Origin: Candidatus Humimicrobiia bacterium | GTDB taxonomy: Bacteria; Actinomycetota; Humimicrobiia; JAHJRV01 | Assembly (NCBI GenBank): GCA_049647085.1 | Contig: JBARXA010000016.1 | Location: 310,593 to 374,592, forward strand | Direction of reading: 5' to 3' | DNA: 64,000 nt | Part shown: positions 1 through 64,000 of the stretch, one piece after another | How positions within the stretch are numbered: position 1 is the stretch's first letter | Layout of the letters: each line of letters begins with the position of its first letter | The notes under the pieces: model-generated | Database searches by the model: none | What the model saw: the letters and a program-made list of their open reading frames with translations, nothing else | What the model was told of the DNA's origin: nothing | Program-made: the position numbers and the translations under genes

Positions 1-1
1 T

Positions 2-267
2 ATCAACCAATCTCCAGAACCTGCACAATGGGTAAACTATGAAAGTGAGATATATCTGGAAGTAAGCAAGGGAGTTGAAGTTCCTAATGTAATTGGATTA
101 AAGGAAAATAAAGCTATAAATACACTTGAAGGACAAGGATTTATTGTAGACATCCAATATGGTACTTCTACTGAACCTGTTGACCCATCTGTAGTATATA
201 CACAAGAACCTGATCCATTCACTTATGTAGAATACAACTCAACTGTTATTATATATGTCCAGGAATA
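2..267 (+). CDS. C-terminal fragment of a PASTA-domain protein (Ser/Thr kinase- or PBP-like); 5' end lies outside the window
   Basis: Frame 2 is open from the window start to TAG at 265-267. Translation ...VEVPNVIGLKENKAINTLEGQGFIVDIQYGTSTEPVDPSVVYTQEP... fits the PASTA-domain pattern. Absent from the ORF track because no start codon is in the window. Confidence 0.5.
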
Positions 268-318
268 GGCTTAAAGTATCCTCTTAAGAATTTTAAATGA
301 GATTCTTTGTTTTGAAGT

Positions 319-1245
319 TTATGACCACATGTAGATAAGAAGAGCTATTTGAGTATGAAGTCTATTTTCTGCTTGATCAAAAACAACTGAACTTTCACCA
401 TCAATGACTTCAGAGATAACCTCTTCTCCCCTATGAGCAGGCAGGCAGTGCATGAAAATAGCATCATCTTTAGCAATAGACATTATATTTTGATTTACTT
501 GAAATGGTGAAAAGGCTCTTTCTTTTTCTTCTCTACTCTCTTCCTGACCCATACTTACCCATACATCTGTATATATTACATCGCTATCTAATGCTGCAAT
601 TTTTGGATCATAAGTTATAGTTATTTTGCATTTATTATTATCAGCAACTTCTTTTGCAGCTTCATAAACTTCTGTTTCTGGCTCATAACCGTGAGGACAT
701 GCTATATTTATATCAGCTCCAGACATTACTGCACCAATCATTAAAGAATGACAAACATTATTACCATCTCCCAAATAACCAATTTTCACATTTTTAATTT
801 CTCCCTTCTTCTCCTTTATAGTAAATAGGTCGGCAAGGGCTTGGCACGGATGATACATATCTGTTAGTGCATTTATAACTGGAATAGAAGCATTATTTGC
901 TAATTCTTCGACATCAGAATGAGAGTATGCTCTTATAACGATACCATCCAGATACCTTGAAAGAGTTTTTGCTGTATCAGATATGGTCTCTCCTCTTTTA
1001 AGCTGTAAATCTCTTGAACTAAGATATAATGATTTTCCATTTAACTTACTGATTGCTACCTCAAAAGAAACTCTGGTTCTTGTAGATGGTTTCTCAAAGA
1101 TCATTCCAATATTTTTTCCAGAAAGAATATTCTTATATTGAGAGATATCTTTCTTCTTCACTTTTTCAGTTAAATACAATATTTTACCTAATTCTTCACT
1201 ATCAATATCAAGTAAAGTAAGAAAATCTTTGCCTTTCTTTAACAT
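319..1245 (-). CDS. argF: ornithine carbamoyltransferase
   Basis: 308 aa with STRTR carbamoyl-phosphate motif, HCLPAHRGEE and DVWVSMG motifs. Confidence 0.9.
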   Translation of the reverse strand: MLKKGKDFLTLLDIDSEELGKILYLTEKVKKKDISQYKNILSGKNIGMIFEKPSTRTRVSFEVAISKLNGKSLYLSSRDLQLKRGETISDTAKTLSRYLDGIVIRAYSHSDVEELANNASIPVINALTDMYHPCQALADLFTIKEKKGEIKNVKIGYLGDGNNVCHSLMIGAVMSGADINIACPHGYEPETEVYEAAKEVADNNKCKITITYDPKIAALDSDVIYTDVWVSMGQEESREEKERAFSPFQVNQNIMSIAKDDAIFMHCLPAHRGEEVISEVIDGESSVVFDQAENRLHTQIALLIYMWS

Positions 1246-1267
1246 ATTCTCTCCCTTTAATGATTTT

Positions 1268-3676
1268 TTATTCTCTTATTTTTGCGCCTATTTTTTCTTT
1301 TAAAGCTTTTATAATTCTATTTGTAATTATATTTACCTCTCTATCAGTTAATGAACCTTTTGGATCTCTGAAAGATAGGTTAAATGCCATGCTCTTCTTC
1401 CCTTTTTCTATCTGCTCACCTCTATATATATCAAATAATCTTAATTCCTCAAGTTTTTTCCCACCTTCCTCTTTTACTATATCCGATATTTGAGACCAAT
1501 CAACCTGTTCATCAACTACAATGGCTAAATCAATTACACTTTTAGGATGTTTTATGATCTCTTGAAAGTACATACATCTCTGACTTTCTTCTATCAAAAT
1601 ATTACAATCCAGTTCCATTATATATACAGGCTTATCTAAATGAAAATTATTTTGAACCTCTGGATGAATTTGACCCAGTATTCCTAAATCTTTATTACCA
1701 ATTAATATCTTTGCACTCTTCCCAGGATGAAAGCTTTGATAAGTAAGTGGTAAGAATTTCAAATCCTTAATATAGAGTGATTCGCATATCTTTTCCAATA
1801 ATCCTTTTATTAAATAAAAATCTACTTCTTCAGCTTTTTCTAACCAATGAGATTGTTTTATTAAACCACACGTTGCTACCCCTAAATATAAAGGTTCATC
1901 TGGAAGAAATTGACCTTCTTTTGGACGGAATTTCTTTGCTAACTCAAATATATAAATACTTGTCTCACCCCTAAAAAGATTTATCCTTACAGTATTTAAA
2001 AGACTTGGAATAAGTGTAGTTCTCATTATTGTATGTTCCTTGGTAATTGGATTCTGAAGTTCTATGGCATTTCTCAATTGATCTTTTTCATCTAAACGAA
2101 GTAGATCAAAACTTTTTGGATGGTCAAATGAAAAATTCCAAACTTCATAAAAACCCTGTGATATCATTACACCTTTTAAGTTTCTAACTATGTTTTGCTC
2201 TCTATTTAATCCGCCTTTTTGACTATGTACTGGTAAAATAGCTTGAATATTATCAAAATTATGCATTCTGGCAACTTCCTCTATTAAGTCTATTTCACTT
2301 CTTAAATCAGTTCTAAATGTAGGTATCTGAACTTCTATCACTTTCCTATTAACTTCTTTTAATTTTTTCACCTTTAATTCAAGAGAGTTAAGTATCTCCT
2401 CCATTCTTTCTTGTTTAATATCTATTCCAATAATTTTATTAGCTCTTTCAGGTCTGAGTTTAACAGACCACTGAGAAACTGGATCGGGATAGATATCTAT
2501 TACTCCTTTAATAATATTCCCGTCTGTATAATTATTTATTAATTGAGCACATCTATTTAATGCAAATATTGTTGAATTCGGATCCAGTCCCTTCTCAAAT
2601 CTATTTGAAGCTTCAGTTCTAAGTCTTAACTTTTTGGAAGTTCTCATAATATTAGCTTGATTAAAATTGGCAGATTCTATTAATACTCTTTTAGTTGAAT
2701 AAGTAACTTCAGATTCAAGTCCTCCCATTACTCCAGCAATAGCTATGGGATATTCTTTATCAGCAATTACCAGCATCGATGAATCCAGATTTCTCAAATT
2801 GCCATCTAAATTTAATATCTTTTCTCCTTCTTTAGCTTTTCTAATTACAACCTTTTTCCCACTAATTTTTTCAAAATTGAATATATGTAAAGGTTGACCC
2901 GTTTCCCACATCACAAAATTAGAAATATCAGCTACACAATTTATTGGTCTTATTCCAATTGATTTTAGAAGAACTTGCATCCAGAGAGGTGTCTTCTTCA
3001 TTTTAATATCATCAACTATCTTAGTACTATATCTTGGACAAAGTTTTTTGTCTTCAACTGTAACCTCAACAATATCATCAATTTTTGGTCCTTTTTCTTC
3101 CAAGATAACCTCTGGAATTTTTAACGAACTATTAGAGAATGCAGCAACTTCTCGAGCAATACCAATTACTCCTAAACAATCAGGTCTAATAGGTATTATT
3201 TCCAAATCATAGATATAATCGTTTATCTCTAATATATCTGCTAAATCCTGACCTATTTTAAATGTATTATCTAAAATTAGTATAATGTCTTCTTCCTCGC
3301 CTAAGTCTAATTCTATCGAGGAACATAGCATTCCTTGTGAATTTATACCTTTTACCTCTCTTTTGTTGATATTTTGGTTCTTTATTTTTGAACCTACAAC
3401 TGCAACTGGTACAAGATCTCCTTCCTTTATATTATGCGCTCCACAAACAATGGATAGCTTCTCTTTTCCAATATCTACTTCACATAAAAGTAATTTTTCA
3501 CTATTGGGATGCGGCTTTATTTTTAGAATCTTTCCAACCAATACATTATTAAAAGTCGCTTTACGTAAAGTTACTGTTTCAACTCTTGTTCCTGATACAT
3601 TTAATGCCTCTGAAAGTTTTTGAGGTGATAAATCAAAATCTACATATTTTTTTAACCATTTATAAGGTATCTTCAA
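1268..3676 (-). CDS. pheT: phenylalanine--tRNA ligase beta subunit
   Basis: 802 aa, N-terminus MKIPYKWLKKYVDF typical of PheT; directly downstream of pheS. Confidence 0.93.
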   Translation of the reverse strand: MKIPYKWLKKYVDFDLSPQKLSEALNVSGTRVETVTLRKATFNNVLVGKILKIKPHPNSEKLLLCEVDIGKEKLSIVCGAHNIKEGDLVPVAVVGSKIKNQNINKREVKGINSQGMLCSSIELDLGEEEDIILILDNTFKIGQDLADILEINDYIYDLEIIPIRPDCLGVIGIAREVAAFSNSSLKIPEVILEEKGPKIDDIVEVTVEDKKLCPRYSTKIVDDIKMKKTPLWMQVLLKSIGIRPINCVADISNFVMWETGQPLHIFNFEKISGKKVVIRKAKEGEKILNLDGNLRNLDSSMLVIADKEYPIAIAGVMGGLESEVTYSTKRVLIESANFNQANIMRTSKKLRLRTEASNRFEKGLDPNSTIFALNRCAQLINNYTDGNIIKGVIDIYPDPVSQWSVKLRPERANKIIGIDIKQERMEEILNSLELKVKKLKEVNRKVIEVQIPTFRTDLRSEIDLIEEVARMHNFDNIQAILPVHSQKGGLNREQNIVRNLKGVMISQGFYEVWNFSFDHPKSFDLLRLDEKDQLRNAIELQNPITKEHTIMRTTLIPSLLNTVRINLFRGETSIYIFELAKKFRPKEGQFLPDEPLYLGVATCGLIKQSHWLEKAEEVDFYLIKGLLEKICESLYIKDLKFLPLTYQSFHPGKSAKILIGNKDLGILGQIHPEVQNNFHLDKPVYIMELDCNILIEESQRCMYFQEIIKHPKSVIDLAIVVDEQVDWSQISDIVKEEGGKKLEELRLFDIYRGEQIEKGKKSMAFNLSFRDPKGSLTDREVNIITNRIIKALKEKIGAKIRE

Positions 3677-3727
3677 TTCAAACTCCCATTTTATATTTAA
3701 TTAACTTTTAAACATTTATATTTATTA

Positions 3728-4768
3728 TTAAAATTGCTTTAAAAATCTTAGGTCATTTTCAAAAAATAGTCTCATATCACTTATTTTATATTTAAGCATA
3801 GCAATTCTTTCCACACCCATTCCAAATGCAAACCCGGTATATTCTTCTGAATCAATCCCTACATTCTCTAAAACATATGGATGAACCATTCCTGATCCTA
3901 AGATCTCAATCCATCCAGTTTTTTTACAAACTGAACAACCTTTTCCCATACATTCTTGACACTGTACTAACACTTCAGCACTCGGTTCCGTATAGGGAAA
4001 ATAGCTTGGAAGTAATCTTACCTTTGTACCTTCACCAAATACTTTTTCAGCAAAAACTTCTAAAGTTGCTTTTAAATGAGCCATTGAAATACCTCTGTCA
4101 ACCACAAGTCCTTCAATTTGTGTAAACATTGAAGAGTGAGTTGGATCTATATTATCTCTTCTATACACCCTACCAGGTGAAATAATATATATTGGTGGTT
4201 CATTTCTTTCCATAAATCTTATCTGAACAGGCGATGTATGAGTTCTTAGCGGCATCTTGTCTGTGATAAAAAGTGTATCCTGTAAAGTCCTTGCTGGATG
4301 ATCTGGTGGTATATTTAATGCTTTAAAATTATAATAATCCGACTCGACTTCTGGACCCTCTGCTACTTCATAACCCATTCCAATAAAAATGTCGATTATT
4401 TCATTAGTTGTTTTAGTTATCAAATGAAGTTTTCCTAATTGTAATTGCCTTCCAGGAAGAGTTATATCTATTTCTTCTTTAAGAATCTTTTCCACTACTT
4501 TTTTCTTTAAATTATTTTTTTTCTCGTTAATAATTTCTTCTATCCTTTTACTTGCTTCATTTGCTTTTTTCCCAACCAATGGTCTTTTATTTTTAGGCAT
4601 AGAACTGAGTGATCTTAAAATGTATGTTATTTTACCCTTTCTTCCTAAATATTGATAATATATTTTCTCAAGTTCATCAATGGTTGATGCTTTATCTGTT
4701 TCAACTAAACTATCTTTTAAGTATTTCTCTATATCCTCTATATAACTATCATCACCTTTTTTAATCAT
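3728..4768 (-). CDS. pheS: phenylalanine--tRNA ligase alpha subunit
   Basis: 346 aa class II aaRS core (FPYTEPSAEV, GFAFGMGVERIAML); RBS TAGGGGG upstream of the ATG. Confidence 0.93.
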   Translation of the reverse strand: MIKKGDDSYIEDIEKYLKDSLVETDKASTIDELEKIYYQYLGRKGKITYILRSLSSMPKNKRPLVGKKANEASKRIEEIINEKKNNLKKKVVEKILKEEIDITLPGRQLQLGKLHLITKTTNEIIDIFIGMGYEVAEGPEVESDYYNFKALNIPPDHPARTLQDTLFITDKMPLRTHTSPVQIRFMERNEPPIYIISPGRVYRRDNIDPTHSSMFTQIEGLVVDRGISMAHLKATLEVFAEKVFGEGTKVRLLPSYFPYTEPSAEVLVQCQECMGKGCSVCKKTGWIEILGSGMVHPYVLENVGIDSEEYTGFAFGMGVERIAMLKYKISDMRLFFENDLRFLKQF

Positions 4769-4880
4769 AAACTACCCCCTAAATCTTTAAATCTATATCC
4801 CTTTGCAATCTTTAATATTTTTTTCTATTTATGTTTAAGTATACCTCTTTTTACTCTGACCATTTATTTTATTTATTATT

Positions 4881-4908
4881 AAAAAACCCCTCGCCTTAGG
4901 ACGAAGGG
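4881..4908 (-). terminator. intrinsic terminator after rplT (possibly the terminator arm of a T-box-like attenuator for pheST)
   Basis: Minus-strand RNA CCCUUCGUCCUAAGGCGAGGGG forms a ~9-bp stem including G-U pairs, followed by UUUUUU. Confidence 0.6.
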
Positions 4909-4914
4909 TATTTC

Positions 4915-4934
4915 TCCATGGTACCACCTAAGTT
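4915..4934 (-). promoter_or_regulatory. T-box-like motif (AACUUAGGUGGUACCAUGG) immediately 5' of the terminator
   Basis: Resembles the T-box consensus AAUUAGGGUGGUACCGCG; the UGGU bulge matches a tRNA-Phe discriminator A. No Stem I or specifier loop identified. Confidence 0.3.
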
Positions 4935-4980
4935 GGTTTTTGAATAACCCACTCAGTGCTAAGTACTTAACTGTAAAAAA

Positions 4981-5340
4981 TTATGCTGAAATTTTTTCCT
5001 TTGCAATATCTACAAGTTTAGAAAAAGCTTTTGGGTCATTTACTGCAATCTCAGACAAAACCTTTCTATTTATATCTATTTCAGCAAGTCTAAGACCATT
5101 TATAAATCTTGAATAACTCAACCCATGTTCTCTAACAGCTGCATTAATTCTCATTATCCATAATCTTCTAAAATCCCTTTTTCTTCTTTTTCTATCCCGA
5201 TAAGCATATTTCATAGATCTTAAAACTTGAGTCTTCGCTACCCTATAATTCTTACTTTTTGAACCTCTATATCCCTTTGCAAGTTTCAGTATCTTTTTTT
5301 TCTTCTTATGTTTAAGTACACCTCTTTTTACTCTAGTCAT
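4981..5340 (-). CDS. rplT: 50S ribosomal protein L20
   Basis: MTRVKRGV... start with GGAG RBS 5 nt upstream; the ORF-track start at 5370 is 10 codons too long. Confidence 0.93.
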
Positions 5341-5366
5341 ATTAGCTCCATTAAATATATAAAAAA

Positions 5367-5561
5367 TCAAATACCTAATTTTTGTCTTGTTACTTTAGCG
5401 TCACACTTTTTTAGGGTTTTTTCTGTTTTTAAACGCCTTTTTCTTACAGATGACTTTTTCATCAACTTTTTACTCATTGTTGGACTTTTATGCACAATTT
5501 TTCCACTACCACTAATTTTAAATCTCTTTGCTGATCCCTTGTGAGTCTTCATCTTTGGCAA
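5367..5561 (-). CDS. rpmI: 50S ribosomal protein L35
   Basis: 64 aa, [15 protein letters not shown] matches the L35 N-terminus. Confidence 0.9.
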
Positions 5562-6093
5562 TTTCTTTCTCTCCTTTACTTTTTTTTCTGGTGGGGGCTA
5601 ATAACATTACCATATTCTTTCTATCTATAGCTGGAGAAGATTCTATCTCCCCTAATTCTTCAACTTCAAGAGCCACTCTATTTAATAATTCCCAACCTAT
5701 ATCAGTATGAGCTAACTCTCTTCCCCTAAATATCACACTTATCTTTACTTTAGCCCCTTTATTCAAAAATCTTTTAACATGTTTTATCTTTGTTTTTAAG
5801 TCGTGATCATTAATTTTAGGTTTTAACTTGATCTCTTTAATCACTATCTGTGTCTGTTTCTTCTTAGCCTTCTTCTTCATCAAATCCTGTTTGTATTTAT
5901 ACTTTCCAAAATCCATTATTTTACAAACTGGTGGTTTTGCATCTGATGCTACTTCTATTAAATCTAAGTCCATCTTATATGCTTGTTCTAAGGCTTGTTT
6001 TAATGAAACGATTCCCATCTGCTCTTTATCTGGTCCTATTAACCTAACAACATCAGCCCTTATTTCATCATTTATTTTTGGGAGCTTTATAAT
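5518..6093 (-). CDS. infC: translation initiation factor IF-3, probable AUU start
   Basis: The conserved IF-3 N-terminal segment (KINDEIRADVVRLIGPDKEQ) lies upstream of the track ATG, in frame, with no ATG/GTG/TTG before the upstream stop. ATT at 6091-6093 sits 6 nt after a GGAGGT Shine-Dalgarno. The C-terminal part matches IF-3 (PPVCKIMDFGKYKY). Confidence 0.85.
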   Translation of the reverse strand: MIKLPKINDEIRADVVRLIGPDKEQMGIVSLKQALEQAYKMDLDLIEVASDAKPPVCKIMDFGKYKYKQDLMKKKAKKKQTQIVIKEIKLKPKINDHDLKTKIKHVKRFLNKGAKVKISVIFRGRELAHTDIGWELLNRVALEVEELGEIESSPAIDRKNMVMLLAPTRKKSKGEKEIAKDEDSQGISKEI

Positions 6094-6202
6094 GTCTTTA
6101 CCTCCATAATTTACGAATTTAATTATTTAAGTTTTAGTACTAATTACGATTAGTAATTTTTATTCCTTCTGAACTTTTTTTGTTTTTACCTTTATCCTTT
6201 TT

Positions 6203-6236
6203 AATTTTAATATTAAAAATGGCGGCAGAAGCCGCC
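6203..6236 (-). terminator. intrinsic terminator downstream of thrS
   Basis: Hairpin GGCGGC-AGAA-GCCGCC (6221-6236) followed on the minus strand by AUUUUUAAUAUU. Confidence 0.6.
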
Positions 6237-6387
6237 CTTTAACTTAACTACCAAACTAATAACAACTATGCATTGTTTGGTGAGAAGATTTTTAGCTCCT
6301 GCTTAACAAATATAAAATTGTAGGTATTATACATATATTCTTTATTTTTGTCTACTAAAAAAAAATTAATTTGCTTTTACTACTTAT

Positions 6388-8382
6388 TTAATCATCTTTA
6401 TGACATACTTTACTTTTTGTAGATCTGTTTTTTAGTTCTAAGTCAATTTCTTTTAGGAATTTCTCAATTGGGATTGGTCCTAAGTCTAATTCTGATCTAC
6501 ATCTTACCGCCACACAATTTGTGCTAACCTCTTTATCTCCAATAACCAACATATATGGAATTTTCGTAACCTGTGCATCTCTAATTTTTTTGCTAACAGT
6601 TTCCATCCTGTCATCTAAATCAACTCTTACACCTATTTTTTGTAAATAATCCATTACTTTTAAAGAAAAGTTTTTATGTTCATCAGTAATTGGAATTAAT
6701 ATAACTTGAACAGGTGCAAGCCAGACTGGAAAAGCTCCCTTATAGTGTTCAACTAATATACCAAAAAATCTCTCAATGCTTCCTAATATAGTTCGATGAA
6801 TCATAACTGGGCGATGTTTTGCGTTATCCTCTCCAGTATAATGTAGATCAAAAGCTTCAGGCATGGCAAAATCAAGCTGAATAGTTCCACACTGCCAGGA
6901 TCTTCCTAATTTATCAAATATGTGAAAATCTATCTTTGGACCATAGAACGCACCTTCACCAGGATTTATTGTATATTCAACACCTTTATGGTCTAATGCA
7001 TCCTTTAGTGCTGATTCTGCTCTTTCCCATATATCCAAAGAACCCATATAATCATCTGGGCGAGTTGAAAGCTCTATTTTATATTCCTTAAATCCAAATT
7101 TATCATAAATATAAATTACAAAATCTATTGTCTCTATTAATTGCTGTTCAATTTGAGAAGGTAAACAGAAAATGTGAGCATCATCCTGAGTAAAACCTCT
7201 TACTCTAAACAGACCGTGAAGAACTCCTGACAATTCATATCTATGAACGATCCCCAACTCAGCCCATTTTAAAGGCATATCTTTGTATGAACGGGGTTTA
7301 GTTCTGTAAATTAATACACCTCCTGGACAATTCATTGGCTTTACAGCAAATTCTCTACCACTTTTCTCTAAAAAATACATAAGTTCTTTGTAATGATCCC
7401 AGTGACCAGACATCTGCCAAAGATTTTTATCTAAAAGTATTGGAGTTCCTACTTGCTCATATCCCCTTTTTAAAAGTTCTTCTTTCAGGAAATCTAATAT
7501 ACTGTTTATAATAATCATTCCTTTGGGATGAAAAAATGGAAAACCGGGTCCTTCTTTATGAAAACTGTATAAATCAAGTTCTTTACCTAATTTTCTATGG
7601 TCTATCTTTTTTGCTTCCTCTATTTTTTGTAAATGTTTTTCCAATTCTTCTTGAGTAGTAAATGCAGTTCCATATATTCTCTGAAGCATAGGATTCCTTT
7701 CGTCACCTCTCCAATACGCTCCAGCTATACTTAACAGCTTAAAAACCTTTACCTTTCCCGTTGATGGTAGATGTGGTCCCCTACAGAGGTCTATAAAATC
7801 ACCCTGTTCATATAAACTTACAATATCTTCCTTAATATCATCTATTAAATGCTGTTTATAAGTTTCACTGGAAAAAATTTTTTTTGCTTCTTCCTTGTTG
7901 ACTTCTTTTCTTATTATTGAGATATCTTTTTTCACAATCTCCTCCATTCTTTTTTCAATTTTTTCTAAATCTTCAGGTATAAAAGGTTTTTGAGGATCAA
8001 AATCATAGTAGAAACCATTTTTTATTGTTGGACCTATAGCTATTTTAACTCCAGGAAAAAGTTCATATACTGCATTCGCCATAACATGAGCTGTAGTATG
8101 TCTTAAAATGTTTAATCCATCCTCATCTTTATATGTAACTGGTTTTAAGACTGCATTTTCTGTTATTATGTGAGATAAATCCAATAATTTATCATTTATC
8201 CTTATAGCTACAACTTCATCGATGTTTGGTATATCAAATGACTCTAAAACCTCAATTGCACCCACATTCTTATGAAATTTTTTAACATTGTCTGGAGAAA
8301 TTTTTATTTCTATTAACTCATCATTTTTACATTTATCTGAATTATTGTTTGCTTTCATCTTCTTATATCCCCTCATAACCAA
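6388..8382 (-). CDS. thrS: threonine--tRNA ligase
   Basis: 664 aa with TGS, editing and class II core domains. The track start at 8382 is a TTG; the ATG at 8356-8358 preceded by AGGGGA is the more likely start. Confidence 0.93.
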   Translation of the reverse strand: MVMRGYKKMKANNNSDKCKNDELIEIKISPDNVKKFHKNVGAIEVLESFDIPNIDEVVAIRINDKLLDLSHIITENAVLKPVTYKDEDGLNILRHTTAHVMANAVYELFPGVKIAIGPTIKNGFYYDFDPQKPFIPEDLEKIEKRMEEIVKKDISIIRKEVNKEEAKKIFSSETYKQHLIDDIKEDIVSLYEQGDFIDLCRGPHLPSTGKVKVFKLLSIAGAYWRGDERNPMLQRIYGTAFTTQEELEKHLQKIEEAKKIDHRKLGKELDLYSFHKEGPGFPFFHPKGMIIINSILDFLKEELLKRGYEQVGTPILLDKNLWQMSGHWDHYKELMYFLEKSGREFAVKPMNCPGGVLIYRTKPRSYKDMPLKWAELGIVHRYELSGVLHGLFRVRGFTQDDAHIFCLPSQIEQQLIETIDFVIYIYDKFGFKEYKIELSTRPDDYMGSLDIWERAESALKDALDHKGVEYTINPGEGAFYGPKIDFHIFDKLGRSWQCGTIQLDFAMPEAFDLHYTGEDNAKHRPVMIHRTILGSIERFFGILVEHYKGAFPVWLAPVQVILIPITDEHKNFSLKVMDYLQKIGVRVDLDDRMETVSKKIRDAQVTKIPYMLVIGDKEVSTNCVAVRCRSELDLGPIPIEKFLKEIDLELKNRSTKSKVCHKDD

Positions 8383-8818
8383 TATTTAAATATTATTTAT
8401 TTGAACTATTTAAGAGATGTGTTTGCAACTCTTAATCTTTTTAAAAATATTCGTACATTGAAAACTAAAAATGATTAACAAGTTTTACTTTTTGTTTTAT
8501 TTAGAAGTTTGTTTATATGTTTTGTTTATAAATAATACCAAATTAGATGAATTATAAACAAGTTAAATTAACACTTTGTTTATTGTTCTTTATTTTTTCA
8601 ACCTAGCCTTAGCTTCACTAAGAGTAAGTTTTATCTTATCCCCGTTAAGAGGAAGGAAAGGAAATTTAAAATCAATAATTCACCAAAAGAAGGTGAAAAT
8701 TTTAATTAACAATCTATTATAATATACTCGGATTTTTTTATATTATAATGTATTAAGTTATTACTAAAAAAATTATTAAATACTAATTAACTAGATTAAA
8801 AAATATTGTGAAACTAAA

Positions 8819-9964
8819 TTGGAAAATAATTATTATGTTTTAGGTATAGATGAGGCAGGATATGGACCAGATATTGGTCCACTTGTTGTAACATCTTCAC
8901 TTTTTAGACTTAGTGAAAAATATCATTCAGAGAAATTTTGGGAGACTCTTTCTGAAATAGTCTCAAAAAAAACAAAAGAATTTCCAGAAAAAGTAATAGT
9001 TTCAGATAGTAAAGATATATTTAAAAATCATCCAAAAAATTATTTAATAGGTGAAACTACTACTTTGTGTTCTTACTGTCTCTTATATCCTGTGCCACTT
9101 AATTTTCAAGAATTCCTACAAAATATATTCTTAGATAACTTAGATTTATTTCAAAAAAGATGCAAAACTTTTAGCAAATACACATATAGAATGTGTTGGG
9201 GTAATAATGATTTTTTTTCTGAAGATCCTTTAAATTCTAAAAATTTAAATCCAAAACCCTATATTAATGATTTATTCCCAAAACTAAAAAAAGTTATAAA
9301 AAGTTCAGGAATTGATTTAATAGATATAAAAAGTATAGTTTTATGTCCACATTTATATAATAAATCAATTACTAAAAAAAGGAAGCTTTTTTTAAATTAC
9401 TTACAATTTGAGAGATTAATAGAAAATGCTTTAAAAAGGATTTTGATAAAAAATATTTCAGTTAAAGATAAAGAAGAGACAGAAAAGTTAGAAAAAAAAT
9501 ATAAAAAAGAAACTATAAATTTTAAAAAGAATGAGCAAAAGAATAATTTAAATTCAATTTTTGTAATTGCTGATAAGCTTGGATCAAAAAAATATTATAT
9601 TAATTATCTTAAAAGTGGATTGCTTGGAAATTTCAAAATAAAAATTTTGGAACAAAACAGAAATATATCTTCTTATGAGCTATCAAATAGTTTGGCAGTA
9701 AGAATATCATTTATAAAGGAAGGTGACAAAACCCACTTCCCCATTGCTTTATCTTCTGTTTTTTCAAAATACATTCGAGAGAGGTTTATTAAAAATATAA
9801 ATGAATTCTTTGCAACAAAAATTCAAAATTTAAAACCAACAAAGGGGTATGCATATAAAATAGAAAAATTTATTGAAGTTACAAATGATGTAAGAAAAAA
9901 ATATGATATTGCTACAAATTGTTTTTTAAGAAAAAGGGATAGTCTCTTGCGCTTATTTGATTAA
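8819..9964 (+). CDS. RNase HII-like protein with a large internal Lys/Asn-rich insertion
   Basis: N-terminal VLGIDEAGYGP and VSDSKDIF match RNase HII catalytic motifs; IFVIADKLGSK and GDKTHFPIALSSVFSK match the later motifs. About 180 aa of low-complexity sequence separates them. TTG start in the ORF track, no clear RBS. Confidence 0.45.
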   Translation: MENNYYVLGIDEAGYGPDIGPLVVTSSLFRLSEKYHSEKFWETLSEIVSKKTKEFPEKVIVSDSKDIFKNHPKNYLIGETTTLCSYCLLYPVPLNFQEFLQNIFLDNLDLFQKRCKTFSKYTYRMCWGNNDFFSEDPLNSKNLNPKPYINDLFPKLKKVIKSSGIDLIDIKSIVLCPHLYNKSITKKRKLFLNYLQFERLIENALKRILIKNISVKDKEETEKLEKKYKKETINFKKNEQKNNLNSIFVIADKLGSKKYYINYLKSGLLGNFKIKILEQNRNISSYELSNSLAVRISFIKEGDKTHFPIALSSVFSKYIRERFIKNINEFFATKIQNLKPTKGYAYKIEKFIEVTNDVRKKYDIATNCFLRKRDSLLRLFD

Positions 9965-10001
9965 TTAGATTCTTCCACTCCACTTAGATTGACAATCTGA
10001 T

Positions 10002-10796
10002 TTATTCTTTAAGGAAAGACCAGATTCCATCTAAAATCCAATCAGGTTTTATTTCTGATTTACTTACTTCTTCCCTGCTAACTACTCCTGTAAGTACTAA
10101 TGCAGTAGAAATACCTGCTATTTTACCTGCTAAAATATCTGTTTCTAATCTATCTCCAATAATTAATGTTTGTTCTTTATTACCATTAAATTTGGAAATG
10201 GCAATTTCCATAATATAAATATTTGGTTTTCCAATAACTTTTGCTTTTACTTCAGATGCAGTCTCAATAGATGAAACTATTGCTCCTGCTCCTGGAATTT
10301 CTCCCTCTGGGGTTGGAAATGTAGCATCATAATTTGTAGCAATAAAAATTGCGCCATTTCTAATGGCAAAATTGGCAATTTTCATCATTTCATAATTAAA
10401 ATCTGGGTCTTTTCCTATAATAACAAAATCAGCTAAATGTGCATCCTTACCATCGATTAAATTCAACCCTATTTTTCTAATCTCATCCTTTAAAGCTCTG
10501 GCTCCAATAACATATACTTTTTTACCTTCGATATTGTAGTTTTCATAAAGGTATTTTGCTGTAGCTGTTGATGAGGTTATTATTTTGTCATTATCCACTA
10601 TTATATTCATAGACTTTAATTTCTTCCTATAACCTTTGCTATTTCTTCCAGAGTTATTGGTCAAAAAAATAAATTTTTTATCTCTTTTTTTTAACTCATC
10701 AATAAATTCCTTGGCTTTATGGATAGGTTCATCCTGAATATATATAACTCCATCTAAATCTATTATAAAATTTTGAAATTTTTCTATTAATTTCAT
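10002..10796 (-). CDS. HAD-superfamily hydrolase, subfamily IIA (NagD-like sugar phosphatase)
   Basis: IIDLDGVIY N-terminal HAD motif I, FLTNNS motif II, GDRLETDI motif IV. Confidence 0.7.
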   Translation of the reverse strand: MKLIEKFQNFIIDLDGVIYIQDEPIHKAKEFIDELKKRDKKFIFLTNNSGRNSKGYRKKLKSMNIIVDNDKIITSSTATAKYLYENYNIEGKKVYVIGARALKDEIRKIGLNLIDGKDAHLADFVIIGKDPDFNYEMMKIANFAIRNGAIFIATNYDATFPTPEGEIPGAGAIVSSIETASEVKAKVIGKPNIYIMEIAISKFNGNKEQTLIIGDRLETDILAGKIAGISTALVLTGVVSREEVSKSEIKPDWILDGIWSFLKE

Positions 10797-10818
10797 CTTT
10801 AATAATCCTTTTGTATCA

Positions 10819-11574
10819 TTACAGGTCAGATAGAAATTTTCTTTTTTTCTTCTTTCTATTTAGAAATTCATTAACTATATAACTGGCAACCATTGTTGGG
10901 GTTGTACCAGGACCAAATCCAGCATCATATCCTAATTCTTTTGCAAGAGCATTAGAAATTCTTGGACCACCACAAATTAAGATAATCCTGTCCCTTATAC
11001 CCTCTTCTTTAAGTAATTCCAGAAGTTTTGATAAATTATATATATGAATATTTTTTTGAGTGATAATCTGAGAAATCCCAACTACATCTGCTTTTATACC
11101 CAATGCTTTCTTTATAAGCTCCTCTGACGGAACCTGGGAGCCTAAATTGATTGCATTGAAGAAATTATAACTTTCCAGACCATGATCTCCTGCAAAACCT
11201 TTTGCACTTAAAATAGCGTCTAATCCAACTGTATGAGCATCAGATTCAATTGCAGCTCCTACTATAGTTATCTTTCTTCCTATTTCATTTTTAACAATTT
11301 TCTCCATCTCTTCATGACTTAATATTTTGTATTCTTTAGCTTTAATCTTTATTTGGTCTATTTCTATCTTATGTTTGCAACTTCCATATATAACAAAAAA
11401 AGTAAAATTGGGATCAAGACTTTCCTGCTTAACAATTTTTGGTTTTATTATCCCCATTTTCTCACAATATTGAGTAGCTATAGCTGTAGCTTTATTATCA
11501 TTCTTTATCGGAAGCGTAAAACTAATTTGGACCATTCCATCATTTAAGCTATCACCATATGGTTTTATCTCCAT
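10819..11574 (-). CDS. kamE: lysine 5,6-aminomutase beta subunit (B12-binding)
   Basis: 251 aa with cobalamin-binding DxHxxG motif (ESDAHTVGLD); translationally close to kamD. Confidence 0.7.
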   Translation of the reverse strand: MEIKPYGDSLNDGMVQISFTLPIKNDNKATAIATQYCEKMGIIKPKIVKQESLDPNFTFFVIYGSCKHKIEIDQIKIKAKEYKILSHEEMEKIVKNEIGRKITIVGAAIESDAHTVGLDAILSAKGFAGDHGLESYNFFNAINLGSQVPSEELIKKALGIKADVVGISQIITQKNIHIYNLSKLLELLKEEGIRDRIILICGGPRISNALAKELGYDAGFGPGTTPTMVASYIVNEFLNRKKKKRKFLSDL

Positions 11575-11603
11575 AACTGAATACCCCCGTATTTAATAGC
11601 AAA

Positions 11604-13145
11604 TTAAACATTATTAAGCTCTTTGAAGAAAGGATTAAAATAGTCATCTTTCTTTTCTATTACGCCATCTAATCCTCTCCCGGAATTTGTATCCCTTTTT
11701 ATATCTGCAAAAATACCCTTTTCTATTGCTTTAAAAAGTCCAATATCATCAATCTCTTCAAGAAGATTAACTGCATTTTTCAATACCTGATTTGCTCTTT
11801 TAGCAATCTTGCTATCTTTATTAAAACTTATTTGTTCACCAAGATTTTTAGCACAGTTAAAAATGTATTTTGCATTTTTTATACTAATAAATCTATCCTG
11901 TAAAAATGGTGTATGAATAGCTTCAGTAGGCATACCTAAAAGCTGAATTCCCTGATTAGTTAAAATACCTGTAAAATTGAACATTCCATCTAAAAGATTA
12001 GAGAAGAATATATCACCTGTTTTATAAACTGTTGGTGGCATATATTTTATTGGATAATCTGGAAACAAGTCTCTTACAAGTTGCGCATGAGCTATTTCAT
12101 AAATAAGAGAATCCTCTAAATGTGGATTTATCTGAAATGCATGACCTAATCCTATCTGCTCAGCTTTCAATCCAGAGAAAAGAGCGAATTGTTCATTTAT
12201 TAATTGTGATGCAATTACAGTATGAACAGCTTCTATTGCATCAGCTGTTGTCAAATAGTTGTCTTCACCTGTATTAATAATTATACCTGCAGCTGCATTA
12301 ATCATTCTTGAAAAATATTGGTCTATAAATGTTCTTTTTGTATTTATCCCTCTAAAAATGATTCCATATAGACTGTCATTTAGCATCATGTCTAATCTCT
12401 CAAATGCCCCCATCACTGCAATCTCTGGCATAGCTAACCCTGAACAATAATTTACCTGTCTTATATATCTTCCTACCTCATCAGAAACTTCATCAAGAGC
12501 TTTTCTCATTACCTTAAAGTTTGCTTGAGTTGCATATGTTCCACCATAACCAGTTGTTGTTACACCATATGGAACATAATCCAGTAAGCTCTGAGCTGTA
12601 GAGCGAATTACCGCTATAACATCAGCACCTTCTCTAACTGCTGCTTTTGCTTGAACTACATCCTCATATATATTTCCAGTGGCTACAATGACATACAACC
12701 AGGGCTTTGAAGGATCCCCTAACTTTTCAATTAGCTCATATCTCTCTTTCTTTCTTTTTTTAATAACTAAACAGGCATTTTTTACTAATTTATTAATTTC
12801 AGGAATTACCTTTTCCTTCTCAAGCTTTGGTACTTTTTTTAAGTCAATTTCTTTTTGTGAAATCATCTCAGATAATTTTTGAGCATTCACATCATAAAAA
12901 CACATAGCATTAACAAAGGGATATAATATTCCAGAGCCAAGTTCATCTCTGAAACTGTCCACTACCATGTTTGGTAATGGAACATTATCTTTATTAACTC
13001 CATCAACACCTAAAAGTCTAATTGTTGCTCTTTCAATTGTAGTTGTAGAATTTTTATCAATAAAATTCTGAACTTTAGAAGCTATTCTGTTTGCATAATC
13101 CCTGGCTTTTTTCACCATATCTTTGTCCAAAATTAATTTAGCCAA
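11604..13145 (-). CDS. kamD: lysine 5,6-aminomutase alpha subunit
   Basis: 513 aa, size and sequence character of KamD, paired with a B12-binding small subunit. Confidence 0.75.
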   Translation of the reverse strand: MAKLILDKDMVKKARDYANRIASKVQNFIDKNSTTTIERATIRLLGVDGVNKDNVPLPNMVVDSFRDELGSGILYPFVNAMCFYDVNAQKLSEMISQKEIDLKKVPKLEKEKVIPEINKLVKNACLVIKKRKKERYELIEKLGDPSKPWLYVIVATGNIYEDVVQAKAAVREGADVIAVIRSTAQSLLDYVPYGVTTTGYGGTYATQANFKVMRKALDEVSDEVGRYIRQVNYCSGLAMPEIAVMGAFERLDMMLNDSLYGIIFRGINTKRTFIDQYFSRMINAAAGIIINTGEDNYLTTADAIEAVHTVIASQLINEQFALFSGLKAEQIGLGHAFQINPHLEDSLIYEIAHAQLVRDLFPDYPIKYMPPTVYKTGDIFFSNLLDGMFNFTGILTNQGIQLLGMPTEAIHTPFLQDRFISIKNAKYIFNCAKNLGEQISFNKDSKIAKRANQVLKNAVNLLEEIDDIGLFKAIEKGIFADIKRDTNSGRGLDGVIEKKDDYFNPFFKELNNV

Positions 13146-13260
13146 TTTAAACTCCTGATTTATGATAGATATTGAATTTATAATTTAAACTTATGTAATT
13201 TTTATTTTAAAAGAATAACAATAGCATTGTTAAGAAAATAAAGAATATTTTGAGCAAAAA

Positions 13261-13334
<74 letters not shown>

Positions 13335-13574
13335 TTCAAAAATATCAACTTTTTTCATATATTAAAATTATTTTAACATTTTAATACTAAATTTGCTATT
13401 TTCATCTTTACTAAATGTAGTAATTTATTAGAAATGACCCTGTTTTAACCCAATTGAAATGATCTTTTTTGTTAACTGATTTGTATTAATTTTATTCTCT
13501 CCATTTGTGTAATTCCTACTTTTAATATTAATTAGCATATGTTTTTATTTTTTTTGTCTTATTGACCTTTTTAT

Positions 13575-14108
13575 TTATTTCTTTAAAGCAAAAGCAAAAA
13601 GTTCATAAAGATACCAAAAAAATGTTAAGATTCCGAATATTATAGTAAGCCAGAGAATCCTTAAATGGTAAGGTATTTGAAAAAAAATTGCCAGACAACT
13701 TAAATGAACAATCACAATCATTATCTTACCAGCAAAAAAAGATGGAACAAACCATTTTCTCTTATTTAAAATAAAAATCAAATTTAAAATAAAACCAAAA
13801 ACTAATATGAAAATAGCAATTTTATAAAGATTTAAAGGAAAGTCTAACTTAAAAGTCAAGTATGTAAATATTGAATATACAAGTAGAGCATCAGCAGGTG
13901 CTTCTAACTTTTTTCCAAGCTCAGTTTCCTGTTTAAGTAATCTTGCTGAAAAACCATCCAGTTTATCAGATAGAATCGATATAATATATATAATTCCAAC
14001 TAGCCATTTATTTATATCTATAAAGGTAAAAAGTAAAATTAAAACACTTCCTAAAAAACGGCTTAGAGTAATTAAATTTGGAATTTTTAAAATATCCTTT
14101 TTCCCCAA
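13575..14108 (-). CDS. CDP-alcohol phosphatidyltransferase family protein (PgsA-like)
   Basis: 177 aa membrane protein with the D-x2-DG-x2-AR...G-x3-D motif (SDKLDGFSARLL...GKKLEAPADAL). Confidence 0.75.
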   Translation of the reverse strand: MGKKDILKIPNLITLSRFLGSVLILLFTFIDINKWLVGIIYIISILSDKLDGFSARLLKQETELGKKLEAPADALLVYSIFTYLTFKLDFPLNLYKIAIFILVFGFILNLIFILNKRKWFVPSFFAGKIMIVIVHLSCLAIFFQIPYHLRILWLTIIFGILTFFWYLYELFAFALKK

Positions 14109-14250
14109 ATTACCCCCTAATAATTATTTAATTTTACAAAAATCAAATTCTTTACTTTTTAAATCACTCCCTTATAAGTTAAATTCTTAATAAACAAATA
14201 TTTGACGCATAAACTAAAGTGATGGATATATTATATTTATTTAATAAAAA

Positions 14251-14327
14251 TGGTGGGCGTTAGAAGATTTGAACCTCTGACCCCTTCCGTGTCAAGGAAG
14301 TGCTCTCCCCCTGAGCTAAACGCCCAC
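14251..14327 (-). tRNA. tRNA-Val (GAC)
   Basis: 77 nt: acceptor GUGGGCG, anticodon stem CUUCC/GGAAG with loop UUGACAC, CCA encoded. Confidence 0.9.
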
Positions 14328-14407
14328 TCACATTTCAAAATATTCTAACACCAATGTATAAGAAATTTCAACTAATATAACTGTCATTCTAAATTAATTT
14401 CTATTGT

Positions 14408-14444
14408 GTCATTCTGAATGAAGTGAAGCGAAATGAAGAACCTC
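14408..14444 (+). repeat. solitary unit of the GTCATT...ATCTC repeat family
   Basis: GTCATTCTGAATGAAGTGAAGCGAAATGAAGAACCTC, related to the units at 19535, 21696, 26865, 39670 and 43486. Confidence 0.5.
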
Positions 14445-14461
14445 AGTAAAAAATATTTTTG

Positions 14462-15406
14462 TTATTTTTTAAGAATTTGGTGGATGTCTTTTACTCCCCC
14501 TAAGCTTTTTGCTTCCTTAACAGCATTTCTAATAGCTCTTGCTGTAACTTCTGCTGCTGCTGTTCCTATAACAACTGTAGGAGCTTTCTTTTTGCCAACA
14601 GACAATACAAAGGTTGTATCTCCGTCATATTCAGTATGGACAGGCGAAATTGCTCTTGCAAAACCATCATGTGCCATCTGTGCAACTTCTGTTGCAGATA
14701 CTTTGTCAAGAGAAACATTTGTAGTTATTACAACAATAGTTGTGTTTTCGCCAAATTTTGATACTATTTCTTCTCCCTCTAATACAATAGACTTACTATT
14801 TAAAAAGCCTTTTTCTGGATGATAAGCACCTGCTAATATTGAACCATTTTCTTTTATTATATCCCCAAAAGAATTTACAACAGCTATTGCAAAGATTTCG
14901 ATACCACCTGATAAATTAAGTATAGCCTTTCCAACTCCGGATTTTATCATAAATGAATTTCCTAAAACTTTTCCTACAGTGGCACCAGTACCAGCTCCAA
15001 CACTTCCAACTTCAAATCCTGATGATGAGGCATTTTGACAGGCAAAATAACCCTCTTTTTTTCCAGGACGAACTTTTTTATTACCTATGTTTAGATCAAA
15101 TAATATAGCAGTTGGAACAATGGGAACTTTTCCATGAGTAGTTTCAAATCCAATATTCTTCTCTTCTAAATATTTCATAACTCCATCAGCAGTAGAGAGA
15201 CCAAAAGCACTCCCTCCAGAGATGCAAATAGCATTTATTTTTTCAATCATACATGTTGGTTTTAAAAGATCAGTTTCCCTTGTTCCTGGAGCTCCTCCTC
15301 TTACATCTACACCACAAACTGCACCTTCTTCTGGGGTTAAAATTACTGTACATCCTGTAATTGCATCCTCATCTGTGTAATGCCCAACTCTAACTTCTGA
15401 TAACAT
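14462..15406 (-). CDS. peptidase family S58 (DmpA/L-aminopeptidase-like, Ntn hydrolase)
   Basis: Start reassigned to MLSEVRVGHY, which has AGGAGGAG immediately upstream; the track ORF adds 53 unsupported N-terminal residues. Confidence 0.7.
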   Translation of the reverse strand: MLSEVRVGHYTDEDAITGCTVILTPEEGAVCGVDVRGGAPGTRETDLLKPTCMIEKINAICISGGSAFGLSTADGVMKYLEEKNIGFETTHGKVPIVPTAILFDLNIGNKKVRPGKKEGYFACQNASSSGFEVGSVGAGTGATVGKVLGNSFMIKSGVGKAILNLSGGIEIFAIAVVNSFGDIIKENGSILAGAYHPEKGFLNSKSIVLEGEEIVSKFGENTTIVVITTNVSLDKVSATEVAQMAHDGFARAISPVHTEYDGDTTFVLSVGKKKAPTVVIGTAAAEVTARAIRNAVKEAKSLGGVKDIHQILKK

Positions 15407-15664
15407 ACTCCTCCTTCTTATTACTTTCTTAAATATGTTTAATATGTTCCTTATTGATAAGAATTTTAATAAAGATTTAAGAAAATTTCTGAATATTAAT
15501 AAAAATGAATATTTGATTTTAAAAAAATCTAAAAATTTTATTATTGAATAATTATCTAAAGACACAACTATTCATACTCCGTCTTAGAGAGGAAGGGAAA
15601 CTATTTTCACTCCTCACAATAATAATTTATTAGCTCAATATCTATATAAATAATATTAAAAAAG

Positions 15665-16489
15665 TCATGGGAGTCTAAAATATCTGATTGTTATAAATGT
15701 TAGAGAAAAAAATAATACCGTAAAAATAAAAGAAGTAAAATCGAGAATTTTTAATTTTTTTGCAATTCTTCTTGTTCTACCTTTTCCTCCTCTATAACAT
15801 CTTGACTCCATTGCTAAAACTAAGTCTTCTGCTCTTCCATAAGCACTTATAAATAATGGAATTAATAAACCTGACAGTTTTATAGCCCTAACTATAAAAT
15901 TACCTCTATCTAAGTCAGCTCCTCTTGCTATTTGAGCTTTCATTAACCTTTCTAATTCCTCAACTAAAGTTGGAACAAATCTAAAAGCTATTACACCAAC
16001 CATAATAATTTCATGAGATGGAAACTTTATTTTTTGCAAGGGAAGAATCAGCCTTTCCATTGCATCAGTAAAACTTATCATCTCAGTTGTAAGGAAAAAG
16101 ATAGATGAAATAAAATATATTAATATCGCTTTAAGCATCATAAAACAAGAGACCTTAATACCTAAAACAGAAATCTTTATAAAATTCCATTGAAAAAGTA
16201 TTTTACCAGGTTCTCCTATGTAAAAAATAATTTGAAAAATCAAAATTAATAATATTATTGGAAGAACTGGTTTTAACCCTTTTAAAATATAAAAAAATGA
16301 GCTATTAGATAACTTTATAATAAGTAGCAAAAATAAACCTATAAAAACAGTACCAGAGAAAGTTCTTATAAATGATATAAAAATTATAATGACAATTAAT
16401 AATATTATTTTTATTCTGGGATCAATTTTATGAATTAAAGAATCTCCCTCTCTATAAAATCCAAAAATTGTGTTCTTATACAATTCCAA
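15665..16489 (-). CDS. ecfT: ECF transporter transmembrane component EcfT
   Basis: 274-aa polytopic membrane protein with the EcfT coupling motif (ARGADLD) following two ECF ATPase genes. Confidence 0.8.
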   Translation of the reverse strand: MELYKNTIFGFYREGDSLIHKIDPRIKIILLIVIIIFISFIRTFSGTVFIGLFLLLIIKLSNSSFFYILKGLKPVLPIILLILIFQIIFYIGEPGKILFQWNFIKISVLGIKVSCFMMLKAILIYFISSIFFLTTEMISFTDAMERLILPLQKIKFPSHEIIMVGVIAFRFVPTLVEELERLMKAQIARGADLDRGNFIVRAIKLSGLLIPLFISAYGRAEDLVLAMESRCYRGGKGRTRRIAKKLKILDFTSFIFTVLFFSLTFITIRYFRLP

Positions 16490-16528
16490 TTTTTATTCTC
16501 CAATATAAAAAATTATTTATTTTGATTA

Positions 16529-17413
16529 TTAATCAATTTCTTTCTCGCTATTTTTATTTTTAAATATCTCAAATAGTGATTCTTCAAGCTGATTAATATT
16601 AATTATCTTTTCATCTACATTGATTCCTGATTTAATTAATTCATCCACTACCTCAATTACTGAAGGTAGGGTTAAACCGTAACTTAATAACTTCTCTCTT
16701 TTTATAAAAATATTTTCTGGTATATCAATCATTTCAATTTTTCCATCAACAAGAACAATTACTCTGTCTGCAAGTTCTACAACATCATTCATATTGCTGG
16801 AAACAAAAATTGTAGTTAATCCTAATTTGTCATGTAAAAATTTAATGGAATTTAGAAAATCCACTCTCCCTTTAGGATCTAAGCCAGCTGTAGGGTCATC
16901 TAATATTAAAATTTCTGGATCAAGAGCTAAAATTCCAGCAATTGCTACTTTCTTCTTCTCTCCCCCACTTAAACTGAAAATATATCTATAAAAAAAATCA
17001 TTCGGGTCTAAGCCAATAGTCGCTAATGCTTTTTTAATAGTTATCTCTATCACTTTCTCAGGAAAATTCATATTTTTTAAGCCAAATGCAATGTCATCTG
17101 CAACAGTCTCTTTAAAAAGTTGGCTATCAGGATGTTGAAATAACATGGCTACTTTCCTTCTCAATTCTTTTAAATTCAATCTACTATCTTTTGTGTCCTG
17201 TTCATCTATTATTACTCTGCCCTTTTTGGGAATAAATATCGCATTAAAATACTGAAGTAATGTAGATTTTCCCGATTGAGTTGGGCCAACAATGGCTAAT
17301 TTCTCACCTTCATATACATCAAAACTTAAACTATGAAGAACCTCCTTTTCAAAAGGAGTTCCTTGCATATATGAATGAAATAGATTCTCAACTTTTATAA
17401 TTGCTTTAGACAA
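16529..17413 (-). CDS. ecfA2: ECF transporter ATPase EcfA2
   Basis: ABC ATPase with Walker A GPTQSGKST, signature LSGGEKKK, Walker B ILILDDPT. Confidence 0.85.
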   Translation of the reverse strand: MSKAIIKVENLFHSYMQGTPFEKEVLHSLSFDVYEGEKLAIVGPTQSGKSTLLQYFNAIFIPKKGRVIIDEQDTKDSRLNLKELRRKVAMLFQHPDSQLFKETVADDIAFGLKNMNFPEKVIEITIKKALATIGLDPNDFFYRYIFSLSGGEKKKVAIAGILALDPEILILDDPTAGLDPKGRVDFLNSIKFLHDKLGLTTIFVSSNMNDVVELADRVIVLVDGKIEMIDIPENIFIKREKLLSYGLTLPSVIEVVDELIKSGINVDEKIININQLEESLFEIFKNKNSEKEID

Positions 17414-18222
17414 TTTACAAGCTCCTGAGTAGTTATTATTTGTAATGGAATAGAAATCCCTCTTTTATTTAATCTGGAAGAGATATCCGGGATTATAGGA
17501 ACATCTAAAGAAAGGCTTCTTAATATTTTTAATTTAGAAAAAATCTTTTTTGGTGAATCATCCAATACTATTTTTCCTTCAGACATAACAATTGCTCTAT
17601 CAGATTTCAATACTTCTTCCATCAAATGGGTTATGTATATTATTGTGACTTCTCTTTTTTTTCTAAGATTTAGTATCACTTCGAAAACTTCCTTTTTTCC
17701 TAATGGATCAAGCATAGAAGTGGGCTCATCAAAAATGATATACTTAGTTCCCATTGCCAATACTCCTGCAATTGTAACTTTTTGCTTTAGACCTATGGAA
17801 AGCATATGAGGAGGGTAATCTTGATACTTGCTCAAACCCATAAGTTCAATAGATTTATCAACCCTATTTTCAATTTCTACTCTATTAATACCTAAATTTT
17901 CTGGTCCAAAAGATATATCACTTCTAACTGTTGAGCAGATTATTTGATTTTCTGGATTCTGAAAAACCATTCCCACCTTTTTTCTAATATCCCATAAATT
18001 TTCCTTATTTCGAGTATCGATCCCATCAATTAATACTGAACCCTTTGTGGGTATTAAAATAGCATTTAGATGTTTAGCCAAAGTTGTTTTTCCAGAACCA
18101 TTTTGTCCTATTATGCTAACAAGCTCACCTTCCTTTATGGAAAGTGATACTGCTGTTAATGCTTTTTTGGGATTCTCAGATTCCTTATGATAGGTAAAAT
18201 GAAGATTGTTGATTTTTATCAT
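17395..18222 (-). CDS. ecfA1: ECF transporter ATPase EcfA1
   Basis: ABC ATPase with Walker A GQNGSGKTT and Walker B IIFDEPTS; overlaps ecfA2 by 19 nt. Confidence 0.85.
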   Translation of the reverse strand: MIKINNLHFTYHKESENPKKALTAVSLSIKEGELVSIIGQNGSGKTTLAKHLNAILIPTKGSVLIDGIDTRNKENLWDIRKKVGMVFQNPENQIICSTVRSDISFGPENLGINRVEIENRVDKSIELMGLSKYQDYPPHMLSIGLKQKVTIAGVLAMGTKYIIFDEPTSMLDPLGKKEVFEVILNLRKKREVTIIYITHLMEEVLKSDRAIVMSEGKIVLDDSPKKIFSKLKILRSLSLDVPIIPDISSRLNKRGISIPLQIITTQELVNCLKQL

Positions 18223-18292
18223 ATTATTAAAAAATAGATAACATAAAAAATATTAATATATTTCCCTCTCATTGGAATGATAATATTATTTA

Positions 18293-18874
18293 TTATTCAG
18301 TAGATTTAGCCCTAACCCCACGAGCACCTCTATAGATATCAATTGCATTTCCTATAATGAGTGTTATAATAGCTGCAATAATCGCTTCTATTATAGCTTG
18401 TGGTAATACTGAAATTAGAAAAACCCAGAAATTGCCTTTTCCAGTTAAGTGAATCATGCCAAGTACAAAAAAGGTATTGGTAAGTGAACCCATTATACCT
18501 GCTAATACTAATGCTAAACTTTTATTTATTTTCTTTGTAGTTGCATATACTAAATATGCCACTAATCCAATAAATAATCTTGGTAAAATAGCTACGAATG
18601 GATCACTAAAATAAGGATTTGGAGAAATTGTTGTCGCTATATAAAAACTAGCAAACCCAAAGATTCCGCCAACCAATATTCCGACAATTGGACCTTCAAG
18701 TACACCACCTAATATAGCGGGTATGTGCATAATTGTAGCGTGACCAGAAATATTTGGTACAGGAATGAAGCCAATGGGTAATGAACCAAATATGGGCAAT
18801 CCAAGTAATATTGCTATTGCTCCTAAAATTCCTGCCATTACAATCTTTCTTACTGTTAACTTCAAAAAAATCAT
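18293..18874 (-). CDS. ECF transporter substrate-specific (S) component, substrate unknown
   Basis: About 190-aa, 5-6 TM, Gly-rich membrane protein immediately upstream of ecfA1-ecfA2-ecfT. Confidence 0.6.
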   Translation of the reverse strand: MIFLKLTVRKIVMAGILGAIAILLGLPIFGSLPIGFIPVPNISGHATIMHIPAILGGVLEGPIVGILVGGIFGFASFYIATTISPNPYFSDPFVAILPRLFIGLVAYLVYATTKKINKSLALVLAGIMGSLTNTFFVLGMIHLTGKGNFWVFLISVLPQAIIEAIIAAIITLIIGNAIDIYRGARGVRAKSTE

Positions 18875-19000
18875 CCTTTCTATTAAATATTTCTGAAAAT
18901 AATAATATTTTATATTAAACGAATCTAAAATGTAAAAACAACTTTATATTATCTTAATAATTACTTAAAATTTATACAAACCAACTAATAACATTTTTTA

Positions 19001-19032
19001 ATGAAAAAACAAAAGAGCGGAAAGAACCGCTC
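19001..19032 (-). terminator. intrinsic terminator
   Basis: Hairpin GAGCGG-loop-CCGCUC followed on the minus strand by UUUUGUUUUUUC. Confidence 0.6.
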
Positions 19033-19127
19033 AATCTAAATATATTTAAAATTATTTTCTTCCAATTTAAATGTATAATTAATCGACTTTAATAAATAGT
19101 TAATTAACTTTTTCTGAAGTAAAAATA

Positions 19128-19415
19128 TTATTTTTCTTCTCTATCTTCGTAAAAAGAGATTATTTTCTCAATTCTTCTCTTTTCTTCATCAGTAAATATT
19201 GAATCAAAATCAAAGTATTTTATTTTATCTTTATCCTGCAATATTTTTTTAACATGAACTATCATCATACCACTTGGAGTCCATTTGCTTTCAGATATTA
19301 AATTATCCTTATCTAAATCAAATTTCAATGTTTCATCAATTTTAAACAATTGTTCAATTAATTTCCTAAAGAGTTCTGTATTAAATTCTGGTTTGTTTTC
19401 GTTTTCTCTTTTCAT
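19128..19415 (-). CDS. hypothetical small acidic/basic protein
   Basis: 95-aa ORF with its own downstream terminator; no recognisable motif. Confidence 0.4.
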   Translation of the reverse strand: MKRENENKPEFNTELFRKLIEQLFKIDETLKFDLDKDNLISESKWTPSGMMIVHVKKILQDKDKIKYFDFDSIFTDEEKRRIEKIISFYEDREEK

Positions 19416-19502
19416 ATTAATTCCCTAACATATTATTATCAATAATAGTTTATCACATTATAATTCTTTTTAGAAATTTAATTAAAAGATATTTTTTTTC
19501 AT

Positions 19503-19559
19503 GAAATTGCGGAGCCTGTTCCGATAGAGATTGCTCTCGAGCGAAGTGAAGGGATTGAG
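19503..19559 (+). repeat. copy of the repeat-family 5' segment plus one unit
   Basis: GAAATTGCGGAGCCTGTTCCGATAGAGATTGC aligns with GAGATTGCACAGCCTGTTGTGGGATAGATTGC at 26773. Confidence 0.55.
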
Positions 19560-19625
19560 TATTAACCTAACTTTTTAACAATACATATTATTTTATTGTA
19601 CATTAGATTATTTAAAATCCCAGAT

Positions 19626-20741
19626 TTATTCTAAAACATCATCTATTGGTGTATATGCAAGTCCATGGGCATCAGCTACTGGTTTATTTGTTACTTTTCC
19701 TTTACAAACATTTAATCCTTTTTTCAATACATGATCTTCTTTTAATGCTTTCTGCCATCCTTTATTTGCAATCTGTAGTGCATATGATAAAGTTTCATTT
19801 GTTAGTGCAAATGTTGAAGTTCTTGAGAAGGCAGCTGGAATATTTGTAACACAATAATGAACAACTCCCTCCTCAATATAGATTGGATCAGAATGTGAGG
19901 TTGGTCTTGCAGTCTCAACGCTTCCACCCTGATCAATATCCACACATACTATAACAGATCCTGGTTTCATAGATTTTACCATTTGCTTTGTTACTACTTT
20001 TGGAGTTTTTGCTCCAACTATATATATACAAGCGATCAATATATCGGCATCTTTTACAGCTTGTGTAATGTTAAATAAATTTGATTTTAATGTCGAAACA
20101 TTTTCCGGCATTATTTCTTCTAAATAGCGTAATTTTCTTGTAATTTTATCTAAAATAGTAACCTTTGCACCTAAACCAGCAGCAACTTTTGCAGCATTAC
20201 GACCTACCATACCACCACCTAATATAACAATATGTGCTGGTTCAACTCCAGATACACCACTAGGCAAAATTCCTCTTCCACCTTGTGCCTTACTTAAATA
20301 GAAAGCTCCAATAAATGATGCCATTCTTCCTGAAACTTCACTCATAGGAGTTAAAAGTGGAGTTTCCCCATCATCAGTCTCTATGGTCTCATAAGCAATA
20401 CAAATCGCTTTTCTTTCCATCATAACTTTAGTAAGAGCCTCACCTGAAGCAAAATGAAAATATGTAAAAACTATTTGGTTTTCTTTAATCAATTCAAATT
20501 CTTGAGGAAGAGGCTCCTTTATTTTCATAATCATATCTGCTTTGTCAAAAACCTCTTTAGCAGTATCTAATATTTCAGCTCCTACTTCTTTATATTCATC
20601 ATCACTAATACCGCTTCCTATACCAGCACTTTTTTGAATAAATACTTTGTGCCCAGCATTAATTAGCTCAGTTGTACCAGCTGGTGTCAACGCTACTCTA
20701 TATTCATTATCTTTAATTTCTTTAGGAACACCTATGATCAT
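19626..20741 (-). CDS. ald: alanine dehydrogenase
   Basis: 371 aa; MIIGVPKEIKDNEYRVALTPAG N-terminus and NAD-binding GGGMVG motif. Confidence 0.88.
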   Translation of the reverse strand: MIIGVPKEIKDNEYRVALTPAGTTELINAGHKVFIQKSAGIGSGISDDEYKEVGAEILDTAKEVFDKADMIMKIKEPLPQEFELIKENQIVFTYFHFASGEALTKVMMERKAICIAYETIETDDGETPLLTPMSEVSGRMASFIGAFYLSKAQGGRGILPSGVSGVEPAHIVILGGGMVGRNAAKVAAGLGAKVTILDKITRKLRYLEEIMPENVSTLKSNLFNITQAVKDADILIACIYIVGAKTPKVVTKQMVKSMKPGSVIVCVDIDQGGSVETARPTSHSDPIYIEEGVVHYCVTNIPAAFSRTSTFALTNETLSYALQIANKGWQKALKEDHVLKKGLNVCKGKVTNKPVADAHGLAYTPIDDVLE

Positions 20742-21040
20742 TATTTAACCTGCCTTTCTAATTAATTATTATAATTTTAATAATTATAAATCTAAAATAT
20801 TTCACCTCCCATCTTGAATTGTTTATTGAACTAATTCATAATTTTCAAAAATCTAGTTTAAAATAAATTTCAGTTAATCAATTACTTATATCATATAAAT
20901 AAAATATGTAACACCTCCAACGACTAAAGCTGTTGGGTTTCTTTCTAATTTATTCCTAAATTTAAAAATTTAATTTTAAAAAGCTGAATGTTAAAAGAAA
21001 CACTTAGTTCTTTTTGGACTCTTCTTAATTCTTTTTGTAA

Positions 21041-21259
21041 TTATTGTTCGGTAACTTCCCGCTTAACATCAAAAGATATTTGAACTTTTACTCTATATTC
21101 AATAATTTTTCCCTCTTCAACCTTTGCCCAGGAATTTATCACATCTACTCTGTCAATACCCCTGATTGTATGTGATGCATCTGTAATTGCATTTCTCGCA
21201 GCATCACTCCAACTTCTAAAAGAGGAGCCTTCAAGTGTAATAAATTTTTTTACTGCCAT
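21041..21259 (-). CDS. dodecin-family flavin-binding protein
   Basis: MAVKKFITLEGSS...AITDASHTIRGIDRVDVINSWAKVEEGKIIEYRVKVQISF has the dodecin pattern. Start placed at the ATG 6 nt after AAGGAGGT; the track start at 21277 lies within the RBS. Confidence 0.6.
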   Translation of the reverse strand: MAVKKFITLEGSSFRSWSDAARNAITDASHTIRGIDRVDVINSWAKVEEGKIIEYRVKVQISFDVKREVTEQ

Positions 21260-21464
21260 TTTCATACCTCCTTGCATATTAAAATGATTAAGTTATTTAA
21301 AGATATTTTTACATAATTATTGATTCTATTTAAATATAATTATTATTAAATATTTTAAAAAAAGCAATTTTTATTAATTGAAAAAAGAAAAAATTTGAAT
21401 CAGTAATGTTACTACTATATTTTAAAACTAAAATTATTTATGATATCTAAAAAATATTTAGTAA

Positions 21465-21673
21465 GAGATTGCACAGTTTATTCCTTCCCCTTTCCTTCAT
21501 TCCGTTCAAGTACAGACTTTACACTCGAGCTTCAATTCCCCTCCCTTTATGGGAGGGGGTAGGGGGAGGGTTTGATGGAGATTGCCACGCCACCTTCAGT
21601 GGCTCGCAATGACAACCGGGATCTTGTTCGCAATGACAGTCAGGAACTTGCTCCGAACAGGCTGTGCAATCTC
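21465..21673. repeat. MITE-like element with 12-bp perfect terminal inverted repeats (GAGATTGCACAG / CTGTGCAATCTC)
   Basis: The terminal motif recurs at 26773 and in variant form at 19503; the interior contains the GC-rich hairpin/G4 element and GCAATGAC units. Confidence 0.55.
21533..21570 (-). repeat. GC-rich 38-nt hairpin/G4-motif repeat, copy 1 (reverse orientation)
   Basis: Exact reverse complement of the 38-mer at 62598-62635; the plus strand reads GGGAGGGGGTAGGGGGAGGG. Confidence 0.8.
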
Positions 21674-21695
21674 ATTAAAAATAGATTTTAGACTA

Positions 21696-21731
21696 TGTCA
21701 TTGCGAGGAGCGTTAGCGACATGGCAATCTC
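21696..21731 (+). repeat. unit of the GTCATTGCGAG...GCAATCTC repeat family
   Basis: GTCATTGCGAGGAGCGTTAGCGACATGGCAATCTC. Confidence 0.6.
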
Positions 21732-21788
21732 ATTTAAATTTATTATATTTAACATTTTGTTTTAGTAACAACAAAATTAAAACTTCTA

Positions 21789-21817
21789 TTGACCTTTTAA
21801 TATAATTCTTATAGAAT
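21789..21817 (+). promoter_or_regulatory. candidate sigma-70-type promoter (TTGACC, 17-nt spacer, TAGAAT) about 300 nt upstream of the APC permease
   Basis: Hexamer match by eye only. Confidence 0.3.
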
Positions 21818-22112
21818 TACAATATAAATTTAATACAATTAATATTAAAATCATTATTAATTTTATATTAATAGTTCTATTTTAAGCAACAAATTCAAAT
21901 ACATATTCGTCAAAAACCAAAATATGAACTCAAATATTGAGCAGGAATCTACTAAAGTAAGATTATCAAAATCAATATAATACTCAATAATAATATAATT
22001 GATAATCTACTAAAGAAAGGAGGCATATAGAGAATTAATTTTTTATTTGAAAGATTATTCTTTCAAATCACCTCTTGTATAAATATTTTATTAATGTTAG
22101 GAGGTTATTTTT

Positions 22113-23807
22113 ATGCAAGAAGAAAAAAAGTTATTTACTAGAAAAGCTACAGGATTAGTACGAGAAATAGGAGTTGGAACTGCAGTTCTTATAGCTATTG
22201 CTAATGTTGTTGGGTTGGGATGGCAAAAAAGAGTATTTCAGGCAACAGGTTGGGCTCCGGTTGGTGAGAGTAAATTTCTTCTTGGAATTCATCCAGTTGT
22301 AATGGCGTTCGCTATTACCGGAATAATTATTTTGGTATCATTGTACTGTTTTTCAATGTTATCAGCTGCTATGCCAAGATCGGGTGGTGGATACATATTC
22401 ATTTCCAGAATTCTAAATCCAGGCCTTGGGTTTGTAGCTACATGGTTACAGTTCTTTGCTGTTGCTGTTTCTTATGGATTAATAGCTGTTGCAACAATGG
22501 AAGCTGTCTGGCTTTTTGCAGGATTAGCTGGTGTTACACTTCCTGGATGGCTTACTAGTCCTATTGGATTATTCTTGTGGGGTGTATTAGTACTTGTAAT
22601 CTTTAGTGGTATCGCATTCTATGGAATAAAATTGACTGGAAAATTACTTCAATGGCTATTCTGGATTCCAGCATTTATATTAGTGATTGTATATATACTA
22701 TTCATTATTGCAACTCCAGGAACTATGGAGACAGGTGTTCAATCACTATTTGGTGCTAATGCTGCTGAGTATACACAAGCAGCTATTGATCAGGGAATGG
22801 CAGATACAGCAGCAGGAAATACCTACTGGGGAGCAGTTGGAACTGCAATGTTAGCAGCTTATTGGGCTTATATTGGTTATGCTGCTGCTTCATTTGTTGC
22901 TGGTGAGGTAAAAGAAGCACACAAGAGTTTACCAAAAGCTATGTTTACATCTGGATTAGTTATTATTGGTATCTATATGACTATTTCAACACTAATGGCA
23001 AGAGCTGCAATGATGGCTGGAAAAGTTGGAGATTTCTCGTTGATGTCAGCTATAGGATATCTTAATTTCGGAGGAGGAAGCTTTGCAGATGCTGGCTTAA
23101 ACTCAATTGGTGGATGGATGCCAGTTATTGGTGCAATATCAGCTGCAGGACGTGGATTTGGAGCAGGATTTATGTGGATACTGATATTATTTGCAGCTTT
23201 ATGGGTTGCTAATGACATTCCACCCTTCATTTTGACATCTTCAAGAATGATATTTGCTATGGCTTTTGATAGAGTTTTACCTGATAAATTAGCAAAAGTT
23301 AATGAGAAATGGCATTCACCAGTAAACGCAATTATTTTTGTGTCACTTGTTGCAATATTTGGTTGTGCTGCTGAAGCTGATCTTTTTGGAAAGAGCGGTA
23401 TATACTTAGGTGAATTCATACACTCAATCATAAATCCTGGTGGAGCTATTGCAGCGACTGACATATGGGATGCAATATTCTTCTTAGTTGTATGTATTGC
23501 AGCATTTTATTTCCCAATAAAAAAGCCTGATATATTTGAGAGGTCACCATTTAGAGCTAGTAAAACAGTTACTCAAATAATTGCAGCCCTGGCAATAATA
23601 GGAAATCTTATTGCTTTATGGGTATTCGCTACTAATGAACATGCGTGGAATCTTTTGAAAATAGACAGTTTGAGAGCTGCAATGCCATTCTTGTTCACAA
23701 TTTTCCTTATCGCTTTAGGGTTAGGAATCTACTTGTACTACAGTAATAAAGCCAAGTCAACAGGTGTTGAGCTAACTACAATATTTACGGAAATTCCTCC
23801 AGATTAA
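22113..23807 (+). CDS. APC-superfamily amino acid permease
   Basis: 564 aa, about 12 TM segments, Gly/Ala-rich helices typical of amino acid/polyamine/organocation transporters; TAGGAGGT RBS. Confidence 0.8.
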   Translation: MQEEKKLFTRKATGLVREIGVGTAVLIAIANVVGLGWQKRVFQATGWAPVGESKFLLGIHPVVMAFAITGIIILVSLYCFSMLSAAMPRSGGGYIFISRILNPGLGFVATWLQFFAVAVSYGLIAVATMEAVWLFAGLAGVTLPGWLTSPIGLFLWGVLVLVIFSGIAFYGIKLTGKLLQWLFWIPAFILVIVYILFIIATPGTMETGVQSLFGANAAEYTQAAIDQGMADTAAGNTYWGAVGTAMLAAYWAYIGYAAASFVAGEVKEAHKSLPKAMFTSGLVIIGIYMTISTLMARAAMMAGKVGDFSLMSAIGYLNFGGGSFADAGLNSIGGWMPVIGAISAAGRGFGAGFMWILILFAALWVANDIPPFILTSSRMIFAMAFDRVLPDKLAKVNEKWHSPVNAIIFVSLVAIFGCAAEADLFGKSGIYLGEFIHSIINPGGAIAATDIWDAIFFLVVCIAAFYFPIKKPDIFERSPFRASKTVTQIIAALAIIGNLIALWVFATNEHAWNLLKIDSLRAAMPFLFTIFLIALGLGIYLYYSNKAKSTGVELTTIFTEIPPD

Positions 23808-23846
23808 AATTCTGGTTGTTACAAACATACTATTGAAATTCGATAT

Positions 23847-23885
23847 ATCAGCTCCTGTTTAAAGCAGGAGCTGATTATCATTTAA
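23847..23885 (+). terminator. probable terminator of the permease gene
   Basis: 11-bp perfect stem ATCAGCTCCTG / CAGGAGCTGAT with a 7-nt loop; the following T-run is weak. Confidence 0.45.
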
Positions 23886-24024
23886 ATATTATAATAAATA
23901 GATAAATAAGAATAAAATAACATATTTAATATATAAAGTGAGGTCTTGTTAAACAGTTTTGCCTCGTTATATTCAGGACAGGATCTAAATAAAGCTAAGG
24001 AACTACAAAAAAACTGGAAAATAT

Positions 24025-24519
24025 ATGAAAAGAGTAATTGATTTAAGAAACTTTATAGATAATATAGAAAATCAATTAATTAAAGGAAGAGGAAAGTGGA
24101 TTGCGGAGTTCAATGAATCATTTATAAACTATTCACTTGATAATTTTGTTTTTCCATTAGTTGTTAGAGGACAAACAAGAAGTAAAGGTTTTTTACTCTC
24201 GAGATTTTTTGCTTACTTTGCCATGCCAAACTATTTGGTGTCATGCTTTGTATATCCCTCAGAAATAAATTCATATCTAAAAAAAGAGAAACTAAAAATA
24301 TTACTTATAGAGATATCTAAAATGATGAAGAAGAACAATGTAAAATGGTCCTGGCTTATCATCCCAAAAGAGGGTGAATTTAATCAAAGAATAATAAAGT
24401 GGGTTGAAAAAAATGACCTTTCTAATATTGGTATTGCTTTAGTAAACTTAAATACTAAAAATATTTTAACTAATAATTCAGTTATAGGAAGAAAAATAAA
24501 AACTATTTTAAAATTCTAA
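24025..24519 (+). CDS. hypothetical protein
   Basis: 164-aa ORF; its stop overlaps the start of the next gene (ATGA). Confidence 0.4.
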   Translation: MKRVIDLRNFIDNIENQLIKGRGKWIAEFNESFINYSLDNFVFPLVVRGQTRSKGFLLSRFFAYFAMPNYLVSCFVYPSEINSYLKKEKLKILLIEISKMMKKNNVKWSWLIIPKEGEFNQRIIKWVEKNDLSNIGIALVNLNTKNILTNNSVIGRKIKTILKF

Positions 24520-24950
24520 TGAAGAAAATATCAAAAATAAATTTTGGAGACTTAGGTAAATCATTCTCTATCTTTTTTATTCTTATAGTGACATTACGGA
24601 TTATTACAAATTTCTTATTCACAAAGATTATAATCGTAGAGTGGTGGATTTTAACAATAGAGCTAATTTTAGCTGCTATTGTATCCTATTTGTATTATAG
24701 ACTTAAATATCACCCCACCTTTAGTTATGACAAAGAAAGTTTAATTTTAGAAATTGGTAAGGAAAAAATATCCTCAAAATGGAAAGATTTTAAATTTATC
24801 TCTTTGTATTATAGCGGTTTAGGGAAAACTTCTTTAAGATTATATATAAACGATATCTATAAAGATGATTATATTGAAATCCCAGTCTCTGATTTAGGAC
24901 TTTCTCCAAAAGAATTTAGAGAAGAAGTTTCGAAATTAATTTCAATATAA
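24519..24950 (+). CDS. hypothetical membrane protein (2 predicted TM helices plus soluble C-terminal domain)
   Basis: 143 aa; hydrophobic stretches at about residues 15-35 and 40-60; translationally coupled to the upstream ORF. Confidence 0.4.
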   Translation: MKKISKINFGDLGKSFSIFFILIVTLRIITNFLFTKIIIVEWWILTIELILAAIVSYLYYRLKYHPTFSYDKESLILEIGKEKISSKWKDFKFISLYYSGLGKTSLRLYINDIYKDDYIEIPVSDLGLSPKEFREEVSKLISI

Positions 24951-24951
24951 A

Positions 24952-25899
24952 TTAACCTTCTACTCTCTGGAGTCTAAGTATTTTATCACCTTCAATTTCT
25001 ACCAAATAACCTTTAAATATACCCTCTCCATATTCACTTCCTGGATTGAAACATACAGTCCTACCAATTTTTATATATCCTGGGCTTTCATGAATGTGTC
25101 CATGAAGTCCTACTAATGGTTGGTATTTTTCAATAATTTTTCTAACAGCATGACTTCCTACTGGTATCTCCCGAGGTTTACCACCTATAACTATTATATT
25201 TAAATCTTTATCTACCATTGGTGCATAATCAAGATAAGAATCATATGGTGGACAGTGGATGCAAAATACAGCAGTCTCTAAATTCTTAACTTTAGCTACT
25301 ACCTTCTCCAATTTCTCCTCCATCTCTTCCTCTGAGCATTCTCTTGGTGAATCAAAAGGAGTAGGATTTGTCCAACCAAAACAGAGAACTTCGTGCTCTC
25401 CATCTAAGTCAACCACCTCTTCCTCACCAAATGTAATTCTTGGATCTTTCTTAATTACTTCATCAATAGCAAACTTATCATCATTTCCAGGACTCATTAT
25501 AACCTTGCACTTATCAGGTACTCTATCCGATATTAATGTTAACCAATGTTCAACAATATCACATTCTAATTTTTCGAATAAATTTTCCCTGTATTCCTCA
25601 TTATTTCCTATTTTGACACTTTCCTCCGGAGTAGTTCTATACGGAAGATATGAAGCCATTCTTACTTTTTTTTCATATTCAGGTAATTCTTCTTCAGATA
25701 GAATATACTCTCTTCCTAAAAGATGTGAAGTATATTTCCCGTCCTCCCTTTTTATAATTGGAACCATTATTTTACCAGTCATATCTCCACTTAAAACAAG
25801 AGCATCCAAATCATAAATCTTTGCAGTATTCAGAAACTTTCTCCAGACTGTTTCTGAACCATGCAAATCTGTTGCGAACATAAATCTTGTTTTAGCCAT
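24952..25899 (-). CDS. metallophosphoesterase (calcineurin-like phosphoesterase)
   Basis: Motifs ATDLHGS, LSGDMTG, GNDD and GHIHES match the dimetal phosphoesterase signature. Confidence 0.75.
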   Translation of the reverse strand: MAKTRFMFATDLHGSETVWRKFLNTAKIYDLDALVLSGDMTGKIMVPIIKREDGKYTSHLLGREYILSEEELPEYEKKVRMASYLPYRTTPEESVKIGNNEEYRENLFEKLECDIVEHWLTLISDRVPDKCKVIMSPGNDDKFAIDEVIKKDPRITFGEEEVVDLDGEHEVLCFGWTNPTPFDSPRECSEEEMEEKLEKVVAKVKNLETAVFCIHCPPYDSYLDYAPMVDKDLNIIVIGGKPREIPVGSHAVRKIIEKYQPLVGLHGHIHESPGYIKIGRTVCFNPGSEYGEGIFKGYLVEIEGDKILRLQRVEG

Positions 25900-25901
25900 T
25901 T

Positions 25902-26669
25902 TTACCTCCCCACTTCTTCAACTTCTTTATACCATTTTTTCTTTATACCAACCTTAGACCTTATTTTCCATTTCAGGCTTTTAGGTTCACCTTCTATTCT
26001 TTCAAGTATTTTATCAATTCTATCTGCAACTATTTTTCCATTTTCATCCGTCAGAGATTCAAATTCACCAAGGAAATCTTTAACTTTTTTAAGGTTGGTC
26101 GTCACTGTATAATAATACCCCCAATCTTTTGATAAGAGCTTAGATATATAGTTCATGTTTACTGTTTCTTCTTCCTTATCTCCAACATCATGCTCGAGTA
26201 GCATTATAATAGTATCTTTGATATCCTTTGGATTTATCTCTACTATCTGCATCTTTTCTAATAATATATCAGTTAGAGTGATGGTAGGGTCATCCAATTC
26301 CAATCTATTTCTAAAATCAACCTTATGGCACATATCTAACTCATTAAAAAAGATATCTACTTGCCAACCTTTTTCATCACTCCAGTAGATTTGTCTTTTT
26401 TTACCATATAATGCAAAAAATCTTGGATTTATTGGTTCATAACCTAAGTCTTTAAAAAACTCTCTCATTCCTTCTCTAAACTTTCCATATGTCATTAAAT
26501 CTATATCAGTAAGTGGTCTCTTCATTTCATCATATAGATACCTATATTTTGGACTATGATTTTTTACTGCAATTGAACCCAATAATCTAAAAATTATCCC
26601 TTTTTCTTTGCCTTTTTCAATTATCTTAAATGCTTCTTCAACAAAAGCTTTGTCTCTTTCAGGATCCAT
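25902..26669 (-). CDS. hypothetical protein, possible nucleotidyltransferase fold
   Basis: LLGS...LTDIDL followed by QVDIFF resembles the GS/DxD/D pattern of Pol-beta-type nucleotidyltransferases, but the spacing is atypical. 2-nt gap to the downstream phosphoesterase. Confidence 0.35.
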   Translation of the reverse strand: MDPERDKAFVEEAFKIIEKGKEKGIIFRLLGSIAVKNHSPKYRYLYDEMKRPLTDIDLMTYGKFREGMREFFKDLGYEPINPRFFALYGKKRQIYWSDEKGWQVDIFFNELDMCHKVDFRNRLELDDPTITLTDILLEKMQIVEINPKDIKDTIIMLLEHDVGDKEEETVNMNYISKLLSKDWGYYYTVTTNLKKVKDFLGEFESLTDENGKIVADRIDKILERIEGEPKSLKWKIRSKVGIKKKWYKEVEEVGR

Positions 26670-26772
26670 AACCCCTCCTATTTTTATTAATTATATCAGT
26701 AAAATTTAAAGAATCAATATATTGCATTACCTTTTATCACAATTACAAAATGTTAAAAATAATAAATATAAA

Positions 26773-26913
26773 TGAGATTGCACAGCCTGTTGTGGGATAG
26801 ATTGCTTCGCTTACGCTCGCAATGACATACTAGAATCTCGCTCCTCGCAATGACACATTGTCAACATATATTTTTATCATTGCGAGCAAGCTCCTGGTTG
26901 TCATTCAGGAGAG
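26773..26913. repeat. cluster of GAGATTGCACAG / GCAATGAC / GTCATTGCGAG repeat units
   Basis: Starts with GAGATTGCACAGCCTGTT, identical to the terminal repeat of the element at 21465-21673, followed by at least three GCAATGAC/GTCATTGC units in both orientations. Abuts the 3' end of the aldolase gene. Confidence 0.6.
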
Positions 26914-27542
26914 CTTTCCTTTAATATCTTTTCTAAAGCTCTTACTTGCTTATCTGATAGAATTTTAGGTTCACCTACCTGAAGAGCTTTATGATAAATT
27001 TTTGCTGATTCTTCTACTAATATCGCAATTAAAACTGCATTCGATAATGAAGAGCCTATTGTTAAAACTCCATGACTTTCTAAAAGAACTGCTGATCTAT
27101 TAGAAAGTTTTTTGAGTGATTTTTTTGCCAATTCTATTGAACCAGGAAGTGCAAAATCCACAACGGGAATATCTCCACCTACTGAAAAGAAAGTCTCAAT
27201 ATGTATAAGAGGAATGCTCTTTTTAAGTACAGCAAAGCATGCGGCATATGGAGAATGCGTATGAGCAATTCCAAAGATATCCTCCCTATTTTTATAAATT
27301 TTTAAATGAATGGGAGTCTCATATGATGGTTTATTTTTACCTTCCACTTTATTTCCATTTATATCTAAAACTACAATGTCATCTGGATTTAAAAATTCCC
27401 TGAATACTCCATGTGGAGTAACAAAAATATATCCCGTTTCTTTATCCCTCAAACTAAAATTACCAGTTGTTGGGACAACTAATCCTAATTTTTCAGATTT
27501 TTGAGCCCAGAAAATAACTTCATTTTTTAAATCTTCATACAT
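26901..27542 (-). CDS. class II aldolase/adducin-family protein (fuculose-phosphate aldolase / ribulose-5-phosphate 4-epimerase-like)
   Basis: 213 aa with the HTHSPYA metal-binding motif. Confidence 0.75.
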   Translation of the reverse strand: MYEDLKNEVIFWAQKSEKLGLVVPTTGNFSLRDKETGYIFVTPHGVFREFLNPDDIVVLDINGNKVEGKNKPSYETPIHLKIYKNREDIFGIAHTHSPYAACFAVLKKSIPLIHIETFFSVGGDIPVVDFALPGSIELAKKSLKKLSNRSAVLLESHGVLTIGSSLSNAVLIAILVEESAKIYHKALQVGEPKILSDKQVRALEKILKESSPE

Positions 27543-27590
27543 TTTTCCCGGAATACCCTTTCTTTATTTAATAAAAATTTTTTTAATAAA

Positions 27591-27644
27591 GTAGGGCAAT
27601 CCTTTAGGGTTGCATTATCAAGCAAGACTAAAGTCTTACCCTAC
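27591..27644 (-). other. structured element: closing stem GTAGGG/CCCTAC enclosing two hairpins, followed by a U-tract on the minus strand
   Basis: Hairpins GCAAUCC-UUUA-GGGUUGC and AAGAC-UAAA-GUCUU inside a 6-bp closing stem, between tRNA-Leu and the aldolase start. Confidence 0.4.
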
Positions 27645-27704
27645 AAATAAATATATTCAGTCTTGTACTACATAATTAATAGTTAAAAAATCCACTTAAA
27701 AAAG

Positions 27705-27792
27705 TGGTGTCGGAGGGGGGACTTGAACCCCCACGAGCTACTCACTCACAAGGTCCTCAACCTTGAGCGTCTACCAATTCCGCCACTCCGAC
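27705..27792 (-). tRNA. tRNA-Leu (GAG)
   Basis: 88 nt with long variable arm; anticodon stem CAAGG/CCUUG, loop UUGAGGA; CCA encoded. Confidence 0.88.
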
Positions 27793-27827
27793 ACAAATTA
27801 ATTATATCAAAATAATTTTGTATTGAT

Positions 27828-29582
27828 TTATTTTTCAATCCAGACTGTGTAAAAATATGGACCTGTAAAAGGATTGGATTGATAACCTTTCACCCATGGT
27901 CTAATTAAAATATTTCTTGAGCCATAATATAATGGAACTATCGGGAACTCGCCTGGATACTTATCTTCATCACTTTTGTCACCAAAAGCAATTTTTGAAG
28001 CCTTTTTATATAATTCGACCTGTTTGTCCAAATCATCAAATATCACAGCATTTGTTACTAATTCATCAAATTCATCATTTTTCCACCCAGTATAATTGTT
28101 AGGTGATCTACTATGCAATTCTATAAATAACCAATTACTTACATGAGGATAATCAGGTATCTTTTCCATTAGATACATATCAATAACTATAGTACTTCCA
28201 TATATGTCATGGATTGTATCAAAATATGTTTCAGAATCCATTTCAATTAAATCAACTTCTAAATTTAAATTTTTAGACAACATACTCTTTATAGATTTAA
28301 CTAATATCTCATTCTCCCCTGACTCCTCATAAACAAATTTTAAAGGTCTATTCCCTTTATTATTTGAGCTTTCATCAGTTGGTTGAAGAGCTTCAACAAG
28401 AATTTTTTTTGCTTTTTCAACATCAAAATCAATTCCTATTGTTTCATCATGTCCTAAAACTTGAGATGGGATAAATTGATTTGCTACTATTTGATTTTTC
28501 CAAGATATATAATTTTTTAATTCATTCTTATTTATAGCTAATGCTATTGCTTTTCTAATTAGTGGATTATTACCTGGTTCATGTCTAGTATTAAAACCTA
28601 TGTAATAAGTTGAAATTCTTGGTTCAGTTAATAACTGACTTTTAATTAAAGGGGTAGAAATAATTTCCTCCAACTTATCGGATGGAATTCCAGATTGCCA
28701 TCCCCAAGTTCCATCTATCTTCCCCTCCTCATAAACAGATAATTCTGTATATTTATCCTTGCATAAAAATATATTGATAGTGTTAAGTTTTGGTGAACCT
28801 TCAAAATAATTAGGATTTGCTTTCAAAACAATCTTTTCATCATGCTCCCAATTTTTTAAAATAAAAGGACCATTTGTTACTAAATTCTTAATATTTGTCC
28901 AATTTTCCTTATATTTTTCAACTACAGATTCAGGAACTGGCTTTGTTATCCAGGTAGAGGTTATATAAGTAAAATAATTAACAGGACCTTTTAACTTGAT
29001 TTCTAATACATTATCACTTTTAGCCTCGATGCCAAGAGCATCTGAATCTAATTCGCCTTTATTAAATTCTTTAGCACCTTCTATATCAAAAAATAGGTAA
29101 GCATGAGGAGAGTTAATTTCTGGGGAAAGTGTTCTTTTCCATGAATAAACAAAATCATGTGCTGTAATATTATCACCATTAGTCCAATAAGCATCTTCTC
29201 TTATTGTAAATGTAATAATAGTTCCATCATCTGAAATTTCCCAATTTTCAGCAATACAGGGTGAAACAGACAAATCTGGCTCAAGCTTTGTAAGACCAAC
29301 AAAAATTTGATTAATTATATTAATAGAAGCTCTGCTATTAGCTAAATTTGGATCAATCGTTAAAGGTTCTTCGTTAAAACATAAATTTAGAATTTGCTCA
29401 GACTCAAGCTTTAATTCTTCACTTATTTTTGTAGATTCTAAAGGAATTTCTTTACCAGTTTTTGCTTCTTTAAGAAAATCTTTTCTAATTTTTTCTATTT
29501 GTGCACATCCAACAAAAGATAAAAAAGAAACAATTAAACATATTAAGATTGATATTTTAAAAATTTTATTTAATTTATTCAT
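27828..29582 (-). CDS. ABC transporter substrate-binding lipoprotein, family 5 (OppA/DppA-like)
   Basis: 584 aa; signal peptide with lipobox FVGC; family-5 SBP architecture. Confidence 0.8.
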   Translation of the reverse strand: MNKLNKIFKISILICLIVSFLSFVGCAQIEKIRKDFLKEAKTGKEIPLESTKISEELKLESEQILNLCFNEEPLTIDPNLANSRASINIINQIFVGLTKLEPDLSVSPCIAENWEISDDGTIITFTIREDAYWTNGDNITAHDFVYSWKRTLSPEINSPHAYLFFDIEGAKEFNKGELDSDALGIEAKSDNVLEIKLKGPVNYFTYITSTWITKPVPESVVEKYKENWTNIKNLVTNGPFILKNWEHDEKIVLKANPNYFEGSPKLNTINIFLCKDKYTELSVYEEGKIDGTWGWQSGIPSDKLEEIISTPLIKSQLLTEPRISTYYIGFNTRHEPGNNPLIRKAIALAINKNELKNYISWKNQIVANQFIPSQVLGHDETIGIDFDVEKAKKILVEALQPTDESSNNKGNRPLKFVYEESGENEILVKSIKSMLSKNLNLEVDLIEMDSETYFDTIHDIYGSTIVIDMYLMEKIPDYPHVSNWLFIELHSRSPNNYTGWKNDEFDELVTNAVIFDDLDKQVELYKKASKIAFGDKSDEDKYPGEFPIVPLYYGSRNILIRPWVKGYQSNPFTGPYFYTVWIEK

Positions 29583-29730
29583 AACTCTTTTGAATATACT
29601 ACAGAAAAAGTTTTAAAAGTTAATAAAATAGAAATGTTTTGCTTTCAAAGAGGGAGATATGTGTTGCCCTACATATTAAAATAAATTCTTTTAAAAAGTT
29701 AGCATTAAATTATTATTGGAAATCCATTAA

Positions 29731-31560
29731 TTAAATAATTTGAGACCAATATAAAATTATAGTTAGAAATCCATCAGTAAATATAAAAATTATAAAGGCT
29801 ACTATTAGGGATTTTGCTTCAGATTTCTTTAGATATATAAATAATGTAGCTAAACTAACAAGAAAAATTATTATAGGTAATGTCCAAATCCAAATACTAA
29901 TAAATTCAGCAGGAATTAAATCTAAAAATGGTGGAAATAATAGATATGAAGGTGTAATTAGTAGTTTTGCTAAATAATATAAAATTATTGTAACAATTAA
30001 AACTATCTTTGTTTTTCCTAAATTAAGACTATCTTCCCCTCCCGTAACTATATAAAATATCCCTATCAAAATAAGTGAGACAAGTCCCCAGGGAATCACT
30101 AACAAGATGAATATAGATGCACCAAATAAATGAAATATAGTATCAGTTATCCCAATAACTATATCTATAGGAGTTAAAAAATCAAGATTTTTTCTTATAT
30201 CTGATGAAGTACCAGCAAAAAATACTTTATGTTGACCCACTTTTAATTTATCAAGCCATGTTAAATAAATGTTGTTATCCTTATCAATCAAAATTTTAGG
30301 TGAAAACGAAAAATGGTCAGTTTTATTTGTTAGTTGATAACCTAATGGTTCACCATCTCTATAAACAACTAATGCTAATTGCATTTTTCCTTTGTTTTTT
30401 TCAAAAACTTTTAAATCACAAACTAATAATAATTTTGACCTTTGTCCTACTGATACACCTGGCATACTTACATAATCTGTAGAGGGAAACCCTGTAAAAA
30501 TATCTTCTGGTATTAGAGAAATACTGTCAACTTTTCCTCTTTCTTTATCTTTTTGCTCTTGAGTAAAATCAATTTTCCTTTCTCCTATCTGAAGAGAATC
30601 TGTTTTTGATAAATATGGTAAGCTTATTCTTTTTGATGATTGAAATGATGGTTTATTTATAGGAAATGTTAAATAACTTATGTGTGCACTTCCAGCAGAT
30701 AAACCAGACCTGAATTCAGTTGACCAAAAAACATAGACATAATTATTATCTAATCCAATTATAGGTTCAGAGAGAACTTTTCCAGTACTAATAACAAAAT
30801 CTCCAACTTTTACTTTTTCTTCTAATTTGCTTTTTTTAACATCAAAAGTTGAATAATATATATCATTTCTATCGCCAAGTATAGATTGAAGCCAAATCAA
30901 ATGGATATTTCCCAACTTATCTATTTGAAAACTTGGTGATTTTCCTTCAGATATTATTAGACTATTTTCTGATGTAATATCACCTTTGCTATTTAGTTGG
31001 GTATAATAAATTCCTTTCTGGTCTTTCTCTTCACCTTCCCAAAAAATTTCAACATTTCCGCCCTTGTTTAACCCAATTTTATAATTTTTAACTTCTGATT
31101 CAGCAATTGAAATTAATTTAGGTTCAGTTAATTTATCACCATTAGAATCCAGTAGAATGTGAAATAAACATGTATTATCTTGATACTTATCTAACCATGT
31201 AAGATATAGATTTTTATGACTATCTAATAAAATCTGTGAATTTTTGGGGTTAACAAAATTAAAATCAAGAAATTTTTGTAATAATATATCTGCTTTACTG
31301 TTTAATTTAGTAAAATTTAAAAGTCTTTTATCAGCTTTTTTAGCGCTCCAAATCAGATATAAATTTTTATCTTCATTATCAATCTGAATTGAGACTGGAA
31401 TACCTGAAATTGTTTTACCTAAGTTCTTCCCACGACTCCAATCCAATGAAATTTTTTTACTTAGTGGTGAAGTGATGTTTAATCTTGCAAAAATAACAAT
31501 TATGATAACAATTGCTAAGATGATTATGTAAGGTAAGTATTTTTTTAACCTTTTATTCAT
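29731..31560 (-). CDS. hypothetical membrane protein: N-terminal anchor, repeat-containing extracytoplasmic domain, C-terminal polytopic domain
   Basis: 609 aa; recurring NLYLIW / NLYLTWLD / NIHLIWLQ / YVYVFWST / NIYLTWLD motifs suggest a beta-propeller-like repeat domain; 4-5 TM helices at the C-terminus. Confidence 0.45.
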   Translation of the reverse strand: MNKRLKKYLPYIIILAIVIIIVIFARLNITSPLSKKISLDWSRGKNLGKTISGIPVSIQIDNEDKNLYLIWSAKKADKRLLNFTKLNSKADILLQKFLDFNFVNPKNSQILLDSHKNLYLTWLDKYQDNTCLFHILLDSNGDKLTEPKLISIAESEVKNYKIGLNKGGNVEIFWEGEEKDQKGIYYTQLNSKGDITSENSLIISEGKSPSFQIDKLGNIHLIWLQSILGDRNDIYYSTFDVKKSKLEEKVKVGDFVISTGKVLSEPIIGLDNNYVYVFWSTEFRSGLSAGSAHISYLTFPINKPSFQSSKRISLPYLSKTDSLQIGERKIDFTQEQKDKERGKVDSISLIPEDIFTGFPSTDYVSMPGVSVGQRSKLLLVCDLKVFEKNKGKMQLALVVYRDGEPLGYQLTNKTDHFSFSPKILIDKDNNIYLTWLDKLKVGQHKVFFAGTSSDIRKNLDFLTPIDIVIGITDTIFHLFGASIFILLVIPWGLVSLILIGIFYIVTGGEDSLNLGKTKIVLIVTIILYYLAKLLITPSYLLFPPFLDLIPAEFISIWIWTLPIIIFLVSLATLFIYLKKSEAKSLIVAFIIFIFTDGFLTIILYWSQII

Positions 31561-31645
31561 TTTTCAATCTTTAAATAAAAAAAACTCCAAGTTACCATTA
31601 TGACCAGGACATTTTTATAATTATCTTCTAATTTTATAGATAATT

Positions 31646-32644
31646 TTATTCACCTCTTAAGCGAGGGTCAAAAGCATCCCTTAAACCATCACCTAAGAAG
31701 TTAAATGCTAAAGTAGTAAGTACCAGCGCTATAGCAGGAACAAAAGTTTGAAATGGATAAGATCTAAGTCCTTGAACACCCTCTGATATCATAATTCCCC
31801 AACTTGCTGTAGGAGGTTCAACACCTAAACCAATGAAGCTTAGAAATGCTTCCAGAAATATATAACCTGGGATTGCTAAGGTTTCATTTACTATACACGG
31901 ACCAAGTATGTTTGGTAACAGGTGACGAAAAATGATTCTTGTATTACTTGCCCCCACTGCTCTTGCTGCTTCAACAAACTCTTTTTCTTTATATGATAGA
32001 ACCTGACCACGAGCTAATCTTGCCATATCTATCCAGTTGAGAAGTCCGATTGCAATAAATAAAAATAGCATTCCACCCATTTGAGAGTTAGCTTTAATTA
32101 AGATTCCCATTAAACCAGTAGCTTCTTCTCTTCTTGCAAATGCTTTAAAAACTACCTGCATCAATATTATAAATACAGTAAATGGGAAGGCATAAAGATA
32201 ATCTACAACTCTCATCATTATATTATCAACTATTCCACCAAAATATCCTGATATAAGTCCATAAGCAGTCCCAATTACAAGACTAACAATTGAAGCTACA
32301 AAAGCAATTGAAAGTGAAATTCTGGCACCATATAGTGTACGACTTAATAAATCCCTTCCTAAATAATCTGCTCCTAACAAAAACTTACCACCAGGTGGGG
32401 CATTATTTTCAATTAAACTTGTTTTTGCGAAATGATACGGTGCAATTAATGGTTTTATTTCCTGTTTTGTTATCAGAGCTATTAAACTGTTGTCTGTAAA
32501 TAAAGCAACTAAGATAATTAAAATTATAAAAATTCCACCACCAACTGCAAACTTATTTTTCAATAATTGCCTGAAAGCAGCTTGTGTTGGGCTTCTTTCT
32601 TTACTTCTTCTTAATACTAATTCCTGAGTAGCTTCTGTTGTCAT
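31646..32644 (-). CDS. peptide ABC transporter permease (OppC/DppC family)
   Basis: 332 aa, 6 TM, binding-protein-dependent transport permease motif region. Confidence 0.85.
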   Translation of the reverse strand: MTTEATQELVLRRSKERSPTQAAFRQLLKNKFAVGGGIFIILIILVALFTDNSLIALITKQEIKPLIAPYHFAKTSLIENNAPPGGKFLLGADYLGRDLLSRTLYGARISLSIAFVASIVSLVIGTAYGLISGYFGGIVDNIMMRVVDYLYAFPFTVFIILMQVVFKAFARREEATGLMGILIKANSQMGGMLFLFIAIGLLNWIDMARLARGQVLSYKEKEFVEAARAVGASNTRIIFRHLLPNILGPCIVNETLAIPGYIFLEAFLSFIGLGVEPPTASWGIMISEGVQGLRSYPFQTFVPAIALVLTTLAFNFLGDGLRDAFDPRLRGE

Positions 32645-32654
32645 TTTTCACCTC

Positions 32655-33629
32655 TTATCTATACCTAATTCTTGGATCTAACCATGCATATGTTATATCA
32701 ACTAATAGATTAGCTATTACTAAAACTATAGCAAGAATTAGTAGTACCCCTTGAGTTATTGCATAGTCTCTATTTCCAATACTTTGTATAAAAATTTTTC
32801 CCATTCCTGGAATACCAAATATATGTTCAACTATGAAAGTTCCTGTTAAAAGAGCTGCAAATAATGGACCAAGTATTGTCACAACTGGAATAAGACTATT
32901 TTTTAACGCATGCCCTATTATTACCATTCTTTCAGAAAGTCCTTTTGCTCTTGCTGTTCTTATGTAATCCTCTCTTATAACTTGAAGTAGACTAGCTCTT
33001 GTTAATCTTGCAATTCCAGCTGAAAATGCAGTACCTAAAGCAAATACTGGTAAAATTGCATGTTTTATGAAGTTTGCATCAAGTTTTGGTATAAATCCTA
33101 AAAAAAATGGGGGTAATGCTCCCCACCTTGCTACTGGTAACCATCCAAGTTTTAAAGCAATCAACCATATCAATAATGGACCAAGTACCATATTAGGAAC
33201 TGATCTAAAAACAACTGCAAAAAATGTAGCAGTATAATCAATAAAAGAGTTTTGTTTTAGTGCTGCAATAGTTCCTGTTGGAATACCAATAATTATTGCT
33301 AAAGCCAGGGAAAGCATTCCAAGTTGAGCAGAAATAGGAAATGTTTCTTTCAAGATTTCATTTACTGTTCTACCTCTATATCTAAATGATGGTCCAAAAT
33401 CACCTTTACTAATCAGGTCCCATATATAATCTATAAATTGTTTCCATATAGGGTCATTAAGATGATATTTCTCTTCTAAATTTGCAACTACTTGTGGTGG
33501 TAAACTTCTATCTCCAGCAAAATCAAAGGGGCCTCCAGGCATTATTCTTACCAAAAGAAAAGTTGTAAGAATTACCCCTAAAACTACAGGAATAAATAAT
33601 AATATTCTCCTGATTATATATTTTGTCAT
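32655..33629 (-). CDS. peptide ABC transporter permease (OppB/DppB family)
   Basis: 324 aa, 6 TM, EAA-loop region typical of OppB/DppB. Confidence 0.85.
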   Translation of the reverse strand: MTKYIIRRILLFIPVVLGVILTTFLLVRIMPGGPFDFAGDRSLPPQVVANLEEKYHLNDPIWKQFIDYIWDLISKGDFGPSFRYRGRTVNEILKETFPISAQLGMLSLALAIIIGIPTGTIAALKQNSFIDYTATFFAVVFRSVPNMVLGPLLIWLIALKLGWLPVARWGALPPFFLGFIPKLDANFIKHAILPVFALGTAFSAGIARLTRASLLQVIREDYIRTARAKGLSERMVIIGHALKNSLIPVVTILGPLFAALLTGTFIVEHIFGIPGMGKIFIQSIGNRDYAITQGVLLILAIVLVIANLLVDITYAWLDPRIRYR

Positions 33630-33771
33630 TTTCTATCACCAGATAAGTTTAACAGAAAAAAAATTTTGAATATAAAATTCTAATTCTAATATAAAAATTA
33701 ATTTTTATATTAAATATTATAAAATATAAAAACTATAAAAAATATATTATTAATTAGTAACTTAATATTGT

Positions 33772-33804
33772 AATATTGGCGGGTAATAATTACCCGCCAA
33801 TATT
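33772..33804. other. near-perfect 33-nt palindrome (AATATTGGCGGGTAAT-A-ATTACCCGCCAATATT) between the binding-protein and permease genes
   Basis: Seen directly; candidate intra-operon stem-loop, processing or stability element. Confidence 0.5.
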
Positions 33805-33855
33805 TTTGCATACTTTAACCATGCAATTTATCTGAAGTAAGACTTATTATCTATC

Positions 33856-35682
33856 TTACCCCCCTATAGCTGCCTTTTTGGCTTCCATGTCAATATTCCA
33901 TAGATGATGATCCTCTTCTCCAGATTTTTTAAATGTACGAGTTACCCATGGTTTAGTTGTTGAAATACTAGTATAGAAGTAGATTGGCGCAAAAGCAGTT
34001 TCAACATTATTTAGCTCTATTTCTGCTTGTTTATAAAGTTCTTTTCTCTTCTCAGGATCAGGTTCCAATTGAGCTTGCTTGGTTAATTTATCAAATTCTA
34101 ACTCCTCAACCTCAGTACAGGTTGGATCCAAACATCCTCTTCTTAACCTGTTGGCACCAGCTGAACTGTTGAATACCTCATGCACCCAGTTATTCTGATC
34201 ATAGTAGTCAGCACACCATCCCATTCTAAAAATATGTGGTGCATCTTCTAATGGAGTAGTTTTACCTACAGTTGTAAGATATACTGCCCATTCCTGAGTC
34301 TCTATTTTAACTTCAACACCCAATACATCCTTCCACATAGATTGTATTGCTGCAGCTATTCTTGCATGACCTTCACTTACATTATGCATCAAGATTATAT
34401 CTCCTAATCCCTCACCATTAGGATATCCCGCTTCTGCTAAGTATTCCCTTGCTTTTTCTGGATCATACATAATTCCCACATCTGGGTCACCTGCAGTATT
34501 ACCAAAAATTTCAACAGTTGCAAAAGAGTTTGCTGGTATCTGCTCACCTTTTGTTACAGTGTCAATTAATGTTTGTCTATCAATTGCTGCTGAGAATGCT
34601 TTTCTAACTAAATCATTATCAAATGGTGGTTTATTATTTACAAATCCATAGTAATAGGTACAAGCTACTGGAGCAATTCTTAACTCTTTACTTAGCACTG
34701 GGTCCGCCTTTACTCTGTCCATCTCTGGAAGAGGAGGAGAAGCTACATCTAATTCATTGTTTTCATACATAGCAAAGGAAGTAGATGCTTCCTCAATGCA
34801 ATATGCAATTATTTTTTCAATTTGTACATCTGCTGCTTCAGGATGGAATGGATTTTTTAACAAAGTGTAGTGATCACCATGATACCATTCAGTTTGGACA
34901 AAAGGACCACATTGCCATTTAAAGCATGGCTCTGTCCATTTAGCTCCATTTGGTCCTTCAATACAAGCTTGTGGCATTGGATTAGCCTGTGGCATTGTTA
35001 CAATTCCTGGAAACCAAGGAGCAGGATTCTCAAGAGTAAATTCTACAGTATAATCATCAATAGCCTTAACTCCAATAGTGTCTAAAAGCTCTGGTGTTAT
35101 TTCCTCTTCAGTAGTATTAATTGCTTCTGCATTTTTAATTCCATAGACAAGATATGCATAGGTTGAAGCTGTTACTGGATTAATTGTTCTTTTTACTCCG
35201 TATACAACATCATTAGCTGTAACTGGAATAGGATTTCCATCCTCATCTAAAACTTGCTCTATTTCATCAGTCTGGCAATTATATTGAACCCAATATATAT
35301 CATCTCTCAGTTTAAATGTCCAGGTTAAGCCATCTTCGGATGCTTCCCATTCTGTAGCGAATTCAGGAATTATATTCCAATCTTCATCATAACCAGTAAG
35401 AGCTGTGTTGGTGTCTTTAATCATTTGGTGTGAAGTTGTATCTGTACATAACGCAGGATCTCCAGTTGGGGGCTCTGTATCTGCATTATATACATAAGTT
35501 ACTATTTCTTCCTCTTCTGGGGGTGGTGCTTCTGTAGTTTCCTCAGGAGTAGTTTCTTCTTCTGCTACAGGTGCTGCTGGAGGGCAACCAATAAATGTGA
35601 GTGACAGTGATGCAACAGTTGTAAGAGCTACAACCGTCAAAATTATTTTTTTAAGAAAATTCATTAAAAACCTCCTTATCAA
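33856..35682 (-). CDS. ABC transporter substrate-binding lipoprotein, family 5 (OppA-like), with acidic Pro/Glu/Thr-rich linker
   Basis: 608 aa; lipobox FIGC followed by PPAAPVAEEETTPEETTEAPPPEEEEI; noticeably higher GC than neighbouring genes. Confidence 0.8.
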   Translation of the reverse strand: MIRRFLMNFLKKIILTVVALTTVASLSLTFIGCPPAAPVAEEETTPEETTEAPPPEEEEIVTYVYNADTEPPTGDPALCTDTTSHQMIKDTNTALTGYDEDWNIIPEFATEWEASEDGLTWTFKLRDDIYWVQYNCQTDEIEQVLDEDGNPIPVTANDVVYGVKRTINPVTASTYAYLVYGIKNAEAINTTEEEITPELLDTIGVKAIDDYTVEFTLENPAPWFPGIVTMPQANPMPQACIEGPNGAKWTEPCFKWQCGPFVQTEWYHGDHYTLLKNPFHPEAADVQIEKIIAYCIEEASTSFAMYENNELDVASPPLPEMDRVKADPVLSKELRIAPVACTYYYGFVNNKPPFDNDLVRKAFSAAIDRQTLIDTVTKGEQIPANSFATVEIFGNTAGDPDVGIMYDPEKAREYLAEAGYPNGEGLGDIILMHNVSEGHARIAAAIQSMWKDVLGVEVKIETQEWAVYLTTVGKTTPLEDAPHIFRMGWCADYYDQNNWVHEVFNSSAGANRLRRGCLDPTCTEVEELEFDKLTKQAQLEPDPEKRKELYKQAEIELNNVETAFAPIYFYTSISTTKPWVTRTFKKSGEEDHHLWNIDMEAKKAAIGG

Positions 35683-35991
35683 TTTTATACATGAAAAACA
35701 TTAATTTTCTATAAAATCACCTCCCATTCATTTTTTAATTGCTACTTCTAATTTAAGATATGCAACTTCTGTTATTTATTATAAATTACTATATTTCTAT
35801 GTAACCTAAATTTTTATTTAGTTAAATATTAAATAATAATAAAATAATTGTCAACTAAAAATTATAGCATTCAAATTATACTTTATTTTATTTTTGATTA
35901 TTACTCACTTTAAAAATTATATATATATATTTTTATTTCTTCAACTAATATTATAAATTAATTATTATAAATTATACTAAAAAATATTTAA

Positions 35992-36972
35992 TCAAACTCG
36001 ATGACAGGCCACCCAATGTTCAGTGCTTATTTCCTTATATTCGGGTTCTTCCTCCTTGCAAATATCCATCACTACCGGACAGCGTGTATTGAAATTGCAT
36101 CCTTTTGGTGGATTAACAGGGCTTGGTACATCGCCCTTTAAGATTATTCTTTTTCTCTTTTCCTCAACAATAGGATCTGGTATCGGAACTGCTGAAAGTA
36201 ATGCTTCTGTATATGGGTGTTTTGGATTTTTATAGAGTTCAATACTTTCTGTTGATTCTACTAATTTTCCTAAATACATAACAGCAACTCTATCACTTAT
36301 ATGTCTAACAACTGATAAGTCATGAGCTATAACGAGATATGTTAAGTTAAATTCATTTTGAAGATCTTCTAACAAATTCATTATCTGAGCTTGAATTGAT
36401 ACATCTAATGCTGAAATTGGTTCATCACAAACAATAAAGGATGGATTTAATGCTAATGCTCTTGCAACCCCAATTCTTTGCCTTTGACCTCCAGAAAATT
36501 CGTGTGGATAACGGGTTATAAAATAAGGATTTAAACCTACAATTTTTAACAACTCTCTTACTCTTTTTTTAAGTTTTTTACCCTTTGCAACATTATGAAC
36601 AAATAATGGTTCTCCTATAATGTCACCAACCATAAGTCTGGGATTTAGTGATGCATATGGATCCTGGAAAATTATTTGCATTTTTCTTCGCATTTTTCTC
36701 AGTTTCTCTCCACTTATTTTACAGAGATTCTCACCTTCAAAAAGGACATCACCTGCAGTGGGTTTCTCAAGCTGTAAAATAACTCTTCCAGTTGTGGTTT
36801 TCCCACAACCACTCTCACCTACTAAACCAAGAGTTTCACCTCTTTTAACATAAAAACTAATTCCATCTACTGCTTTAACATCTCCAACGTGGCGTTGAAT
36901 AACTATTCCTGTAGTTACTGGAAAATATTTCTTTAAATTTTTAACCTCAAGTAAGACATTATCCTTTTTCAA
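35992..36972 (-). CDS. oppF: peptide ABC transporter ATP-binding protein (OppF-like)
   Basis: Walker [10 protein letters not shown], signature FSGGQRQR, Walker B IVCDEPIS; C-terminal oligopeptide-transporter extension. Confidence 0.85.
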
Positions 36973-36973
36973 T

Positions 36974-37969
36974 CTAAGCCACCTCCTTTTGAGTAGCAGT
37001 TTCTATATCTATCCAACATGCTATTCTATGATCGGGTGCAACTGTCCTTAGTTCGGGATTCTCTTTAAAACATTTATCAATCCTATAAGTACATCTTGGA
37101 ACAAAAGGACAGCATTCTGGCATATCTATCAAATCAGGTGGTGATCCTTCAATAGATGTTAATCTTTTTCTATGAATTTCATCAAGTCTTGGAATTGAAC
37201 CCAATAAACCTAATGTATAAGGATGCTTTGGATCACCATAAACATCTTTGCATGATGCAGTTTCAACAAAATATCCTGCATACATGACATTTACCCTATC
37301 AGCCAATCCTGCAATTATTCCTAAATCATGAGTTATCCAGATAACTGCTGTTCCTAATTCATCACTCAATCTCTTAACAATATCTATTACCTGTGCTTGT
37401 ATTGTAACATCAAGTGCAGTTGTCGGCTCATCAGCAATAATTAATTGAGGATTACAAGCAAGTGCCATAGCAATCATTGCCCTCTGTCTCATTCCACCAG
37501 AAAATTGATGCGGATAATCGTTAATTCTATCTACAGCTTCTGAAATTCCAACCATATCTAATAGTTCAATTACTTTATTTCTCGCTTTTTTCATAGTCAT
37601 TTTCATATGCAATTGTAAGACTTCACTTATCTGCTTATTTATTGTTAATACAGGATTAAGCGATGTCATAGGATCCTGAAAAATCATTGCAATCTTTTTT
37701 CCCCTAATCTTTCTTATCTTATCCATATTCATTTTCATAAGTTCTTTGCCTTCAAATAAAACTTCTCCAGAAATTATCTTTCCAGGTGGTGTGCGAATCA
37801 AACGCATAGTAGAAAGAACAGAGACAGTTTTTCCACAACCACTCTCACCTACTATCCCAAGAGTCTCTCCCTTGTTTACATGGAAATCAACACCATTTAC
37901 AGCAAATACTGCTCCATCTGGAGTATAGAATCTTGTAGTTAAGTTTTTTACATCTAATAATGGTTCCAT
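36974..37969 (-). CDS. oppD: peptide ABC transporter ATP-binding protein (OppD-like)
   Basis: Walker A GESGCGKT, signature FSGGMRQR, Walker B IIADEPTT; C-terminal Cys-containing extension. Confidence 0.85.
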
Positions 37970-38023
37970 AAATTTCCTTTATCCTTATAAAACTAATAAA
38001 TATTTTTATTTAATTTAATATTA

Positions 38024-38254
38024 TTACAGTATTATATTTAATAAAATTGTGGTAATAGCGAATATTATTGATGCAGCAACTGTTATCCTATTTAAATTCT
38101 TTTCGACAATACTTGAGCTAGTAGCTGGGCCTAAAATCTCACCAAATGTAGCTGACATTCCTCCACCCTTTCCAGCATGAAGAAGAATCAGAAGAATTAA
38201 AGCTAAACAAATTACAGAATGAATTATGATTATTACAGTTGACAAAGTAGTCAT
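38024..38254 (-). CDS. secG: preprotein translocase subunit SecG
   Basis: 76 aa, two TM helices flanking a Gly-rich loop (LLHAGKGGGMSATFG). Confidence 0.75.
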   Translation of the reverse strand: MTTLSTVIIIIHSVICLALILLILLHAGKGGGMSATFGEILGPATSSSIVEKNLNRITVAASIIFAITTILLNIIL

Positions 38255-38535
38255 TTTTTAGTAACTCCTTATTGATTATAAATTATTATTTTGACTTTAA
38301 AATAATCTAATTAAGTATTATAATTTTGATTTTAAAAACCTTCTCAACAAAAACATTTTACAATTGTAAACTATTTTTAAAAATTTTAAAATATAAAACA
38401 TTAAAAAAATTATTCAATAAAATATTCTCTGTATTAGATTTTTCAATCTTTTTATGTCATTCAGACACTGTCCTGGGTAAAATTAGTTTGATTTATTAAT
38501 TTTATAATAATACTCATTCTAAACAGAAATATTTT

Positions 38536-40200
38536 TTAATCAAGTTCTTTCAGTCTTTTATACGCAACAGTGCCACCATTACCTGCTTCATAAACTGTTT
38601 TGAAATTTTCCTTATATTTTTCAATTATCGGGTACACATACTTCATAAACCGTTCATTTGTTTTATCCTGTATTATAAAATCAGATTTATTCAAATACTT
38701 TTTTTGTTTTTGTTCATCATCACTATATGGAAATGATATCGTCTCTCTATTAGTTATAATATAAACTAAGAAATTACTCCTGCTAAGTATTGAACTGCCA
38801 TCATAAGAATTTTCCTTTAACCAATACATTGCATCATAGAAATTCTCCCATGATTTACCATATATAAATTTTTTATTATTTTTATAATCAAGACTCTTAT
38901 TTATTACTAAATATCCACCATAGATACTTCCAGTTAAAAATATAATAAAAGTTAGTATTAAAACTGTTGATGCAAATATTTTAATTATTTTTTTTGTTGA
39001 AATTTTTAGTATTATCTCTTTAAAAAACAAGACCCCACTTGAAAAAAGAATGATTAAAATAGGAATTACGCAAACCGTAAGTCTTTCTGATTGCCATGGC
39101 CACATATGAAGACCGATAAAATAAAGTATTAAATATATTGTATAAATATATTTCTTCTTTTTCAAGAAATAAATAATTCCTAAAATAACTAAGATTATAG
39201 AAAGTAAAATTGCAATAAAATATAAATCTTTAATTTTTAATATTTCAAAAAAATTTGAAATATTCCCTTTTAAAATATCTTTTAAGCCATTTGTCAGTTG
39301 CGAAAAAACTGCTTTAAAATAATAATCGAAATTTGATTTTGCTCTTTCAAAAAATTTTATAAAATCTATATTTCCTTCGGAATAGTCACTGAGATTGACC
39401 TTGAAAAACTCACTTACATAGCTAACTTTATTTGAAATCATTGCTCTTAAGTTCCACAAAATAACTGGTACTAATGTAAATACAAAATAAATTCCTGATC
39501 TAATTTTGTTCTCACTTAAAAAGATTTGTATAAATATTGCAAGGATGATGAAAATACCAATTGGTCTGATTAAAAATGTAAATATTGAAAAAAATATCAA
39601 TAAAATAAAATTAAGATTGAGATGCTTTTTTATTCTCTCAAATAAATTATTTTTATCCTCAGAATGTTTGTCATTGTCATCCTGAGCATAGCGAAGGATC
39701 TCAAAATTAAGATTTAACCTACTACTTTCATTCTCAGAATAATTACTCTTACTATTGTTTAAGTATTTAATATTACTTTCTTCGCTAATCTCTCTATAAT
39801 TTAAGTTATAAAAATATAAAGTGATAAGAAGAAAAAGATTATATACAGTCTCTGTCATTACTTTTGATGAGAAACTTAGAAGTTCAGGATGAGTTATAAA
39901 AAAAATTGATGCCAGCAATAAAGTTAATCTATCCAGATCCTTTTTTGCTACAAGATAGAAAAATAATACTGAAAGAATAAAACATGAAACTACAATTATT
40001 TTAGATACTATTAAAATATTTGATTCAATAAATTTAGAACCTAAAATAAAATAAAAAAATGATAATATAAGTGGAAAACCTGGATATGCCTTGTAATCAG
40101 GAGGATTTTCTGGATAATTTATTAATTTAAATCCAATTCCTTGAGAAATGGATTTTCCAAGTATCATATATCTTGCATTATCACCAAAACAAGATAACAC
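38536..40200 (-). CDS. glycosyltransferase family 39/83-like membrane protein (ArnT/PMT-like); 5' end uncertain
   Basis: Polytopic membrane protein with a DNARY-type motif near the N-terminus. A predicted TM helix lies in frame upstream of the track ATG with no ATG; contains an in-frame repeat-family insert. Confidence 0.55.
   Translation of the reverse strand: MLSCFGDNARYMILGKSISQGIGFKLINYPENPPDYKAYPGFPLILSFFYFILGSKFIESNILIVSKIIVVSCFILSVLFFYLVAKKDLDRLTLLLASIFFITHPELLSFSSKVMTETVYNLFLLITLYFYNLNYREISEESNIKYLNNSKSNYSENESSRLNLNFEILRYAQDDNDKHSEDKNNLFERIKKHLNLNFILLIFFSIFTFLIRPIGIFIILAIFIQIFLSENKIRSGIYFVFTLVPVILWNLRAMISNKVSYVSEFFKVNLSDYSEGNIDFIKFFERAKSNFDYYFKAVFSQLTNGLKDILKGNISNFFEILKIKDLYFIAILLSIILVILGIIYFLKKKKYIYTIYLILYFIGLHMWPWQSERLTVCVIPILIILFSSGVLFFKEIILKISTKKIIKIFASTVLILTFIIFLTGSIYGGYLVINKSLDYKNNKKFIYGKSWENFYDAMYWLKENSYDGSSILSRSNFLVYIITNRETISFPYSDDEQKQKKYLNKSDFIIQDKTNERFMKYVYPIIEKYKENFKTVYEAGNGGTVAYKRLKELD
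39670..39702. repeat. repeat-family unit inserted in-frame within the glycosyltransferase CDS
   Basis: GTCATTGTCATCCTGAGCATAGCGAAGGATCTC; 33 nt, encodes EILRYAQDDND in a low-complexity loop. Confidence 0.5.
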
Positions 40201-40338
40201 TGGATTAAATGCTAAAATAGCTAAGAATAATGCTAAAAGAAGTATAAATATTAACTCAAGGTTTATTCTTTTAATTTATAGCTCACCTTTCTAAATAATC
40301 AAAATCTTTTTAAGTACTGATTAATATTATTTAAGTTT

Positions 40339-41130
40339 TTATAATTTTTTCAAACTTTTTTTATAATTTACAATATCAATAAAGTCCTGTGCATTTAAAC
40401 TTGCACCACCGACTAATACTCCATCTATCTCAGGTTGAACCATAATCGGTACAATATTAAAAGGTTTTACGCTCCCACCGTATTGGATTCTTATTTTTTC
40501 AGAAATTATTGGAGAAAATAGTCTACTTATTCTTTGTCTTATGAATGAAATCATGAAATTAGCATCTTCAGGAGTTGATGTTTTTCCTGTTCCAATTGCC
40601 CATATTGGCTCATAGGCAATAACAATATTTTGAATATAATCTTTATTTAAACCCTTCAAACAATTGTTCAATTGTTCCCTAACATATTGCTTCTGTCTTC
40701 CTAGTTCTCTAATTTTAAGAGGTTCTCCAACACAAAGGATAGGGTTTATATTGACATCGAGTGCTTTTTTTAATTTTTTATTTATTAATTCATCAATTTC
40801 ATCAAAATATTGCCTTCTCTCAGAGTGACCAATTATGACATATTCAACATTAAGCGCTTTCAACATAACTGGTGATATCTCACCTGTAAATGGACCTTCT
40901 GACATATAATGCATATTCTGAGCCCCTAATTTTATCTTCATCTTATCAGCTTCTATAACAGTCTTAATGCTTCTTATTGCTGTAAAAGGAGGAATAACAA
41001 CGACCTCAGCATCTTGATCTTTATCTATGCCATAATTTATTTCCTGAACAAGTTTAACTCCCTTAAGATGAGTCTTAAACATCTTCCAATTTCCTGCTAT
41101 TATTGGTCTTCTAATTTTTTCATTTACCAT
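40339..41130 (-). CDS. tpiA: triosephosphate isomerase
   Basis: IAGNWKM N-terminal motif, GHSERR active-site region. Confidence 0.93.
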   Translation of the reverse strand: MVNEKIRRPIIAGNWKMFKTHLKGVKLVQEINYGIDKDQDAEVVVIPPFTAIRSIKTVIEADKMKIKLGAQNMHYMSEGPFTGEISPVMLKALNVEYVIIGHSERRQYFDEIDELINKKLKKALDVNINPILCVGEPLKIRELGRQKQYVREQLNNCLKGLNKDYIQNIVIAYEPIWAIGTGKTSTPEDANFMISFIRQRISRLFSPIISEKIRIQYGGSVKPFNIVPIMVQPEIDGVLVGGASLNAQDFIDIVNYKKSLKKL

Positions 41131-41158
41131 TTATTTCCCTATTCTTAAAATTAACATT

Positions 41159-42343
41159 TTATTTGTTATTTAATGCTTCTACTGCTGGTAGTTTTACACC
41201 TTCAAGAAATTTTAATGATGCACCACCACCAGTTGTAATGTAACTGATTTTATCTGCAACCCTATACTTTTTTACTGCTGCTATTGTATCTCCTCCACCC
41301 ACTACAGTTTTTGCTTTACTTTCTATAACTGCGTAAGCAATTTCCTTTGTTCCTTTTTCAAACGATTCCCACTCAAATACTCCCATAGGACCATTCCACA
41401 AAATAGTTTTTGCTTTTAATATCTCTTCTTTATATTTATCGATTGTCCCTGAACCAATATCTAATCCTAACCAATCCTCAGGAATCTCTTCTATATTTAC
41501 TGTTTTAAAAATTGAATCATGTTTGAATTCTTTAGCCACAACAACATCCTCTGGCAACATGAATTTCTTTCCCTTATCTTTACATTCATCTAAAACTTGC
41601 TTACAGTATTCAAGCATCTCCTCTTCTAGTAAGGAATTCCCAATTTCAAAACCTATAGATTTTAGGAATGTATAACACATTCCACCTCCTGCAATCACAG
41701 TGTCAACAACATTTAAAAGATTCCTAACAACTCCAATTTTGTCTGAGATTTTACTGCCTCCTAAAATTACAACAAAGGGATGTTTTGGTTTTTTAAGTAG
41801 AGAAGAAAGTGTTCTTAGTTCTTTTTCCAATAAAAGACCCGTTACGGATGGTATATATTTACAAATACCTACCATAGATGCATGTTTTCTGTGTGAAGTG
41901 CCAAAAGCATCATTTACATATATATCTGCAAGTTCTGCAAGTTCTCTTGAGAAATTATCGTCATTACTTTTTTCACGCTGGTCAAATCTCAGATTCTCTA
42001 AAAGTAAAATATCACCGCTTTTTAAATCTTTTACCTCATTTTTAACCTTATCAGAAATAACATAATCCATCTTCTTTATTTCTTTATTAAGATGTTTCCC
42101 TAAAGCTATTGCCACAGGATCCATTTTTAGTTTTTCAACAAACTTTCCTTTAGGTCTTCCAAGATGTGATGCAAGAATAATTTTCGCATTATTTTTTATT
42201 AGATAATCAATTGTTGGTAAAGATAATATTATTCTAGTTTCATCAGTGATATTACCTTCATCATCTAAAGGGACATTTAAATCTTCTCTAACAAAAACTG
42301 TCTTATTTTCAATATCAATATCCCTTATGGATTTCTTATTCAT
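41159..42343 (-). CDS. pgk: phosphoglycerate kinase
   Basis: 394 aa; VREDLNVPLD N-terminal motif and ASHLGRPKG. Confidence 0.93.
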   Translation of the reverse strand: MNKKSIRDIDIENKTVFVREDLNVPLDDEGNITDETRIILSLPTIDYLIKNNAKIILASHLGRPKGKFVEKLKMDPVAIALGKHLNKEIKKMDYVISDKVKNEVKDLKSGDILLLENLRFDQREKSNDDNFSRELAELADIYVNDAFGTSHRKHASMVGICKYIPSVTGLLLEKELRTLSSLLKKPKHPFVVILGGSKISDKIGVVRNLLNVVDTVIAGGGMCYTFLKSIGFEIGNSLLEEEMLEYCKQVLDECKDKGKKFMLPEDVVVAKEFKHDSIFKTVNIEEIPEDWLGLDIGSGTIDKYKEEILKAKTILWNGPMGVFEWESFEKGTKEIAYAVIESKAKTVVGGGDTIAAVKKYRVADKISYITTGGGASLKFLEGVKLPAVEALNNK

Positions 42344-42382
42344 ACAATAATCCTTAAAATTTGTATTAAATATAATTTGGAA

Positions 42383-43387
42383 TTAGTAACCTTTTTTTGC
42401 AATGTATTTGATAAGGTCATTTACTCTCTTTGAGTAAGCCATTTCATTATCATACCATCCAAGAACTTTCACCATATTACCAATTACCATAGTTGCTAAT
42501 GAATCATAGACTGAAGAATATAAATTCCCTATTACATCACATGAAACTAATGGTTCATCACTATATTGTAAAAATCCCTTAAGAGGTGGTTCTTCTGATG
42601 CTTTTTTCATAGCTTGGTTTACTTCTTCAACTGTCACATCTCTTTCTAAGAAAGCTACAAAATCAACTATTGAACCATCATGGACTGGAACTCTCATAGC
42701 CATTCCATCCATTTTACCCTTGAGTTCTGGTATAACTAAAGTTGTTGCAATAGCTGCCCCTGTCGTTGTTGGAATTATATTCATTGCTGCTGATCTGGCT
42801 CTTCTCTTATCTTTGTGTGGACCATCTACCAAATTTTGGTCACTAGTGTATGCATGAATCGTTGTCATAAAACCTTTCTGGATTCCAAAATTCTCATTTA
42901 GAACTTTCGCTAATGGGGCAATACAATTTGTAGTACAAGATGCACCGGATATAATATTATGATTTTCTGGGTCATACATTTCATGATTAACTCCCATTAC
43001 TAAAGTAATATCAGGATTTGTTGCTGGTGCACTTATTATTACTTTCTTTGCTCCAGCATCCAGATGCTTTTTTGCATCTTCTCTCTTTCTAAAAAATCCT
43101 GTTGATTCTATTACAATATCTACTCCTAATTCATCCCAGGGAAGTTGTGCTGGATCTCTAACACAAAGAGCTTTTACTTCTCTATCACGAATAAAGATTT
43201 TATCACCTTTGACTTCTACATTTGCTATTCTCCCATGCGTTGAATCATACTCTAACAAGAATGCTAAAACCTCGGGAGTAGTGATATCATTAACAGCTAC
43301 AAAATCTATTTCCTTGTCATCTATTCCAGCTTTAAAAACACATCTTCCAATTCTTCCAAATCCATTTATACCAACTCTTATTGCCAT
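42383..43387 (-). CDS. gap: glyceraldehyde-3-phosphate dehydrogenase
   Basis: INGFGRIGR NAD-binding motif, ASCTTNC catalytic cysteine motif. Confidence 0.93.
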   Translation of the reverse strand: MAIRVGINGFGRIGRCVFKAGIDDKEIDFVAVNDITTPEVLAFLLEYDSTHGRIANVEVKGDKIFIRDREVKALCVRDPAQLPWDELGVDIVIESTGFFRKREDAKKHLDAGAKKVIISAPATNPDITLVMGVNHEMYDPENHNIISGASCTTNCIAPLAKVLNENFGIQKGFMTTIHAYTSDQNLVDGPHKDKRRARSAAMNIIPTTTGAAIATTLVIPELKGKMDGMAMRVPVHDGSIVDFVAFLERDVTVEEVNQAMKKASEEPPLKGFLQYSDEPLVSCDVIGNLYSSVYDSLATMVIGNMVKVLGWYDNEMAYSKRVNDLIKYIAKKGY

Positions 43388-43485
43388 TTAATTTTCTCCT
43401 TTCTTTTAAAAATGTTTATTTTAAATTTAAAAATTAATATTAAGGAAAATCTTATCATTTTACCAGATTCTTTAATATATTTGAT

Positions 43486-43520
43486 GAGATTGCTTCGTCG
43501 CTTACGCTCCTCGCAATGAC
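43486..43520 (-). repeat. 35-nt unit of the GTCATTGCGAG...GCAATCTC family (reverse orientation)
   Basis: Plus strand GAGATTGCTTCGTCGCTTACGCTCCTCGCAATGAC; between gap and whiA. Confidence 0.6.
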
Positions 43521-43561
43521 AAATAAATAACAGATATCATCTATAGGGTTTCTAATATTTT

Positions 43562-44500
43562 TTATAGGCTTTCTACTATTTTTTGTATCCTTCTTAATCT
43601 ATTATTAACTGCAGATTTTGAAATTATTTTCGAACCCAGTTTCCCCAACTCTAATAAAGATGCTTGAGGATACTCAAGTCTAATATAAGAAATTTCCCTA
43701 AGAGCTTCTGGAAGCAAATCAAGACCTATAGAATTATCTATTTTTATAATATTATCAATCTGTTTATAAGATGCTTTTATAGTTTTATTAAGATTTGCTG
43801 CTTCAAAATTAACAATTCTTTTTATATAACTTTTCGCTTCTTTTAATACTTTAATGCTTTCCAAATTTAAAACTGTTCCATGAGCTCCAATTAATTTAAG
43901 AAAATTAAAAATATCCTCACTCTTTTTTAGATAAACAACAAAAAATCCTCTTCTTTTGTATATCTTAGGATTAATATGAAATCTGTTAAGAATTTTTAAT
44001 ATATATTTTGCATCATCTTGGCTGTTAGTTAAGATCTCTAAATGATATCCACTTTCTGGTTTTGATATATAACCTCTACTATAAAAACAGCTTCTTAAAA
44101 AAGATATTTTACAACATTTTTTCCTGATAAAATCTGAAGATATTTTATCTCTTACCTCAAAGTTATCATCTAAATATTTTAACATCTTTAGAAACTTAGC
44201 TGTTTTTTTCTGAAAAGGTATCTCTATAAAATATCTCTTTCTTTTGTTCCTGTAACTATTAAATTTTATATAAGTATTTATTTCTTCTTTAAATAGCTTT
44301 TTAATTAAAGTGATTATTTTCCGAGCAACTGAAGCATTTTCTGTTCTTATCTTTATACCAAAATTCTGTTTTTCTTTTTTTATACGCCCGGACATTCTTA
44401 TCGCAACATATAGTTCTGCTTTTTGACAGCAAATCTTTTTTGGTATTTCCCGAGCTAATTCATCCTTTACGCAAGATGAGAAACTTTTAATTTTCCCCAT
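43562..44500 (-). CDS. whiA: DNA-binding protein WhiA
   Basis: 312 aa; N-terminal CVKDELA motif and C-terminal HTH region characteristic of WhiA; adjacent to rapZ. Confidence 0.8.
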   Translation of the reverse strand: MGKIKSFSSCVKDELAREIPKKICCQKAELYVAIRMSGRIKKEKQNFGIKIRTENASVARKIITLIKKLFKEEINTYIKFNSYRNKRKRYFIEIPFQKKTAKFLKMLKYLDDNFEVRDKISSDFIRKKCCKISFLRSCFYSRGYISKPESGYHLEILTNSQDDAKYILKILNRFHINPKIYKRRGFFVVYLKKSEDIFNFLKLIGAHGTVLNLESIKVLKEAKSYIKRIVNFEAANLNKTIKASYKQIDNIIKIDNSIGLDLLPEALREISYIRLEYPQASLLELGKLGSKIISKSAVNNRLRRIQKIVESL

Positions 44501-45369
44501 TATTGTAAATCCCTATGATCAATTATAAGTTCATAACCTTGCTCTTTTAAAAAATCAAAAATTTCTTTAGCAATCACTACAGATCTATGTCTTCCCCCTG
44601 TACAACCTATTGCAATTTTTAAATAATTCTTTCCCTCTAAAATATAATTAGGAATTGTATAAGATAATAACTTACTAAAAATTTTTAAAAATTTCTCTGT
44701 CTCTTTTTTACTCATAACAAAATCATAAACTTCCTTATCCAACCCACTTTTTAATTTCAATGATTCTACATAATTAGGATTAGGTAAAAAACGAACATCC
44801 ATCACTAAGTCAGCATCCCATGGAATCCCTAAACTATATCCAAAAGATACTACCTGTATCTGCATTCTTTCTCTTTCAAGACCTGATATAATAGTATTAT
44901 TTATCCTATTTTTAAGCTCCATCGGAGTGAGATGAGATGTATCAATTACAATATTAGCTGTCTCTCTTAAAAATTTCATTCTTTCCTTTTCAATACGAAT
45001 TCCCTTTAATACATTAGCATTTTTTACTAATGGGTGAGTTCTTCTTGTTTCTTTAAATCTCTTAACTAAAGTCTCATCACCTGCCCATAAGAAAAGAATC
45101 TGATAATCTATATTTTTTTTATTTAAGTCTTTTAATACATTAGGTAGTTGATCAAAAAAATCCCTGCTACGGACATCTATAACAAGTGCTAATTTATCAA
45201 TTTTACTTCCTGGAAGTGAACATATATTTATTAAATCTAAAAATAAGGATGATGGCAGATTATCTATACAAAAATAGCCTGCATCTTCAAAGCATCTCAT
45301 AGCTAAGGTTCTACCTGCGCCAGAGAGTCCTGTTATTATTATTGTTTTTAAACCTTCACTTTTTTCCAT
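44500..45369 (-). CDS. rapZ: RNase adapter protein RapZ (YvcJ-like P-loop NTPase)
   Basis: Walker A GLSGAGRT near the N-terminus; C-terminal GCTGGRHRS motif. Confidence 0.8.
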   Translation of the reverse strand: MEKSEGLKTIIITGLSGAGRTLAMRCFEDAGYFCIDNLPSSLFLDLINICSLPGSKIDKLALVIDVRSRDFFDQLPNVLKDLNKKNIDYQILFLWAGDETLVKRFKETRRTHPLVKNANVLKGIRIEKERMKFLRETANIVIDTSHLTPMELKNRINNTIISGLERERMQIQVVSFGYSLGIPWDADLVMDVRFLPNPNYVESLKLKSGLDKEVYDFVMSKKETEKFLKIFSKLLSYTIPNYILEGKNYLKIAIGCTGGRHRSVVIAKEIFDFLKEQGYELIIDHRDLQ

Positions 45370-45386
45370 AATTATTTCCTGTAATA

Positions 45387-45806
45387 TTATTTTTGCTTAT
45401 CTTTTAATAATTTATATAAAACAGAATTTATAATACTTATTGCCAGTGCTCCAAGAAAATATCCCCAGAAGCCAAATACAGAAAATCCCTCAACGAAGTG
45501 ATCCACAATCCAGAGCATTGCAGCATTTATTATTAAAGAAAAAAGACCTAATGTTAAAATATTTATAGGAAGTGTTAAAACCTTAACTATAGGTCTGATT
45601 ATTAAATTTACTAATGCCAAAACAATTGCTGTGAAAAGGGCTGATAATAGTTTAGCATTACCTTCACCCTCAAGATGAATCATATTATCAGGAAATATAT
45701 AAGTAACTATAATAATCGCGAGAGTTAAAGTTATTATCCTGATTAACATATTTTTCATAAGCAATTCTCCTCGCTTTTTTACCATTATAGTAATGTTGTT
45801 ATTCAA
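45387..45806 (-). CDS. small membrane protein (phage-holin-4-like family)
   Basis: About 4 TM helices; start may be the internal MKNMLIRI. Confidence 0.45.
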   Translation of the reverse strand: MNNNITIMVKKRGELLMKNMLIRIITLTLAIIIVTYIFPDNMIHLEGEGNAKLLSALFTAIVLALVNLIIRPIVKVLTLPINILTLGLFSLIINAAMLWIVDHFVEGFSVFGFWGYFLGALAISIINSVLYKLLKDKQK

Positions 45807-45855
45807 AAATTAAGTATATCATATTAATTAAAATTAAATGATAGTCAAAATAGGA

Positions 45856-47763
45856 TTAAAAGCGGTGAAAATGTCTATATATTCTTTGAGCGACTTTAGA
45901 AGGTATTCCTTTAATATCATATAGTTCTTGAAGTGTTGCTTTTGCAACATATTCTGCTGAACTAAAATGTTTAATCAATTTTGCTTTTCTTTTTGGACCA
46001 ACTCCATAAATTTTATCAAGAATTGATGTTATCATATCTTTGTTTCTAAGATTTCTGTGATAAGAAATGGCAAAGCGATGAGCTTCATCTCTAATATTTT
46101 TTAAAAGTAAGAGCGCTGATGAATTTTTTTTAAGTATGAGAGGATATTTCTTGTTTAATAAATGTATTTTATCAGGTTTTTTAGATAGTCCAATAACAAA
46201 GATATTTTCTAAACCTAATTCTTTTAAAACTCTTTTTGTAATTTGCAGTTGACCCTTTCCACCATCTATTATCACAAGATCAGGGATCAAATCAAATGCA
46301 TTAAATTCTTTATATTCCTTTTTATAAACTTTATTATCTTTTTTATATTTGTAGGTTTTTTCATCTATCTTATATGGATATACTAACTTTTTAAATCTTC
46401 TCTCAATTACTTCACTTATCATATGAAGATCGTCTTTAACAGATATATTTTTTATTTTAAATCTCCTATATTGTGATTTCTTACAAATACCATTTAAAAA
46501 TACAACCATTGAGCCAACAGAATGAGAACCTGCTAATGTTGATATATCATAACATTCAATCCTGTAAGGAATTGAACTAAGACTTAATCTATTTTTTAAT
46601 GAAACAAGTGCATCTTTCTCCCTCATTTTTTTTAGCTTTTCCTTGTTCAGAAATTGCTTAATTTCAATTTCAGCATTTTTTTCTGCTAACTCTACTAATC
46701 TTCTTTTCTCCCCTCTTCTCGGAATCTTTATGTCAATATATATTTCCTTTTTCATGCTCAACCAATTTTTTATGATCTCCATTTCATAAATATTTGTTGA
46801 TAAAATAATCTCCTTAGGATATCTAAAAGCTGAATTATAATACTGTTTGATAAAGAGAGTAAGGAGCTCGCTTTTATCAAACTCTGATGTCTTTTCTAAA
46901 ATAAAGCAATCTTTACCTAATAAAAATCCCTCTCTTATTGTAAAAAGTTCAACACATGCTATGTCTTCGTTTAATACAATAGCTAATATATCAATATCCA
47001 GTCTTTGTATTGTTGCAACTTTTTGTTTCTGAGTAAGTTCATTTATTGCAATAAATTGATCTCTATATCTTGCAGCATCCTCAAATCTTTTTTCACTTGA
47101 TGCTAACTTCATAGATTTCTCTAAACCTTGCTTGATTTCTTTTCTTCTTCCATTAAGAAATTGAATGATTATATTTATTATTTCTTTATATTCTGTTTTT
47201 TTTACTTTCCCGGTACACGGAGCTAAGCATCTATTTATATGATAATTCAGACACGGTGAACCAGTCTTTTTTCCTGGCTTTGATCCTTTACAACTTCTAA
47301 TTTTAAATTTTTTATGAATCATATCCAAGATTTTTCTGACATTTTGAGGTCTTGTATGGGGACCAAAATAGATATATTTTGGATTGGATGTTTTTCGTGT
47401 AAAAAATACCCGAGGATAATCTTCTAAAATAGAGATAGCAATATAGGGATATCTCTTATCATCTTTTAAATTCACATTATATTTTGGTCTGTGTTCTTTT
47501 ATCAAAGTACTTTCAAGTATTAATGCTTCAACTTCATTATCAGTCACGATGAAATCTAATTTGTCTGCATGAGATAGCATATCAGTTATCTTTGTAGGTA
47601 GTTTTTGAGACTTTTGAAAATAGCTTTTAATCCGTTTCTTTAAGGACTTAGCTTTACCAATATATAAGACTTCCTCTAAAGAATCATAGAATATATAAAC
47701 ACCTGGTTTATCAGGTAAATAATTTAGACTTTCTTTTATCTTTATTGGAGCTTTTCTAAACAT
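45856..47763 (-). CDS. uvrC: excinuclease ABC subunit C
   Basis: 635 aa; N-terminal GIY-YIG region (PGVYIFYD...LYIGKA), C-terminal HhH. Confidence 0.93.
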
Positions 47764-50581
47764 TTAATAAATCCTTTAAATACATACCTGTATAAGATTT
47801 TTTATTTTTTGCAACTTCTTCTGGTGTACCTTCAGCTACTATCCATCCCCCTTCATCACCACCTTCTGGTCCAAGATCAATTATATAATCAGCTGTTTTT
47901 ATTACATCTAAATTATGTTCAATAACAATTACTGTATTTCCCTTATCAACTAATCTGTTTAATACTTTGAGTAGTTTCTTTATATCATCAAAATGAAGTC
48001 CTGTTGTTGGTTCATCCAATATATAAATAGTTCTACCTGTAGCAATTTTTGATAGTTCCTTAGAAATTTTTACTCTTTGAGCTTCTCCCCCTGAGAGTGT
48101 GGTAGCAGATTGACCCAATTTTATATATCCAAGACCAACATCATCAACTAATTGTAATTTTCTTTTTATTCTTGGAATGTTTTTAAAAAACTCTAATGCT
48201 TTTTTAACACTCATATCTAAAACTTCTGAAATATTTTTTCCTTTAAAAGTTACATCTAAAGTTTCATTATTGTACCTTTTTCCCTTACATACATCACAGG
48301 TTACATATATATCAGGCAGAAAATGCATCTCTATTTTAATATTCCCATCACCCCTGCATGCCTCACATCTTCCACCCTTTACATTAAAACTGAATCTACC
48401 TTTTTTATAACCTCTAATTTTTGCTTCTTGAGTCTCCGCAAAGACCTCTCTGATAGGAGTAAATACTCCTGTATATGTTGAAGGATTTGATCTTGGAGTT
48501 CTTCCAATTGGTGATTGGTCAATCTCAATTACTTTATCAATATTTTCTATACCTTTAATGTCTTTGTGCTTACCAGGTTTAAACTTTGACCTGCTATGTA
48601 ATCTATTCATTAGTGCTCTATATAAAATTTCATCAACTAATGTGCTTTTTCCTGAACCCGAAACTCCAGTTATACAAATAAATTTACCAAGTTTAAAAGA
48701 AACATCTATTTCTTTTAAATTATGTTCTTTTGCACCTAATATAACCAAATCTCCTTTATATTCAATTCTTCTCTTATTTGGAACATTGATCTTTTTCTTA
48801 CCACTTAAATACTGTCCAGTTATAGAGGTAGGTTCATTTTTAATATCTTCTATAGTTCCAAGTACAACAACATCCCCGCCACGCTCTCCAGCCCCAGGAC
48901 CTAAATCAACTATAAAATCTGCCTGGTTAATGGTTTCTCTATCATGTTCTATCACAATTAAAGTATTTCCTAAGTCTCTTAATCTTTTTAATGTTTCAAG
49001 AAGTCTCTTATTATCCCTGTTGTGAAGACCTATACTTGGTTCATCAAGAATATATAAAACCCCAATCAAACTTGTTCCAATTTGGGTAGCTAACCTTATT
49101 CTCTGAGCTTCCCCACCGGAAAGACTTCTTGTTTCTCTGTCAAGCGTTAGGTAGTTTAAACCCACATTTTCCATAAAGGCTAATCTTTCTTTTATTTCTT
49201 TTAATATTCTTCTTGCTATTATCTTTTCTTTATTTGTTAATTTAAGATTCTCAATAAAAGATTTGCACTTGGAAACACACATTTGGGTTAGTTCATAAAC
49301 ATTTTTTCCACCAACTGTTACTGCTAAGCTTTCAGGTCTAAGTCTTGCACCATTACATTCAGGACATGGGCTTATGCTCATATATTCTTCAATTTTTTCC
49401 CTACTATATTCAGACTTTGTCTCTGTGTATCTTCTTTCTAAATTATTAATTACACCTTCTACAGAAGTAGGCCATCTTACTACTGTTCCATTATATCTTT
49501 CATACTCAACAAGCACTCTTTCCCCTGGTAAACCATACAAAATTATATTTTGTATATTATTATCTAAATCACTAAATGGTGTTGAAAGACCAAAATTATA
49601 TTTTTTAGAAAGAGCCTTTATATACATTGGAAAAAAGGCTGATGAACTATCTCTCCATAATTTAATAGCTCCCTGTGATAAACTTAGATTTTTATCAGGT
49701 ACTACTAAATCTGGATCTATTTCTTGTTTAAAACCCAACCCATCACAATAAGTACAAGCACCAATAGGACTATTAAAAGAAAACATCCTTGGAGAAAGTT
49801 CCTCAAAGCTTATACCACAATCAAGACAAGCAAATTTTTGAGAAAATATCAAATTTTCTCCATCAATTATCTGAATATAGACTATCCCATCTGATTCCCT
49901 TAATGCTGTTTCAATCGAATCAGCGACTCTTTTTCTTATATTGGATTTAGACACCAATCTATCTATTACTATTTCAATATCATGTTTTTTATATTTTTCC
50001 AAAAGAATCTCATCTTCCAAACTTTTTAGCTCTCTATCCACTCTAACTCTTACATAACCCTTCCTTCTTATCTGATCAAATAGATTTTTATATTCCCCTT
50101 TTCGACCCTTAATTACTGGTGATAGAATCATATATTTTGTACCTTTAGAAAGTTTTAAAACCTTATCTATTATCTGTTGTGGTGATTGTTGAGATATTTC
50201 TTTCCCACATATATGACAATGAGGCTCTCCAATTCGAGCATAAAGTAATCTAATATAATCATATATTTCAGTTATAGTCCCCACAGTTGAACGAGGATTT
50301 TTAGTAGCACCTTTCTGGTCAATTGAAATAGCAGGAGAAAGACCTTCAATATAATCAACATCAGGTTTTTCCATCTGCTCAAGAAATTGTCTTGCGTAAG
50401 CAGAAAGAGATTCTACATACCTTCTCTGACCTTCAGCATAAATGGTGTCAAATGCAAGACTGGATTTACCAGAACCACTGATACCAGTTATTACAATCAT
50501 CTTATCTCTTGGAAGATCTAAATTTATATTTTTTAAATTGTGCTCACGAGCACCTCTTATAATAAGCTTCTTCTCTTTCAT
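47756..50581 (-). CDS. uvrA: excinuclease ABC subunit A
   Basis: 941 aa; tandem ABC ATPase modules, zinc-finger cysteines, [12 protein letters not shown]-terminus. Confidence 0.95.
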
Positions 50582-52559
50582 ATCCTTTTATTTGTTTTTT
50601 TAATTCTTTTATTTGGTCTCTTAAAACTGCTGCGTATTCAAAATTTAATTCTTCAGCAGCAAGTTTCATTTCTTCTTCAAGTCCCAATATTATTTTTGGT
50701 ATTTCATCAGGTAATATTTTTCCTGGTTTCATTATTTTTTCTTTTATCATTATTTTTTCAGCTACCTTAGTTGCCATTAATATATCTGATATCTTCTTGT
50801 GAATTGTTTGAGGTTCTATATTATTCTCTTCATTAAATACTAATTGAATATCTCTTCTTCTGTTAGTTTCATCTATTGCTCTCTTCATTGACCTTGTTAT
50901 ATTATCAGCATACATTATAACTTTACCTCTGATATTTCTTGATGCTCTACCAATAGTTTGGATAAGTGATGTTTCTGATCTTAAAAATCCCTCTTTATCA
51001 GCGTCCAATATAGCAACAAGAGAAACCTCCGGAAGATCCAAGCCTTCTCTAAGAAGATTTATTCCAACTAATACATCAAAGTCTCCTTTTCTCAACTCTC
51101 TTATAATTTTTACCCTCTCTAAAGTACCTATTTCTGAATGAAGATATCTTGATTTAATACTCATATCAAGAAAATAATCAGTCAAATTTTCAGCCATTCT
51201 TTTTGTTAAAGTTGTAATTAAAACCCTCTCATTTTGTGTGGTTCTTTTCTTAATTTCCGTCATCAAATTATCAATTTGACCTGTTGTTTTTCTAACTTCA
51301 ACTTTCGGGTCAACAAGTCCTGTAGGTCTAATTATCTGCTCAACAACCTGACTACTATTTTCAATTTCAAAATCCCTAGGGGTTGCTGAAACAAATATTA
51401 CCTGGTTTATTGCATTTAAAAATTCTTTCATCCTTAAAGGACGATTATCAAGAGCTGATGGTAGTCTAAATCCATATTCAATAAGTGTTTCTTTCCGAGA
51501 CCTATCCCCATGATACATCCCATTTATCTGAGGAACTGCTATATGGGACTCATCAATAAATGTTATAAAATCATCCGGAAAATAATTTAGTAGTGTAGAT
51601 GGAGTAGCTCCTGGTTCTCTTCCTGAAAAATATCTTGAGTAATTCTCAATTCCTTTACAGTATCCGATTTCTTTTAACATCTCCAAATCATATTTTGTTC
51701 TCATCCTTAATCTCTGAACTTCAAGCAATTTATCCTGAGATTTTAATTCCTTTAATCTATCATCTAAATCCTTCTCAATTTCGAATAAAATCTCTTCCAT
51801 TCTTTTTGGTTCAATAACAAAATGAGTTGCTGGTGAAATCATAATAATTGCTATTTTTTCAATTATTTCGCCAGTTAAATAATTAAATTTACATATTTCC
51901 TTTATATCATCACCAAATAATTCAATTCTAATAGCATAATCATTATAGGGTGGGAATATATCTACTATATCTCCTTTTACTCTGAATGTCCCAGGACTAA
52001 AGTCAATATCGTTTCTTTGATACTTTATTTTGACAAGTTTTAATAATATTTCATCCCTTTCATATTTTTCACCCTTAGATAAAATAAGAGTTTTCTCCTT
52101 ATATAGAGATGGTGAACCTAAGTTAAATATACATGAAACACTTGCTACAATAATTACATCTCTTCTTGTAAGTAATGCATTTGTTGATGAAAGTCTAAGT
52201 CTTTCCAATTGCTCATTTATAGATGCGTCTTTCTCAATGTAAGTATCTGTAGTTGGCACATAAGCCTCAGGTTGATAATAATCATAGTAACTAACAAAAT
52301 AATGAACTGAATTTTTGGGGAAAAATTCTTTAAATTCATTACAGAGTTGAGCAGCCAATGTTTTATTAGGAGACATTACCAAGACAGGTCTATTTACACT
52401 GTTTATTATCTGAGCCATTGTATAAGTCTTTCCAGACCCGGTAACTCCAAGTAAGGTTTGAAATCTATCACCTTTATATAAGCCTTCAACAAGCTTATTT
52501 ATTGCTGTAGGTTGATCTCCTTGAGGCTTGTAATTTGATATTAATTCAAAGTCTGACAT
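50544..52559 (-). CDS. uvrB: excinuclease ABC subunit B
   Basis: 671 aa; helicase motifs (GVTGSGKT), C-terminal UVR domain; overlaps uvrA by 38 nt. Confidence 0.95.
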
Positions 52560-52588
52560 TTTAAAAAATTAGATATATTATTATAAGA

Positions 52589-53239
52589 TTATGTTTTAGA
52601 TTGGATAAGTCTACAAAATATTCCTATTTTTCTTCTTAAATCATTTATACCTTTATCATTGTTTATAATATGATGTACTTTATCCTTTGGAATAATTAAA
52701 TTTTGCCCTTCTACTCTTAATTTAGCTTCTTCTCTTGACAAATTCATTTTAGATATTACTCTTTCTATTCTTAAATCCATTGGACAGGTTACATATAAGA
52801 TTTCATCACATCTATTATATAAATTAGTTCTAAAAAGAAGTGGGGCTTCTATTACAACAATTCTTTCACCTTCTTTTTGAGTTCTTTTAATCTTCTTGCT
52901 TGTTGGTTTTGAAGTTTCTTCCAACTTTTCTTTTTTATAAAGAATTTTTTCAATTTCTTTCACTATTTGAGGAAGCATTATCTCATTTAATTTCTCCAAT
53001 TTATTCCTATTTGAAAAAACAATATTTGCTAACTTTTTTCTGTTTAATCTTCCATTTCTGTAAAGTATTTTCTTACCAAAGAATTTAACTAATTCTGATT
53101 TAGTAGCAGATTTTGAGGAGACAGTCTTTGCAATATCATCAGAATATATAACATCTGCTCCTAAATCTTCTAACATTTTAGCAACTGTAGTTTTTCCTGT
53201 TCCAATTTCCCCAACCAAACACATAAGTTTCATATTCAT
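52589..53239 (-). CDS. coaE: dephospho-CoA kinase
   Basis: P-loop GEIGTGKTT near the N-terminus, typical CoaE length with a short Lys-rich insertion. Confidence 0.75.
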   Translation of the reverse strand: MNMKLMCLVGEIGTGKTTVAKMLEDLGADVIYSDDIAKTVSSKSATKSELVKFFGKKILYRNGRLNRKKLANIVFSNRNKLEKLNEIMLPQIVKEIEKILYKKEKLEETSKPTSKKIKRTQKEGERIVVIEAPLLFRTNLYNRCDEILYVTCPMDLRIERVISKMNLSREEAKLRVEGQNLIIPKDKVHHIINNDKGINDLRRKIGIFCRLIQSKT

Positions 53240-53295
53240 CCTTAAAATTACATATTTTTATATTTCATTTTAAATTTTAAACCTCTTTGAATTTA

Positions 53296-53333
53296 AGAGC
53301 AAATTAAATATGCTCTGGAATAATACCAGAGCA
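53296..53333 (-). terminator. intrinsic terminator downstream of rpsA
   Basis: 9-bp perfect stem AUGCUCUGG / CCAGAGCAU with a 7-nt loop, followed on the minus strand by AUUUAAUUUGCUC. Confidence 0.5.
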
Positions 53334-53418
53334 TACAATTTATAAATTCAGCTAATTTAATTTTATTATATTTATGTCAAGATATTAGATTTTGTTATTT
53401 ATCTATTAAAATTTATAA

Positions 53419-54765
53419 TTATTTATCTTTTATTTCTCCTGATTTATCTTCTTTAGCTTTTTTCTCTTCTTTTACTGATTTATCTTCTTTAGTATATTCT
53501 ACTTCTTCTTCATCTCTTATTTTTTCTTTATGATGTTTAGCTTTTTCTTTAATCTTTTCTTTCTCTTCAGTTAGTTTAATTTCTTCTTCAACTTTTATTT
53601 CCTTTTCAATAGGTCTGGCTATTGGTTTGGGTTCCTCACCCTCTTTTTTCTCTCTTGGAGCCTGCCTTATACTCAAACCAATTCTTCTTTTATCAAAATC
53701 TATATCGATAATTTTTACTTTTATTTTATCGTCAATATTTACAACTTCTTCTGGTTTTTCTACACTATAAACAGCAATTTCTGAGATATGAACCAATCCC
53801 TCAATTCCATCTTCAATCTGCACAAATGCTCCAAATGGTACTATTTTTATAACCTTTCCATCAACCACATCACCGATAGCATATTTTTTTGTTAATTCCA
53901 TCCAGGGATCAATCTGTGTTTGTTTAAGTCCCAAAGCTACTCTCTTTTTCTCCTTGTCTACTTCCAAAATGACGACTTCAACTTCATCTCCGATCTTTAC
54001 TATCTCAGATGGATGGTTCACATGTCCCCATGAAAGTTCTGAAATATGTATTAAACCATCGACTCCGCCTAAATCAACAAACGCTCCAAAATCCAAAATA
54101 TTAGAAATTACTCCTTTTTTAACTTGACCTACCTTCACGTTCTTAATAAAGGTATCTCTTAATTTCTTTTTTTCAATTTCAAGATAGGCTTTTCTAGAAA
54201 TGATAACATTATTTTTTTGCCTGTCAATATTAATCACTTTACATATAACTTCTTTGTTTAAATATGCATTAAAATCTGTTACCTTTTTTAAATCAATCAA
54301 AGAACCTGGAAGGAAGGCTCTCATACCAATATCCACAATCAATCCACCTCTTACTAAATCTATAACCACTCCTTTAATTAACTTGTCTTCTCTATAAGCT
54401 TCTTCTATCTTCTCCAGAGCTCTTTGAGTTTCTGCTCTTTTTTTTGAAAGGATTAATCTTCCATCTTGATCTTCCTTTTGAAGAACTAATACTTCAATCT
54501 CATCATTTACACTTATAATTTCATGAGGTTCCAAATCATATCTTACTGATAACTCCCTTGGCGGGATAACTCCTTCAGATTTATACCCAACATCAACTAA
54601 AACTTCATCTTTATTAACTTTCACAACTGTCCCTTTTACAATATCTCCCTCTTCAAAAGATACTATTGTTATTTCATAGTTTGGTACAATTTCACCTTTC
54701 TCATTAACAGTCAAATACTGTTTTTCTTCCTCAGATAAGTTATTTAATATTTTATTTTTCTCCAC
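53419..54765 (-). CDS. rpsA: 30S ribosomal protein S1 with Lys/Glu-rich C-terminal tail
   Basis: 448 aa; four S1 (OB-fold) repeats, then about 80 aa of KE-rich low-complexity sequence. Confidence 0.8.
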   Translation of the reverse strand: MEKNKILNNLSEEEKQYLTVNEKGEIVPNYEITIVSFEEGDIVKGTVVKVNKDEVLVDVGYKSEGVIPPRELSVRYDLEPHEIISVNDEIEVLVLQKEDQDGRLILSKKRAETQRALEKIEEAYREDKLIKGVVIDLVRGGLIVDIGMRAFLPGSLIDLKKVTDFNAYLNKEVICKVINIDRQKNNVIISRKAYLEIEKKKLRDTFIKNVKVGQVKKGVISNILDFGAFVDLGGVDGLIHISELSWGHVNHPSEIVKIGDEVEVVILEVDKEKKRVALGLKQTQIDPWMELTKKYAIGDVVDGKVIKIVPFGAFVQIEDGIEGLVHISEIAVYSVEKPEEVVNIDDKIKVKIIDIDFDKRRIGLSIRQAPREKKEGEEPKPIARPIEKEIKVEEEIKLTEEKEKIKEKAKHHKEKIRDEEEVEYTKEDKSVKEEKKAKEDKSGEIKDK

Positions 54766-54886
54766 TAATAATTCCTCCTAAAAAAATTTTCTATAATATA
54801 CTACTAACTATAAAAAAAATGCAAGTATTATTGCAATTTTTTATATAAAAAATATTATATTTTGCAGGTAATTATATAATAAAAAT

Positions 54887-57559
54887 CTACATATACCAGT
54901 TAGTTCCAATTTTTATATCTACTTTTAGCCTTACTTTAAGCGGGTAAGCATTTTCCATTCTCTCTCTTATAACATTTATAATTTCTTCCTTTTCATCAGT
55001 TGGTACTTCTAATAGAAGTTCATCATGAACTTGCAATACTATTTTTGATTTATAATTTTTATTTAATATTTCTTTATATATATCTATCATAGCTATCTTT
55101 ATAATATCTGCAGCACTACCCTGAATTGGTGTATTAATGGCAAACCTCTCTCCAAGCTGCCTAATTTTGGGATTTCTTGATTTCAATTCTGGAATGTATC
55201 TCCGCCTACCTAAAATTGTTGTAACATATCCTTTATTTAATGCTTCCTCAATAATATCATCTATATATTCTTTAACTTGTGGATATTGATCAAAATATTG
55301 CTCTATATAATTTTCTGCTTCATCCTCCAAAATGTTAAGTCTTTTAGCTAAACCAAATTTTGTCATACCATAAATTATTCCAAAATTTATTGCTTTTGCT
55401 GACCTTCTTAGTGTAGGAGTAACCTCATCCATTTTTACATTAAAAAGTTGAGAAGCAGTAAGTCTGTGAAAATCAACATCTCTTTCAAAAGAATTAATTA
55501 GATTTTCATCTTCAGATAAATGAGCAAGAATTCGAAGTTCAACCTGTGAATAGTCGGCTTCCAATAAAATATGATTCTCGTTAACTATAAATGCTTTTCT
55601 TGTCTCCCTACCCAGGTCAGTTCTTATAGGGATATTTTGAAGATTGGGATCGCTGCTTGATAATCTACCAGTAACAGTACCAGTCTGATGAAACGTTGTA
55701 TGAATTCTTCCATCAAGACCACTAACCAATGAAGGTAAGGCATCTATATATGTTGATTTCAATTTTGATAATTCCCTGTAATCTATTATTTCTCTTATTA
55801 TTGGGTGTTTATCCTCCAATTTTTTTAAAATTGAAAAACCTGTTGCATAACCAGTTTTTGTTTTTTTAAATGGTGTGAGCTTTAGTTTTTCAAAGAGAAT
55901 TTTTCCCAATTGTTGAGGAGAATTTATATTAAAATTTTGACCAGCAAGCTTATAAATTTTTCCAGTAACTTTTGATATTTTTTCCTGGTAACTATTTGTT
56001 AACTTATTTAGATAACTAACATCTACCTTAATACCCCATAATTCCAACCTTGCCAAAACCTCTATCAGTGGAATTTCAACTTTATAAAAAAGTTTCTCAA
56101 TATCTTGAGAAATAAGTGCAGTTTCTAATATTTTTTTTAAAGCAAGTAATACACTTGTTCTTCTTCCCTCTACCTCCGACATCTTTTGAATCCAATCTTT
56201 ATCCTGAATTAATCCTAACTGACCAGAAGTTTCTGCTCTTTCAAAATCAGATGCAATATAACCGAAATATTTTTGAATAATTTCTGAAAGTTTATGCTCT
56301 CTAAAATGAGGATTTAATAGATAAGATGCAATATAACTATCAAAAATGAGTCCTTGTAGCCTAATACCTTTTTTAAATAGTATCTTTAATTGGTACTTGG
56401 CATTATGCATTATTTTTTTAATATTTTTATTTATTAAAATCGGTTTTAATAAATTAAAAAATCTATCCTCTTTTTCCTTACTATCAATATGAATATAAAA
56501 GGATACATCTGGTTTAATAGAGATAGCTATTCCAGTACAATCATTATTACTACCTAAAAATTGAATTGAAATTTCTTTTAAATTTTTTATCTTCTCAATT
56601 AAATTTATAAGCTCGCCTTCCTCAACTATAAGTTTAGTTCTACTTTGAAACTTATTTTCATCCTTTAATGATTTTTCCATTAAATTCATTTTTTTAATTT
56701 TCTCCCACAATTTTCTAAACTCAAGATACTCAAAAAGCTCATAAACTTTTTTTTCATCAAATTTTTTTAATTTGCATTTTTCAATATCTATTCTAATAGG
56801 GCTATTACAATCTATTGTTGCTAAATTCTTACTTAAGATAGCCATTTCAGAATCTTGTTTTAGTTTTTCTTTAATTTTCTCAGCGGGTATTTCATCTACT
56901 CTATCTAATATCTGCTCTAAAAAACCAAATTCATTTATAAGTTTAGCTGCACTCTTTTTTCCAATACCAGAGATACCTGGAATGTTATCTATTTTGTCAC
57001 CAATCAAACCAAAATAATCTGCAATATAGTTTGGACCTATACCATATTTATCAATTACTTCCTCAGGACCGTAAATATTAACATCTGAAATTCCCTTTAC
57101 AGTAAATATTACCTTTACATTCTCAGATACTAATTGAAGTGCATCTTTATCTCCAGTTACTATTAAAACCTCGATTCCTTTATCCTTAGCTTGTGTAGTT
57201 AAAGTACCAAGTAAATCATCTGCTTCATAACCCTCTACTTGATATTTAGGAATATTGAAAACGTCCAATACTCTATATATTAAATTAAACTGACTTGCCA
57301 AATCCTCTGGCATTTTTTCCCTATCAGATTTATAGTCTTTAAATATCTTATGTCTGAATGTTGGTTTTTTACTATCAAAAGCAACTGCCAACATAGTAGG
57401 TTTATTATCATTTATTATTTTAAGTAACATATTTGTAAAACCATAAACTGAATTAGTTATAATACCAGATATTGTCATAATACTATCAGGAAGGGCAAAA
57501 AAGGCTCTGTATGCTAAACTATTTCCATCTATAATTATAAATTTATCTTTCTTTTTCAT
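54887..57559 (-). CDS. polA: DNA polymerase I
   Basis: 890 aa; 5'-3' exonuclease N-terminus (IIDGNSLAYRAFFA), polymerase motifs A (DYSQVELRILAH) and B (RRSAKAINFGIIYG). Confidence 0.95.
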   Translation of the reverse strand: MKKKDKFIIIDGNSLAYRAFFALPDSIMTISGIITNSVYGFTNMLLKIINDNKPTMLAVAFDSKKPTFRHKIFKDYKSDREKMPEDLASQFNLIYRVLDVFNIPKYQVEGYEADDLLGTLTTQAKDKGIEVLIVTGDKDALQLVSENVKVIFTVKGISDVNIYGPEEVIDKYGIGPNYIADYFGLIGDKIDNIPGISGIGKKSAAKLINEFGFLEQILDRVDEIPAEKIKEKLKQDSEMAILSKNLATIDCNSPIRIDIEKCKLKKFDEKKVYELFEYLEFRKLWEKIKKMNLMEKSLKDENKFQSRTKLIVEEGELINLIEKIKNLKEISIQFLGSNNDCTGIAISIKPDVSFYIHIDSKEKEDRFFNLLKPILINKNIKKIMHNAKYQLKILFKKGIRLQGLIFDSYIASYLLNPHFREHKLSEIIQKYFGYIASDFERAETSGQLGLIQDKDWIQKMSEVEGRRTSVLLALKKILETALISQDIEKLFYKVEIPLIEVLARLELWGIKVDVSYLNKLTNSYQEKISKVTGKIYKLAGQNFNINSPQQLGKILFEKLKLTPFKKTKTGYATGFSILKKLEDKHPIIREIIDYRELSKLKSTYIDALPSLVSGLDGRIHTTFHQTGTVTGRLSSSDPNLQNIPIRTDLGRETRKAFIVNENHILLEADYSQVELRILAHLSEDENLINSFERDVDFHRLTASQLFNVKMDEVTPTLRRSAKAINFGIIYGMTKFGLAKRLNILEDEAENYIEQYFDQYPQVKEYIDDIIEEALNKGYVTTILGRRRYIPELKSRNPKIRQLGERFAINTPIQGSAADIIKIAMIDIYKEILNKNYKSKIVLQVHDELLLEVPTDEKEEIINVIRERMENAYPLKVRLKVDIKIGTNWYM

Positions 57560-57631
57560 AAATGTAAAAATAATTGCTTGATAATTGTTTATCTACTGTA
57601 TAAAATTTAATTAATATAAAAAATTAATAAT

Positions 57632-57720
57632 GCCGAAGTGGCGGAATTGGTAGACGCGCTGGATTCAAAATCCAGTGAGTTTTAATACTCATGTGGGTTC
57701 GATTCCCACCTTCGGCACCA
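57632..57720 (+). tRNA. tRNA-Leu (CAA)
   Basis: 89 nt: acceptor GCCGAAG, anticodon stem CUGGA/UCCAG with loop UUCAAAA, long variable arm, CCA encoded. Confidence 0.9.
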
Positions 57721-57779
57721 AGGTCAAACTTTTTTAGTGATACGAAGCACCACCCACCAATATTAACTTTGGTTCCATT

Positions 57780-60700
57780 TTAGCTTTCCATTTTAACAGT
57801 TCCCTTTTCACCCAAAAAGTTATTAATTTCATCTAAAAATTCTTCTGATTGAGTTACACTTAGAGAACTACCTAATTTAAAGGTTTTTAAAGATTTATCA
57901 GATTTTAATTTGATGATAACATTAGATGGACCTGGGTTATTTAATAGAATCCTTCTAAGCCTGTGCAAAAAATGATCATTTATACTATTTAAATCCAACT
58001 CTATAACCAAATTTGGTTTAACCTTTTTAGATGCAGGTTTCTTATGTTTTAACTCTATTTCTTCAATTTCACTTGCTATCAACTTCGCTTGGTCCTCTTT
58101 TATATCAACTCTACCCTTGATTCCTATTATCACATCTTCTATAAGAAATTCATGAAATTTTTTAAGTACAGAGGGAAAAATTATAACTTCTATAGAGTTG
58201 CTAATATCTTCTAAGGTTAGAAAAAGCATTATTTCTCCTTTTTTAGTTGTAATTCTCTTAATCTTAGAAACAACTCCTGCAATTTTTATTAAGCTTTTAT
58301 CTGTAAACTTTTTAATTTCACTAATCTGACAATCACTGTATTTATCCAATTGATGCTCATAACCAATTAATGGATGGTCTGAAACATATAATCCCAACAT
58401 CTCTTTCTCGTATGCTAACAACTTCTTCCGAGAAAATTCTGTTCTTTTCTCAGGTAAAGCTGTAATTAGTGCATCCTTAAGAGTTGTGTCAGCATCAAAA
58501 AGAGAAAATTGACCTATTTCTTTATTACTTCTTATAGTAAGGACATGAGAGACAATTCTTTTATAATTTTTTATAAGTGATTGTCTTGTTAGTCCCAACG
58601 AGTCAAATGCTCCAGCCTTTATCAGGCTTTCTAATGTCTTTTTATTTAAGACAACAGGATCCACCATACTACAAAAATCTACAAATGATTTAAACTTTCC
58701 TTTATCTTTTCTATTAGATACTATATTTTGAATAACATTATCTCCCACATTTTTTACTGCAGATAATCCAAACCTTATTTTATTTCCCACCACTGTGAAG
58801 TTAGAAAAGCTTTCATTAACATCAGGGGGTAATATTTTAATTCCAAGTCTTCTACATTCATTTACATACCGGGCTACTTTTTCCTGATCTTCCATCCTGA
58901 CAGTAAGTAATGCAGCCATAAATACAACAGGGAAATTTGCTTTTAGATATGCAGTTTGATAGGAGATTAAAGCATAAGCAGCAGAGTGTGATTTATTAAA
59001 CCCATACTCCGCAAATAATAGTAACAAATCAAAAATTTTCTGAGCTGCTCCCCTGTTTATCCCATTTTTCAAAGCTCCATCAAGGAATTTATCTCTCTGT
59101 TTGGATAATACTCTTCTCTTCTTTTTACTTATAGCACCTCTTAAAATATCAGCTTCTGCCATGGTAAAATTTGCCATTTTTGATGCAATTTCCATAACCT
59201 GTTCCTGATAAACAATAATTCCGTAAGTTGTATCCAGGATAGATTCTAATGATGGGTGTGAGTATCTTATTTTTGTTTTTCCCTTTTTTGCTTCTACAAA
59301 ATCTTTAACCATTCCACTTTGCAGTGGACCAGGTCTATAAAGTGCAAGTAATGCAATCAGGTCTTCAATGCAATTTGGCTGTAAATCTATCATCAGATTT
59401 CTCATTCCTGAACTTTCAAGCTGAAAAATACCAATCGTTTCTCCATGACTTATCATTGAAAATGTCTTTTTATCCTGTAAATCAATCTCATTTAAGTTAA
59501 TTTCTATCTCATTGGTATGCTTTATTATTTCAAGGGTTTTGTCAATAAGGGTTAAAGTTTTTAGTCCTAAAAAATCCATCTTTAAAAGTCCAATTCTTTG
59601 CACATCATCCATTTTATATTGAGTAACAACTTCACCATTTCCTTTTCTTTGTAAAGGAGTGTACTCAGTCAAATCCTCGTCAGATATAACAACACCAGCT
59701 GCATGAATAGAATCCTGTCTTGAAAGTCCCTCTAAAGCCATGGCTGTATCCAGTATCTTCTTAACTTCCTCATCTTTTTGATAAAAATCTCTTAATTCTG
59801 GAACAGTATTAATAGATTTATCAATAGTTATTCCTATTCCCACAGGAATCATCTTTGCTACTTTATCAACCTTTCCATATGGAACACCAAAAACTCTACC
59901 TGCATCACGAGTTGCTGCTCTTGCAGCCATTGTCCCAAAAGTTATAAGCTGAGCTACTTTATTTCTTCCATACTTGCTAACAACATAATCAATGACTTCA
60001 TTTCTTCTTTCATAACAGAAATCTATGTCAATATCCGGAAGACTTTTTCTATGCGGATTCAAGAATCGCTCAAAAAGCAGACCGTATTCTATTGGATCAA
60101 TATCAGTTATTCCAAGACAGTATGAAACTATACTTCCAGCTGCTGACCCTCTCCCAGGTCCTACTCTTATACCACTTCTTTTAGCGTAGTTTACAAAGTC
60201 CCAAACAATTAAAAAATATCCAGAATATCCCATATCTTTTATAACAATAAGTTCTCGTTCCAATCTATCTTTTATCTCATCTGTGGGATCAGAATATCTC
60301 TTATTAAATCCTTCTCTGCAGATTTCTTCCAGGTAACTATCTAAATTATAATTTTCTGGAACTTTATAGGCTGGTAGTAAATCTAAATTTAATGGTATTT
60401 CTAAATTACATTTTTCTGAAATTTCTATGCTATTTTTTAGAACCTCGGGAATATCTTTGAAAATATCAAACATTTCCTCTTTGGATTTAAAATAAAATTC
60501 AGGAGTGGAAAAACGAAGTCTTTCTTTATCATCTAAAGTAGTTCTTGTTTGAATACAGAGTAAAACATCATGAGCAGTATGGTTTTCTTTATTTAGGTAG
60601 TGAGCATCATTGGTTGCCACTAAAGGAATATTTAATTTCTCTGACATTTTAATTAATTTTGGGTTTAAAATCTTTTGTTCTTCTAAACCTTGATCCTGAA

Positions 60701-61241
60701 TTTCCAAATAAAAATTCTCTTTACCAAAGATCTCACAAAACTTTGAAGCAGATTCAATTGCTTCATTAATTCTATCTTCTAAAATCAACCTCGGAATATT
60801 ACCTGAAATACAACCAGATAGAGCAATAAGTCCTGAACTATGCTCATTTAGGAGTTCGTAATCAATTCTAGGTTTGTAATAATATCCTTCAAAATAACTC
60901 TTGGTAATAAGCTTCATCAGGTTTTTATAACCTTGGATATCTTTAGCTAAAAGAGTTAGATGATTAGACTTTTCCTCTCTTTTAGATTTATTAAATCTGG
61001 AATTTATTGCAACATAAAATTCACATCCAATTATAGGTTTAATATTTACCTCTTTTGCTAAGTTATAAAATTCTATAGCACCATACATGTTGCCATGGTC
61101 AGTTATAGCTACCGAGTGCATATTAAACTCTTTGGCTTTTGAAATTAAATTCGGTATCTTTATTGCTCCATCCAGTAAAGAGAATTCTGTATGAGTATGA
61201 AGATGAATAAAATCTGGAATATTTTTTGCCAATTTAAGCAC
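57780..61241 (-). CDS. dnaE: DNA polymerase III subunit alpha
   Basis: 1153 aa; N-terminal PHP domain (HLHTHTEFSLLDG), polymerase core, OB fold. Confidence 0.95.
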   Translation of the reverse strand: MLKLAKNIPDFIHLHTHTEFSLLDGAIKIPNLISKAKEFNMHSVAITDHGNMYGAIEFYNLAKEVNIKPIIGCEFYVAINSRFNKSKREEKSNHLTLLAKDIQGYKNLMKLITKSYFEGYYYKPRIDYELLNEHSSGLIALSGCISGNIPRLILEDRINEAIESASKFCEIFGKENFYLEIQDQGLEEQKILNPKLIKMSEKLNIPLVATNDAHYLNKENHTAHDVLLCIQTRTTLDDKERLRFSTPEFYFKSKEEMFDIFKDIPEVLKNSIEISEKCNLEIPLNLDLLPAYKVPENYNLDSYLEEICREGFNKRYSDPTDEIKDRLERELIVIKDMGYSGYFLIVWDFVNYAKRSGIRVGPGRGSAAGSIVSYCLGITDIDPIEYGLLFERFLNPHRKSLPDIDIDFCYERRNEVIDYVVSKYGRNKVAQLITFGTMAARAATRDAGRVFGVPYGKVDKVAKMIPVGIGITIDKSINTVPELRDFYQKDEEVKKILDTAMALEGLSRQDSIHAAGVVISDEDLTEYTPLQRKGNGEVVTQYKMDDVQRIGLLKMDFLGLKTLTLIDKTLEIIKHTNEIEINLNEIDLQDKKTFSMISHGETIGIFQLESSGMRNLMIDLQPNCIEDLIALLALYRPGPLQSGMVKDFVEAKKGKTKIRYSHPSLESILDTTYGIIVYQEQVMEIASKMANFTMAEADILRGAISKKKRRVLSKQRDKFLDGALKNGINRGAAQKIFDLLLLFAEYGFNKSHSAAYALISYQTAYLKANFPVVFMAALLTVRMEDQEKVARYVNECRRLGIKILPPDVNESFSNFTVVGNKIRFGLSAVKNVGDNVIQNIVSNRKDKGKFKSFVDFCSMVDPVVLNKKTLESLIKAGAFDSLGLTRQSLIKNYKRIVSHVLTIRSNKEIGQFSLFDADTTLKDALITALPEKRTEFSRKKLLAYEKEMLGLYVSDHPLIGYEHQLDKYSDCQISEIKKFTDKSLIKIAGVVSKIKRITTKKGEIMLFLTLEDISNSIEVIIFPSVLKKFHEFLIEDVIIGIKGRVDIKEDQAKLIASEIEEIELKHKKPASKKVKPNLVIELDLNSINDHFLHRLRRILLNNPGPSNVIIKLKSDKSLKTFKLGSSLSVTQSEEFLDEINNFLGEKGTVKMES

Positions 61242-61392
61242 CTTTTAGAAAATAAATTAAAAGTCTCACTTTTTAATTTAGTGAAGTTATAAGTTATTAA
61301 AAATTAAATTACATTTAAGAATTAAATTAGTACAATATTGTCTTAATAATAACACAATAAAAAAAGCATTTATTAGAATTTTAAATATACAC

Positions 61393-61488
61393 CCTCCCCC
61401 TACCCCCTCCCATAAAGGGAGGGGAATCATAAGAGAAGTTCTCATTACCCCTCATATAAAGGGAGGGGAATCATAAGAGAAGTTCTCC
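61393..61488 (+). repeat. GC-rich hairpin/G4-motif repeat, copy 2, followed by a tandem partial duplication
   Basis: CCCTCCCCCTACCCCCTCCCATAAAGGGAGGGGAAT, then a roughly 45-nt unit (TAAAGGGAGGGGAATCATAAGAGAAGTTCTC...) repeated about twice. Confidence 0.8.
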
Positions 61489-61627
61489 TTACCTCTCCTA
61501 TAAAGACATTCTATATCAAATGAAAAATAAGTATTAAACTGTTAAAAAATAAAAATATTTGAGTCATACCTTGAAAATTTAATAAGAGAGGAATTGAGTA
61601 AAAATATAAATTTTTTTTAAATCTTAT

Positions 61628-62509
61628 TTATCGGGTGTACATTTTGCAAAAATTTATACTTCTTTTAAGTCGATCTTTAACTCTTCTTTTACTCCAAATG
61701 TTAAGTGCTATAGGAGAAATTTCTAAAGTTAGAAAATTGTTATAACTATTTTTTAAAATAAATTTTAAAAATTCTTTTAGTGGTATTTTTCCAATATAAG
61801 GTGGTTCATGTTTCCTTCTTTTAGTGTTGCTTATATGGATATTTATTACTCTGGATTTAAGAATATTAAAGCTATCTTCAATATTATAGCTTTTTAATCC
61901 ATGATGAGTTGTATCGAAAGTGATGAATAAATTGTGTTTCAAAACATAGTTTATTAGAACCTTTGGATCAGTAAAATGTCTCTTTCCCAAATTAACTCTT
62001 CTATCTAAAACAGTTTCAACTGTAATTAATGGTTCTAAATTGCTTTCTCTAAATTGTTTATTTAAATTTTTACTTTCATTTTTTATTTTTTCAAATTTAC
62101 TTAATTTGTAAAATGATCCCTGCTTAATCTTCGAGATAGCTTCAAGAAACTGTTTTGAATAATTATCCCACCATGGATATGAATTATCAGACCTTAGAAA
62201 AATAGGTAAATGAATAGTTACTAATTTACATCGTAGCTGACTTGCAATATTAAAGGTTAATTCTAAAGTTTTCTTAACTCCAAGTTTCCAATAAATCATA
62301 AAAAGAGGTTGGTGAACTGTATAGACTGGCAAATTATAATGATTTATAAGATTATTAAGTTTAAGAATATTTTTTTCTATATCCCCTTTTAAGCAGTTGT
62401 TATCTATAACCAACTCTAATCCATCAAATCCCACATCCTTTGCTATAGAGAAAACTTCTTTATGTGAATATGGATATAAAGAAGCTGTCGATAGTAGAAT
62501 TTTTAACAT
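61628..62509 (-). CDS. sugar phosphate isomerase/epimerase (xylose-isomerase-like TIM barrel)
   Basis: 293 aa; family assignment from overall sequence pattern, low specificity. Confidence 0.55.
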   Translation of the reverse strand: MLKILLSTASLYPYSHKEVFSIAKDVGFDGLELVIDNNCLKGDIEKNILKLNNLINHYNLPVYTVHQPLFMIYWKLGVKKTLELTFNIASQLRCKLVTIHLPIFLRSDNSYPWWDNYSKQFLEAISKIKQGSFYKLSKFEKIKNESKNLNKQFRESNLEPLITVETVLDRRVNLGKRHFTDPKVLINYVLKHNLFITFDTTHHGLKSYNIEDSFNILKSRVINIHISNTKRRKHEPPYIGKIPLKEFLKFILKNSYNNFLTLEISPIALNIWSKRRVKDRLKRSINFCKMYTR

Positions 62510-62597
62510 AATTATTAATCTATTTTAATTTAAATTTAATATTTTAAAATCTAAGAGTTCTAATAGATTTGTGGCATGGTTTCGAAGACATTTCAAA

Positions 62598-62635
62598 CCC
62601 TCCCCCTACCCCCTCCCATAAAGGGAGGGGAATTG
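62598..62635 (+). repeat. GC-rich hairpin/G4-motif repeat, copy 3
   Basis: CCCTCCCCCTACCCCCTCCCATAAAGGGAGGGGAATTG, identical to the reverse complement of 21533-21570. Confidence 0.8.
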
Positions 62636-62680
62636 AGTGAAACGAAGAGAGAAACTATGCCCAAATCTTCCAAAAGTTAT

Positions 62681-64000
62681 TTATTTCAGTTTTTTCTTTA
62701 ATAATTCATTAACTAATTTAGGATTTGCTTTACCTTTTGTTTTTTTCATAACCTGACCTACAAGAAAGGTAAAGACCTGCATTTTTCCTGATAAATATTG
62801 TGTAACAATTTCTGGATTCTCTTTTAAAACCTGCTCAATGATATCTGTTAATTTATCAATATCACTTATTTGCTTAAGCCCCTTTTGTTTCACGATTTCT
62901 TCTGGCATCTTTCCTGTTTTAAACATTTCTTCAAAAATAGATTTAGCGATTTTACCACTAATTTTTCCTGCTTCTATCATTTTTAACATCCCAATTAAGT
63001 GATTTGGACTTATCTTACAATTCTCTATCTTAATTTGCTTCTGATTTAGTAAATATAAAAGATCTCTTATAATCCAATTACTAATTATTTTTGGATATGA
63101 GTAAATTTTTACGCAGGATTCAAAGAAGTCAGCCATGCTTTTGGTTGAAGTTATAATTTCTACATCATTATCAGAGATATCGTACTGCTTCTTAATTCTA
63201 TCAGCTCTAATAGATGGAAGTTCAGGAACTGTCTTTTTTATTTCATCTACCCATTCTCTGCTTATTTCTATTGGAACCAGATCAGGCTCTGGAAAATACC
63301 TATAATCCTGTGCTTCTTCTTTTATTCTCATTGGTTTCGTGGTCATTGTTTGTGAATCAAAATGCCTTGTCTCTAAGTGAAGTTTTTTACCTTTAGATAG
63401 AATTTCCCTCTGTCTTTTAATTTCATAACTCAATCCTTTTTCTAAAAATTTAAATGAATTGAGATTTTTGAGTTCTGTTCTTGCTTCTGAATATTTGTCT
63501 TCAATTTTTCTTACTGAAATATTAGTATCAATTCTAAATTTACCTTCTTCCATATTGCAATCACTTACTTCAAGATATTCAAGTATCTTTTTTAGAAGCA
63601 TTACATAAGCTCTTGCCTGTGTTACATTTTTTATGTCAGGAGCAGAAACAATTTCTAAAAGTGGGATCCCACATCTATTAAAATCAAGTCCACTTCCGGT
63701 TGCTTCACTTATTCTACCGGTCTCGCCAAAATGTAATAACTTAGCTGTATCTTCCTCCATATGAACTCTACTTATTCCTATCCTTTTTACTTTACCATTT
63801 AATTTGATATCAAGATATCCATTTAAACCTACCGGTAAGTCATATTGTGATATTTGATATCCTTTTGGTAAATCAGGATAAAAATAGTTCTTACGATGAA
63901 ATTGAGTAAAATTAGCAATTTCACAATTCAGAGCTAATGCTACTTTTATTGTATAATCAACTGCTTTTTTGTTTATAACTGGAAGTGTTCCTGGATGACC
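62681..64000 (-). CDS. gatB: aspartyl/glutamyl-tRNA(Asn/Gln) amidotransferase subunit B; 5' end beyond the window
   Basis: The track ORF (62681-63760) starts at an internal Met; the frame stays open to the window edge and encodes the conserved GatB N-terminal region (GHPGTLPVINKKAV...RKNYFYPDLPKGYQISQ). Confidence 0.88.
   Translation of the reverse strand, partial: GHPGTLPVINKKAVDYTIKVALALNCEIANFTQFHRKNYFYPDLPKGYQISQYDLPVGLNGYLDIKLNGKVKRIGISRVHMEEDTAKLLHFGETGRISEATGSGLDFNRCGIPLLEIVSAPDIKNVTQARAYVMLLKKILEYLEVSDCNMEEGKFRIDTNISVRKIEDKYSEARTELKNLNSFKFLEKGLSYEIKRQREILSKGKKLHLETRHFDSQTMTTKPMRIKEEAQDYRYFPEPDLVPIEISREWVDEIKKTVPELPSIRADRIKKQYDISDNDVEIITSTKSMADFFESCVKIYSYPKIISNWIIRDLLYLLNQKQIKIENCKISPNHLIGMLKMIEAGKISGKIAKSIFEEMFKTGKMPEEIVKQKGLKQISDIDKLTDIIEQVLKENPEIVTQYLSGKMQVFTFLVGQVMKKTKGKANPKLVNELLKKKLK

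Follow-up and report, generated by a model that had tools for sequence, protein, structure and literature searches.

Transcription-terminating T-boxes of the RF00230 class, with Stem II and the IIA/B pseudoknot, lie upstream of pheS in many Bacillota, and thrS is under T-box control in many Gram-positive bacteria. The ileS T-boxes of actinobacteria have a shortened Stem I, keep the specifier loop and Stem II, and control translation by sequestering the Shine-Dalgarno sequence. In Escherichia coli, the genes are arranged as thrS-infC-rpmI-rplT-pheM-pheST; a terminator is located between rplT and pheST, some pheST transcription comes from upstream, and pheM is a Phe-rich leader peptide attenuator with its own promoter. 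To our knowledge, the discriminator domain of a T-box is found in nature only when linked to a Stem I, which delivers the tRNA. All T-boxes are described as requiring Stem I for decoding; it selects the tRNA via its anticodon and elbow, and the discriminator domain then checks only the tRNA 3' end and senses aminoacylation (review PMC7583486). In this study, the spacer between rplT and pheS was analyzed in the window, that is, the whole 64-kb stretch of DNA under investigation. The spacer is likely to be the fossil of a Phe-specific transcription-terminating T-box leader that once controlled pheST, and whose terminator now ends or attenuates infC-rpmI-rplT.

On the minus strand of the window, the gene order is thrS (8382-6388), infC (6018-5518), rpmI (5561-5367), rplT (4981-5340), a 212-nt spacer, pheS (3728-4768) and pheT (1268-3676), with infC and rpmI upstream of rplT in the same operon. 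The rplT gene encodes ribosomal protein L20 of 119 aa (PF00453 match on the identical contig L081) and ends with a TAA stop codon at 4983-4981; pheS and pheT encode the alpha (346 aa) and beta (802 aa) subunits of PheRS. The start of pheS lies 113 nt downstream of the U tract of the terminator in the spacer, which is the location relative to an aminoacyl-tRNA synthetase gene expected of a T-box leader. The gene order and the terminator between rplT and pheST are the same as in E. coli, but the only short ORF of the window spacer lies after the terminator and is a broken copy of the beginning of rplT with one Phe codon, and not a Phe-rich leader peptide of the pheM type. Neither a T-box nor any other Rfam family was found upstream of thrS (8383-8818, minus strand, within a search of 8300-8900), even with a permissive threshold. 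A tRNA-Phe gene, from which the discriminator base could be read, was not found in the window. GC skew is negative over almost the entire window.

Relatives were collected by scanning the PheS of the window against one genome per species, which yielded three close relatives, and further contigs of the clade were added by a metagenome scan and PheS cluster look-ups. All clade contigs carry infC, rpmI, rplT, the spacer, pheS and pheT in this order, with thrS upstream wherever the flank is long enough. The closest genomes in public databases are three MAGs that bear the label "Actinomycetes bacterium", although the DNA is about 30% G+C. The next-nearest PheS sequences (approximately 57-59% identity) belong mostly to Clostridia, and also to Bacilli and deep Actinomycetota.

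The comparison of the leader with related genomes, as proposed in the preliminary description of this locus, revealed a genuine Phe T-box at the same place in sister lineages. The lineage with 79% PheS identity (L003 and L173-L182) has a full T-box between rplT and pheS, scoring 122.8 bits in L003 and L173; the lineage with 84% identity (L086 and L169-L172) has one at the same position, scoring 130.6 bits in L086. These intact leaders contain AGAGA, the distal loop and a specifier loop, GAAGUUCA, with the Phe codon UUC. Among more distant pheS loci, a T-box was found at the gathering score in 11 of the 17 tested. Beginning directly 3' of the F-box GCGUUA, the last 100 nt or so of the L003 leader, with Stem III, the T-box sequence and the terminator, can be aligned base by base to positions 4972-4881 of the window at about 90% identity. 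Relative to L003, one block of approximately 260 nt is absent from the window, L001 and L002, appearing as a single alignment gap; it comprises the promoter-like site, Stem I, the specifier loop, Stem II, the IIA/B pseudoknot and the F-box. The junction, UUUUUUAC (4973-4980, minus strand), forms the first nucleotides of the spacer in the alignment with L003, and the remnant starts 8 nt after the rplT stop codon. At the level of sequence, these alignments show that an ancestral deletion of about 260 nt fused the discriminator domain 8 nt behind the rplT stop. Five distinct truncated variants were recovered, namely the window (identical to L081 and L082), L001, L083, L002 and L163-L167. They come from independent NCBI MAG, JGI and Logan assemblies, and all belong to the clade with at least 89% PheS identity. 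Since five distinct variants from independent assemblies, all in one clade, are truncated and the 84% and 79% lineages are intact, the deletion represents one real event and not an assembly artefact. Judged from this distribution, the truncation took place after the 84% lineage had branched off.

The remnant as a whole occupies 4881-4972 on the minus strand, as delimited by RF00230 and the L003 alignment, and consists of a linker, Stem III, the T-box sequence, the antiterminator and the terminator. The core of Stem III (GGUU/AACC with a 7-nt loop) lies at 4935-4949 according to the RF00230 alignment and the predicted fold. The preliminary description had placed a T-box-like motif on the minus strand of the spacer, and the motif is indeed present as AACUUAGGUGGUACCAUGG at 4934-4916; it starts 46 nt after the rplT stop, and not about 55 nt as then estimated. 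Its reported closeness to an 18-nt T-box consensus holds for the core AGGUGGUACC, which is exact, unique in the 64 kb and matched in 0 of 100 shuffles, but only 13 of 18 positions agree in the ungapped register. A search for the consensus with up to three mismatches gave no match because that register has five. The UGGU bulge was correctly recognized; it is part of the 7-nt bulge UGGUACC (4926-4920), in which UGGU would pair with an ACCA 3' end. A1, the bulge and A2 can all form, so that the antiterminator pairing looked for is available: the potential antiterminator (4895-4932, minus strand; computed at -9.4 kcal/mol) combines A1, CUUAGG (4932-4927) with CCUAAG (4900-4895), and A2, AUGGAG (4919-4914) with CUUCGU (4906-4901).

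The intrinsic terminator (4881-4909, minus strand) consists of a 10-bp hairpin (4909-4886) and U6 (4886-4881). The hairpin, ACCCUUCGUC-CUAA-GGCGAGGGGU, begins 71 nt 3' of the rplT stop and has 6 G-C pairs, a 4-nt loop and a computed energy of -15.4 kcal/mol. The hairpin of about 9 bp and the U6 reported earlier are thus both there, with the stem reaching ten pairs if the closing A-U is counted. A GC-rich hairpin directly before a U run and downstream of a gene has the form of an intrinsic terminator. The antiterminator and the terminator are mutually exclusive, since the terminator uses the 3' strands of A1 and A2 (shared positions 4909-4895). The remnant therefore shows the features of a T-box expression platform: Stem III, a 7-nt UGGN bulge, and an antiterminator that excludes a terminator. 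It matches almost exactly the isolated discriminator domain defined by structural work (Stem III plus antiterminator; reviewed in PMC7583486), with the 3' strand of the terminator in addition. Unlike tethered discriminator domains, the window copy follows a coding gene with no Stem I attached and is in decay. In addition, MFE and centroid folds predict an extended Stem III hairpin at 4921-4966 on the minus strand (GUACU..CUGAGU.GGUU...AACC.ACUUAG..GGUAC), and the same fold is predicted in all relatives. The extended hairpin is predicted to sequester the 5' half of the T-box sequence, and would therefore compete with the antiterminator.

The preliminary assignment to a T-box for pheS is thus correct in that the element is homologous to the 3' end of a Phe T-box. 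It shares with terminating T-boxes of RF00230 the position before pheS, Stem III, the T-box sequence including the UGGU bulge, and the choice between antiterminator and terminator. Unlike them, it has lost Stem I with its K-turn, UUC specifier loop, AG bulge and distal loop platform, all deleted relative to L003, as well as Stem II, the IIA/B pseudoknot, the F-box and its own promoter; homology resumes only after the GCGUUA of L003.

Among the truncated variants, 15 of the 70 columns between the rplT stop and the terminator are variable (21%; mean pairwise difference 0.100), which is indistinguishable from the third codon positions of pheS (75/347, 22%; 0.115; Fisher p = 1.0). Purifying selection on the T-box sequence and antiterminator was therefore not detected in this clade. 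For the terminator and U run, only 1 of 29 columns is variable (3%), which is lower than both the third codon positions of pheS (p = 0.015) and the adjacent remnant (p = 0.034), in a sample of five closely related variants with small counts. In the intact lineages, 2 of 63 sites of the same region differ as against 117 of 347 third positions (34%; p = 4e-8), and the two lineages are identical over CUUAGGUGGUACCACGGAG. The terminator hairpin is also kept in L003 and L086. Because the remnant changes at the third-position rate and the terminator is fixed, the T-box part has been drifting since the truncation, with the terminator alone being kept. It is unlikely that the entire remnant, including the hairpin, is functionless debris in which the conservation of the terminator is accidental, with infC-rpmI-rplT-pheST forming one transcription unit or pheST having an unrecognized promoter in the region of the rplT copy. 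Such a view would be favored by the close relationship of the variants and the low counts (1/29), by the essential role of PheRS, which must be robustly expressed, and by the ability of AT-rich DNA to hide non-consensus promoters; the lower variability of the terminator in both comparisons speaks against it, as does the nature of its sole change, a U-to-C in L002 that turns a G-U pair into a G-C pair. A hairpin followed by U6 is, moreover, a textbook intrinsic terminator.

The substitutions seen in the truncated variants are such as would disable a T-box. In four truncated variants, CUUAGG is changed to CUCAGG, which creates a C-A mismatch in A1 and makes the extended Stem III (CUGAGU/ACUCAG) fully Watson-Crick in L083, L002 and L163; the corresponding arm in L001 is CCGAGU. 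In L163 the bulge is changed from UGGUACC to UGGUACU, and L002 has two mismatches in A2. The computed energy of the antiterminator is -10.7 and -11.2 kcal/mol in the intact leaders, -9.4 in the window, and -7.4, -7.1 and -1.1 in the others, whereas that of the terminator stays at -15.4 kcal/mol and improves to -18.1 in L002. The window copy is the least decayed: the bulge is intact, both antiterminator helices are possible, and only one C-to-U change, giving a U-G wobble, separates it from the intact leaders.

Taken alone, the window sequence would leave some room for residual binding of a tRNA 3' end. A minimal T-box that works without a specifier, by binding the free ACCA of any uncharged A73 tRNA, could build on the UGGUACC bulge, Stem III, and the A1 and A2 helices of 6 bp each, which are intact in the window and exclude the terminator, and on the fact that the discriminator domain is the aminoacylation-sensing part of the T-box (PMC7583486). 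We consider this very unlikely, and equally so the resulting increase of readthrough from rplT into pheST in general amino-acid starvation: Stem I is obligatory for tRNA recruitment (PMC7583486), the antiterminator falls short of the terminator in stability by about 6 kcal/mol and also competes with the extended Stem III, and the T-box-specific positions change at the third-position rate of pheS, with mutations that break the bulge or a helix in 4 of 5 variants. Also very unlikely, given the neutral drift across the clade, is a living discriminator domain in the window's own genome, acting as a sensor of bulk uncharged tRNA that tunes transcription from infC-rpmI-rplT into pheST. Such an element, if real, would be a natural T-box without Stem I, located inside an operon and not at its head, and truly new. 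The actinobacterial ileS T-boxes demonstrate that partial loss of Stem I is tolerated; the remnant differs from them in lacking the specifier and in having a terminator as its platform.

At the Rfam gathering score, the entire window contains four tRNAs only and no T-box. The check with RF00230 that had been recommended earlier thus stayed below the gathering score; in a permissive search it gave 38.1 bits (gathering score 93; E = 1.8e-6 for a 1.7-kb stretch). Only Stem III and the antiterminator are aligned at high posterior probability. The alignment spans 5067-4894, but Stem I is dropped: 11 nt, placed with low posterior probability, stand in for 68 model positions. Stem II of the model is matched weakly, to coding sequence of rplT. 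Of the other truncated relatives, L001 scores 42.4 bits, and L002, L083 and L163 have no match at E <= 0.01. The preliminary description had reasoned that a Stem I and specifier would have to overlap the 3' coding region of rplT, and had called for a specifier loop and the Stem I AGAGA motif to be sought there. Positions 5200-4925 contain neither a GAA..UUCR specifier nor a GGUGNRA distal-loop motif nor an F-box, and all that was found is a lone AGAGA and an AGGGA inside the rplT coding sequence. A canonical Phe T-box overlapping rplT is therefore scarcely credible: the model can be stretched over the region and UUC triplets do occur in the 3' end of rplT, but Stem I is deleted in an alignment of 38 bits against the 93 of the gathering score, the hallmark motifs are missing, and the alignment with L003 shows those parts to be absent. 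As for an ordinary rplT terminator that carries a T-box-like motif by chance, the alternative given in the preliminary description, the terminator is canonical in form and termination the most likely function, but chance is refuted, its probability being close to nil, by about 90% identity over about 100 nt to genuine T-box 3' ends at the same locus in sister lineages, by the uniqueness of the core motif and by the E-value of the model. Since the gathering score is not reached, Stem I and the specifier are missing and constraint on the T-box sequence is not seen, the element should not be annotated as a functional T-box. It is most probably an intrinsic terminator, and a T-box by descent.

Without Stem I, the selection of tRNA-Phe would be lost, and the antiterminator would have no ligand-dependent stabilization. 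As Stem I, the specifier and Stem II are gone, tRNA-Phe would not be recruited, and the nascent RNA would be expected to form first the extended Stem III and then the terminator. The latter would form by default, given its energy of -15.4 against -9.4 kcal/mol for the antiterminator and the competing extended Stem III. Its form and the selective constraint on it suggest that the hairpin with U6 now acts as the terminator or attenuator that closes infC-rpmI-rplT, and pheST would most likely be expressed from operon transcripts that read through, with translation from an AGGGGG site.

Between the terminator and pheS, a search of the coding strand in the window, L163 and L001 revealed no promoter-like site; the sole match on the correct strand ends inside pheS. 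In L003, a promoter-like TTTATA-18-TAAAAT is located directly before the T-box, within the part deleted in the window lineage. Because the leader promoter is deleted and none is recognized before pheS, readthrough from the upstream operon is the most economical explanation, and a pheST promoter of an unrecognized type in the window is possible. PheRS is essential, and a 10-bp GC-rich terminator with U6 upstream of its genes, together with the lack of a recognizable promoter, is awkward unless readthrough is appreciable or the promoter is non-consensus. Scans of the intact relatives detected no further terminator-like site in the interval from rplT to the T-box; the T-box terminator probably already closed the rplT operon there, which would account for its retention after the deletion. 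In L003, the T-box terminator (2753-2785) was not picked up by the consensus scan, even though its hairpin is plainly present. A run of A before the hairpin may have allowed the stem to be extended into the U tract; the omission is a shortcoming of the tool, with no biological difference behind it.

This locus thus offers a clean and datable case of riboswitch decay, with intact and truncated forms at one place in genomes whose PheS are 79-94% identical. It indicates what becomes of the parts of a T-box after the loss of its decoding domain: the terminator is kept, and Stem III and the T-box sequence drift. In the truncated lineage, PheRS synthesis would be uncoupled from tRNA-Phe charging, and probably tied instead to transcription of the ribosomal protein/IF3 operon. 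For annotation, a good T-box motif and a terminator before an aminoacyl-tRNA synthetase gene do not by themselves imply tRNA-dependent regulation. A riboswitch fossil opens no new kind of mechanism. Our literature search, of limited coverage, found no specific description of T-box remnants, and an earlier description may exist.

The infC leader (6208-6354, minus strand) has a strong promoter-like TAGACA-17-TATAAT at 6354-6326. It also contains a sub-threshold match to L20_leader (RF00558; 26 bits against a gathering score of 58.7), which ends in the hairpin GGCGGCUUCUGCCGCC followed by AUUUUU. This element is possibly an attenuator controlled by L20; if pheST depends on readthrough, it would now govern pheST too.

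Between the terminator and pheS lies a degenerate copy of the first 24 or so codons of rplT (4792-4863, minus strand). In the window, it starts with an ATG at 4863-4861 and has an in-frame TAG at 4827-4825; the frame would otherwise run to a TGA at 4767-4765 that overlaps the pheS ATG. The copy is followed by UUUAAAGAUUUAGGGGGUAGUUU and then the pheS AUG, with the Shine-Dalgarno-like AGGGGG (4775-4780, minus strand) 6 nt before the ATG and kept in all truncated variants. The corresponding copy in L001 is at 2907-2979, and copies are also found in the terminator-to-pheS spacers of L002, L163 and L085. The copy includes the ribosome-binding site of rplT in L001, L083, L085, L163 and L168, and in L085, L163 and L168 it also takes in the rpmI stop together with the nucleotides directly preceding it. 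Its frame is open in L001, L083 and L002, contains a stop in the window and L085, and is frameshifted in L163. Being broken in three variants, the frame does not encode a conserved leader peptide. Two sequence types of the copy occur, out of step with the relationships given by shared deletions, and one of them is identical to genuine rplT. This pattern suggests gene conversion of the copy from the genuine rplT about 450 nt upstream. A search of the intact lineages for traces of the copy older than the truncation gave none in L003 and a marginal one in L086 (TTGCAAAGGGCATATAG), with 31 of 1000 shuffles scoring as high. The L086 stretch at 2363-2385, TTGCAAAGGGCATATAGTGGGT, resembles codons 19-25 of rplT; with this marginal similarity, it may be an older, decayed trace of the same copy.

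The intact relatives also differ from the truncated clade in the region before pheS. In L003 (2855-2946) and L086 (about 2390-2500), a conserved AT-rich hairpin with a stem of about 18 bp lies between a conserved Shine-Dalgarno-like GGAGGUGA and the pheS AUG; its computed energies are -20.8 and -18.8 kcal/mol (z = -2.7 and -1.8), respectively. The intact relatives have no Shine-Dalgarno sequence adjoining the pheS AUG, whereas the truncated clade lacks the AT-rich hairpin and has its Shine-Dalgarno sequence 6 nt from the AUG. The hairpin with its distant Shine-Dalgarno sequence may be a second regulatory element or a split ribosome-binding site, and a 3-codon mini-ORF starts within its 5' arm.

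Follow-up and report, generated by a model that had tools for sequence, protein, structure and literature searches.

A probable type 2 RNase H of Candidatus Humimicrobiia belongs to a large, uncharacterised family in which the GRG arginine is replaced

RNase HII is treated as a near-universal enzyme and as the one that initiates ribonucleotide excision repair (RER), and RNase HIII owes its extra length to an N-terminal TBP-like substrate-binding domain that lies ahead of the catalytic domain. According to a 2026 review, RNase HII reads the RNA-DNA junction by means of a GRG motif, of which the arginine is described as essential, and an invariant tyrosine, and RNase HIII has neither; without the GRG arginine, it cannot precisely recognise single rNMP junctions (PMC13492167). 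Here we compare with these enzymes the product of a gene from a 64,000-nucleotide stretch of DNA (the window) of Humimicrobiia, a class of Actinomycetota, for which the original prediction had proposed an RNase HII-like protein with a TTG start and a large low-complexity insertion.

The open reading frame (ORF) at 8819-9964 (Table 1) is a real, conserved gene. Past the in-frame stop at 8792-8794, its TTG is the sole ATG, GTG or TTG ahead of the GIDEAG motif at codons 9-14, and it is kept in three orthologous loci, all four copies beginning with TTG as proposed. The orthologs, 87%, 75% and 59% identical, lie on three other Humimicrobiia metagenome contigs, and the order thrS (minus strand), RNase H gene (plus), then HAD hydrolase and kamE (minus) recurs in all four loci; kamD follows kamE in two of the three ortholog contigs, and the third contig stops past kamE. 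We calculated dN/dS by the Nei-Gojobori method among the Humimicrobiia orthologs and obtained 0.23-0.27 (about 0.25) for the whole gene including its insertions, 0.14-0.22 for the family helical insertion described below, and 0.19-0.28 for the lineage-specific low-complexity residues (126-142 and 208-243 pooled), compared with 0.10-0.16 for thrS and the HAD gene. Purifying selection thus acts on the low-complexity residues too, and the RNase H gene has about twice the dN/dS of its neighbours. Together with the conservation of the orthologs, these values indicate that the gene is translated and constrained, less tightly than the genes around it.

A few features of the locus would suit a nonfunctional ORF, one that arose by chance, is decaying as a pseudogene or was recently inserted from a foreign source into an AT-rich gap: the GC content of the gene is 23.8%, under the window average of 30.0%, its strand is opposite to that of its neighbours, and its start is a non-ATG codon with no Shine-Dalgarno (SD) sequence. 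The upstream gap had rightly been singled out as AT-rich (436 nt at 8383-8818, 19.7% GC), and an SD-like element is indeed absent before the start, in the window copy and the orthologs alike. The latter is unexceptional, since the same crude test found such an element missing before 21 of the 46 listed ORF starts in the window. Against a nonfunctional ORF stand the position, length, frame and TTG start kept in orthologs down to 59% identity, the dN/dS of about 0.25, homologs that number in the thousands and a confident structure model. Synteny, the kept TTG and dN/dS in the orthologous loci effectively refute this reading, which we regard as extremely improbable. The gene had also been counted among just three plus-strand genes, a figure that holds approximately: there are four non-overlapped plus-strand ORFs of at least 100 aa, plus one tRNA.

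Table 1 Features of the RNase H gene and its upstream region (positions in the window; residues of the encoded protein)
Feature	Position	Strand	Remarks
-10-like box ATATTATAAT	8740..8749	+	candidate promoter, about 70 nt upstream of start; putative function
Divergent type 2 RNase H gene	8819..9964	+	381 aa, TTG start, TAA stop, complete
GIDEAGYGP (residues 9-17)	8843..8869	+	predicted catalytic D11 and E12; G-Y-G is the counterpart of RNase HII GRG
DSK motif (residues 63-65)	9005..9013	+	D in 223/226; S and K (K65) in 226/226 family members
Family helical insertion, DSK to beta3 (residues 66-164)	9014..9310	+	residues 126-142 partly Humimicrobiia-specific
Beta3 and following core helices (residues 165-207)	9311..9439	+	beta3 165-175; secondary structure of the model
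Humimicrobiia-specific low-complexity segment (residues 208-243)	9440..9547	+	K 11, E 6, N 5 of 36 residues
Beta4 with predicted third catalytic Asp, D252, in IADKLGS	9554..9586	+	family motif DK-x-GGR
Family beta-hairpin and beta5 (residues 273-299)	9635..9715	+	strands 273-279, 283-289, 293-299
Predicted fourth catalytic acid, D303, in GDK, and helix ALSSVFSKYIRE (residues 302-321)	9722..9781	+	
T-K-G-Y (residues 341-344)	9839..9850	+	counterpart of the RNase HII GSGY junction-sensing tyrosine

The core ATATTAT of the candidate promoter is invariant in the four orthologous intergenic regions, which are elsewhere poorly conserved; a promoter consensus scan returned 13 matches against 14.0 expected from shuffled sequence, that is, no better. 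The 436-nt gap was also considered as the site of a T-box or other leader RNA, and this was rejected: Rfam had no match above threshold in 8250-8900, and its best match there, a viral pseudoknot (E 0.064), is at chance level. The window itself is a core chromosomal region with pheST, rplT, infC, thrS, gap-pgk-tpi, whiA, rapZ, uvrABC, rpsA, polA and dnaE. Within its 64 kb, no canonical rnhA or rnhB turned up elsewhere when E. coli RNase HI and the RNase HII of E. coli and of T. kodakarensis, all entered by hand, served as tblastn queries, nor did Pfam reveal a further RNase H gene in about 43 other ORFs. A role in a defence system was likewise discarded: the window protein has no PADLOC (PADLOC-DB) match, and the neighbourhoods of the family are housekeeping in character and vary between lineages.

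An AlphaFold2 model built on a 24-sequence alignment (pLDDT 80, pTM 0.85) recovered the type 2 RNase H fold, with low-confidence regions limited to residues 130-137, 214-243 and the last four. Fold-comparison scores were highest for the RNase HIII of G. stearothermophilus and the substrate-bound RNase H3 of T. ammonificans (15.3 each), followed by T. kodakarensis RNase HII (14.8), human RNase H2A (14.0), A. aeolicus RNase HIII (12.6), E. coli RNase HII (12.4) and S. aureus RNase HII (11.1). The best sequence-profile matches were archaeal and eukaryotic (1EKE, 2.9e-9; 3PUF, 4.9e-9). Among the type 2 RNase H structures, 1IO2 is that of T. kodakarensis, 1EKE of M. jannaschii, 3O3F of T. maritima and 3PUF of human H2A, and 2D0A and 4PY5 represent the RNase HIII (rnhC) of G. 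stearothermophilus and T. ammonificans.

The protein reaches 31.8 bits on Pfam PF01351 (RNase_HII; gathering score 25.8) through its N-terminal (residues 8-26) and C-terminal stretches only, and its relatives are borderline on the same profile (25.5-39.7 bits). On the nine NCBIfam RNase HII equivalogs (TIGR00729, NF000594-NF000600 and NF010537), it scores 11-29 bits against cut-offs of 123-364, the best being 28.6 against 167, and five relatives likewise fall far under the cut-offs. The RNase HIII profile TIGR00716 does not match the window protein and gives its relatives 16.7-19.1 bits against a cut-off of 161.2. The RNase HII-like reading was right as to the type 2 RNase H fold and active site, but the protein is not a canonical RNase HII, having a tyrosine in place of the GRG arginine and about 29 bits where 123-364 are called for.

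It belongs instead to a large, distinct family, so far uncharacterised by experiment. Searched exhaustively with HMMER, 1.84 billion cluster representatives (50%-identity clusters) gave 2,017 matches at E ≤ 1e-3 and 949 at E ≤ 1e-10, and among the matches listed nearly all members are 300-340 aa long, typically about 320; a profile search in which 8,000 candidates were scored gave at least 5,357 90%-identity clusters at E ≤ 1e-10. The signature G[IVT]DE[AN]G[YF]GP, scanned against the species genomes of GTDB, yielded at least 600 stretches, of which 581 were confirmed, so relatives occur in at least 581 species genomes. The best 80 of these matches are nearly all labelled as Planctomycetota (Planctomycetaceae, Pirellulales, Gemmatales, Singulisphaera and Phycisphaerae) and include the cultured Botrimarina colliarenosi; Singulisphaera is the only Isosphaerales label among them, and one match is binned under the gammaproteobacterial name Granulosicoccus. 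The family is also found in anammox bacteria and cultured Blastopirellula species. A Rhodopirellula baltica member is absent from the best 120 matches, in which Blastopirellula marina and other cultured species are present. Outside Humimicrobiia, the closest relatives are from Candidatus Subteraquimicrobiales (Actinomycetota, class Aquicultoria) and Terriglobia. Members are mostly annotated as "hypothetical protein", sometimes as "ribonuclease H family protein" (RefSeq WP_146432665.1) or "ribonuclease HII" (JGI), and we found no published description of the family in the literature on Humimicrobiia or on Planctomycetota RNase H.

The family is recognised by GxDEAG[Y/F/L]GP, DK-x-GGR at beta4, a hairpin before beta5 and an invariant T-x-G-Y. 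Compared with its planctomycete members (for instance WP_146432665.1 of Blastopirellula retiformator, about 320 aa), the window protein matches at E values of 1e-30 to 1e-10 over 96% of its length and carries all of their invariant residues; it is 21-33% identical to the aligned planctomycete sequences, about 60 residues longer (126-142, 208-243 and an 8-residue C-terminal tail), and encoded in an actinomycetote rather than a planctomycete. Genomic neighbours are his genes and asd in Scalindua, nrdR/nrdD and asd in another anammox genome, and thrS in Humimicrobiia. A conserved operon partner was looked for and rejected, the contexts being housekeeping and different between Scalindua, other anammox bacteria, one further metagenome contig and Humimicrobiia; the sole recurrent neighbour by ORF clustering is a His_Phos_1 (SixA-like) ORF downstream in 20 of 80 planctomycete loci.

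Membership in this family changes how the extra sequence is to be read. The original prediction had placed the later motifs about 180 residues further along than usual, behind a low-complexity insertion of that size. In fact, the distance from DSK to the third Asp is 187 residues compared with 63 in T. kodakarensis RNase HII (its sequence entered by hand for all spacings given here), which makes about 125 extra residues, and since 137 is typical of the family, about 75 of these are family-wide and about 50 lineage-specific. Only residues 208-243 are clearly of low complexity and rich in Lys, Glu and Asn; the stretch 66-243 as a whole has normal entropy (3.87 bits against 3.95 for the whole protein) and holds elements of the fold. 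Spacings for the window protein, the family median and T. kodakarensis RNase HII are 53, 53 and 34 residues from E12 to K65; 116, 99 and 39 from K65 to N181; 71, 38 and 24 from N181 to D252; 51, 51 and 30 from D252 to D303; and 41, 41 and 35 from D303 to Y344.

Relative to RNase HII, about 95 extra residues are thus family-wide and predicted to be structured, and the family has invariants of its own (N181, K189, GG-R, Y260, S284 and Y286); the window protein adds about 50 lineage-specific residues more. The family-wide part consists of a helical insertion after DSK (about 60-80 residues), a hairpin between beta4 and beta5 (about 20) and smaller extensions. In the model, the insertion folds into helices at 73-86, 96-103, 108-116, 120-127 and 146-163, mostly at high pLDDT; the helix after beta3 carries N181 (225/226) and K189 (226/226), and the hairpin and beta5 carry the invariant S284, Y286 and F298. 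The helical insertion has a median net charge of 0 and is not basic, and so offers no obvious extra nucleic-acid-binding module. The remaining residues, about 17 around 126-142 and about 34 at 208-243, are Humimicrobiia-specific; the segment 208-243 is missing from more than 90% of the family, and pLDDT is below 50 over 214-243. The proposal of a lineage-specific expansion accordingly has to be given up for most of the extra sequence, which defines a large pre-existing family of proteins of about 320 aa, to which the Humimicrobiia version adds about 50 fast-changing low-complexity residues at surface hot spots.

All of the RNase HII motifs first noticed are present (GIDEAG 9-14, DSK 63-65, IADK 250-253, GDK 302-304 and ALSSVFSK 310-317), and we followed their conservation in an alignment of 226 family sequences. 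D11 and E12 occur in all 226; position 303 is acidic without exception (127 Asp, 99 Glu), S313, K317, R320 and E321 are near-invariant, and G343 and Y344 are each found in 225. Family-specific invariant residues also lie outside the canonical motifs (N181, K189, G255, Y260, S284, Y286, F298 and N328). When the family profile was compared with PDB sequences, D11, E12, D252, D303 and Y344 aligned with D34, E35, D141, D169 and Y210 of human RNase H2A, with which the DSK lysine also aligns. Judging from this alignment and the global structural similarity, the four predicted catalytic carboxylates match those of human H2A, as superposition had been expected to reveal, and the complete DEDD set is retained in the window protein and in 15 of 15 Humimicrobiia sequences.

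The third carboxylate is the exception to this uniformity, with Asp in 204 of the 226 sequences, Gly in 21 and His in one. The 22 variants keep all other active-site residues, and a compensating acidic residue was searched for among the alignment columns of the Asp-to-Gly forms and not found; in a rough neighbour-joining tree, the variants are polyphyletic and mixed with Asp forms in a sub-branch of about 31 tips that holds the Humimicrobiia clade. Glycine at this position in about 10% of the family, close Humimicrobiia relatives among them, seems hard to reconcile with strict DEDD catalysis family-wide, and it lowers our confidence in canonical DEDD chemistry throughout the family. It also lends something to the reading of the protein as a repurposed fold, derived from RNase HII but catalytically dead or no longer a nuclease, which would bind nucleic acid or a partner protein; so do the constraint, looser than on neighbouring genes, and the weak translation signals (TTG, no SD), which suggest low expression. 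This reading has to contend with the four carboxylates kept in the window protein and all 15 Humimicrobiia orthologs, and with D11, E12 and an acidic residue 303 in every one of the 226 sequences, the Gly variants included, an invariance that argues for metal binding and catalysis. We therefore consider a dead derivative improbable.

The junction-reading residues set the family apart from both described classes. With RNase HII and H2A it shares the DEDD carboxylates, DSK, the S-x-x-x-K-x-x-R-[DE] helix and the G-Y junction tyrosine, all of which align, but its counterpart of GRG is G-[Y/F/L]-G: position 15 is Tyr in 178 members (the window protein among them), Leu in 33, Phe in 14, Val in one and Arg in none. 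With RNase HIII it shares the missing central GRG arginine and a length of about 300 aa, but there is no N-terminal TBP-like domain; GIDEAG, with the first catalytic residues, already starts at residue 9, the model shows no domain ahead of it, and the extra sequence sits inside the catalytic domain. The junction tyrosine, missing in RNase HIII, is invariant. Given an arginine that is never present, an invariant tyrosine and the missing TBP-like domain, the family is neither RNase HII nor RNase HIII by their defining features, and it represents a third combination of junction features, in which the tyrosine is kept and the GRG arginine replaced.

Such a combination could mean that the protein is an active nuclease of the RNase H fold that prefers other substrates than RNase HII does and coexists with another RNase H. 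The G-Y-G motif and the helical insertion would then direct it, in the manner of RNase HIII, to longer RNA/DNA hybrids, R-loops or Okazaki primers without incision at single rNMPs, or to some other nucleic-acid structure. That the central arginine is never present speaks for a different substrate, as the Arg-less RNase HIII is imprecise at single rNMP junctions (PMC13492167), and so do the many family invariants outside the canonical motifs listed above. Three observations weigh against it, namely the invariant junction tyrosine that RNase HIII lacks, the absence of an RNase HIII-type TBP-like domain in a protein that starts 8 residues before the catalytic Asp, and the non-basic character of the helical insertion. 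We regard this alternative as unlikely, though it deserves to be taken more seriously than a dead derivative.

The reading we prefer, with a probability of roughly 0.6, is that the gene product is a type 2 RNase H, functional and of low abundance, with an RNase HII/H2A-like core and two-metal DEDD chemistry, belonging to a distinct family. D11, E12, D252 and D303 would bind two divalent metal ions, and the strict conservation of the DEDD set, the DSK lysine and the junction tyrosine makes a metal-dependent endonuclease acting on RNA/DNA hybrids, and standing in for RNase HII, the most likely function; enzymatic activity, substrate and replacement of rnhB are in each case what we infer. Because Y344 and the DSK lysine are kept, incision 5' of single ribonucleotides within DNA, as in RER, is probably a further activity of the enzyme, and single-rNMP incision by the family is plausible on these grounds. 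At the same time, the GRG arginine is replaced in every member, and junction (RER) activity may for this reason be altered or lost. In lineages without a detected canonical rnhB, such an enzyme would do the job of RNase HII.

Planctomycetota, in which most of the family occurs, may be such a case. A KO-based survey states that they "largely lack" rnhB (PMC11929135), and Kochiwa 2007, using PSI-BLAST and Pfam at E ≤ 1e-6, places its one planctomycete genome in Group E (PMC1950709), which, going by the Venn scheme of that paper rather than by an explicit definition, appears to stand for RNase HI only. So far as these two sources go (PMC11929135, PMC1950709), the absence of rnhB from Planctomycetota fits a replacement role for the family. 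More tentatively, and with less confidence than in the reading above, we suggest that the family constitutes a fourth, unrecognised class of prokaryotic RNase H, defined by a type 2 fold, G-[Y/F/L]-G, a helical domain inside the protein and a junction tyrosine that does not vary. For Planctomycetota, and for some Actinomycetota and Acidobacteriota of deep-branching position, it could then be the RNase H that is missing for ribonucleotide excision or for primer removal, with an aromatic residue that might provide a mode of junction recognition unlike that of RNase HII or RNase HIII.

The window gene itself is a modest find, one more member of the family in an unusual host lineage and with extra low-complexity expansions. 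The family offers natural experiments both on the GRG junction sensor, in which Arg has given way to Tyr, Phe or Leu, and on the third carboxylate, where Asp is replaced by Gly in about 10% of members. A large, conserved family with a housekeeping context and a complete type 2 active site would explain the rnhB gap of Planctomycetota, and whether it is their "missing" RNase HII with a different junction sensor is a question of greater interest than the single gene.

The third catalytic aspartate is not kept throughout the family to which the divergent RNase HII-like protein belongs. In the 226-sequence alignment (residues numbered as in the window protein), the position of D252, whose codon lies at window positions 9572-9574, is occupied by Gly in 21 sequences and by His in one, so that about 10% of the family lacks this carboxylate; relatives P0086, P0088-P0092, P0028 and P0033 are among them. 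By contrast, D11, E12, an acidic residue (D/E) at 303, the DSK lysine K65 and the junction-tyrosine counterpart Y344 are invariant, and no acidic column compensating for the missing D252 was found among the 226 sequences. In a rough neighbor-joining tree, the variants are polyphyletic and adjoin the Humimicrobiia clade.

Within Humimicrobiia, the orthologs measure 381, 400, 429 and 477 aa, with the expansions falling at shared hot spots (see table). Relative P0013 carries approximately 55 additional residues between its third and fourth carboxylates, which look like tandem repeats of the N-x-x-I-S-S-Y-x-x-S hairpin bearing the family's invariant Ser and Tyr.

Upstream of the gene, the -10-like element contains an ATATTAT core that is unchanged across four orthologous intergenic regions. 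The longest ORF of the minus-strand neighbor thrS starts at TTG 8382 (site examined, 8353-8382). An in-frame ATG at ~8355-8358, preceded by GAGGGG and in agreement with the N-termini called in orthologs (MK...), is probably the true start, in which case the intergenic gap would be ~460 nt. No T-box was detected in the gap upstream of thrS. Elsewhere in the window, five sizeable ORFs of 143-609 aa had no Pfam match at E ≤ 1e-5; the two on the plus strand adjoin each other in otherwise minus-strand surroundings.

Features of the RNase H-like gene, its upstream region and Pfam-unmatched ORFs (window positions unless a locus is named)
Feature	Position	Strand	Remark
-10-like ATATTATAAT	8740-8749		~70 nt upstream of TTG start
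Hairpin, 6-bp stem	8679-8697		terminator-like read on either strand; between -10-like element and thrS
Expansion hot spots	9194-9244; 9440-9547		in RNase H-like gene; ortholog length differences
Humimicrobiia orthologs differing in length	L007:3104-4393; L008:6001-7434
ORF without Pfam match	24025-24516	+
ORF without Pfam match	24519-24947	+
ORF without Pfam match	25905-26669	-
ORF without Pfam match	29734-31560	-
ORF without Pfam match	38539-40200	-

A His_Phos_1 ORF (~164 aa, SixA-like phosphohistidine phosphatase) lies downstream of the family gene in 20 of 80 planctomycete loci; at L016, the sole example inspected, this ORF (5950-6441) directly adjoins the gene on the same strand. Nearly all of the best 80 genome matches are labeled Planctomycetota. 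One exception, L022 (CAXMSB010000310.1), carries the gammaproteobacterial bin name 'uncultured Granulosicoccus sp.' and may be a contig assigned to the wrong bin. Contig L089 (JGI 3300016457, Ga0186713_163793) bears the family gene and an 88-aa upstream ORF in identical, inverted copies, one per contig end, probably an assembly palindrome artifact.

The nearest relatives of the window protein outside Humimicrobiia belong to other phyla and share at most 40% identity with it. The gene itself (8819-9964) has a GC content of 23.8%; the window averages 30%, and the neighboring genes range from 30 to 34%. This difference could reflect either the K/N/I-rich composition of the gene product or a foreign origin.

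Follow-up and report, generated by a model that had tools for sequence, protein, structure and literature searches.

A BIME-like mosaic of putative Ssn-related motifs in an AT-rich divergent spacer of a Candidatus Humimicrobiia genome

Introduction

The stretch of DNA analysed here, whose full length of 64 kb is referred to as the window, comes from a MAG of Candidatus Humimicrobiia (Actinomycetota), an AT-rich genome of marine sediment origin, and it has a GC content of 30%. Between two divergent genes of this window, one for a Dodecin (21041-21277, minus strand) and the other for an APC-family amino-acid permease (22113-23807, plus strand), there is an 836-nt spacer that contains a block of repeats in which the GC content rises to as much as 48% (across approximately 21465-21731), the remainder of the spacer being 16-20% GC. 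The locus raises the question of what kind of repeat has accumulated in this spacer and with what protein it is associated. In an earlier note on this DNA, the segment 21465-21673 was described as a non-autonomous, MITE-like element with perfect 12-bp terminal inverted repeats, or else as a REP/BIME-like composite, and IS200/IS605 or RAYT-type tyrosine transposases were named as enzymes to search for. The analyses described below indicate that the main repeat in this block is, as judged from its sequence and predicted fold, a subclass of the Ssn-related motifs (SRMs, NTS-like repeats or "CGTC/TGTC-tagged REPs"), and that the cognate protein of these repeats is a GIY-YIG single-stranded DNA nuclease and not an IS200/IS605 or RAYT tyrosine transposase.

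Results

Organization of the Repeats in the Window

The main repeat is a directional unit of 35-36 nt, which consists, in this order, of TGTCATTGCGAG, a variable inner hairpin, G-N-R and GCAATCTC. Four complete copies of this unit and several partial ones are present in the window. The repeats of the Dodecin/permease spacer, and the related sequences elsewhere in the window, are as follows.

21405-21770, no strand: hypervariable block comprising the entire repeat mosaic and AT-rich arms; its flanks are alignable to orthologous spacers
21465-21476, plus: left arm of the 12-bp inverted repeat; consists of GAGATTGC, the tail octamer of a unit in minus orientation, and ACAG; a 12-nt stub of GAGATTGCACAGCCTGTT
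21477-21531, plus: pyrimidine-rich segment, with no second copy in the window or in relatives and outside every definable repeat family
21532-21575, plus: G-rich unit, an 8-bp hairpin (CCCCTCCC/GGGAGGGG) and then a second G-run; a separate family, not SRM
21578-21613, minus: complete SRM-type unit of 36 nt, GTCATTGCGAG-CCACTGAAGGTGG-CGTGGCAATCTC
21614-21637, minus: partial unit, head only, GTCATTGCGAAC-AAGATCCCGGTT; 89.7% match to 26877-26905
21638-21673, plus: hybrid or degenerate unit with a GCAATCTC end, its last 12 nt being the right arm of the 12-bp inverted repeat
21697-21731, plus: complete SRM-type unit of 35 nt, GTCATTGCGAG-GAGCGTTAGCGAC-ATGGCAATCTC; 89% identical to 43484-43521
21732-21770, plus: AT-rich arm joined to the tail of the preceding unit; recurs with the unit elsewhere in the window
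26774-26905, no strand: second mosaic cluster, containing GAGATTGCACAGCCTGTT (26774-26791), a short complete unit (26798-26826, minus), a cut-off head (26833-26854, minus) and a partial unit (26877-26905, plus)
19478-19568, plus: 91-nt insertion with degenerate units (GAAATTGCGGAGCCTGTTCCGATAGAGATTGC...); truncated or hybrid copies at 19503-19559
43486-43520, minus: complete SRM-type unit standing alone between two genes of the same direction
39676-39702, plus: sister-type unit GTCATCCTGAGCATAGCGAAGGATCTC with the outer stem ATCCT/AGGAT, inside a long ORF (38536-40200, minus)
61391-61491, minus: G-rich unit, then a tandem 44-nt duplication
62593-62636, minus: G-rich unit identical to 21532-21575

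Approximately one third of the mosaic (the pyrimidine tract, the G-rich unit and the AT arms) is not SRM. The G-rich unit is a repeat family distinct from SRM. Its 44 nt at 21532-21575 have 100% identical copies at 62593-62636 and 61391-61427 (both on the minus strand), its predicted DNA fold has an energy of -9.8 kcal/mol, and G-rich look-alikes of similar architecture were found in four other phyla (in Chloroflexus, Anaerolineae, Latescibacterota and one further MAG). The tail of the unit at 21697-21731 together with its AT-rich arm (21724-21760) recurs as the reverse complement at 26745-26781, with 94.6% identity.

The 12-bp Inverted Repeat

The perfect inverted repeat upon which the MITE interpretation was based is indeed present: GAGATTGCACAG is found at 21465-21476 (plus strand) and its exact reverse complement at 21662-21673. 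A third copy is located at 26774-26785, and the three matches found in the window at up to one mismatch compare with an expectation of 0.21, a count of three being reached in none of 100 shuffles. The interior of the segment also holds what had been described, namely a pyrimidine-rich tract (21477-21531), a G-rich hairpin (21532-21575) and two GCAATGAC octamers (21606-21613 and 21630-21637). The 35-nt unit that follows, GTCATTGCGAGGAGCGTTAGCGACATGGCAATCTC, has the sequence reported for it, but it begins at 21697 and not at 21696, its true position being 21697-21731. Likewise, the terminal motif does recur in the second cluster and, as the variant GAAATTGCGGAG, at 19503, but this cluster starts at 26774 and not at 26773.

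Two features of this segment had been overlooked. The first eight bases of the 12-mer (GAGATTGC) are the reverse complement of the unit tail GCAATCTC, and a complete minus-strand unit (21578-21613) lies inside the supposed MITE. The octamer GCAATCTC/GAGATTGC has nine occurrences in the window, seven of which are within repeat clusters. The remaining ACAG of the 12-mer is part of a local 18-nt sub-module, GAGATTGCACAGCCTGTT, that is complete at 26774-26791 and 21656-21673 and reduced to 12 nt at 21465; the sequence 21656-21676 is the reverse complement of 26771-26791 with 100% identity. What appeared as a 12-bp "terminal inverted repeat" thus results incidentally from two pieces of GAGATTGCACAGCCTGTT in opposite orientation, both of which begin with the conserved tail octamer of the family.

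In favor of a MITE, a perfect 12/12 inverted repeat is improbable by chance, a weak inverted similarity (76% over 38 nt) continues into the AT-rich flanks, and the region is an insertion relative to the syntenic loci L208 and L209. However, no second copy of the entire 209-nt segment exists either in the window or in the relatives, and its parts recur independently of each other: in a BLAST comparison of the block with the rest of the window, the G-rich unit reappeared, lacking the repeat arms, at both 61.4 and 62.6 kb, a lone unit was found at 43.5 kb, and the tail with the AT arm at 26745-26781. Of the 18-nt GAGATTGCACAGCCTGTT, the left arm retains just 12 nt, and no flanking direct repeat is seen at the ends of the segment. 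The target-site duplication that a MITE would be expected to show is also lacking at the clean 91-nt insertion 19478-19568, when this is compared with the empty site in L208. Further, L205 holds the same unit variant inverted and in another arrangement. The other description offered in the earlier note, that of a REP/BIME-like composite, agrees well with these results, as the units, which by their sequence are Ssn-related motifs (TGTC-tagged REPs), are arranged as a mosaic.

Structure of the Unit

In a search of the window with the pattern GTCATTGCGAG-N(15-25)-GCAATCTC, which has 19 specified bases, three matches were obtained (21578-21613, minus; 21697-21731, plus; and 43486-43520, minus) versus 0 expected. 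The fourth complete copy (26798-26826, minus) is shorter, and truncated or hybrid copies are located at 21614-21637, 21638-21673, 26833-26854, 26877-26905 and 19503-19559. The unit begins with an unpaired TGTC tag and ends in a CTC tail. Between the two, a 5-bp outer stem (ATTGC/GCAAT) encloses a GA/GNR internal loop (2x3) and the variable inner hairpin. The consensus reads T(79%)-GTCATTGCGAG ... GCAATC-TC. Conservation is 80-100% over TGTCATTGCGAG and GCAATCTC and drops to background level immediately outside of them.

The two paired regions of this unit behave differently. The outer stem covaries among subfamilies (ATTGC/GCAAT, ATGCC/GGCAT, ATTCT/AGAAT and ATCCT/AGGAT). The inner hairpin is variable in sequence, with 70 distinct arms and loops that are mostly 3 nt long and of GNA type (GAA, GCA, GTA; range 3-7 nt), and an inner hairpin with at least four contiguous pairs was present in 120 of 439 distinct units versus 5 of 439 after shuffling. 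Where units are adjacent to each other elsewhere, (+)(-) inverted doublets with a spacer of 4-60 nt are much more common than the (-)(+) arrangement (76 vs 13); the two complete units of the block, which are 83 nt apart, differ from this dominant doublet in being in the (-)(+) order. The unit 21578-21613 is predicted to fold into a 5-bp outer and a 5-6 bp inner stem (-8.2 kcal/mol, z -2.4). By nearest-neighbour folding, the units of the window are only slightly more stable than their shuffled versions (z -0.8 to -2.4), and one of them lacks the canonical fold. The common GAGCGAAGCGAC core presumably forms a d(GCGAAGC) mini-hairpin together with tandem G-A pairs, a structure that, we assume, nearest-neighbour parameters undervalue.

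A scan of the whole window against Rfam at the gathering thresholds revealed four tRNAs and nothing else, and permissive scans of the repeat block and six unit-rich loci gave nothing relevant, no RNA family described there covering the unit. Searches of the literature with the DNA words of the repeat and with the peptide-like words encoded by it yielded only chance matches to primers. Integron attC sites, CRISPRs and coding repeats were also considered from the sequence and rejected, as there are no GTTRRRY/RYYYAAC cores, the repeats are inverted and of variable length, and their lengths (31-43 nt) are not multiples of three.

Variation among Close Relatives

The presence or absence of these repeats was compared across syntenic loci from relatives (L205, L206, L207, L208 and L209). 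In the Dodecin/permease spacer, the same mosaic is found in L206, and a different one in L205 and L207, which show 95% nucleotide identity in the adjacent permease gene. L208 (87%) and L209 (83%) have at this position only AT-rich DNA without any GC-rich repeats; the edges of the block (21405-21770) relative to these two are approximate, the AT-rich flanks being too diverged for base-by-base alignment. The variant of the unit 21578-21613 with a CCAC hairpin is present in the opposite orientation in L205 (94.6%). At a second site, the 91-nt insertion 19478-19568 is shared by the window and L205 and is precisely absent from L208. At a third, the cluster 26774-26905 is absent from L205, which has there an AT-only spacer of 111 nt. 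L208 and L209 carry repeat insertions of their own in other spacers. In view of the differing content at these three sites and the separate insertions in L208 and L209, the repeats turn over quickly, and the comparison across related genomes thus favors mobility or rapid turnover. Since AT-rich arms are found within the inserted blocks, the entity that moves is not simply the 35-nt unit. It was also observed that short-read contigs end within repeats.

Distribution of the Unit in Other Bacteria

The pattern with 19 specified bases gave at least 120 matching stretches in a collection with one genome per species, in which, by our own estimate, approximately 56 matches are expected by chance. The phyla among the matches listed include Chloroflexota, Planctomycetota, Patescibacteria, Bacillota, Bacteroidota, Pseudomonadota (including Rickettsiales), Nitrospirota, Atribacterota and Omnitrophota, besides others. 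On the basis of the sharp edges of conservation and the hairpin statistics, the matches across phyla are clearly not random. This subclass of units is present in well over a dozen phyla and also in viral contigs. Viral contigs contain more distant ssn genes as well, and these have other SRM subclasses on their flanks, several of them likewise bipartite.

Association of the Units with a GIY-YIG Gene

Clustering of the ORFs from the 120 matching loci listed revealed one small GIY-YIG ORF that abuts units in 4 of these 120 loci, in different phyla; no recurrent transposase cluster was found by this clustering among their 1655 ORFs. In the resulting cassette, a (+) unit is followed after 15-50 nt by the ORF and, after a further 10-45 nt, by a (-) unit. 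The product of the ORF is a single-domain protein of about 95 aa whose only Pfam match is to GIY-YIG, and the family to which it belongs is very large and approximately 70% identical across phyla. The ends of the supposed MITE that face outward (GAGATTGC ... GCAATCTC) are those which in this gene-carrying form point inward to the gene.

The association was also observed in the reverse direction. For this, 80 metagenome loci bearing the gene were collected by protein alignment. At a distance of up to 150 nt from the gene, 48 of 76 loci had a (+) unit upstream and 42 of 77 had a (-) unit downstream; units were found on both sides in 26 loci and no unit at all in four. For the motif that has been published, the corresponding flanking rates for ssn genes are 71% and 42% (PMC11893778).

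An orthologue of the Neisseria nuclease SsnA (94 aa), with Y6, Y17 and E64 as described previously (PMC11893778), was located among NTS copies in a chromosome of N. gonorrhoeae (PLSDB record). The GIY-YIG family of the cassettes aligned with this protein from end to end (hhalign probability 99.8, E 1e-29, 42% identity), and the protein from one of the loci (L027) is related to it in BLASTP with an E value of 4e-30 and 49% identity. By these comparisons, the gene flanked by the units is a member of the Ssn family and a full-length homologue of SsnA. In the PDB it is related only to 1zg2 and 1ywl, both of which are UPF0213 proteins from structural genomics that are uncharacterised, and no family matching the cassette proteins was found in NCBIfam. 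No ssn-type GIY-YIG gene was detected in the 64-kb window, in the 10 kb past its left end or in the loci of the relatives (about 85 kb).

Relationship of the Unit to the Published Motif

SsnA from Neisseria is a 94-aa single-domain GIY-YIG protein (CDD cd10448) that acts as a site-specific endonuclease on ssDNA (Chenal et al., Nat Commun 2025, PMC11893778). It binds the NTS hairpin CGTCATTCCCGCGMAVGCGGGAATCYRG as ssDNA only, and only one of its strands, and it cleaves a few nucleotides upstream (5') of the tag of the motif (PMC11893778). In Neisseria, SsnA restricts incoming ssDNA, and the transformation by DNA bearing NTS is approximately five-fold lower due to it (PMC11893778). Thousands of SsnA homologues are flanked by SRMs, and the SRM-ssn-SRM arrangement has been likened by the same authors to an insertion sequence and compared with REP/RAYT/BIME (PMC11893778).

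The units described here have the features of an SRM. They are directional hairpins in the range of 20-50 nt, with an unpaired, GTC-containing tag on the 5' side and a conserved C directly 3' of the palindrome. In other genomes, units of the same type flank ssn, typically on both sides and inverted, and the gene so flanked is above the threshold for the Ssn family, being a homologue of SsnA at E<1e-10. The degenerate string that has been used to search for SRMs, HGTCWYN(0-2)YYVSBRHN(0-5)WNVSBRGN(0-2)RNCYNB, was built from 29 genomes (PMC11893778). It has no match in the window, where the units 21578-21613, 21697-21731 and 43486-43520 each fail it, and the NTS consensus passes. Of the 80 ssn loci from the clade of the unit, the string matches only one. 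The published string is a search tool more than a definition, and the distribution of SRMs has probably been under-counted because a widespread subclass is invisible to it.

Discussion

Origin of the Repeat Block

Our preferred explanation, to which we assign a probability of about 0.78, is that in the block 21405-21770 short GC-rich repeats with an SRM core have accumulated as a BIME-like mosaic within an AT-rich divergent spacer, and that this mosaic is linked to Ssn. In the autonomous form of the family, two inverted units surround a gene (ssn) for a single-domain GIY-YIG protein of about 95 aa. The copies in the window would be derivatives without the gene, serving as recognition sites for an Ssn that is encoded elsewhere in the genome or was formerly present. 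We infer that Ssn acts upon these copies, and that their spread and turnover may be driven by the activity of this nuclease on ssDNA, much as REPs depend upon RAYT; the clusters would have been scrambled through recombination between inverted copies.

A much less probable explanation, although the best placed of the alternatives, is that the repeats are relics, deposited in the past or brought in by recombination, in a lineage that is now without Ssn, and that any present role is passive or in cis (in supercoiling, in the transcription of the Dodecin and permease genes or in mRNA stability). The lack of an ssn gene in the approximately 85 kb covered is in agreement with this, as are the truncated or hybrid state of many copies in the window and the location of the mosaic in a divergent promoter region. 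It is also known that 19% of the genomes with more than 200 SRMs have no detectable ssn (PMC11893778). However, two 44-nt G-units and the copy of a 21-nt sub-module are 100% identical within the window, and close relatives at 95% identity differ in their content. The identity of these copies and the differences between such close relatives favor recent activity over old relics.

It is very unlikely that these repeats are classical REP/BIME sequences mobilised by RAYT or by another Y1 enzyme of the IS200/IS605 type. That the elements are short, imperfectly palindromic and provided with an unpaired tag, and that they form inverted doublets and clustered mosaics, does fit the general picture of REP/BIME (PMC3733652). 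However, the tag is TGTC and not GTAG, and no transposase gene flanked by repeats of the CGTC type was found by Di Nocera et al. (PMC3733652). Moreover, GIY-YIG is the sole ORF family found abutting units in the 120 loci listed, in which adjacency was inspected for GIY-YIG alone, and in the 80 ssn loci it is ssn that the units flank. A single non-autonomous MITE spanning 21465-21673, with 12-bp TIRs and moved as a whole by a DDE-type transposase encoded elsewhere, is equally improbable and has been largely refuted.

Beyond the preferred reading of the block as a BIME-like, Ssn-linked mosaic, a more far-reaching proposal can be made, which we regard as speculative and rather unlikely. According to this, the TGTCATTGCGAG...GCAATCTC class could be a distinct, pan-bacterial lineage of SRM-ssn mobile elements, in which the 95-aa GIY-YIG nuclease would serve as transposase or homing enzyme, so that the cassettes would in effect constitute a new IS-like class. 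The site would be modular, with the outer stem and tag being read and the inner hairpin left free, and the element would move across phyla, possibly on phages, and would still be active in the Humimicrobiia lineage. The insertion polymorphisms among relatives that are 83-95% identical point in this direction. Our data cover the association of the units with ssn, their conservation across phyla and their polymorphism; the catalysis of their movement by Ssn is putative.

Significance

These results place what had appeared to be an anonymous, MITE-like oddity in a system for which the characterisation of the enzyme dates only from 2025, and they extend the host range of Ssn/SRM to an uncultured, AT-rich class of actinobacteria from marine sediment. 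Each Ssn/SRM pair is a candidate sequence-specific reagent for cutting ssDNA, and the combination of a conserved outer module with a free inner hairpin provides a natural test bed for what Ssn reads. The units are also of relevance for annotation, as they break short-read assemblies. These units may also seed spurious "hypothetical proteins" in the annotation of MAGs.

Comparison with Known Systems

With the bacterial MITEs derived from IS elements, the element in the window shares its small size, its lack of coding capacity and its presence or absence between relatives. In contrast to them, it has no repeat that recurs at unit length, no target-site duplication and no TIR in common with an IS that bears a transposase.

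The similarity to the REP/BIME/REPIN sequences and RAYT is more extensive. In both cases, short hairpins flank the gene of a small nuclease, by which they are read as ssDNA. The hairpins are found singly, as inverted doublets and in mosaic clusters, and their insertion produces no target-site duplication. However, Ssn is a GIY-YIG hydrolase whereas RAYT is an HUH/Y1 transesterase, and the tags are TGTC and GTAG, respectively. For Ssn, a transposition activity is putative.

The CGTC-tagged REPs form a superfamily that includes dRS3 of Neisseria and RPE-4/RPE-6 of Rickettsia (Di Nocera, De Gregorio, Rocco, BMC Genomics 2013, PMC3733652). Many of these repeats have TGTC as the tag (CCTC also occurs), A-T pairs form the beginning of their stems, the prevailing arrangement is the inverted dimer, and they are found in several phyla (PMC3733652). 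The unit in the window likewise has an unpaired TGTC tag, a stem that opens with two A-T pairs and a short tail that is unpaired, and units of its type also occur across several phyla, mostly as inverted doublets where they are adjacent. It differs from them in that its stem is interrupted, its loops are 3-7 nt long and its tail is CTC, whereas theirs have a continuous stem of 8-9 bp, a loop of 4-5 nt and a tail of 3 nt that is mostly CCA.

Among the known systems, NTS/SRM also differs from the unit in some respects. The stem of the window unit is bipartite (a 5-bp outer stem, the GA/GNR loop and a free inner hairpin), whereas NTS has one stem of 9 bp. The host of the window units is an uncultured class of Actinomycetota. 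The published biochemistry of Ssn, in which the motif is acted upon as ssDNA and dsDNA, RNA and the opposite strand are not, comes from three homologues of Neisseria and one of Wolbachia (PMC11893778). However, the two motifs can be set side by side, CGTC-ATTCCCGCG...CGCGGGAAT-C in NTS corresponding to TGTC-ATTGC...GCAAT-C in the window unit, each with an unpaired (C/T)GTC tag and a stem that starts with AT. Both are multi-copy and intergenic, and both flank, as inverted repeats, a gene for a single-domain GIY-YIG protein of about 95 aa.

Repeat Differences Among Syntenic Loci

Two Logan contigs from independent short-read assemblies of this organism (L002 and L003) end within the repeat mosaic of the Dodecin/amino-acid permease spacer, at about window position 21588, which is consistent with a multi-copy repeat. 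Over the entire mosaic and the Dodecin-side spacer, no difference was observed between the window and L206, a syntenic locus of a relative. However, the adjoining permease gene of L206 shows only 95% nucleotide identity to that of the window and its allele is of the type found in another relative (L205). This mismatch between an identical mosaic and a divergent gene suggests either that strains have recombined in or close to the repeats, or that the metagenome assembly is chimeric. The following features bear on the surroundings of the permease gene and on a further unit of the Ssn-related motif (SRM).

L208 4696-5022 and L209 4696-5200: separate repeat insertions 3' of the permease gene, in two relatives having no repeats at the Dodecin/permease spacer
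Window ~23830-23870, L205 4740-4775 and the equivalent positions of L208 and L209: inverted repeat CAGCTCCTG...CAGGAGCTG, just 3' of the permease stop codon
Window 39676-39702, + strand: sister-type SRM unit GTCATCCTGAGCATAGCGAAGGATCTC, inside an ORF on the - strand (38536-40200)

The insertion in L208 consists of a block of about 110 nt with two other hairpins, and that in L209 carries GTCATCCC.../GTCATTCTGAG...AGAATCTA units as an inverted pair. In contrast to the SRM mosaics, the inverted repeat downstream of the permease is retained in all of the relatives, and it resembles a conventional intrinsic terminator. Ahead of the sister-type SRM unit lies a degenerate inverted half (CCTCAGAATG); either the unit represents an insertion within the gene, or the ORF, of 554 aa, has been called too long.

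ssn Homologs on a Plasmid and in Predicted Viral Contigs

Homologs of ssn, the gene for a GIY-YIG single-stranded DNA nuclease, were also detected in other settings.

L211 (Planktothrix agardhii plasmid NZ_LR882964.1) 18847-19131: ssn homolog, 67% identical to protein P0100
L049 (Falkowbacteria MAG) 2559-3007: split ssn gene

The plasmid homolog has GTCATTCTGAG...AGAATCTC units on its flanks and lies in a defence-island context, with a type IIL MmeI restriction-modification gene on one side and the DISARM gene drmA on the other. Among predicted viral contigs (IMG/VR; L215-L238, L239-L318 set), ssn homologs were present in 24, GTCAT-tagged hairpins were located near the gene in 18 of these 24, and the exact window-type unit was found in more than 120. 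The L049 gene is interrupted by an insertion of about 140 nt that is itself a long palindrome, yet both inverted units still flank it; hence this is an ssn cassette in decay. Separately, two Neisseria gonorrhoeae records listed as plasmids in PLSDB, NZ_CP119140.1 (L210) and NZ_CP119142.1, are 2.17 Mb each, a size which suggests that they are mislabelled chromosomes.

A Second, G-rich Hairpin Family

Besides SRM, a second repeat family was observed, in which a C-run/G-run hairpin of 8-10 bp is followed by 2-5 nt and then by a further G-run repeating the 3' arm.

Window 21532-21575, 61391-61491 and 62593-62636: G-rich units, 100% identical to each other
L055 3745-4240, L040 ~7113, L031 ~5897 and several sites in L085: look-alike architecture

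One window copy has a tandem 44-nt duplication after it. The architecture also occurs, with differing sequence, in Chloroflexus, Anaerolineae, Latescibacterota and one more MAG, and no associated gene was identified. Although this family lacks the GTCAT tag, the C-rich-strand end of two window copies, GGGGAATC, resembles the 3' end of NTS, the Neisseria hairpin motif bound by SsnA.

Follow-up and report, generated by a model that had tools for sequence, protein, structure and literature searches.

Dispersed intergenic repeats are known from several bacteria, REP/BIME elements being found in enterobacteria, BOX elements in Streptococcus pneumoniae and Correia elements, which are MITEs, in Neisseria. 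Transporter-led clusters for amines are represented by puuP-puuA-puuC-puuE of Escherichia coli and by gbsAB of Bacillus subtilis. The current work concerns a locus that can be compared with both, located at positions 21465-26913 of a 64,000-nucleotide stretch of DNA from a Candidatus Humimicrobiia bacterium (the whole stretch being named the window in what follows). In a preliminary description, this segment was proposed to be an acquired cassette bracketed by direct repeats. The best explanation, to which a probability of roughly 0.7 is assigned, is that two unrelated things overlap at this locus, namely dispersed repeats and a conserved permease-centred module, while the repeat-bounded acquired cassette as first proposed is an ordinary reading and a largely wrong one.

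Gene content and organisation of the locus

The genes attributed to the segment by the preliminary description (a permease, a coupled pair of unknown proteins, a metallophosphoesterase and a nucleotidyltransferase-like protein) were recovered by ORF and Pfam analysis. The APC permease (22113-23807, + strand, 564 aa) is followed by u164 (24025-24519, +, 164 aa) and u143 (24519-24950, +, 143 aa), neither of which has a Pfam match, and the stop of the former overlaps the start of the latter by one base. On the opposite strand lie a calcineurin-like metallophosphoesterase (MPE; 24952-25899, -, 315 aa) and a Pol-beta-fold nucleotidyltransferase-like protein (NTase; 25902-26669, -, 255 aa), which are separated by a 2-nt gap and co-transcribed, with MPE downstream. 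A 13-bp terminator-like hairpin 3' of the permease (23847-23875, +) parts the permease transcript from the u164/u143 pair, and a promoter-like site (26690-26717, -; TTGATT, 16 nt, TG-TATAAT) is located upstream of the NTase–MPE pair and is conserved in the corresponding spacers of L013 and L014, i.e. in relatives without the repeats. The module comprises three transcription units: the permease, the u164/u143 pair and the NTase–MPE operon. The tRNA-Leu(gag) gene (27705-27792), described earlier as lying about 800 nt away, starts 792 nt past the end of the segment. The segment is not the sole part of the window outside housekeeping functions, as had been supposed, since the ORFs at 29731-31560 and 38536-40200 are also without a Pfam match; the ORF at 8819-9964 has only a marginal RNase_HII match in Pfam, covering approximately 19 residues.

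The permease had been noted for a GC content higher than that of its surroundings, and at 0.379 it is indeed the highest of 46 ORFs (mean 0.306). This is because of codon positions 1 and 2 (GC1 0.47, GC2 0.44), i.e. because of amino-acid composition, its GC3 being 0.223 as compared to a window mean of 0.192 (sd 0.029). The five module genes together have GC3 values of 0.216-0.243 against that same mean, which is the maximum of the five-gene running mean along the window, a level which five random genes reach with p = 0.005; the overall GC content of the module lies inside the host range. The GC3 shift is a small compositional signal, weak but real.

The permease, which is the hub of the module, is a divergent member of the APC superfamily (PF13520, AA_permease_2, E 1.6e-30; PF00324, 4.7e-19), with two extra hydrophobic stretches beyond the Pfam core. 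Its NCBIfam matches are far below family cut-offs, none of the subfamilies being reached, and the nearest solved structures, SLC7 LAT2 and Asc-1, were retrieved at E ~1e-8 only. The leader 5' of the permease (21876-22112, +) is ~97% identical to that of the relative L008, as compared to ~86% for the coding sequence, and contains two AATCTACTAAAG copies, a 9-bp hairpin and a possible anti-Shine-Dalgarno pairing; it produced no Rfam match at E <= 1, and its fold is not significant (z-score -1.84).

No obvious transmembrane segment is present in u164, which carries the conserved motifs GRGRWIADFNESF, KGFLLSR, PNY and KWSWL and, as in Pfam, has no match in NCBIfam, PADLOC or PDB. Its family is small, with 75 representatives among 1.84 billion proteins. 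The u143 protein, in which two hydrophobic helices at the N-terminus precede a C-terminal domain of ~80 aa, is predicted to be membrane-anchored and is without a match in PDB as well as in Pfam. Natural u164/u143 fusions occur in both orders (P0271, P0276, P0287 and P0282). An archaeal 226-aa membrane protein often located between permease and MPE (family c12) was considered as an equivalent of u143/u164 and rejected, the hhalign probability being <5%.

Occurrence of the module in Bacteria and Archaea

The triad of permease, NTase and MPE was found in Chloroflexota, Bathyarchaeia, Asgard archaea, Alphaproteobacteria and one cultured haloarchaeon, Halobellus limi, in which the NTase is annotated in RefSeq as 'hypothetical protein' only; a literature search for the triad returned nothing relevant. 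Among 80 loci from species-representative genomes, MPE is encoded within 5 kb of NTase in 61, and an APC permease within the same distance in 63. In the 36 loci that extend for 5 kb or more in both directions, ORF clustering recovered both MPE and permease in 28, with one or both missing in seven; tblastn restored the missing genes in six of these seven, leaving L024 as the only locus without either. The full five-gene set was found in three phyla, occurring in unrelated surroundings in Chloroflexota (L015-L018), Bathyarchaeia (L026, L029, L033 and L044) and one 68%-GC bacterium, in which the five genes interrupt a ribosomal protein and RNA polymerase gene cluster between secE-nusG-rplK-rplA and rplJ-rpoB-rpoC. 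Between genomes the order of the three transcription units is shuffled and their togetherness kept.

Elsewhere, the triad has recurrent neighbours, including a GS-like ligase, a TetR protein with a BetI-type C-terminal domain, an MttB-family methyltransferase with its corrinoid protein, a class-III aminotransferase, aldehyde dehydrogenase, Fe-alcohol dehydrogenase, an arginase-family hydrolase and CN-hydrolase. These neighbours vary by lineage, and the five-gene form, including that of the window, has no catabolic enzyme attached. The five genes constitute a genuine, conserved and uncharacterised functional module, whose distribution over Bacteria and Archaea is the outcome of horizontal transfer over long times, although the high cross-phylum identity could reflect strong constraint instead of transfer. 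The association is unnamed in Pfam, NCBIfam, PADLOC and haloarchaeal RefSeq annotation, and is carried by at least several hundred bacterial and archaeal species. Bathyarchaeia, Chloroflexota and Asgard archaea, all of them uncultured lineages that are abundant in sediments, are among the carriers, with H. limi representing a tractable cultured host.

NTase, MPE and the proposed role of the module

The catalytic triad of NTase is intact and its Pol-beta fold was confirmed, the protein displaying hG[GS], DxD and a third carboxylate on the core sheet, together with an alpha-beta-alpha-beta-alpha-beta fold. Its structural neighbours are the toxins MenT1 (the top fold match) and TglT, and also small-molecule NTases; a sequence search of PDB returned nothing significant, and no Pfam family was found above threshold (PF14907 at E 0.097). 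In MPE, the metal-binding motifs of the two-metal type (DxH, GD, GN[HD][DE], H, GH and GxH) are all intact, and the fold was confirmed using a model built on an alignment of database homologues. Searched against PDB, the single MPE sequence gave nothing and its profile only aq_1956 at 1.3e-4, while aq_1956 and TT1561 are uninformative on the substrate because they were deposited only as hypothetical proteins.

The mechanism proposed overall, which is amine-type uptake followed by NTase/MPE processing, is advanced tentatively, its chances being placed somewhat below even. The permease would import a small nitrogen compound of the amine type (for instance an amino alcohol, a quaternary amine, a polyamine or a guanidino compound), with u164/u143 possibly forming an accessory complex associated with it, and NTase and MPE would be cytoplasmic pathway enzymes. 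NTase would nucleotidylate this compound, or an intermediate formed early from it, in the way that ANT and Lnu enzymes act on hydroxyls of amino compounds, and MPE would hydrolyse the resulting phosphodiester; the substrate would in this manner be trapped, or activated for the catabolic steps that follow. The intact catalytic residues and the recurrent amine-catabolism neighbours are consistent with this proposal. Against it stand the variation of these neighbours between lineages and their absence from the five-gene form. An NTase followed by a hydrolase on one compound would also seem futile, unless the hydrolase breaks a bond other than the one that NTase forms; moreover, the relatives of NTase include tRNA-modifying toxins (MenT1 and TglT), and the closest relatives of MPE are uncharacterised. 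Should the transported compound be the substrate of these enzymes, they would represent a new biochemical route for nitrogen-compound assimilation in the organisms that carry them.

It is unlikely, though the best placed of the alternatives, that NTase and MPE are a writer and an eraser which reversibly nucleotidylate the permease or u164/u143 to switch transport in the manner of GlnD/GlnE. Such a role would fit a linkage to the permease that is tight irrespective of which catabolic genes lie downstream, the lack of a catabolic enzyme in the five-gene form, and the resemblance of NTase to macromolecule-modifying enzymes of the MenT/TglT kind. However, the NTase–MPE pair is also found within metabolic operons of the type described above without a nearby permease (L186 and L011/L012), and therefore pathway enzymes are favoured over permease regulators. 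Conversely, u164/u143 accompany the permease even where NTase and MPE are absent (L192), and the conservation of MPE and NTase, which equals or exceeds that of the permease, would rather be expected of enzymes whose substrates are small and universal.

A second possibility, considered improbable, is that NTase makes a nucleotide second messenger which MPE degrades, such that substrate availability is coupled to a cellular response. MPE does resemble the nucleotide phosphodiesterases MPPED2 and Rv0805, but the best structural matches of NTase are not signal synthases, no receptor or effector domain was found in the module, and the Pfam matches of the permease are transporter domains only. NTase did not show the combination typical of CBASS/CD-NTase systems, i.e. 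a cGAS/DncV-like enzyme with an adjacent effector.

Less probable still is a toxin–antitoxin or anti-phage pair merely travelling with the permease. MenT1 as the top fold match, the presence of several paralogous copies in individual Bathyarchaeia genomes and a weak, partial match of MPE to the PADLOC candidate system PDC-S10 (4.5e-8) point in this direction; NTase, in turn, has no PADLOC match and, with respect to a MenT/AbiEii type, no DUF1814 match in Pfam, and its neighbour is MPE and not an antitoxin. Furthermore, no relatives were found in viral contigs and PHROGs yielded generic matches only, the linkage to permease and catabolic genes is consistent, and the very high conservation across domains (64-81% for MPE) is unlike that of fast-evolving conflict genes.

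Repeats flanking the segment

The 12-mer GAGATTGCACAG occurs at 21465-21476 (+), 21662-21673 (-) and 26774-26785 (+), these three matches comparing with 0.21 expected by chance and with none of 100 shuffles reaching three. The repeat copies said to bracket the segment are thus present on both sides and above chance, but the two direct copies have only these 12 bases in common and diverge immediately after. The longer similarities between the flanks are inverted, 21655-21673 (-) matching 26774-26791 (+), and a 48-nt arm at 21724-21771 being present as an inverted copy, with 85% complementarity, at 26734-26781.

The left repeat cluster (21463-21733) consists of a 209-nt composite and a separate 38-nt unit (21696-21733). 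The composite (21465-21673) ends in inverted termini of 12-15 nt (GAGATTGCACAG / CTGTGCAATCTC), has a CCCCTCCC..GGGAGGGG hairpin unit and GAGATTGC..TCGCAATGACA units nested within it, and gives an RNA fold with z = -4.45; the arm at 21724-21771 is made up of GCAATCTC and an AT-rich arm. The right repeat cluster (26734-26900), which starts at the aldolase stop codon, consists of the AT-rich arm followed by nested GAGATTGC../..TCGCAATGAC units. The 48-nt inverted pair was considered as transposon ends or as a shared operator and was rejected, because relatives in which both genes and promoter are retained do not have the arm, and because it is also present at metagenome loci elsewhere. These loci (L107, L099, L151 and L094) were retrieved via an 18-mer core of the repeats and not via the module, and L094, which was checked, encodes none of the module proteins; the arm is for this reason assigned to the dispersed repeat family.

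A dispersed repeat family

The same modules were found at four further positions, and therefore do not mark this segment in particular: a copy at 19478-19568, which is a clean insertion relative to L008 without an obvious target-site duplication; a single 38-nt unit (ATGAGATTGCTTCGTCGCTTACGCTCCTCGCAATGACA) at 43484-43521; tandem copies of the CCCCTCCCATAAAGGGAGGGG unit at 61391-61491; and a 44-nt copy of the CCCCTCCC unit at 62593-62653, which is 100% identical (inverted) to 21532-21575, 41 kb away. In total, GC-rich mosaic repeats (GAGATTGC..., ...TCGCAATGACA and the CCCCTCCC/GGGAGGGG hairpin) were found in at least six of the window's intergenic spacers, with 23 core-motif matches in spacers as compared to three in 56 kb of coding sequence. 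Individual units contain hairpins; RNAalifold detected no covariation in a consensus structure of 28 units, and therefore no conserved RNA structure is claimed. No family was assigned to the repeats by a gathering-threshold Rfam search of the whole window or by E-value searches of 21280-22130, and a literature search with the core sequences returned nothing relevant, its matches being unrelated stretches in eukaryotic and clinical papers.

The 18-mer core had 93 metagenome matches, 57 of which continue as the same unit in contigs of 25-55% GC, and the unit GAGATTGCACAGCCTGTTCCGAG...CTCCTCGCAATGACA is apparently spread well beyond one species. Several assemblies break at the repeats: contigs L002 and L003 start within the left cluster, at window position 21588, L004 and L006 stop within the right cluster, and L194 and L195 stop shortly beyond the alanine dehydrogenase (AlaDH) gene, near the 19478-19568 copy. 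Among relatives, the left cluster is wholly absent from L008 and is swapped for a different module set in L014. The right spacer of L008 holds a single repeat unit, within which the window has an insertion of ~88 nt (26792-26879), and the aldolase–NTase spacer is repeat-free in L013, L014 and L010, the contig of L010 ending in this spacer. The repeats thus nest by mutual insertion, and close relatives differ through their gain and loss. Being short, non-coding, multi-copy and intergenic, with palindromic or inverted termini and insertion polymorphism among close relatives, they are dispersed GC-rich mosaic elements of the REP/BIME or MITE type, located in AT-rich spacers and delimiting nothing. 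The family is of practical weight in that it fragments metagenome assemblies, and may be of interest as a mini-element common to very different genomes.

The module as an old resident

The order aldolase–NTase–MPE–u143–u164–permease is kept in L007 and L008 (~90% nucleotide identity) and in L013 and L014, with synteny reaching as far as dodecin in L008 and L014 and to AlaDH in L008, and in L010, whose NTase is 79% identical, gene order is kept to the contig limit. The block was found at the same place in all of the few relatives recovered (L001-L010, L013, L014, L194 and L195). Within this lineage (L007/L008, L013/L014 and L010), gene order is conserved while the repeats are missing or different, which runs counter to the proposal of an acquired cassette. 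A search for an empty site, i.e. a relative without the module, using the exact dodecin protein returned same-strain contigs only. No integrase or transposase was present among Pfam-annotated genes within ~10 kb on each side in identical or near-identical contigs, and no integrase or recombinase domain was detected by Pfam in the five module proteins. The tRNA-Leu gene is fixed in place in relatives, with the aldolase gene standing between it and the block, and does not adjoin the module in other phyla; GAGATTGCACAG does not match the tRNA, even with one mismatch.

What stands of the cassette proposal is a discrete five-gene unit that has undergone horizontal transfer in the past, the boundaries originally drawn being those of the module for reasons unrelated to the repeats; what falls is that the repeats mark mobile ends, the block being resident and syntenic. 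The module is an old resident of this lineage and not a recent insertion. A recent cassette with att-like or transposon-type direct-repeat ends, integrated beside tRNA-Leu(GAG), could account for GAGATTGCACAG on both sides, the slightly raised GC3 and the identical five-gene set in unrelated phyla, but is scarcely credible given direct copies sharing no more than 12 nt, the same repeats at four further positions, relatives that retain block and flanks while the repeats vary or are missing, the lack of an integrase or transposase within ~10 kb, and a conserved tRNA beyond the aldolase gene without a GAGATTGCACAG match.

A broader reading is rather doubtful. The triad, with or without u164/u143, would be an undescribed and widespread uptake system, in which nucleotidylylation captures or activates an imported amine-type compound that a dedicated phosphodiesterase then processes, or in which the modification switches transport; it would occur in hundreds of species of bacteria and archaea and move as a cassette, once into rplKAJL–rpoBC. 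Separately, the repeats would be a cross-phylum mobile family of GC-rich mini-elements without a name in Rfam or the searched literature.

Comparison with described systems

Like REP/BIME, BOX and MITE elements, the repeats of the window are short (~35-210 nt), non-coding and GC-rich relative to the host; they are restricted to intergenic spacers, where they frequently lie at the 3' end of a gene. Their structure is that of a modular mosaic, with internal palindromes and with termini that form imperfect inverted repeats, and they are multi-copy, mutually nested and variably present among close relatives. They differ from those elements in having no Rfam family, in showing no evident target-site duplication and in that the unit GAGATTGCACAGCCTGTTCCGAG...CTCCTCGCAATGACA is found in metagenome contigs of such disparate GC content.

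With the Puu and Gbs clusters the module shares, in other triad genomes, an APC importer adjoining a GS-like ligase, class-III aminotransferase, dehydrogenases or a BetI-type repressor. In contrast, the block of the window is without those enzymes in or beside it, its constant partners NTase and MPE have no counterpart in those clusters, and its permease has only distant relatives among characterised APC members. As regards these two partners, sequence identity of NTase to ANT(2''), LnuA, MenT1 and TglT is 8-17%, and that of MPE to aq_1956 and TT1561 (Metallophos_3 type) and to MPPED2 is 16-19%. Unlike its four comparators, the NTase family has a distinct C-terminal helical domain, and it occurs without an antitoxin partner or an antibiotic-resistance context.

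Finally, the locus resembles tRNA-linked genomic islands in being an accessory-looking block which lies close to a tRNA gene, is flanked on each side by repeats and has a slightly deviant GC3. It differs from such islands and from integrative elements in that an integrase is absent, the repeats are unrelated to the tRNA and a housekeeping gene stands between block and tRNA, and, unlike such islands, this block is syntenic and present in all relatives examined.

Organization of the five-gene block

The window has a GC content of approximately 30% and shows an extreme strand bias, with 43 of its 46 ORFs (minimum length 100 aa) located on the minus strand. The block under study is delimited by a dodecin gene (21041-21277, minus strand) on one side and a class II aldolase gene (26901-27542, minus strand) on the other, with tRNA-Leu(gag) at 27705-27792. 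It comprises genes for an APC permease (22113-23807, plus strand), two proteins of 164 and 143 aa without family match (u164, 24025-24519, and u143, 24519-24950; both plus strand), a metallophosphoesterase (MPE; 24952-25899, minus strand) and a 255-aa Pol-beta-fold nucleotidyltransferase-like protein (NTase; 25902-26669, minus strand), the end of the latter being separated by 2 nt from the MPE start. This gene content, including the coupled pair, is as given in the preliminary description. Since u143 is encoded on the plus strand, as are the permease, u164 and the ORF at 8819-9964, the module accounts for three of the four plus-strand ORFs. The u164 stop and u143 start have one base in common in the window; this overlap is not conserved, since in L008 (a relative's contig with ~90% nucleotide identity) the two genes stand ~88 nt apart, separated by AT-rich sequence (12155-12242).

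The block had been regarded as the sole part of the window not devoted to housekeeping, which does not hold, because other large ORFs also lack a convincing family assignment (8819-9964, plus strand; 29731-31560 and 38536-40200, minus strand). The first of these, a minority-strand ORF with a 436-nt spacer ahead of it, has a very low GC content (0.239).

The permease leader (21876-22112) is ~97% identical between relatives, versus ~86% for the coding sequence. It contains AATCTACTAAAG twice, the inverted repeat AGATTATCAA/TTGATAATCT, a 9-bp hairpin and a pairing that may sequester the Shine-Dalgarno sequence; the leader has no match in Rfam and a fold z-score of -1.84. Elsewhere in the window (4818-5334, minus strand), a duplicate of the 5’ end of the L20 gene rplT (4981-5370), ~80 nt long, lies directly upstream of pheS (3728-4768) and generates the mini-ORF MVRVKRGILKHK (followed by a stop). 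Between rplT and the copy, and overlapping the rplT 3’ end, lies a stretch (4894-5067) that matches the T-box model below threshold (38 bits, gathering score 93; E 7e-7). This match includes the motif AGGTGGTACC, and after it come a stem resembling a terminator and a run of T.

The module in Bacteria and Archaea

A scan for the NTase involving one genome per species yielded at least 554 loci, 80 of which were kept, and within 5 kb of the NTase an MPE was present at 61 and an APC permease (~530-570 aa) at 63 of these 80. Among the 36 loci with at least 5 kb on each side, ORF clustering placed both partners at 28, while seven lacked one or both; tblastn retrieved the missing genes at six of these seven, which had been overlooked because spurious antisense ORFs in high-GC DNA hid them, and both genes are missing only in L024. 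The loci belong to Chloroflexota, Bathyarchaeia (with several paralogous loci in each genome), Thor- and Promethearchaeota, Thermococci, Alphaproteobacteria, Actinomycetota and Desulfobacterales, among others; viral contigs yielded no relatives. All five genes are present in Chloroflexota (L015-L018), Bathyarchaeia (L026, L029, L033 and L044) and a bacterium of 68% GC (L187/L188), and the order and orientation of the three transcription units vary among genomes, yet the units are kept together. In the 68%-GC bacterium the block (8160-12793) is located between rplA and rplJ of an otherwise canonical secE-nusG-rplKA-rplJ(L)-rpoBC cluster and has the same GC content as its flanks; the nearly universal rplKA–rplJL–rpoBC arrangement is thus interrupted by the whole module.

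The u164 family is rare (75 representatives among 1.84 billion proteins). It occurs fused to u143 in either domain order (P0271, P0276, P0287 and P0282), and in a permease–u164–u143 trio without NTase and MPE (L192); other u164-domain proteins (P0307, P0312 and P0322) have 150-190 aa of unrelated sequence added at the N-terminus. The evidence supports a discrete gene module that has been transferred horizontally, and the principal novelty of the current work is this undescribed association of permease, NTase and MPE (plus u164/u143). A permease–NTase–MPE triad is also found in a cultured organism, Halobellus limi (megaplasmid NZ_CP031312.1, 386259-389795, locus DV707_RS16305–RS16315; L197), where it is preceded by genes for an IclR regulator, an Fe-alcohol dehydrogenase and an aldehyde dehydrogenase and ‘hypothetical protein’ is the only annotation its NTase carries; this organism is a possible experimental entry point.

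Possible function of the NTase–MPE pair

Every dimetal ligand of the MPE is invariant, and its structural model (pLDDT 92.8) matches aq_1956, TT1561 and MPPED2 best. Homologues of the MPE exceed 7,400 in number, with identities of 63-95% for the best 120. The NTase, u164 and u143 are unnamed in Pfam and NCBIfam, as well as in PHROGs and PDB, and the PADLOC defence models name none of the three.

Recurrent neighbours in other genomes point to amine-type nitrogen compounds. In Alphaproteobacteria they are a GS-like ligase, a TetR regulator with a BetI-type domain, an AllG-like protein and an alpha/beta hydrolase, and in Bathyarchaeia and Thorarchaeota an MttB-family methyltransferase with its corrinoid protein, a class-III aminotransferase and an aldehyde dehydrogenase. 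The L189 operon encodes an AsnC regulator, permease, arginase-family hydrolase, MPE, NTase, DHO_dh/Fer4 protein and CN-hydrolase, while L186 combines an arginase-family hydrolase, MPE, NTase, FMN reductase and CN-hydrolase with no nearby permease. Because the NTase–MPE pair is found within such operons, at times without a nearby permease, a role as pathway enzymes is the favoured, if tentative, reading (a probability of roughly 40%): the NTase would nucleotidylylate the imported compound or an intermediate, and phosphodiester hydrolysis would then constitute a second enzymatic step. The two proteins might instead write and erase a regulatory modification, which we consider unlikely given this operon context, and their action as a second-messenger pair appears less probable still. 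A toxin or defence pair is very improbable.

Repeats and the origin of the block

The preliminary description proposed that direct repeat copies bracket the block as a possible acquired cassette; its observations were borne out in part, and its interpretation is supported in part. The 12-mer GAGATTGCACAG does occur on both sides (21465, plus; 21662, minus; 26774, plus; three occurrences versus 0.21 expected), but the two direct copies lose their similarity right after it. Inverted copies of this 12-mer form both ends of a 209-nt left composite (21465-21673), which contains a nested CCCCTCCC..GGGAGGGG hairpin unit and several GAGATTGC...TCGCAATGACA units, with a separate 38-nt unit at 21696-21733 in the same spacer; the left repeat region folds better than shuffled controls (z = -4.45). 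Related units occupy the right spacer (26734-26900, starting from the aldolase stop codon), and the block is also flanked by a 48-nt inverted pair (21724-21771/26734-26781, 85%). The same modules recur at 19478-19568, 43484-43521, 61391-61491 and 62593-62653, and the 44-nt CCCCTCCC..GGGAGGGG unit at 21532-21575 is 100% identical to its inverted copy 41 kb away (62593-62636), which suggests recent movement or gene conversion. At least two core motifs are present in 5 of the 25 window spacers of at least 100 nt, and one motif in one further spacer, with 23 matches in spacers versus 3 in 56 kb of coding sequence.

The locus is reproduced by exact or near-exact contigs (L001-L006, L194 and L195), several of which start or end in or beside repeats (at 21588, 26791 and 26827, and just past AlaDH near the 19.5-kb repeat), the usual effect of multi-copy repeats on an assembly. 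In relatives the same gene order is held while the repeats are missing or different. L007-L009 (~90% nucleotide identity) keep the order from SBP–tRNA-Leu–aldolase to the five genes, continuing to dodecin–AlaDH in L007 and L008, and are devoid of the left cluster, of 19478-19568 and of 26792-26879, the latter representing, relative to these contigs, an insertion nested inside a single unit. The order is also kept in L013 and L014 (NTase ~95% aa identity; L013 only to the permease start, L014 to dodecin) and in L010 (NTase 79% aa identity) up to the contig end; in all three the aldolase–NTase spacer is repeat-free, and the left side of L014 carries a different module set. Given these comparisons, the unchanged tRNA-Leu position in L008, L010 and L014, and the lack of any integrase or transposase among the annotated neighbours, the repeats are incidental and of fast turnover, and a recent repeat-bounded cassette is refuted.

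The elevated GC content of the permease was confirmed (0.379, top of 46 ORFs) but stems from the first two codon positions. The five genes have GC3 values of 0.216-0.243 (window mean 0.192, sd 0.029), which give the top five-gene running mean in the window (p = 0.005 for random sets of five). This small shift is a weak, though apparently real, signal that would fit an old, largely ameliorated acquisition.

Distribution of the repeats beyond the window

The repeats constitute a second, unnamed novelty: no Rfam family corresponds to them, and a literature text search with their core sequences returned nothing relevant. Since no covariation was seen among 28 units in a consensus-structure test, a conserved RNA structure is not claimed. 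The 48-nt arm is also present at metagenome loci retrieved by a repeat 18-mer rather than by the module, and in L094, the one checked, no module protein is encoded. Public metagenome contigs match an exact 18-mer from the repeat unit 93 times, and 57 of these matches extend as the same unit (contig GC 25-55%). The unit GAGATTGCACAGCCTGTTCCGAG...CTCCTCGCAATGACA (loci L093-L185) is found in contigs of ~29%, 40-45% and 52-55% GC. Therefore, a near-identical mini-element appears to be common to very different organisms, which would be unusual among REP-type repeats.

Follow-up and report, generated by a model that had tools for sequence, protein, structure and literature searches.

At the 3' end of a gene for a class II aldolase/adducin-family protein, the window (the whole 64-kb stretch of DNA analysed here) carries 141 bases of short repeats, which form a GC-richer island in a genome of 30% GC. 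The locus raises the question of what these repeats are, and of whether they have become part of the gene that they adjoin. The first-pass annotation had described the region as a cluster of palindromic units, and had suggested that the last unit supplies the C-terminal residues of the aldolase or has displaced its original stop codon. We consider it likely, with a probability of about 80%, that the region (26774-26914) consists of gene-less copies, clustered as a mosaic, of a widespread group of hairpin repeats, the Ssn-related motifs (SRMs). This is a known repeat family and not a new kind of element, and its architecture has already been published.

The SRM system was described by Chenal (2025, Nat Commun, PMC11893778) and consists of the Ssn-related motifs, including the dRS3-containing NTS of Neisseria, together with the Ssn nucleases. 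The NTS and related SRMs flank ssnA, a single-domain GIY-YIG gene of 94 aa, and in a survey of Ssn homologues at least one motif was found nearby in 71% and motifs on both sides in 42% (PMC11893778). The SsnA protein of Neisseria meningitidis binds the hairpin as ssDNA only, and only one of its strands; it cleaves a few nucleotides to the 5' side of the hairpin and has no activity on dsDNA or RNA. Cleavage or binding depends critically on the three bases that precede the palindrome and on the C that follows it, this 3' C being the most critical base for SsnA binding (PMC11893778). In Neisseria, the Ssn system limits transformation if the incoming DNA carries an NTS; the arrangement NTS-ssnA-NTS is IS-like, and mobility of the SRMs was raised as a hypothesis only (PMC11893778). 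The system overlaps (PMC11893778, PMC3733652) the "CGTC-tagged REPs" CGTC-1 to CGTC-4, which include the Neisseria dRS3 and the Rickettsia RPE-4/RPE-6 repeats (Di Nocera 2013, BMC Genomics, PMC3733652). They carry a CGTC/TGTC tag, their stem begins with A-T, their 3-nt tail is unpaired, and they are arranged mostly as inverted dimers; neither RAYT nor other IS200 transposase genes flank them, and they have no dedicated transposase (PMC3733652).

Composition and folding of the repeat cluster

Short repeat modules make up the mosaic at 26774-26914, and their conserved ends are (T)GTC-ATTGC-GAG…GCAAT-CTC on the minus strand. Read on the plus strand, it contains GAGATTGCACAGCCTGTT (26774-26791), (T)AGATTGCTTCGCTTACGCTCGCAATGAC (26798-26826), GAATCTCGCTCCTCGCAATGAC (26833-26854), aTCATTGCGAG (26876-26886) and CAAGCTCCTGGTTGTCATTCAGGAGAGC (ending at 26914), and all the strings that the first-pass annotation had quoted were recovered in place. 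Read on the minus strand, the cluster begins with the left part of a 43-nt module (26914-26883, GCTCTCCTGAATGACAACCAGGAGCTTGCTCG), which includes a 7-bp hairpin CTCCTG…CAGGAG and is followed by the remainder of a CTCGCAATGAt motif and by a 21-nt AT-rich spacer (26855-26875). The plus-strand half-site aTCATTGCGAG (26876-26886) corresponds to the 5' half of a unit with one mismatch, and is complementary to 26844-26854 across the spacer, with which it is predicted to pair by folding. Beyond the spacer lie, all on the minus strand, a truncated hairpin unit (26833-26854, GTCATTGCGAGGAGCGAGATTC), a complete hairpin unit (26798-26826, GTCATTGCGAGCGTAAGCGAAGCAATCTA) with the tag (T)GTC, the stem ATTGC/GCAAT and the tail CTA, and the right part of the 43-nt module (26774-26791, AACAGGCTGT-GCAATCTC). 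The last of these is the plus-strand string GAGATTGCACAGCCTGTT, which had been called a "TIR" and equated with one at 21465. As an 18-mer it does match, in reverse complement, the arm at 21656-21673, but it shares only its first 12 nt with the arm at 21465.

The number of copies expected by chance was obtained from 200 first-order Markov simulations of a 64-kb window of 30% GC. Five copies of CTCGCAATGAC are present in the window (0.005 expected), together with six copies of CGCAATGAC (0.065 expected) and three of GAGATTGCACAG (0.005 expected). The palindromic repeat-unit cluster at the aldolase end is thus real, with motif counts far above chance in the window.

Related copies were found at 19503-19560, 21465-21733 and 43484-43521, every one of them intergenic. 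The largest cluster of the family in the window is that at 21465-21733, which comprises a 209-bp segment (21465-21673), several units and a module; within it lie two complete units, one on the minus strand (21578-21613) and one on the plus strand (21697-21731), and between them the 43-nt module occurs for a second time (21631-21673). A solitary complete unit on the minus strand (43484-43521, plus strand ATGAGATTGCTTCGTCGCTTACGCTCCTCGCAATGACA) lies between two minus-strand genes, and a degenerate relative, GAAATTGCGGAGCCTGTTCCGATAGAGATTGCTCTCGAGCGAAGTGAAGGGATTGAG (19503-19560), is located just 3' of an alanine dehydrogenase gene. Five of the six complete units in the window are on the G-rich minus strand (plus-strand GC skew -0.19), a number far too small to be read as a preference. 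For the 21.4-21.8 kb region, no insertion boundaries were obtained from the alignment with the related locus L003, the AT-rich middle of this intergenic region not being alignable.

A longer inverted repeat of 48 nt (85%) has one arm at 26734-26781 and its partner at 21724-21771, each arm consisting of a GCAATCTC end and about 40 nt of AT-rich flank, and the two arms enclose a 5-kb block of five genes. A link between this gene block and the repeats was considered and rejected, given that locus L005 has the block without a repeat at the aldolase end and that locus L001 lacks the block.

The first-pass annotation had also proposed that units in opposite orientation pair into long imperfect hairpins. 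Pairing between opposite units is indeed predicted, but the energies add little to it, the region as a whole (z about -1.7) folding at -43.5 kcal/mol as RNA (z -1.77) and at -20.4 kcal/mol as DNA (z -1.66). When single units were folded as ssDNA, the energies ranged from -0.8 to -8.2 kcal/mol and were not better than those of shuffled sequences; most window units are predicted to form the 5-bp ATTGC/GCAAT stem, with small energies (z +0.7 to -1.6 against shuffles), that of the unit at 26798-26826 being -3.7 kcal/mol.

These results bear on an RNA-level explanation, according to which the hairpins at the 3' end have been selected to terminate or stabilise the aldolase transcript. Three of the four window sites are indeed placed just 3' of a minus-strand gene, ahead of the gene that follows, and most of the complete units at these sites have the same orientation as the upstream gene. 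Moreover, the site at 26.8 kb is followed by a good promoter (TTGATT-16-TATAAT, 26717-26690) of the next minus-strand gene (25902-26669), and REP-type repeats act in this way in other bacteria, as stated in PMC3733652. However, the sole predicted terminator-like site is on the plus strand, antisense to the aldolase, and the RNA fold of the region has no significant advantage over that of shuffles. Searches of Rfam with the whole window at gathering thresholds returned tRNAs only, and those with 26600-27000 at E up to 10 returned sub-threshold snoRNA noise and no match. SsnA, moreover, does not bind RNA (PMC11893778). Close relatives have three different structures at the aldolase site, and therefore no particular fold is conserved. 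Because no fold is either conserved or significant, a selected RNA element seems to us unlikely, and an RNA-level role would be compatible with the Ssn-related reading as a side effect of the repeat.

Units in other genomes and their association with GIY-YIG nuclease genes

One genome per species was scanned with the DNA pattern GAGATTGC N8-38 CTCGCAATGAC. The scan yielded at least 120 loci and at least 165 units, and the genomes concerned bear the labels of more than 15 different phyla. Among the matches listed, all scanned units have the form GAGATTGC-YWCG-(variable stem-loop)-C(T)CGCAATGAC. Unit pairs, again among the matches listed, are inverted with the GCAATCTC ends facing in 40 cases, inverted with the tags facing in 10 and in tandem in 11. 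For the CGTC-tagged REPs, inverted dimers of the "HH" kind are described as predominant and tandem ones as negligible (PMC3733652). When the open reading frames of the 120 unit-bearing loci were clustered, several housekeeping families recurred among the matches listed, in addition to a GIY-YIG gene, and no recurrent transposase was found near the units.

This small GIY-YIG gene was present in four of the pattern-scan loci, and among the matches listed it lies exactly between an inverted pair of units in all four, one of which has the variant stem GAGATCC…GGATGAC. The four proteins match PF01541 with E values of 1e-16 to 1e-18; they had no hit in NCBIfam, and in the PDB only distant UPF0213 proteins were found. 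A literature search on COG2827/UPF0213/YhbQ returned noise only, and a search by sequence and peptide strings (GTCATTGCGAG, FARNDK and similar) returned nothing relevant.

The window copies could in principle belong to a DDE-type MITE, for which the 12-bp inverted repeats would be the ends and the aldolase-side copy a solo or rearranged end. Such an element is suggested by the perfect inverted 12-mers GAGATTGCACAG at 21465-21476 and 21662-21673, which bound the 209-bp segment, and by the three copies of this 12-mer against 0.005 expected. Nevertheless, GAGATTGC is the conserved 3' end (GCAATCTC) of a hairpin unit found across phyla, the interior of the segment is built from other units plus an unrelated G/C-run repeat, and its ends (…AGTAA before it and ATTAA… after it) show no target-site duplication. 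Neither a recurrent transposase family nor a related IS was found in the 120 unit-bearing loci (among the matches listed), the GIY-YIG nuclease being the sole gene found precisely between inverted units. In view of the missing duplication and transposase, we regard a DDE-type MITE as very improbable.

There is also a likeness to the REP/REPIN elements and their RAYT transposases. These hairpins are recognised as ssDNA, their inverted doublets are likely the mobile unit, and one repeat-flanked nuclease gene is accompanied by many gene-less copies; they were reportedly described by Nunvar in 2010 and by Bertels and Rainey in 2011. Transposition activity has been shown for relatives of RAYT, and we know of no such demonstration for Ssn. 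The two systems are the same in outline, with hairpins, inverted doublets, one repeat-flanked nuclease gene and gene-less copies, but theirs has a GTAG tag and a HUH tyrosine transposase, whereas the enzyme here is of the GIY-YIG class. One alternative is that the window units are themselves REP/REPIN elements of the classical type, moved by a transposase of the REP-associated tyrosine class (Y1, IS200/IS605-type). It agrees with short GC-rich imperfect palindromes in intergenic DNA, with the prevalence of inverted dimers and mosaic clusters, with the nesting of units and with the presence of several alleles at a single site. It disagrees with the tag, which is (T/C)GTC and not GTAG, with the gene that is flanked, which encodes a GIY-YIG nuclease, and with the finding that no Y1 transposase family recurs in the 120 loci (among the matches listed); CGTC-tagged repeats are likewise without flanking RAYT/IS200 transposase genes (PMC3733652). 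Given the different tag and the missing Y1 gene, the chances of this explanation appear slimmer still than those of a MITE.

The association with GIY-YIG genes was examined independently in 80 metagenomic loci that had been picked by protein similarity alone. Hairpins were counted if they had the form RGA-X4…rcX4-TGAC, faced the gene and lay within 150 nt of it. Such hairpins were present upstream in 57/73 loci and downstream in 47/73; they were found on either side in 63/66 and on both sides in 33/66, as compared with 16 of 3200 shuffled flanks (0.5%). The stem tetramer varies from locus to locus together with its compensatory partner (TTGC, TTCT, TCCT, TGCT, TTCC and others), and, while the stem varies, the GTC tag and the C that follows the palindrome are conserved, the +1 C being present in 304 of the 395 hairpins at these loci. 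These conserved positions are those on which cleavage and binding by SsnA were found to depend (PMC11893778). Hairpins of the ATTGC class, to which the window units belong, flank 34 of the 80 ssn loci, with clear examples in L165 and L174. The nuclease of L162, which has canonical Neisseria-type NTS flanks, and that of L165, with ATTGC-class flanks, are 58% identical (E 3e-37) and therefore belong to one protein family.

The units of the window show several of the features that have been described for the SRMs. Five well-formed units, at 26798-26826, 26833-26854, 43484-43521 and 21578-21613 on the minus strand and at 21697-21731 on the plus strand, carry the HGTC tag in the form TGTC-ATTGC…, and the C on the 3' side of the palindrome is found as GCAAT-C-TC or GCAAT-C-TA. 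The two groups have in common a 5' (C/T)GTC tag, a stem starting with AT, a hairpin (predicted for the window units) and a conserved C after the palindrome, as well as dispersed, clustered and mostly intergenic copies. A flanking single-domain GIY-YIG gene of about 95 aa, with inverted copies directly on both sides, was found for the ATTGC class in other genomes but not inside the window. They differ in that the stem of the window class is ATTGC followed by GAG, not ATTCCCGCG, that the interior of the window units is longer and poorly paired, that the ATTGC class is known from sequence alone, and that the window has no ssn gene. In the 64-kb window and roughly 80 kb of related loci, no ssn gene or pseudogene was found and the only GIY-YIG match was UvrC; the window copies are therefore gene-less. 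Among the 80 metagenomic loci, no low-GC ssn locus could be tied to the lineage of the window, whose nearest sequenced relative is a metagenome-assembled genome labelled "Actinobacteria bacterium" at NCBI.

It is important to mention that the published SRM pattern, HGTCWYN(0-2)YYVSBRHN(0-5)WNVSBRGN(0-2)RNCYNB, has no hit on either strand of the window. It matches the Neisseria NTS and none of the three window units tested, and it wants pyrimidines where the ATTGC class has G. As the pattern matches 4/80 of the protein-selected ssn loci, against 34/80 that are flanked by ATTGC-class hairpins, the window class is a common branch that the pattern has missed, and the published SRM counts may therefore be underestimates.

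Compared by description and not by consensus sequences, the window units also resemble CGTC-1 to CGTC-4. They have a terminal CGTC/TGTC tag outside the pairing, an A-T stem start and a 3-nt unpaired tail (TGTC, AT… and CTC in the window units), mostly inverted dimers, some intragenic copies and no associated tyrosine transposase. The CGTC-tagged REPs have, however, a stem of 8-9 bp with a loop of 4-5 nt, whereas here 5 bp are conserved around an interior of 12-40 nt (12-22 nt in the window units, where it pairs poorly), and their tail is CCA and not CTC. Since the stem and the loop do not agree, the units were placed next to the four CGTC families and not in one of them.

On the basis of this architecture, and because hairpins of the ATTGC class directly accompany ssn genes elsewhere, we assign the window units to the Ssn-related family. 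The plan of the repeat comprises a 5' tag (T/C)GTC, a basal stem A-X4/rcX4-T (here ATTGC/GCAAT), a variable interior and a C-rich tail (CTC). By analogy with SsnA, the minus-strand units, when single-stranded, would most likely be bound and nicked by a cognate Ssn, and the most plausible route for their spread would be this same recognition. A cognate Ssn acting in trans would recognise the units as ssDNA hairpins and spread them, as RAYTs do with REPs.

The outermost module supplies the end of the aldolase gene

The aldolase gene (26901-27542, minus strand, 213 aa, PF00596) has its 3' end inside the repeat cluster. The stop codon, at 26901-26903 (TCA on the plus strand, TGA on the minus strand), is inside the last module, where it occupies positions 4-6 of the 43-nt module, and the last four codons, S-S-P-E at 26904-26915, all lie within that module as well.

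Six orthologues without the repeat (P0003-P0008, 80-85% identity) are 210 aa long and end in ...KKI-stop or ...EKI-stop, and the loci of this KI type that were read as DNA (L001, L005, L006 and L129) have no repeat and AT-rich DNA 3' of the gene. The repeat is carried by the window, by P0001/L003 (96%) and by P0002/L128 (87%), in which the tail is ...K(E/K)SS(S/P)E, and it was found after SSxE-type genes in the DNA of L002-L004, L128, L130 and L131. The eight close homologues and the window (80-96%) thus comprise three repeat-derived tails, two of them confirmed in DNA, and six KI tails, three of them read in DNA. In P0002 the stop codon has been lost (TGA to TGG), and 24 further residues are read from the repeats, the translation continuing into …CHCEER, which is a translated repeat unit.

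The coding alignment with the six orthologues is colinear up to ...ATATTAAAG(G/A)AAA and breaks exactly at the start of the repeat, the divergence of the aldolase beginning at 26914. After the break, filled sites continue with GCTCTYCTGAATGAC… and empty ones with TTTGATATTT…. In L003, the break is followed by a seamless 43-nt module, GAATGACAACCAGGAGCTTGCTCGGAACAGGCTGTGCAATCTC, which is identical to window 21631-21673 at 38 of 43 positions, as counted from the alignment. The proposal that the last unit supplies the C-terminal residues and displaces the stop is therefore supported both by the orthologue alignment and by the second copy of the module; orthologues sharing the same 3' end without the repeat were not found, and the tails differ. 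The outermost module donates four codons and the stop codon to the aldolase, and the cluster is confined to one aldolase lineage.

That the C-terminal difference is ordinary sequence divergence, with the repeat merely adjoining the gene, is the least credible of the alternatives because, although the tail measures only 4-5 residues and C-termini vary among distant homologues, the alignment with six orthologues is lost precisely where the repeat starts, the stop codon and the codons before it belong to a sequence 88% identical to a second module copy 5 kb away, the close homologues split cleanly into repeat-derived and KI tails, and the TGA to TGG variant reads into a translated unit.

The module would have been inserted 5 nt before the ancestral stop (…AAA/ATT TGA…), the terminal isoleucine and stop being replaced by SS(S/P)E and a new stop. 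The effect on the aldolase is probably incidental, and consists of a four-residue change of the tail, a new stop codon and some structure at the 3' end of the mRNA. The Rickettsia palindromic elements are said to be inserted in frame into genes, as reportedly found by Ogata et al. in 2000. In both cases a small palindromic repeat joins the coding sequence and the gene is not destroyed, but those elements form an internal peptide segment, whereas the repeat-derived part of the aldolase gene is limited to the last four codons and the stop.

Structural alleles at the aldolase site and possible mobility of the repeats

Close relatives with aldolases of 87-100% identity have three structural alleles at this site, with identical outer boundaries. 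The first (L002, L003 and L004) is the seamless 43-nt module. The second (L128) consists of the left part of the module, the spacer and one complete unit, GTCATTGCGAGGAGCGTTAGCGACATGGCAATCTC, which is identical to window 21697-21731 at 35/35 positions; the 5' part of the truncated unit at 26833-26854 is also found in this allele. The third (the window, L130 and L131) has the left part, the spacer, the truncated unit, the complete unit and the right part of the module, and is 91 nt longer than the allele of L003. Neither a target-site duplication nor a clean empty site could be defined at the aldolase end, as the AT-rich flanks do not align between lineages.

Insertion, precise loss and ectopic conversion are each a possible origin of the three alleles, and further modules would later have been gained, lost or converted inside the inserted module. 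As a tentative extension, which we hold to be possible and rather doubtful, the alleles may record recent and precise gain or loss of modules, the Ssn nucleases may mobilise the repeats in trans, and Ssn together with the SRMs may form an unrecognised class of transposable elements with an ATTGC branch.

For the aldolase, the locus is a natural example of a selfish hairpin repeat that rewrites the end of a housekeeping-type gene, with four new codons and a new stop, and such repeats are a likely source of spurious short ORFs and mis-called gene ends in annotation. For the repeat family, the ATTGC-GAG class is among the commonest hairpins next to ssn-like genes in the metagenomic sample (34/80), and extends to an uncultured lineage of 30% GC. 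The multi-allele aldolase site is a place to look for movement of SRMs, so far a hypothesis, and if this movement is true, the alleles would be natural evidence for the mobilisation of repeats in trans by GIY-YIG ssDNA nucleases of the Ssn type.

Gene block and palindrome flanking the aldolase gene

A 5-kb block of five genes, encoding an amino-acid permease and proteins of 164 aa, 143 aa, 315 aa (metallophosphoesterase-like) and 255 aa, is bracketed by a 48-nt inverted repeat (85%) with arms at 21724-21771 and 26734-26781. Each arm consists of a GCAATCTC end and approximately 40 nt of AT-rich flank. The block is absent from the related aldolase locus L001 (GCA_030609525.1; 6001-7963), where alanine dehydrogenase directly follows the aldolase, and it is present in a second such locus, L005, yet there the aldolase end carries no repeat; the presence or absence of the block therefore does not simply follow that of the repeats.

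On the other side of the gene, a 53-nt palindrome (GTAGGGCAATCC…GGTAAGACTTTAG…CCCTAC; 27593-27645) with a GTAG-like 5' end lies between the aldolase start and tRNA-Leu(GAG) (27705-27792, minus strand). In the deposited aldolase homologue P0002 (237 aa), the repeat-borne TGA is changed to TGG, and the open frame continues through 24 residues of repeat sequence (…WQPGPGSQRQKYVLTMCHCEER); TGA is kept in L128, the contig fetched for this protein.

Other repeats and GIY-YIG domains in the window

Besides the hairpin units, the window contains a second family of dispersed repeats that has no sequence relationship to them, the G/C-run palindrome ACCCTCCCCCTACCCCCTCCCATAAAGGGAGGGGAAT (21532-21575, 61391-61491 and 62593-62653). 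Two 44-nt copies stand in tandem at 61404-61491. Another copy is nested within the segment 21465-21673, which is bounded by inverted 12-mers. The sole GIY-YIG domain within the 64-kb window is the N-terminus of UvrC (uvrC, 45856-47763; uvrA, 47756-50581; both on the minus strand).

Hairpin classes and ssn-associated elements in other genomes

Among 80 ssn-homologue loci picked by protein similarity, the published degenerate SRM pattern found matches in only four, and hairpins fitting the general scheme GTC-A-X4…rcX4-T-C were observed near 63 of 66 loci of this set, with the stem classes TTGC, TTCT, TCCT, TGCT, TTCC, CCCT and CTCT. Among the matches listed, units of the ATTGC class also occur as tandem arrays in Chloroflexus and Caldatribacterium (L013, 1372-1508, and L078, 554-2200, both from a DNA-pattern scan for units). 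In one array, 36-nt units recur with a period of 50-51 nt and near-identical spacers of 14-15 nt, a likeness to CRISPR that is superficial.

In a Planctomycetota genome (L040), a unit-ssn-unit element lies between the two copies (4877-5002 and 5436-5561; 96% identical) of a 126-nt direct duplication. Judged from its translation, the duplicated sequence looks like the 5' end of pheT. Of the two copies, the downstream one extends into a long ORF, as would fit an intact gene, and the duplication may be a footprint of how unit-ssn-unit elements insert.
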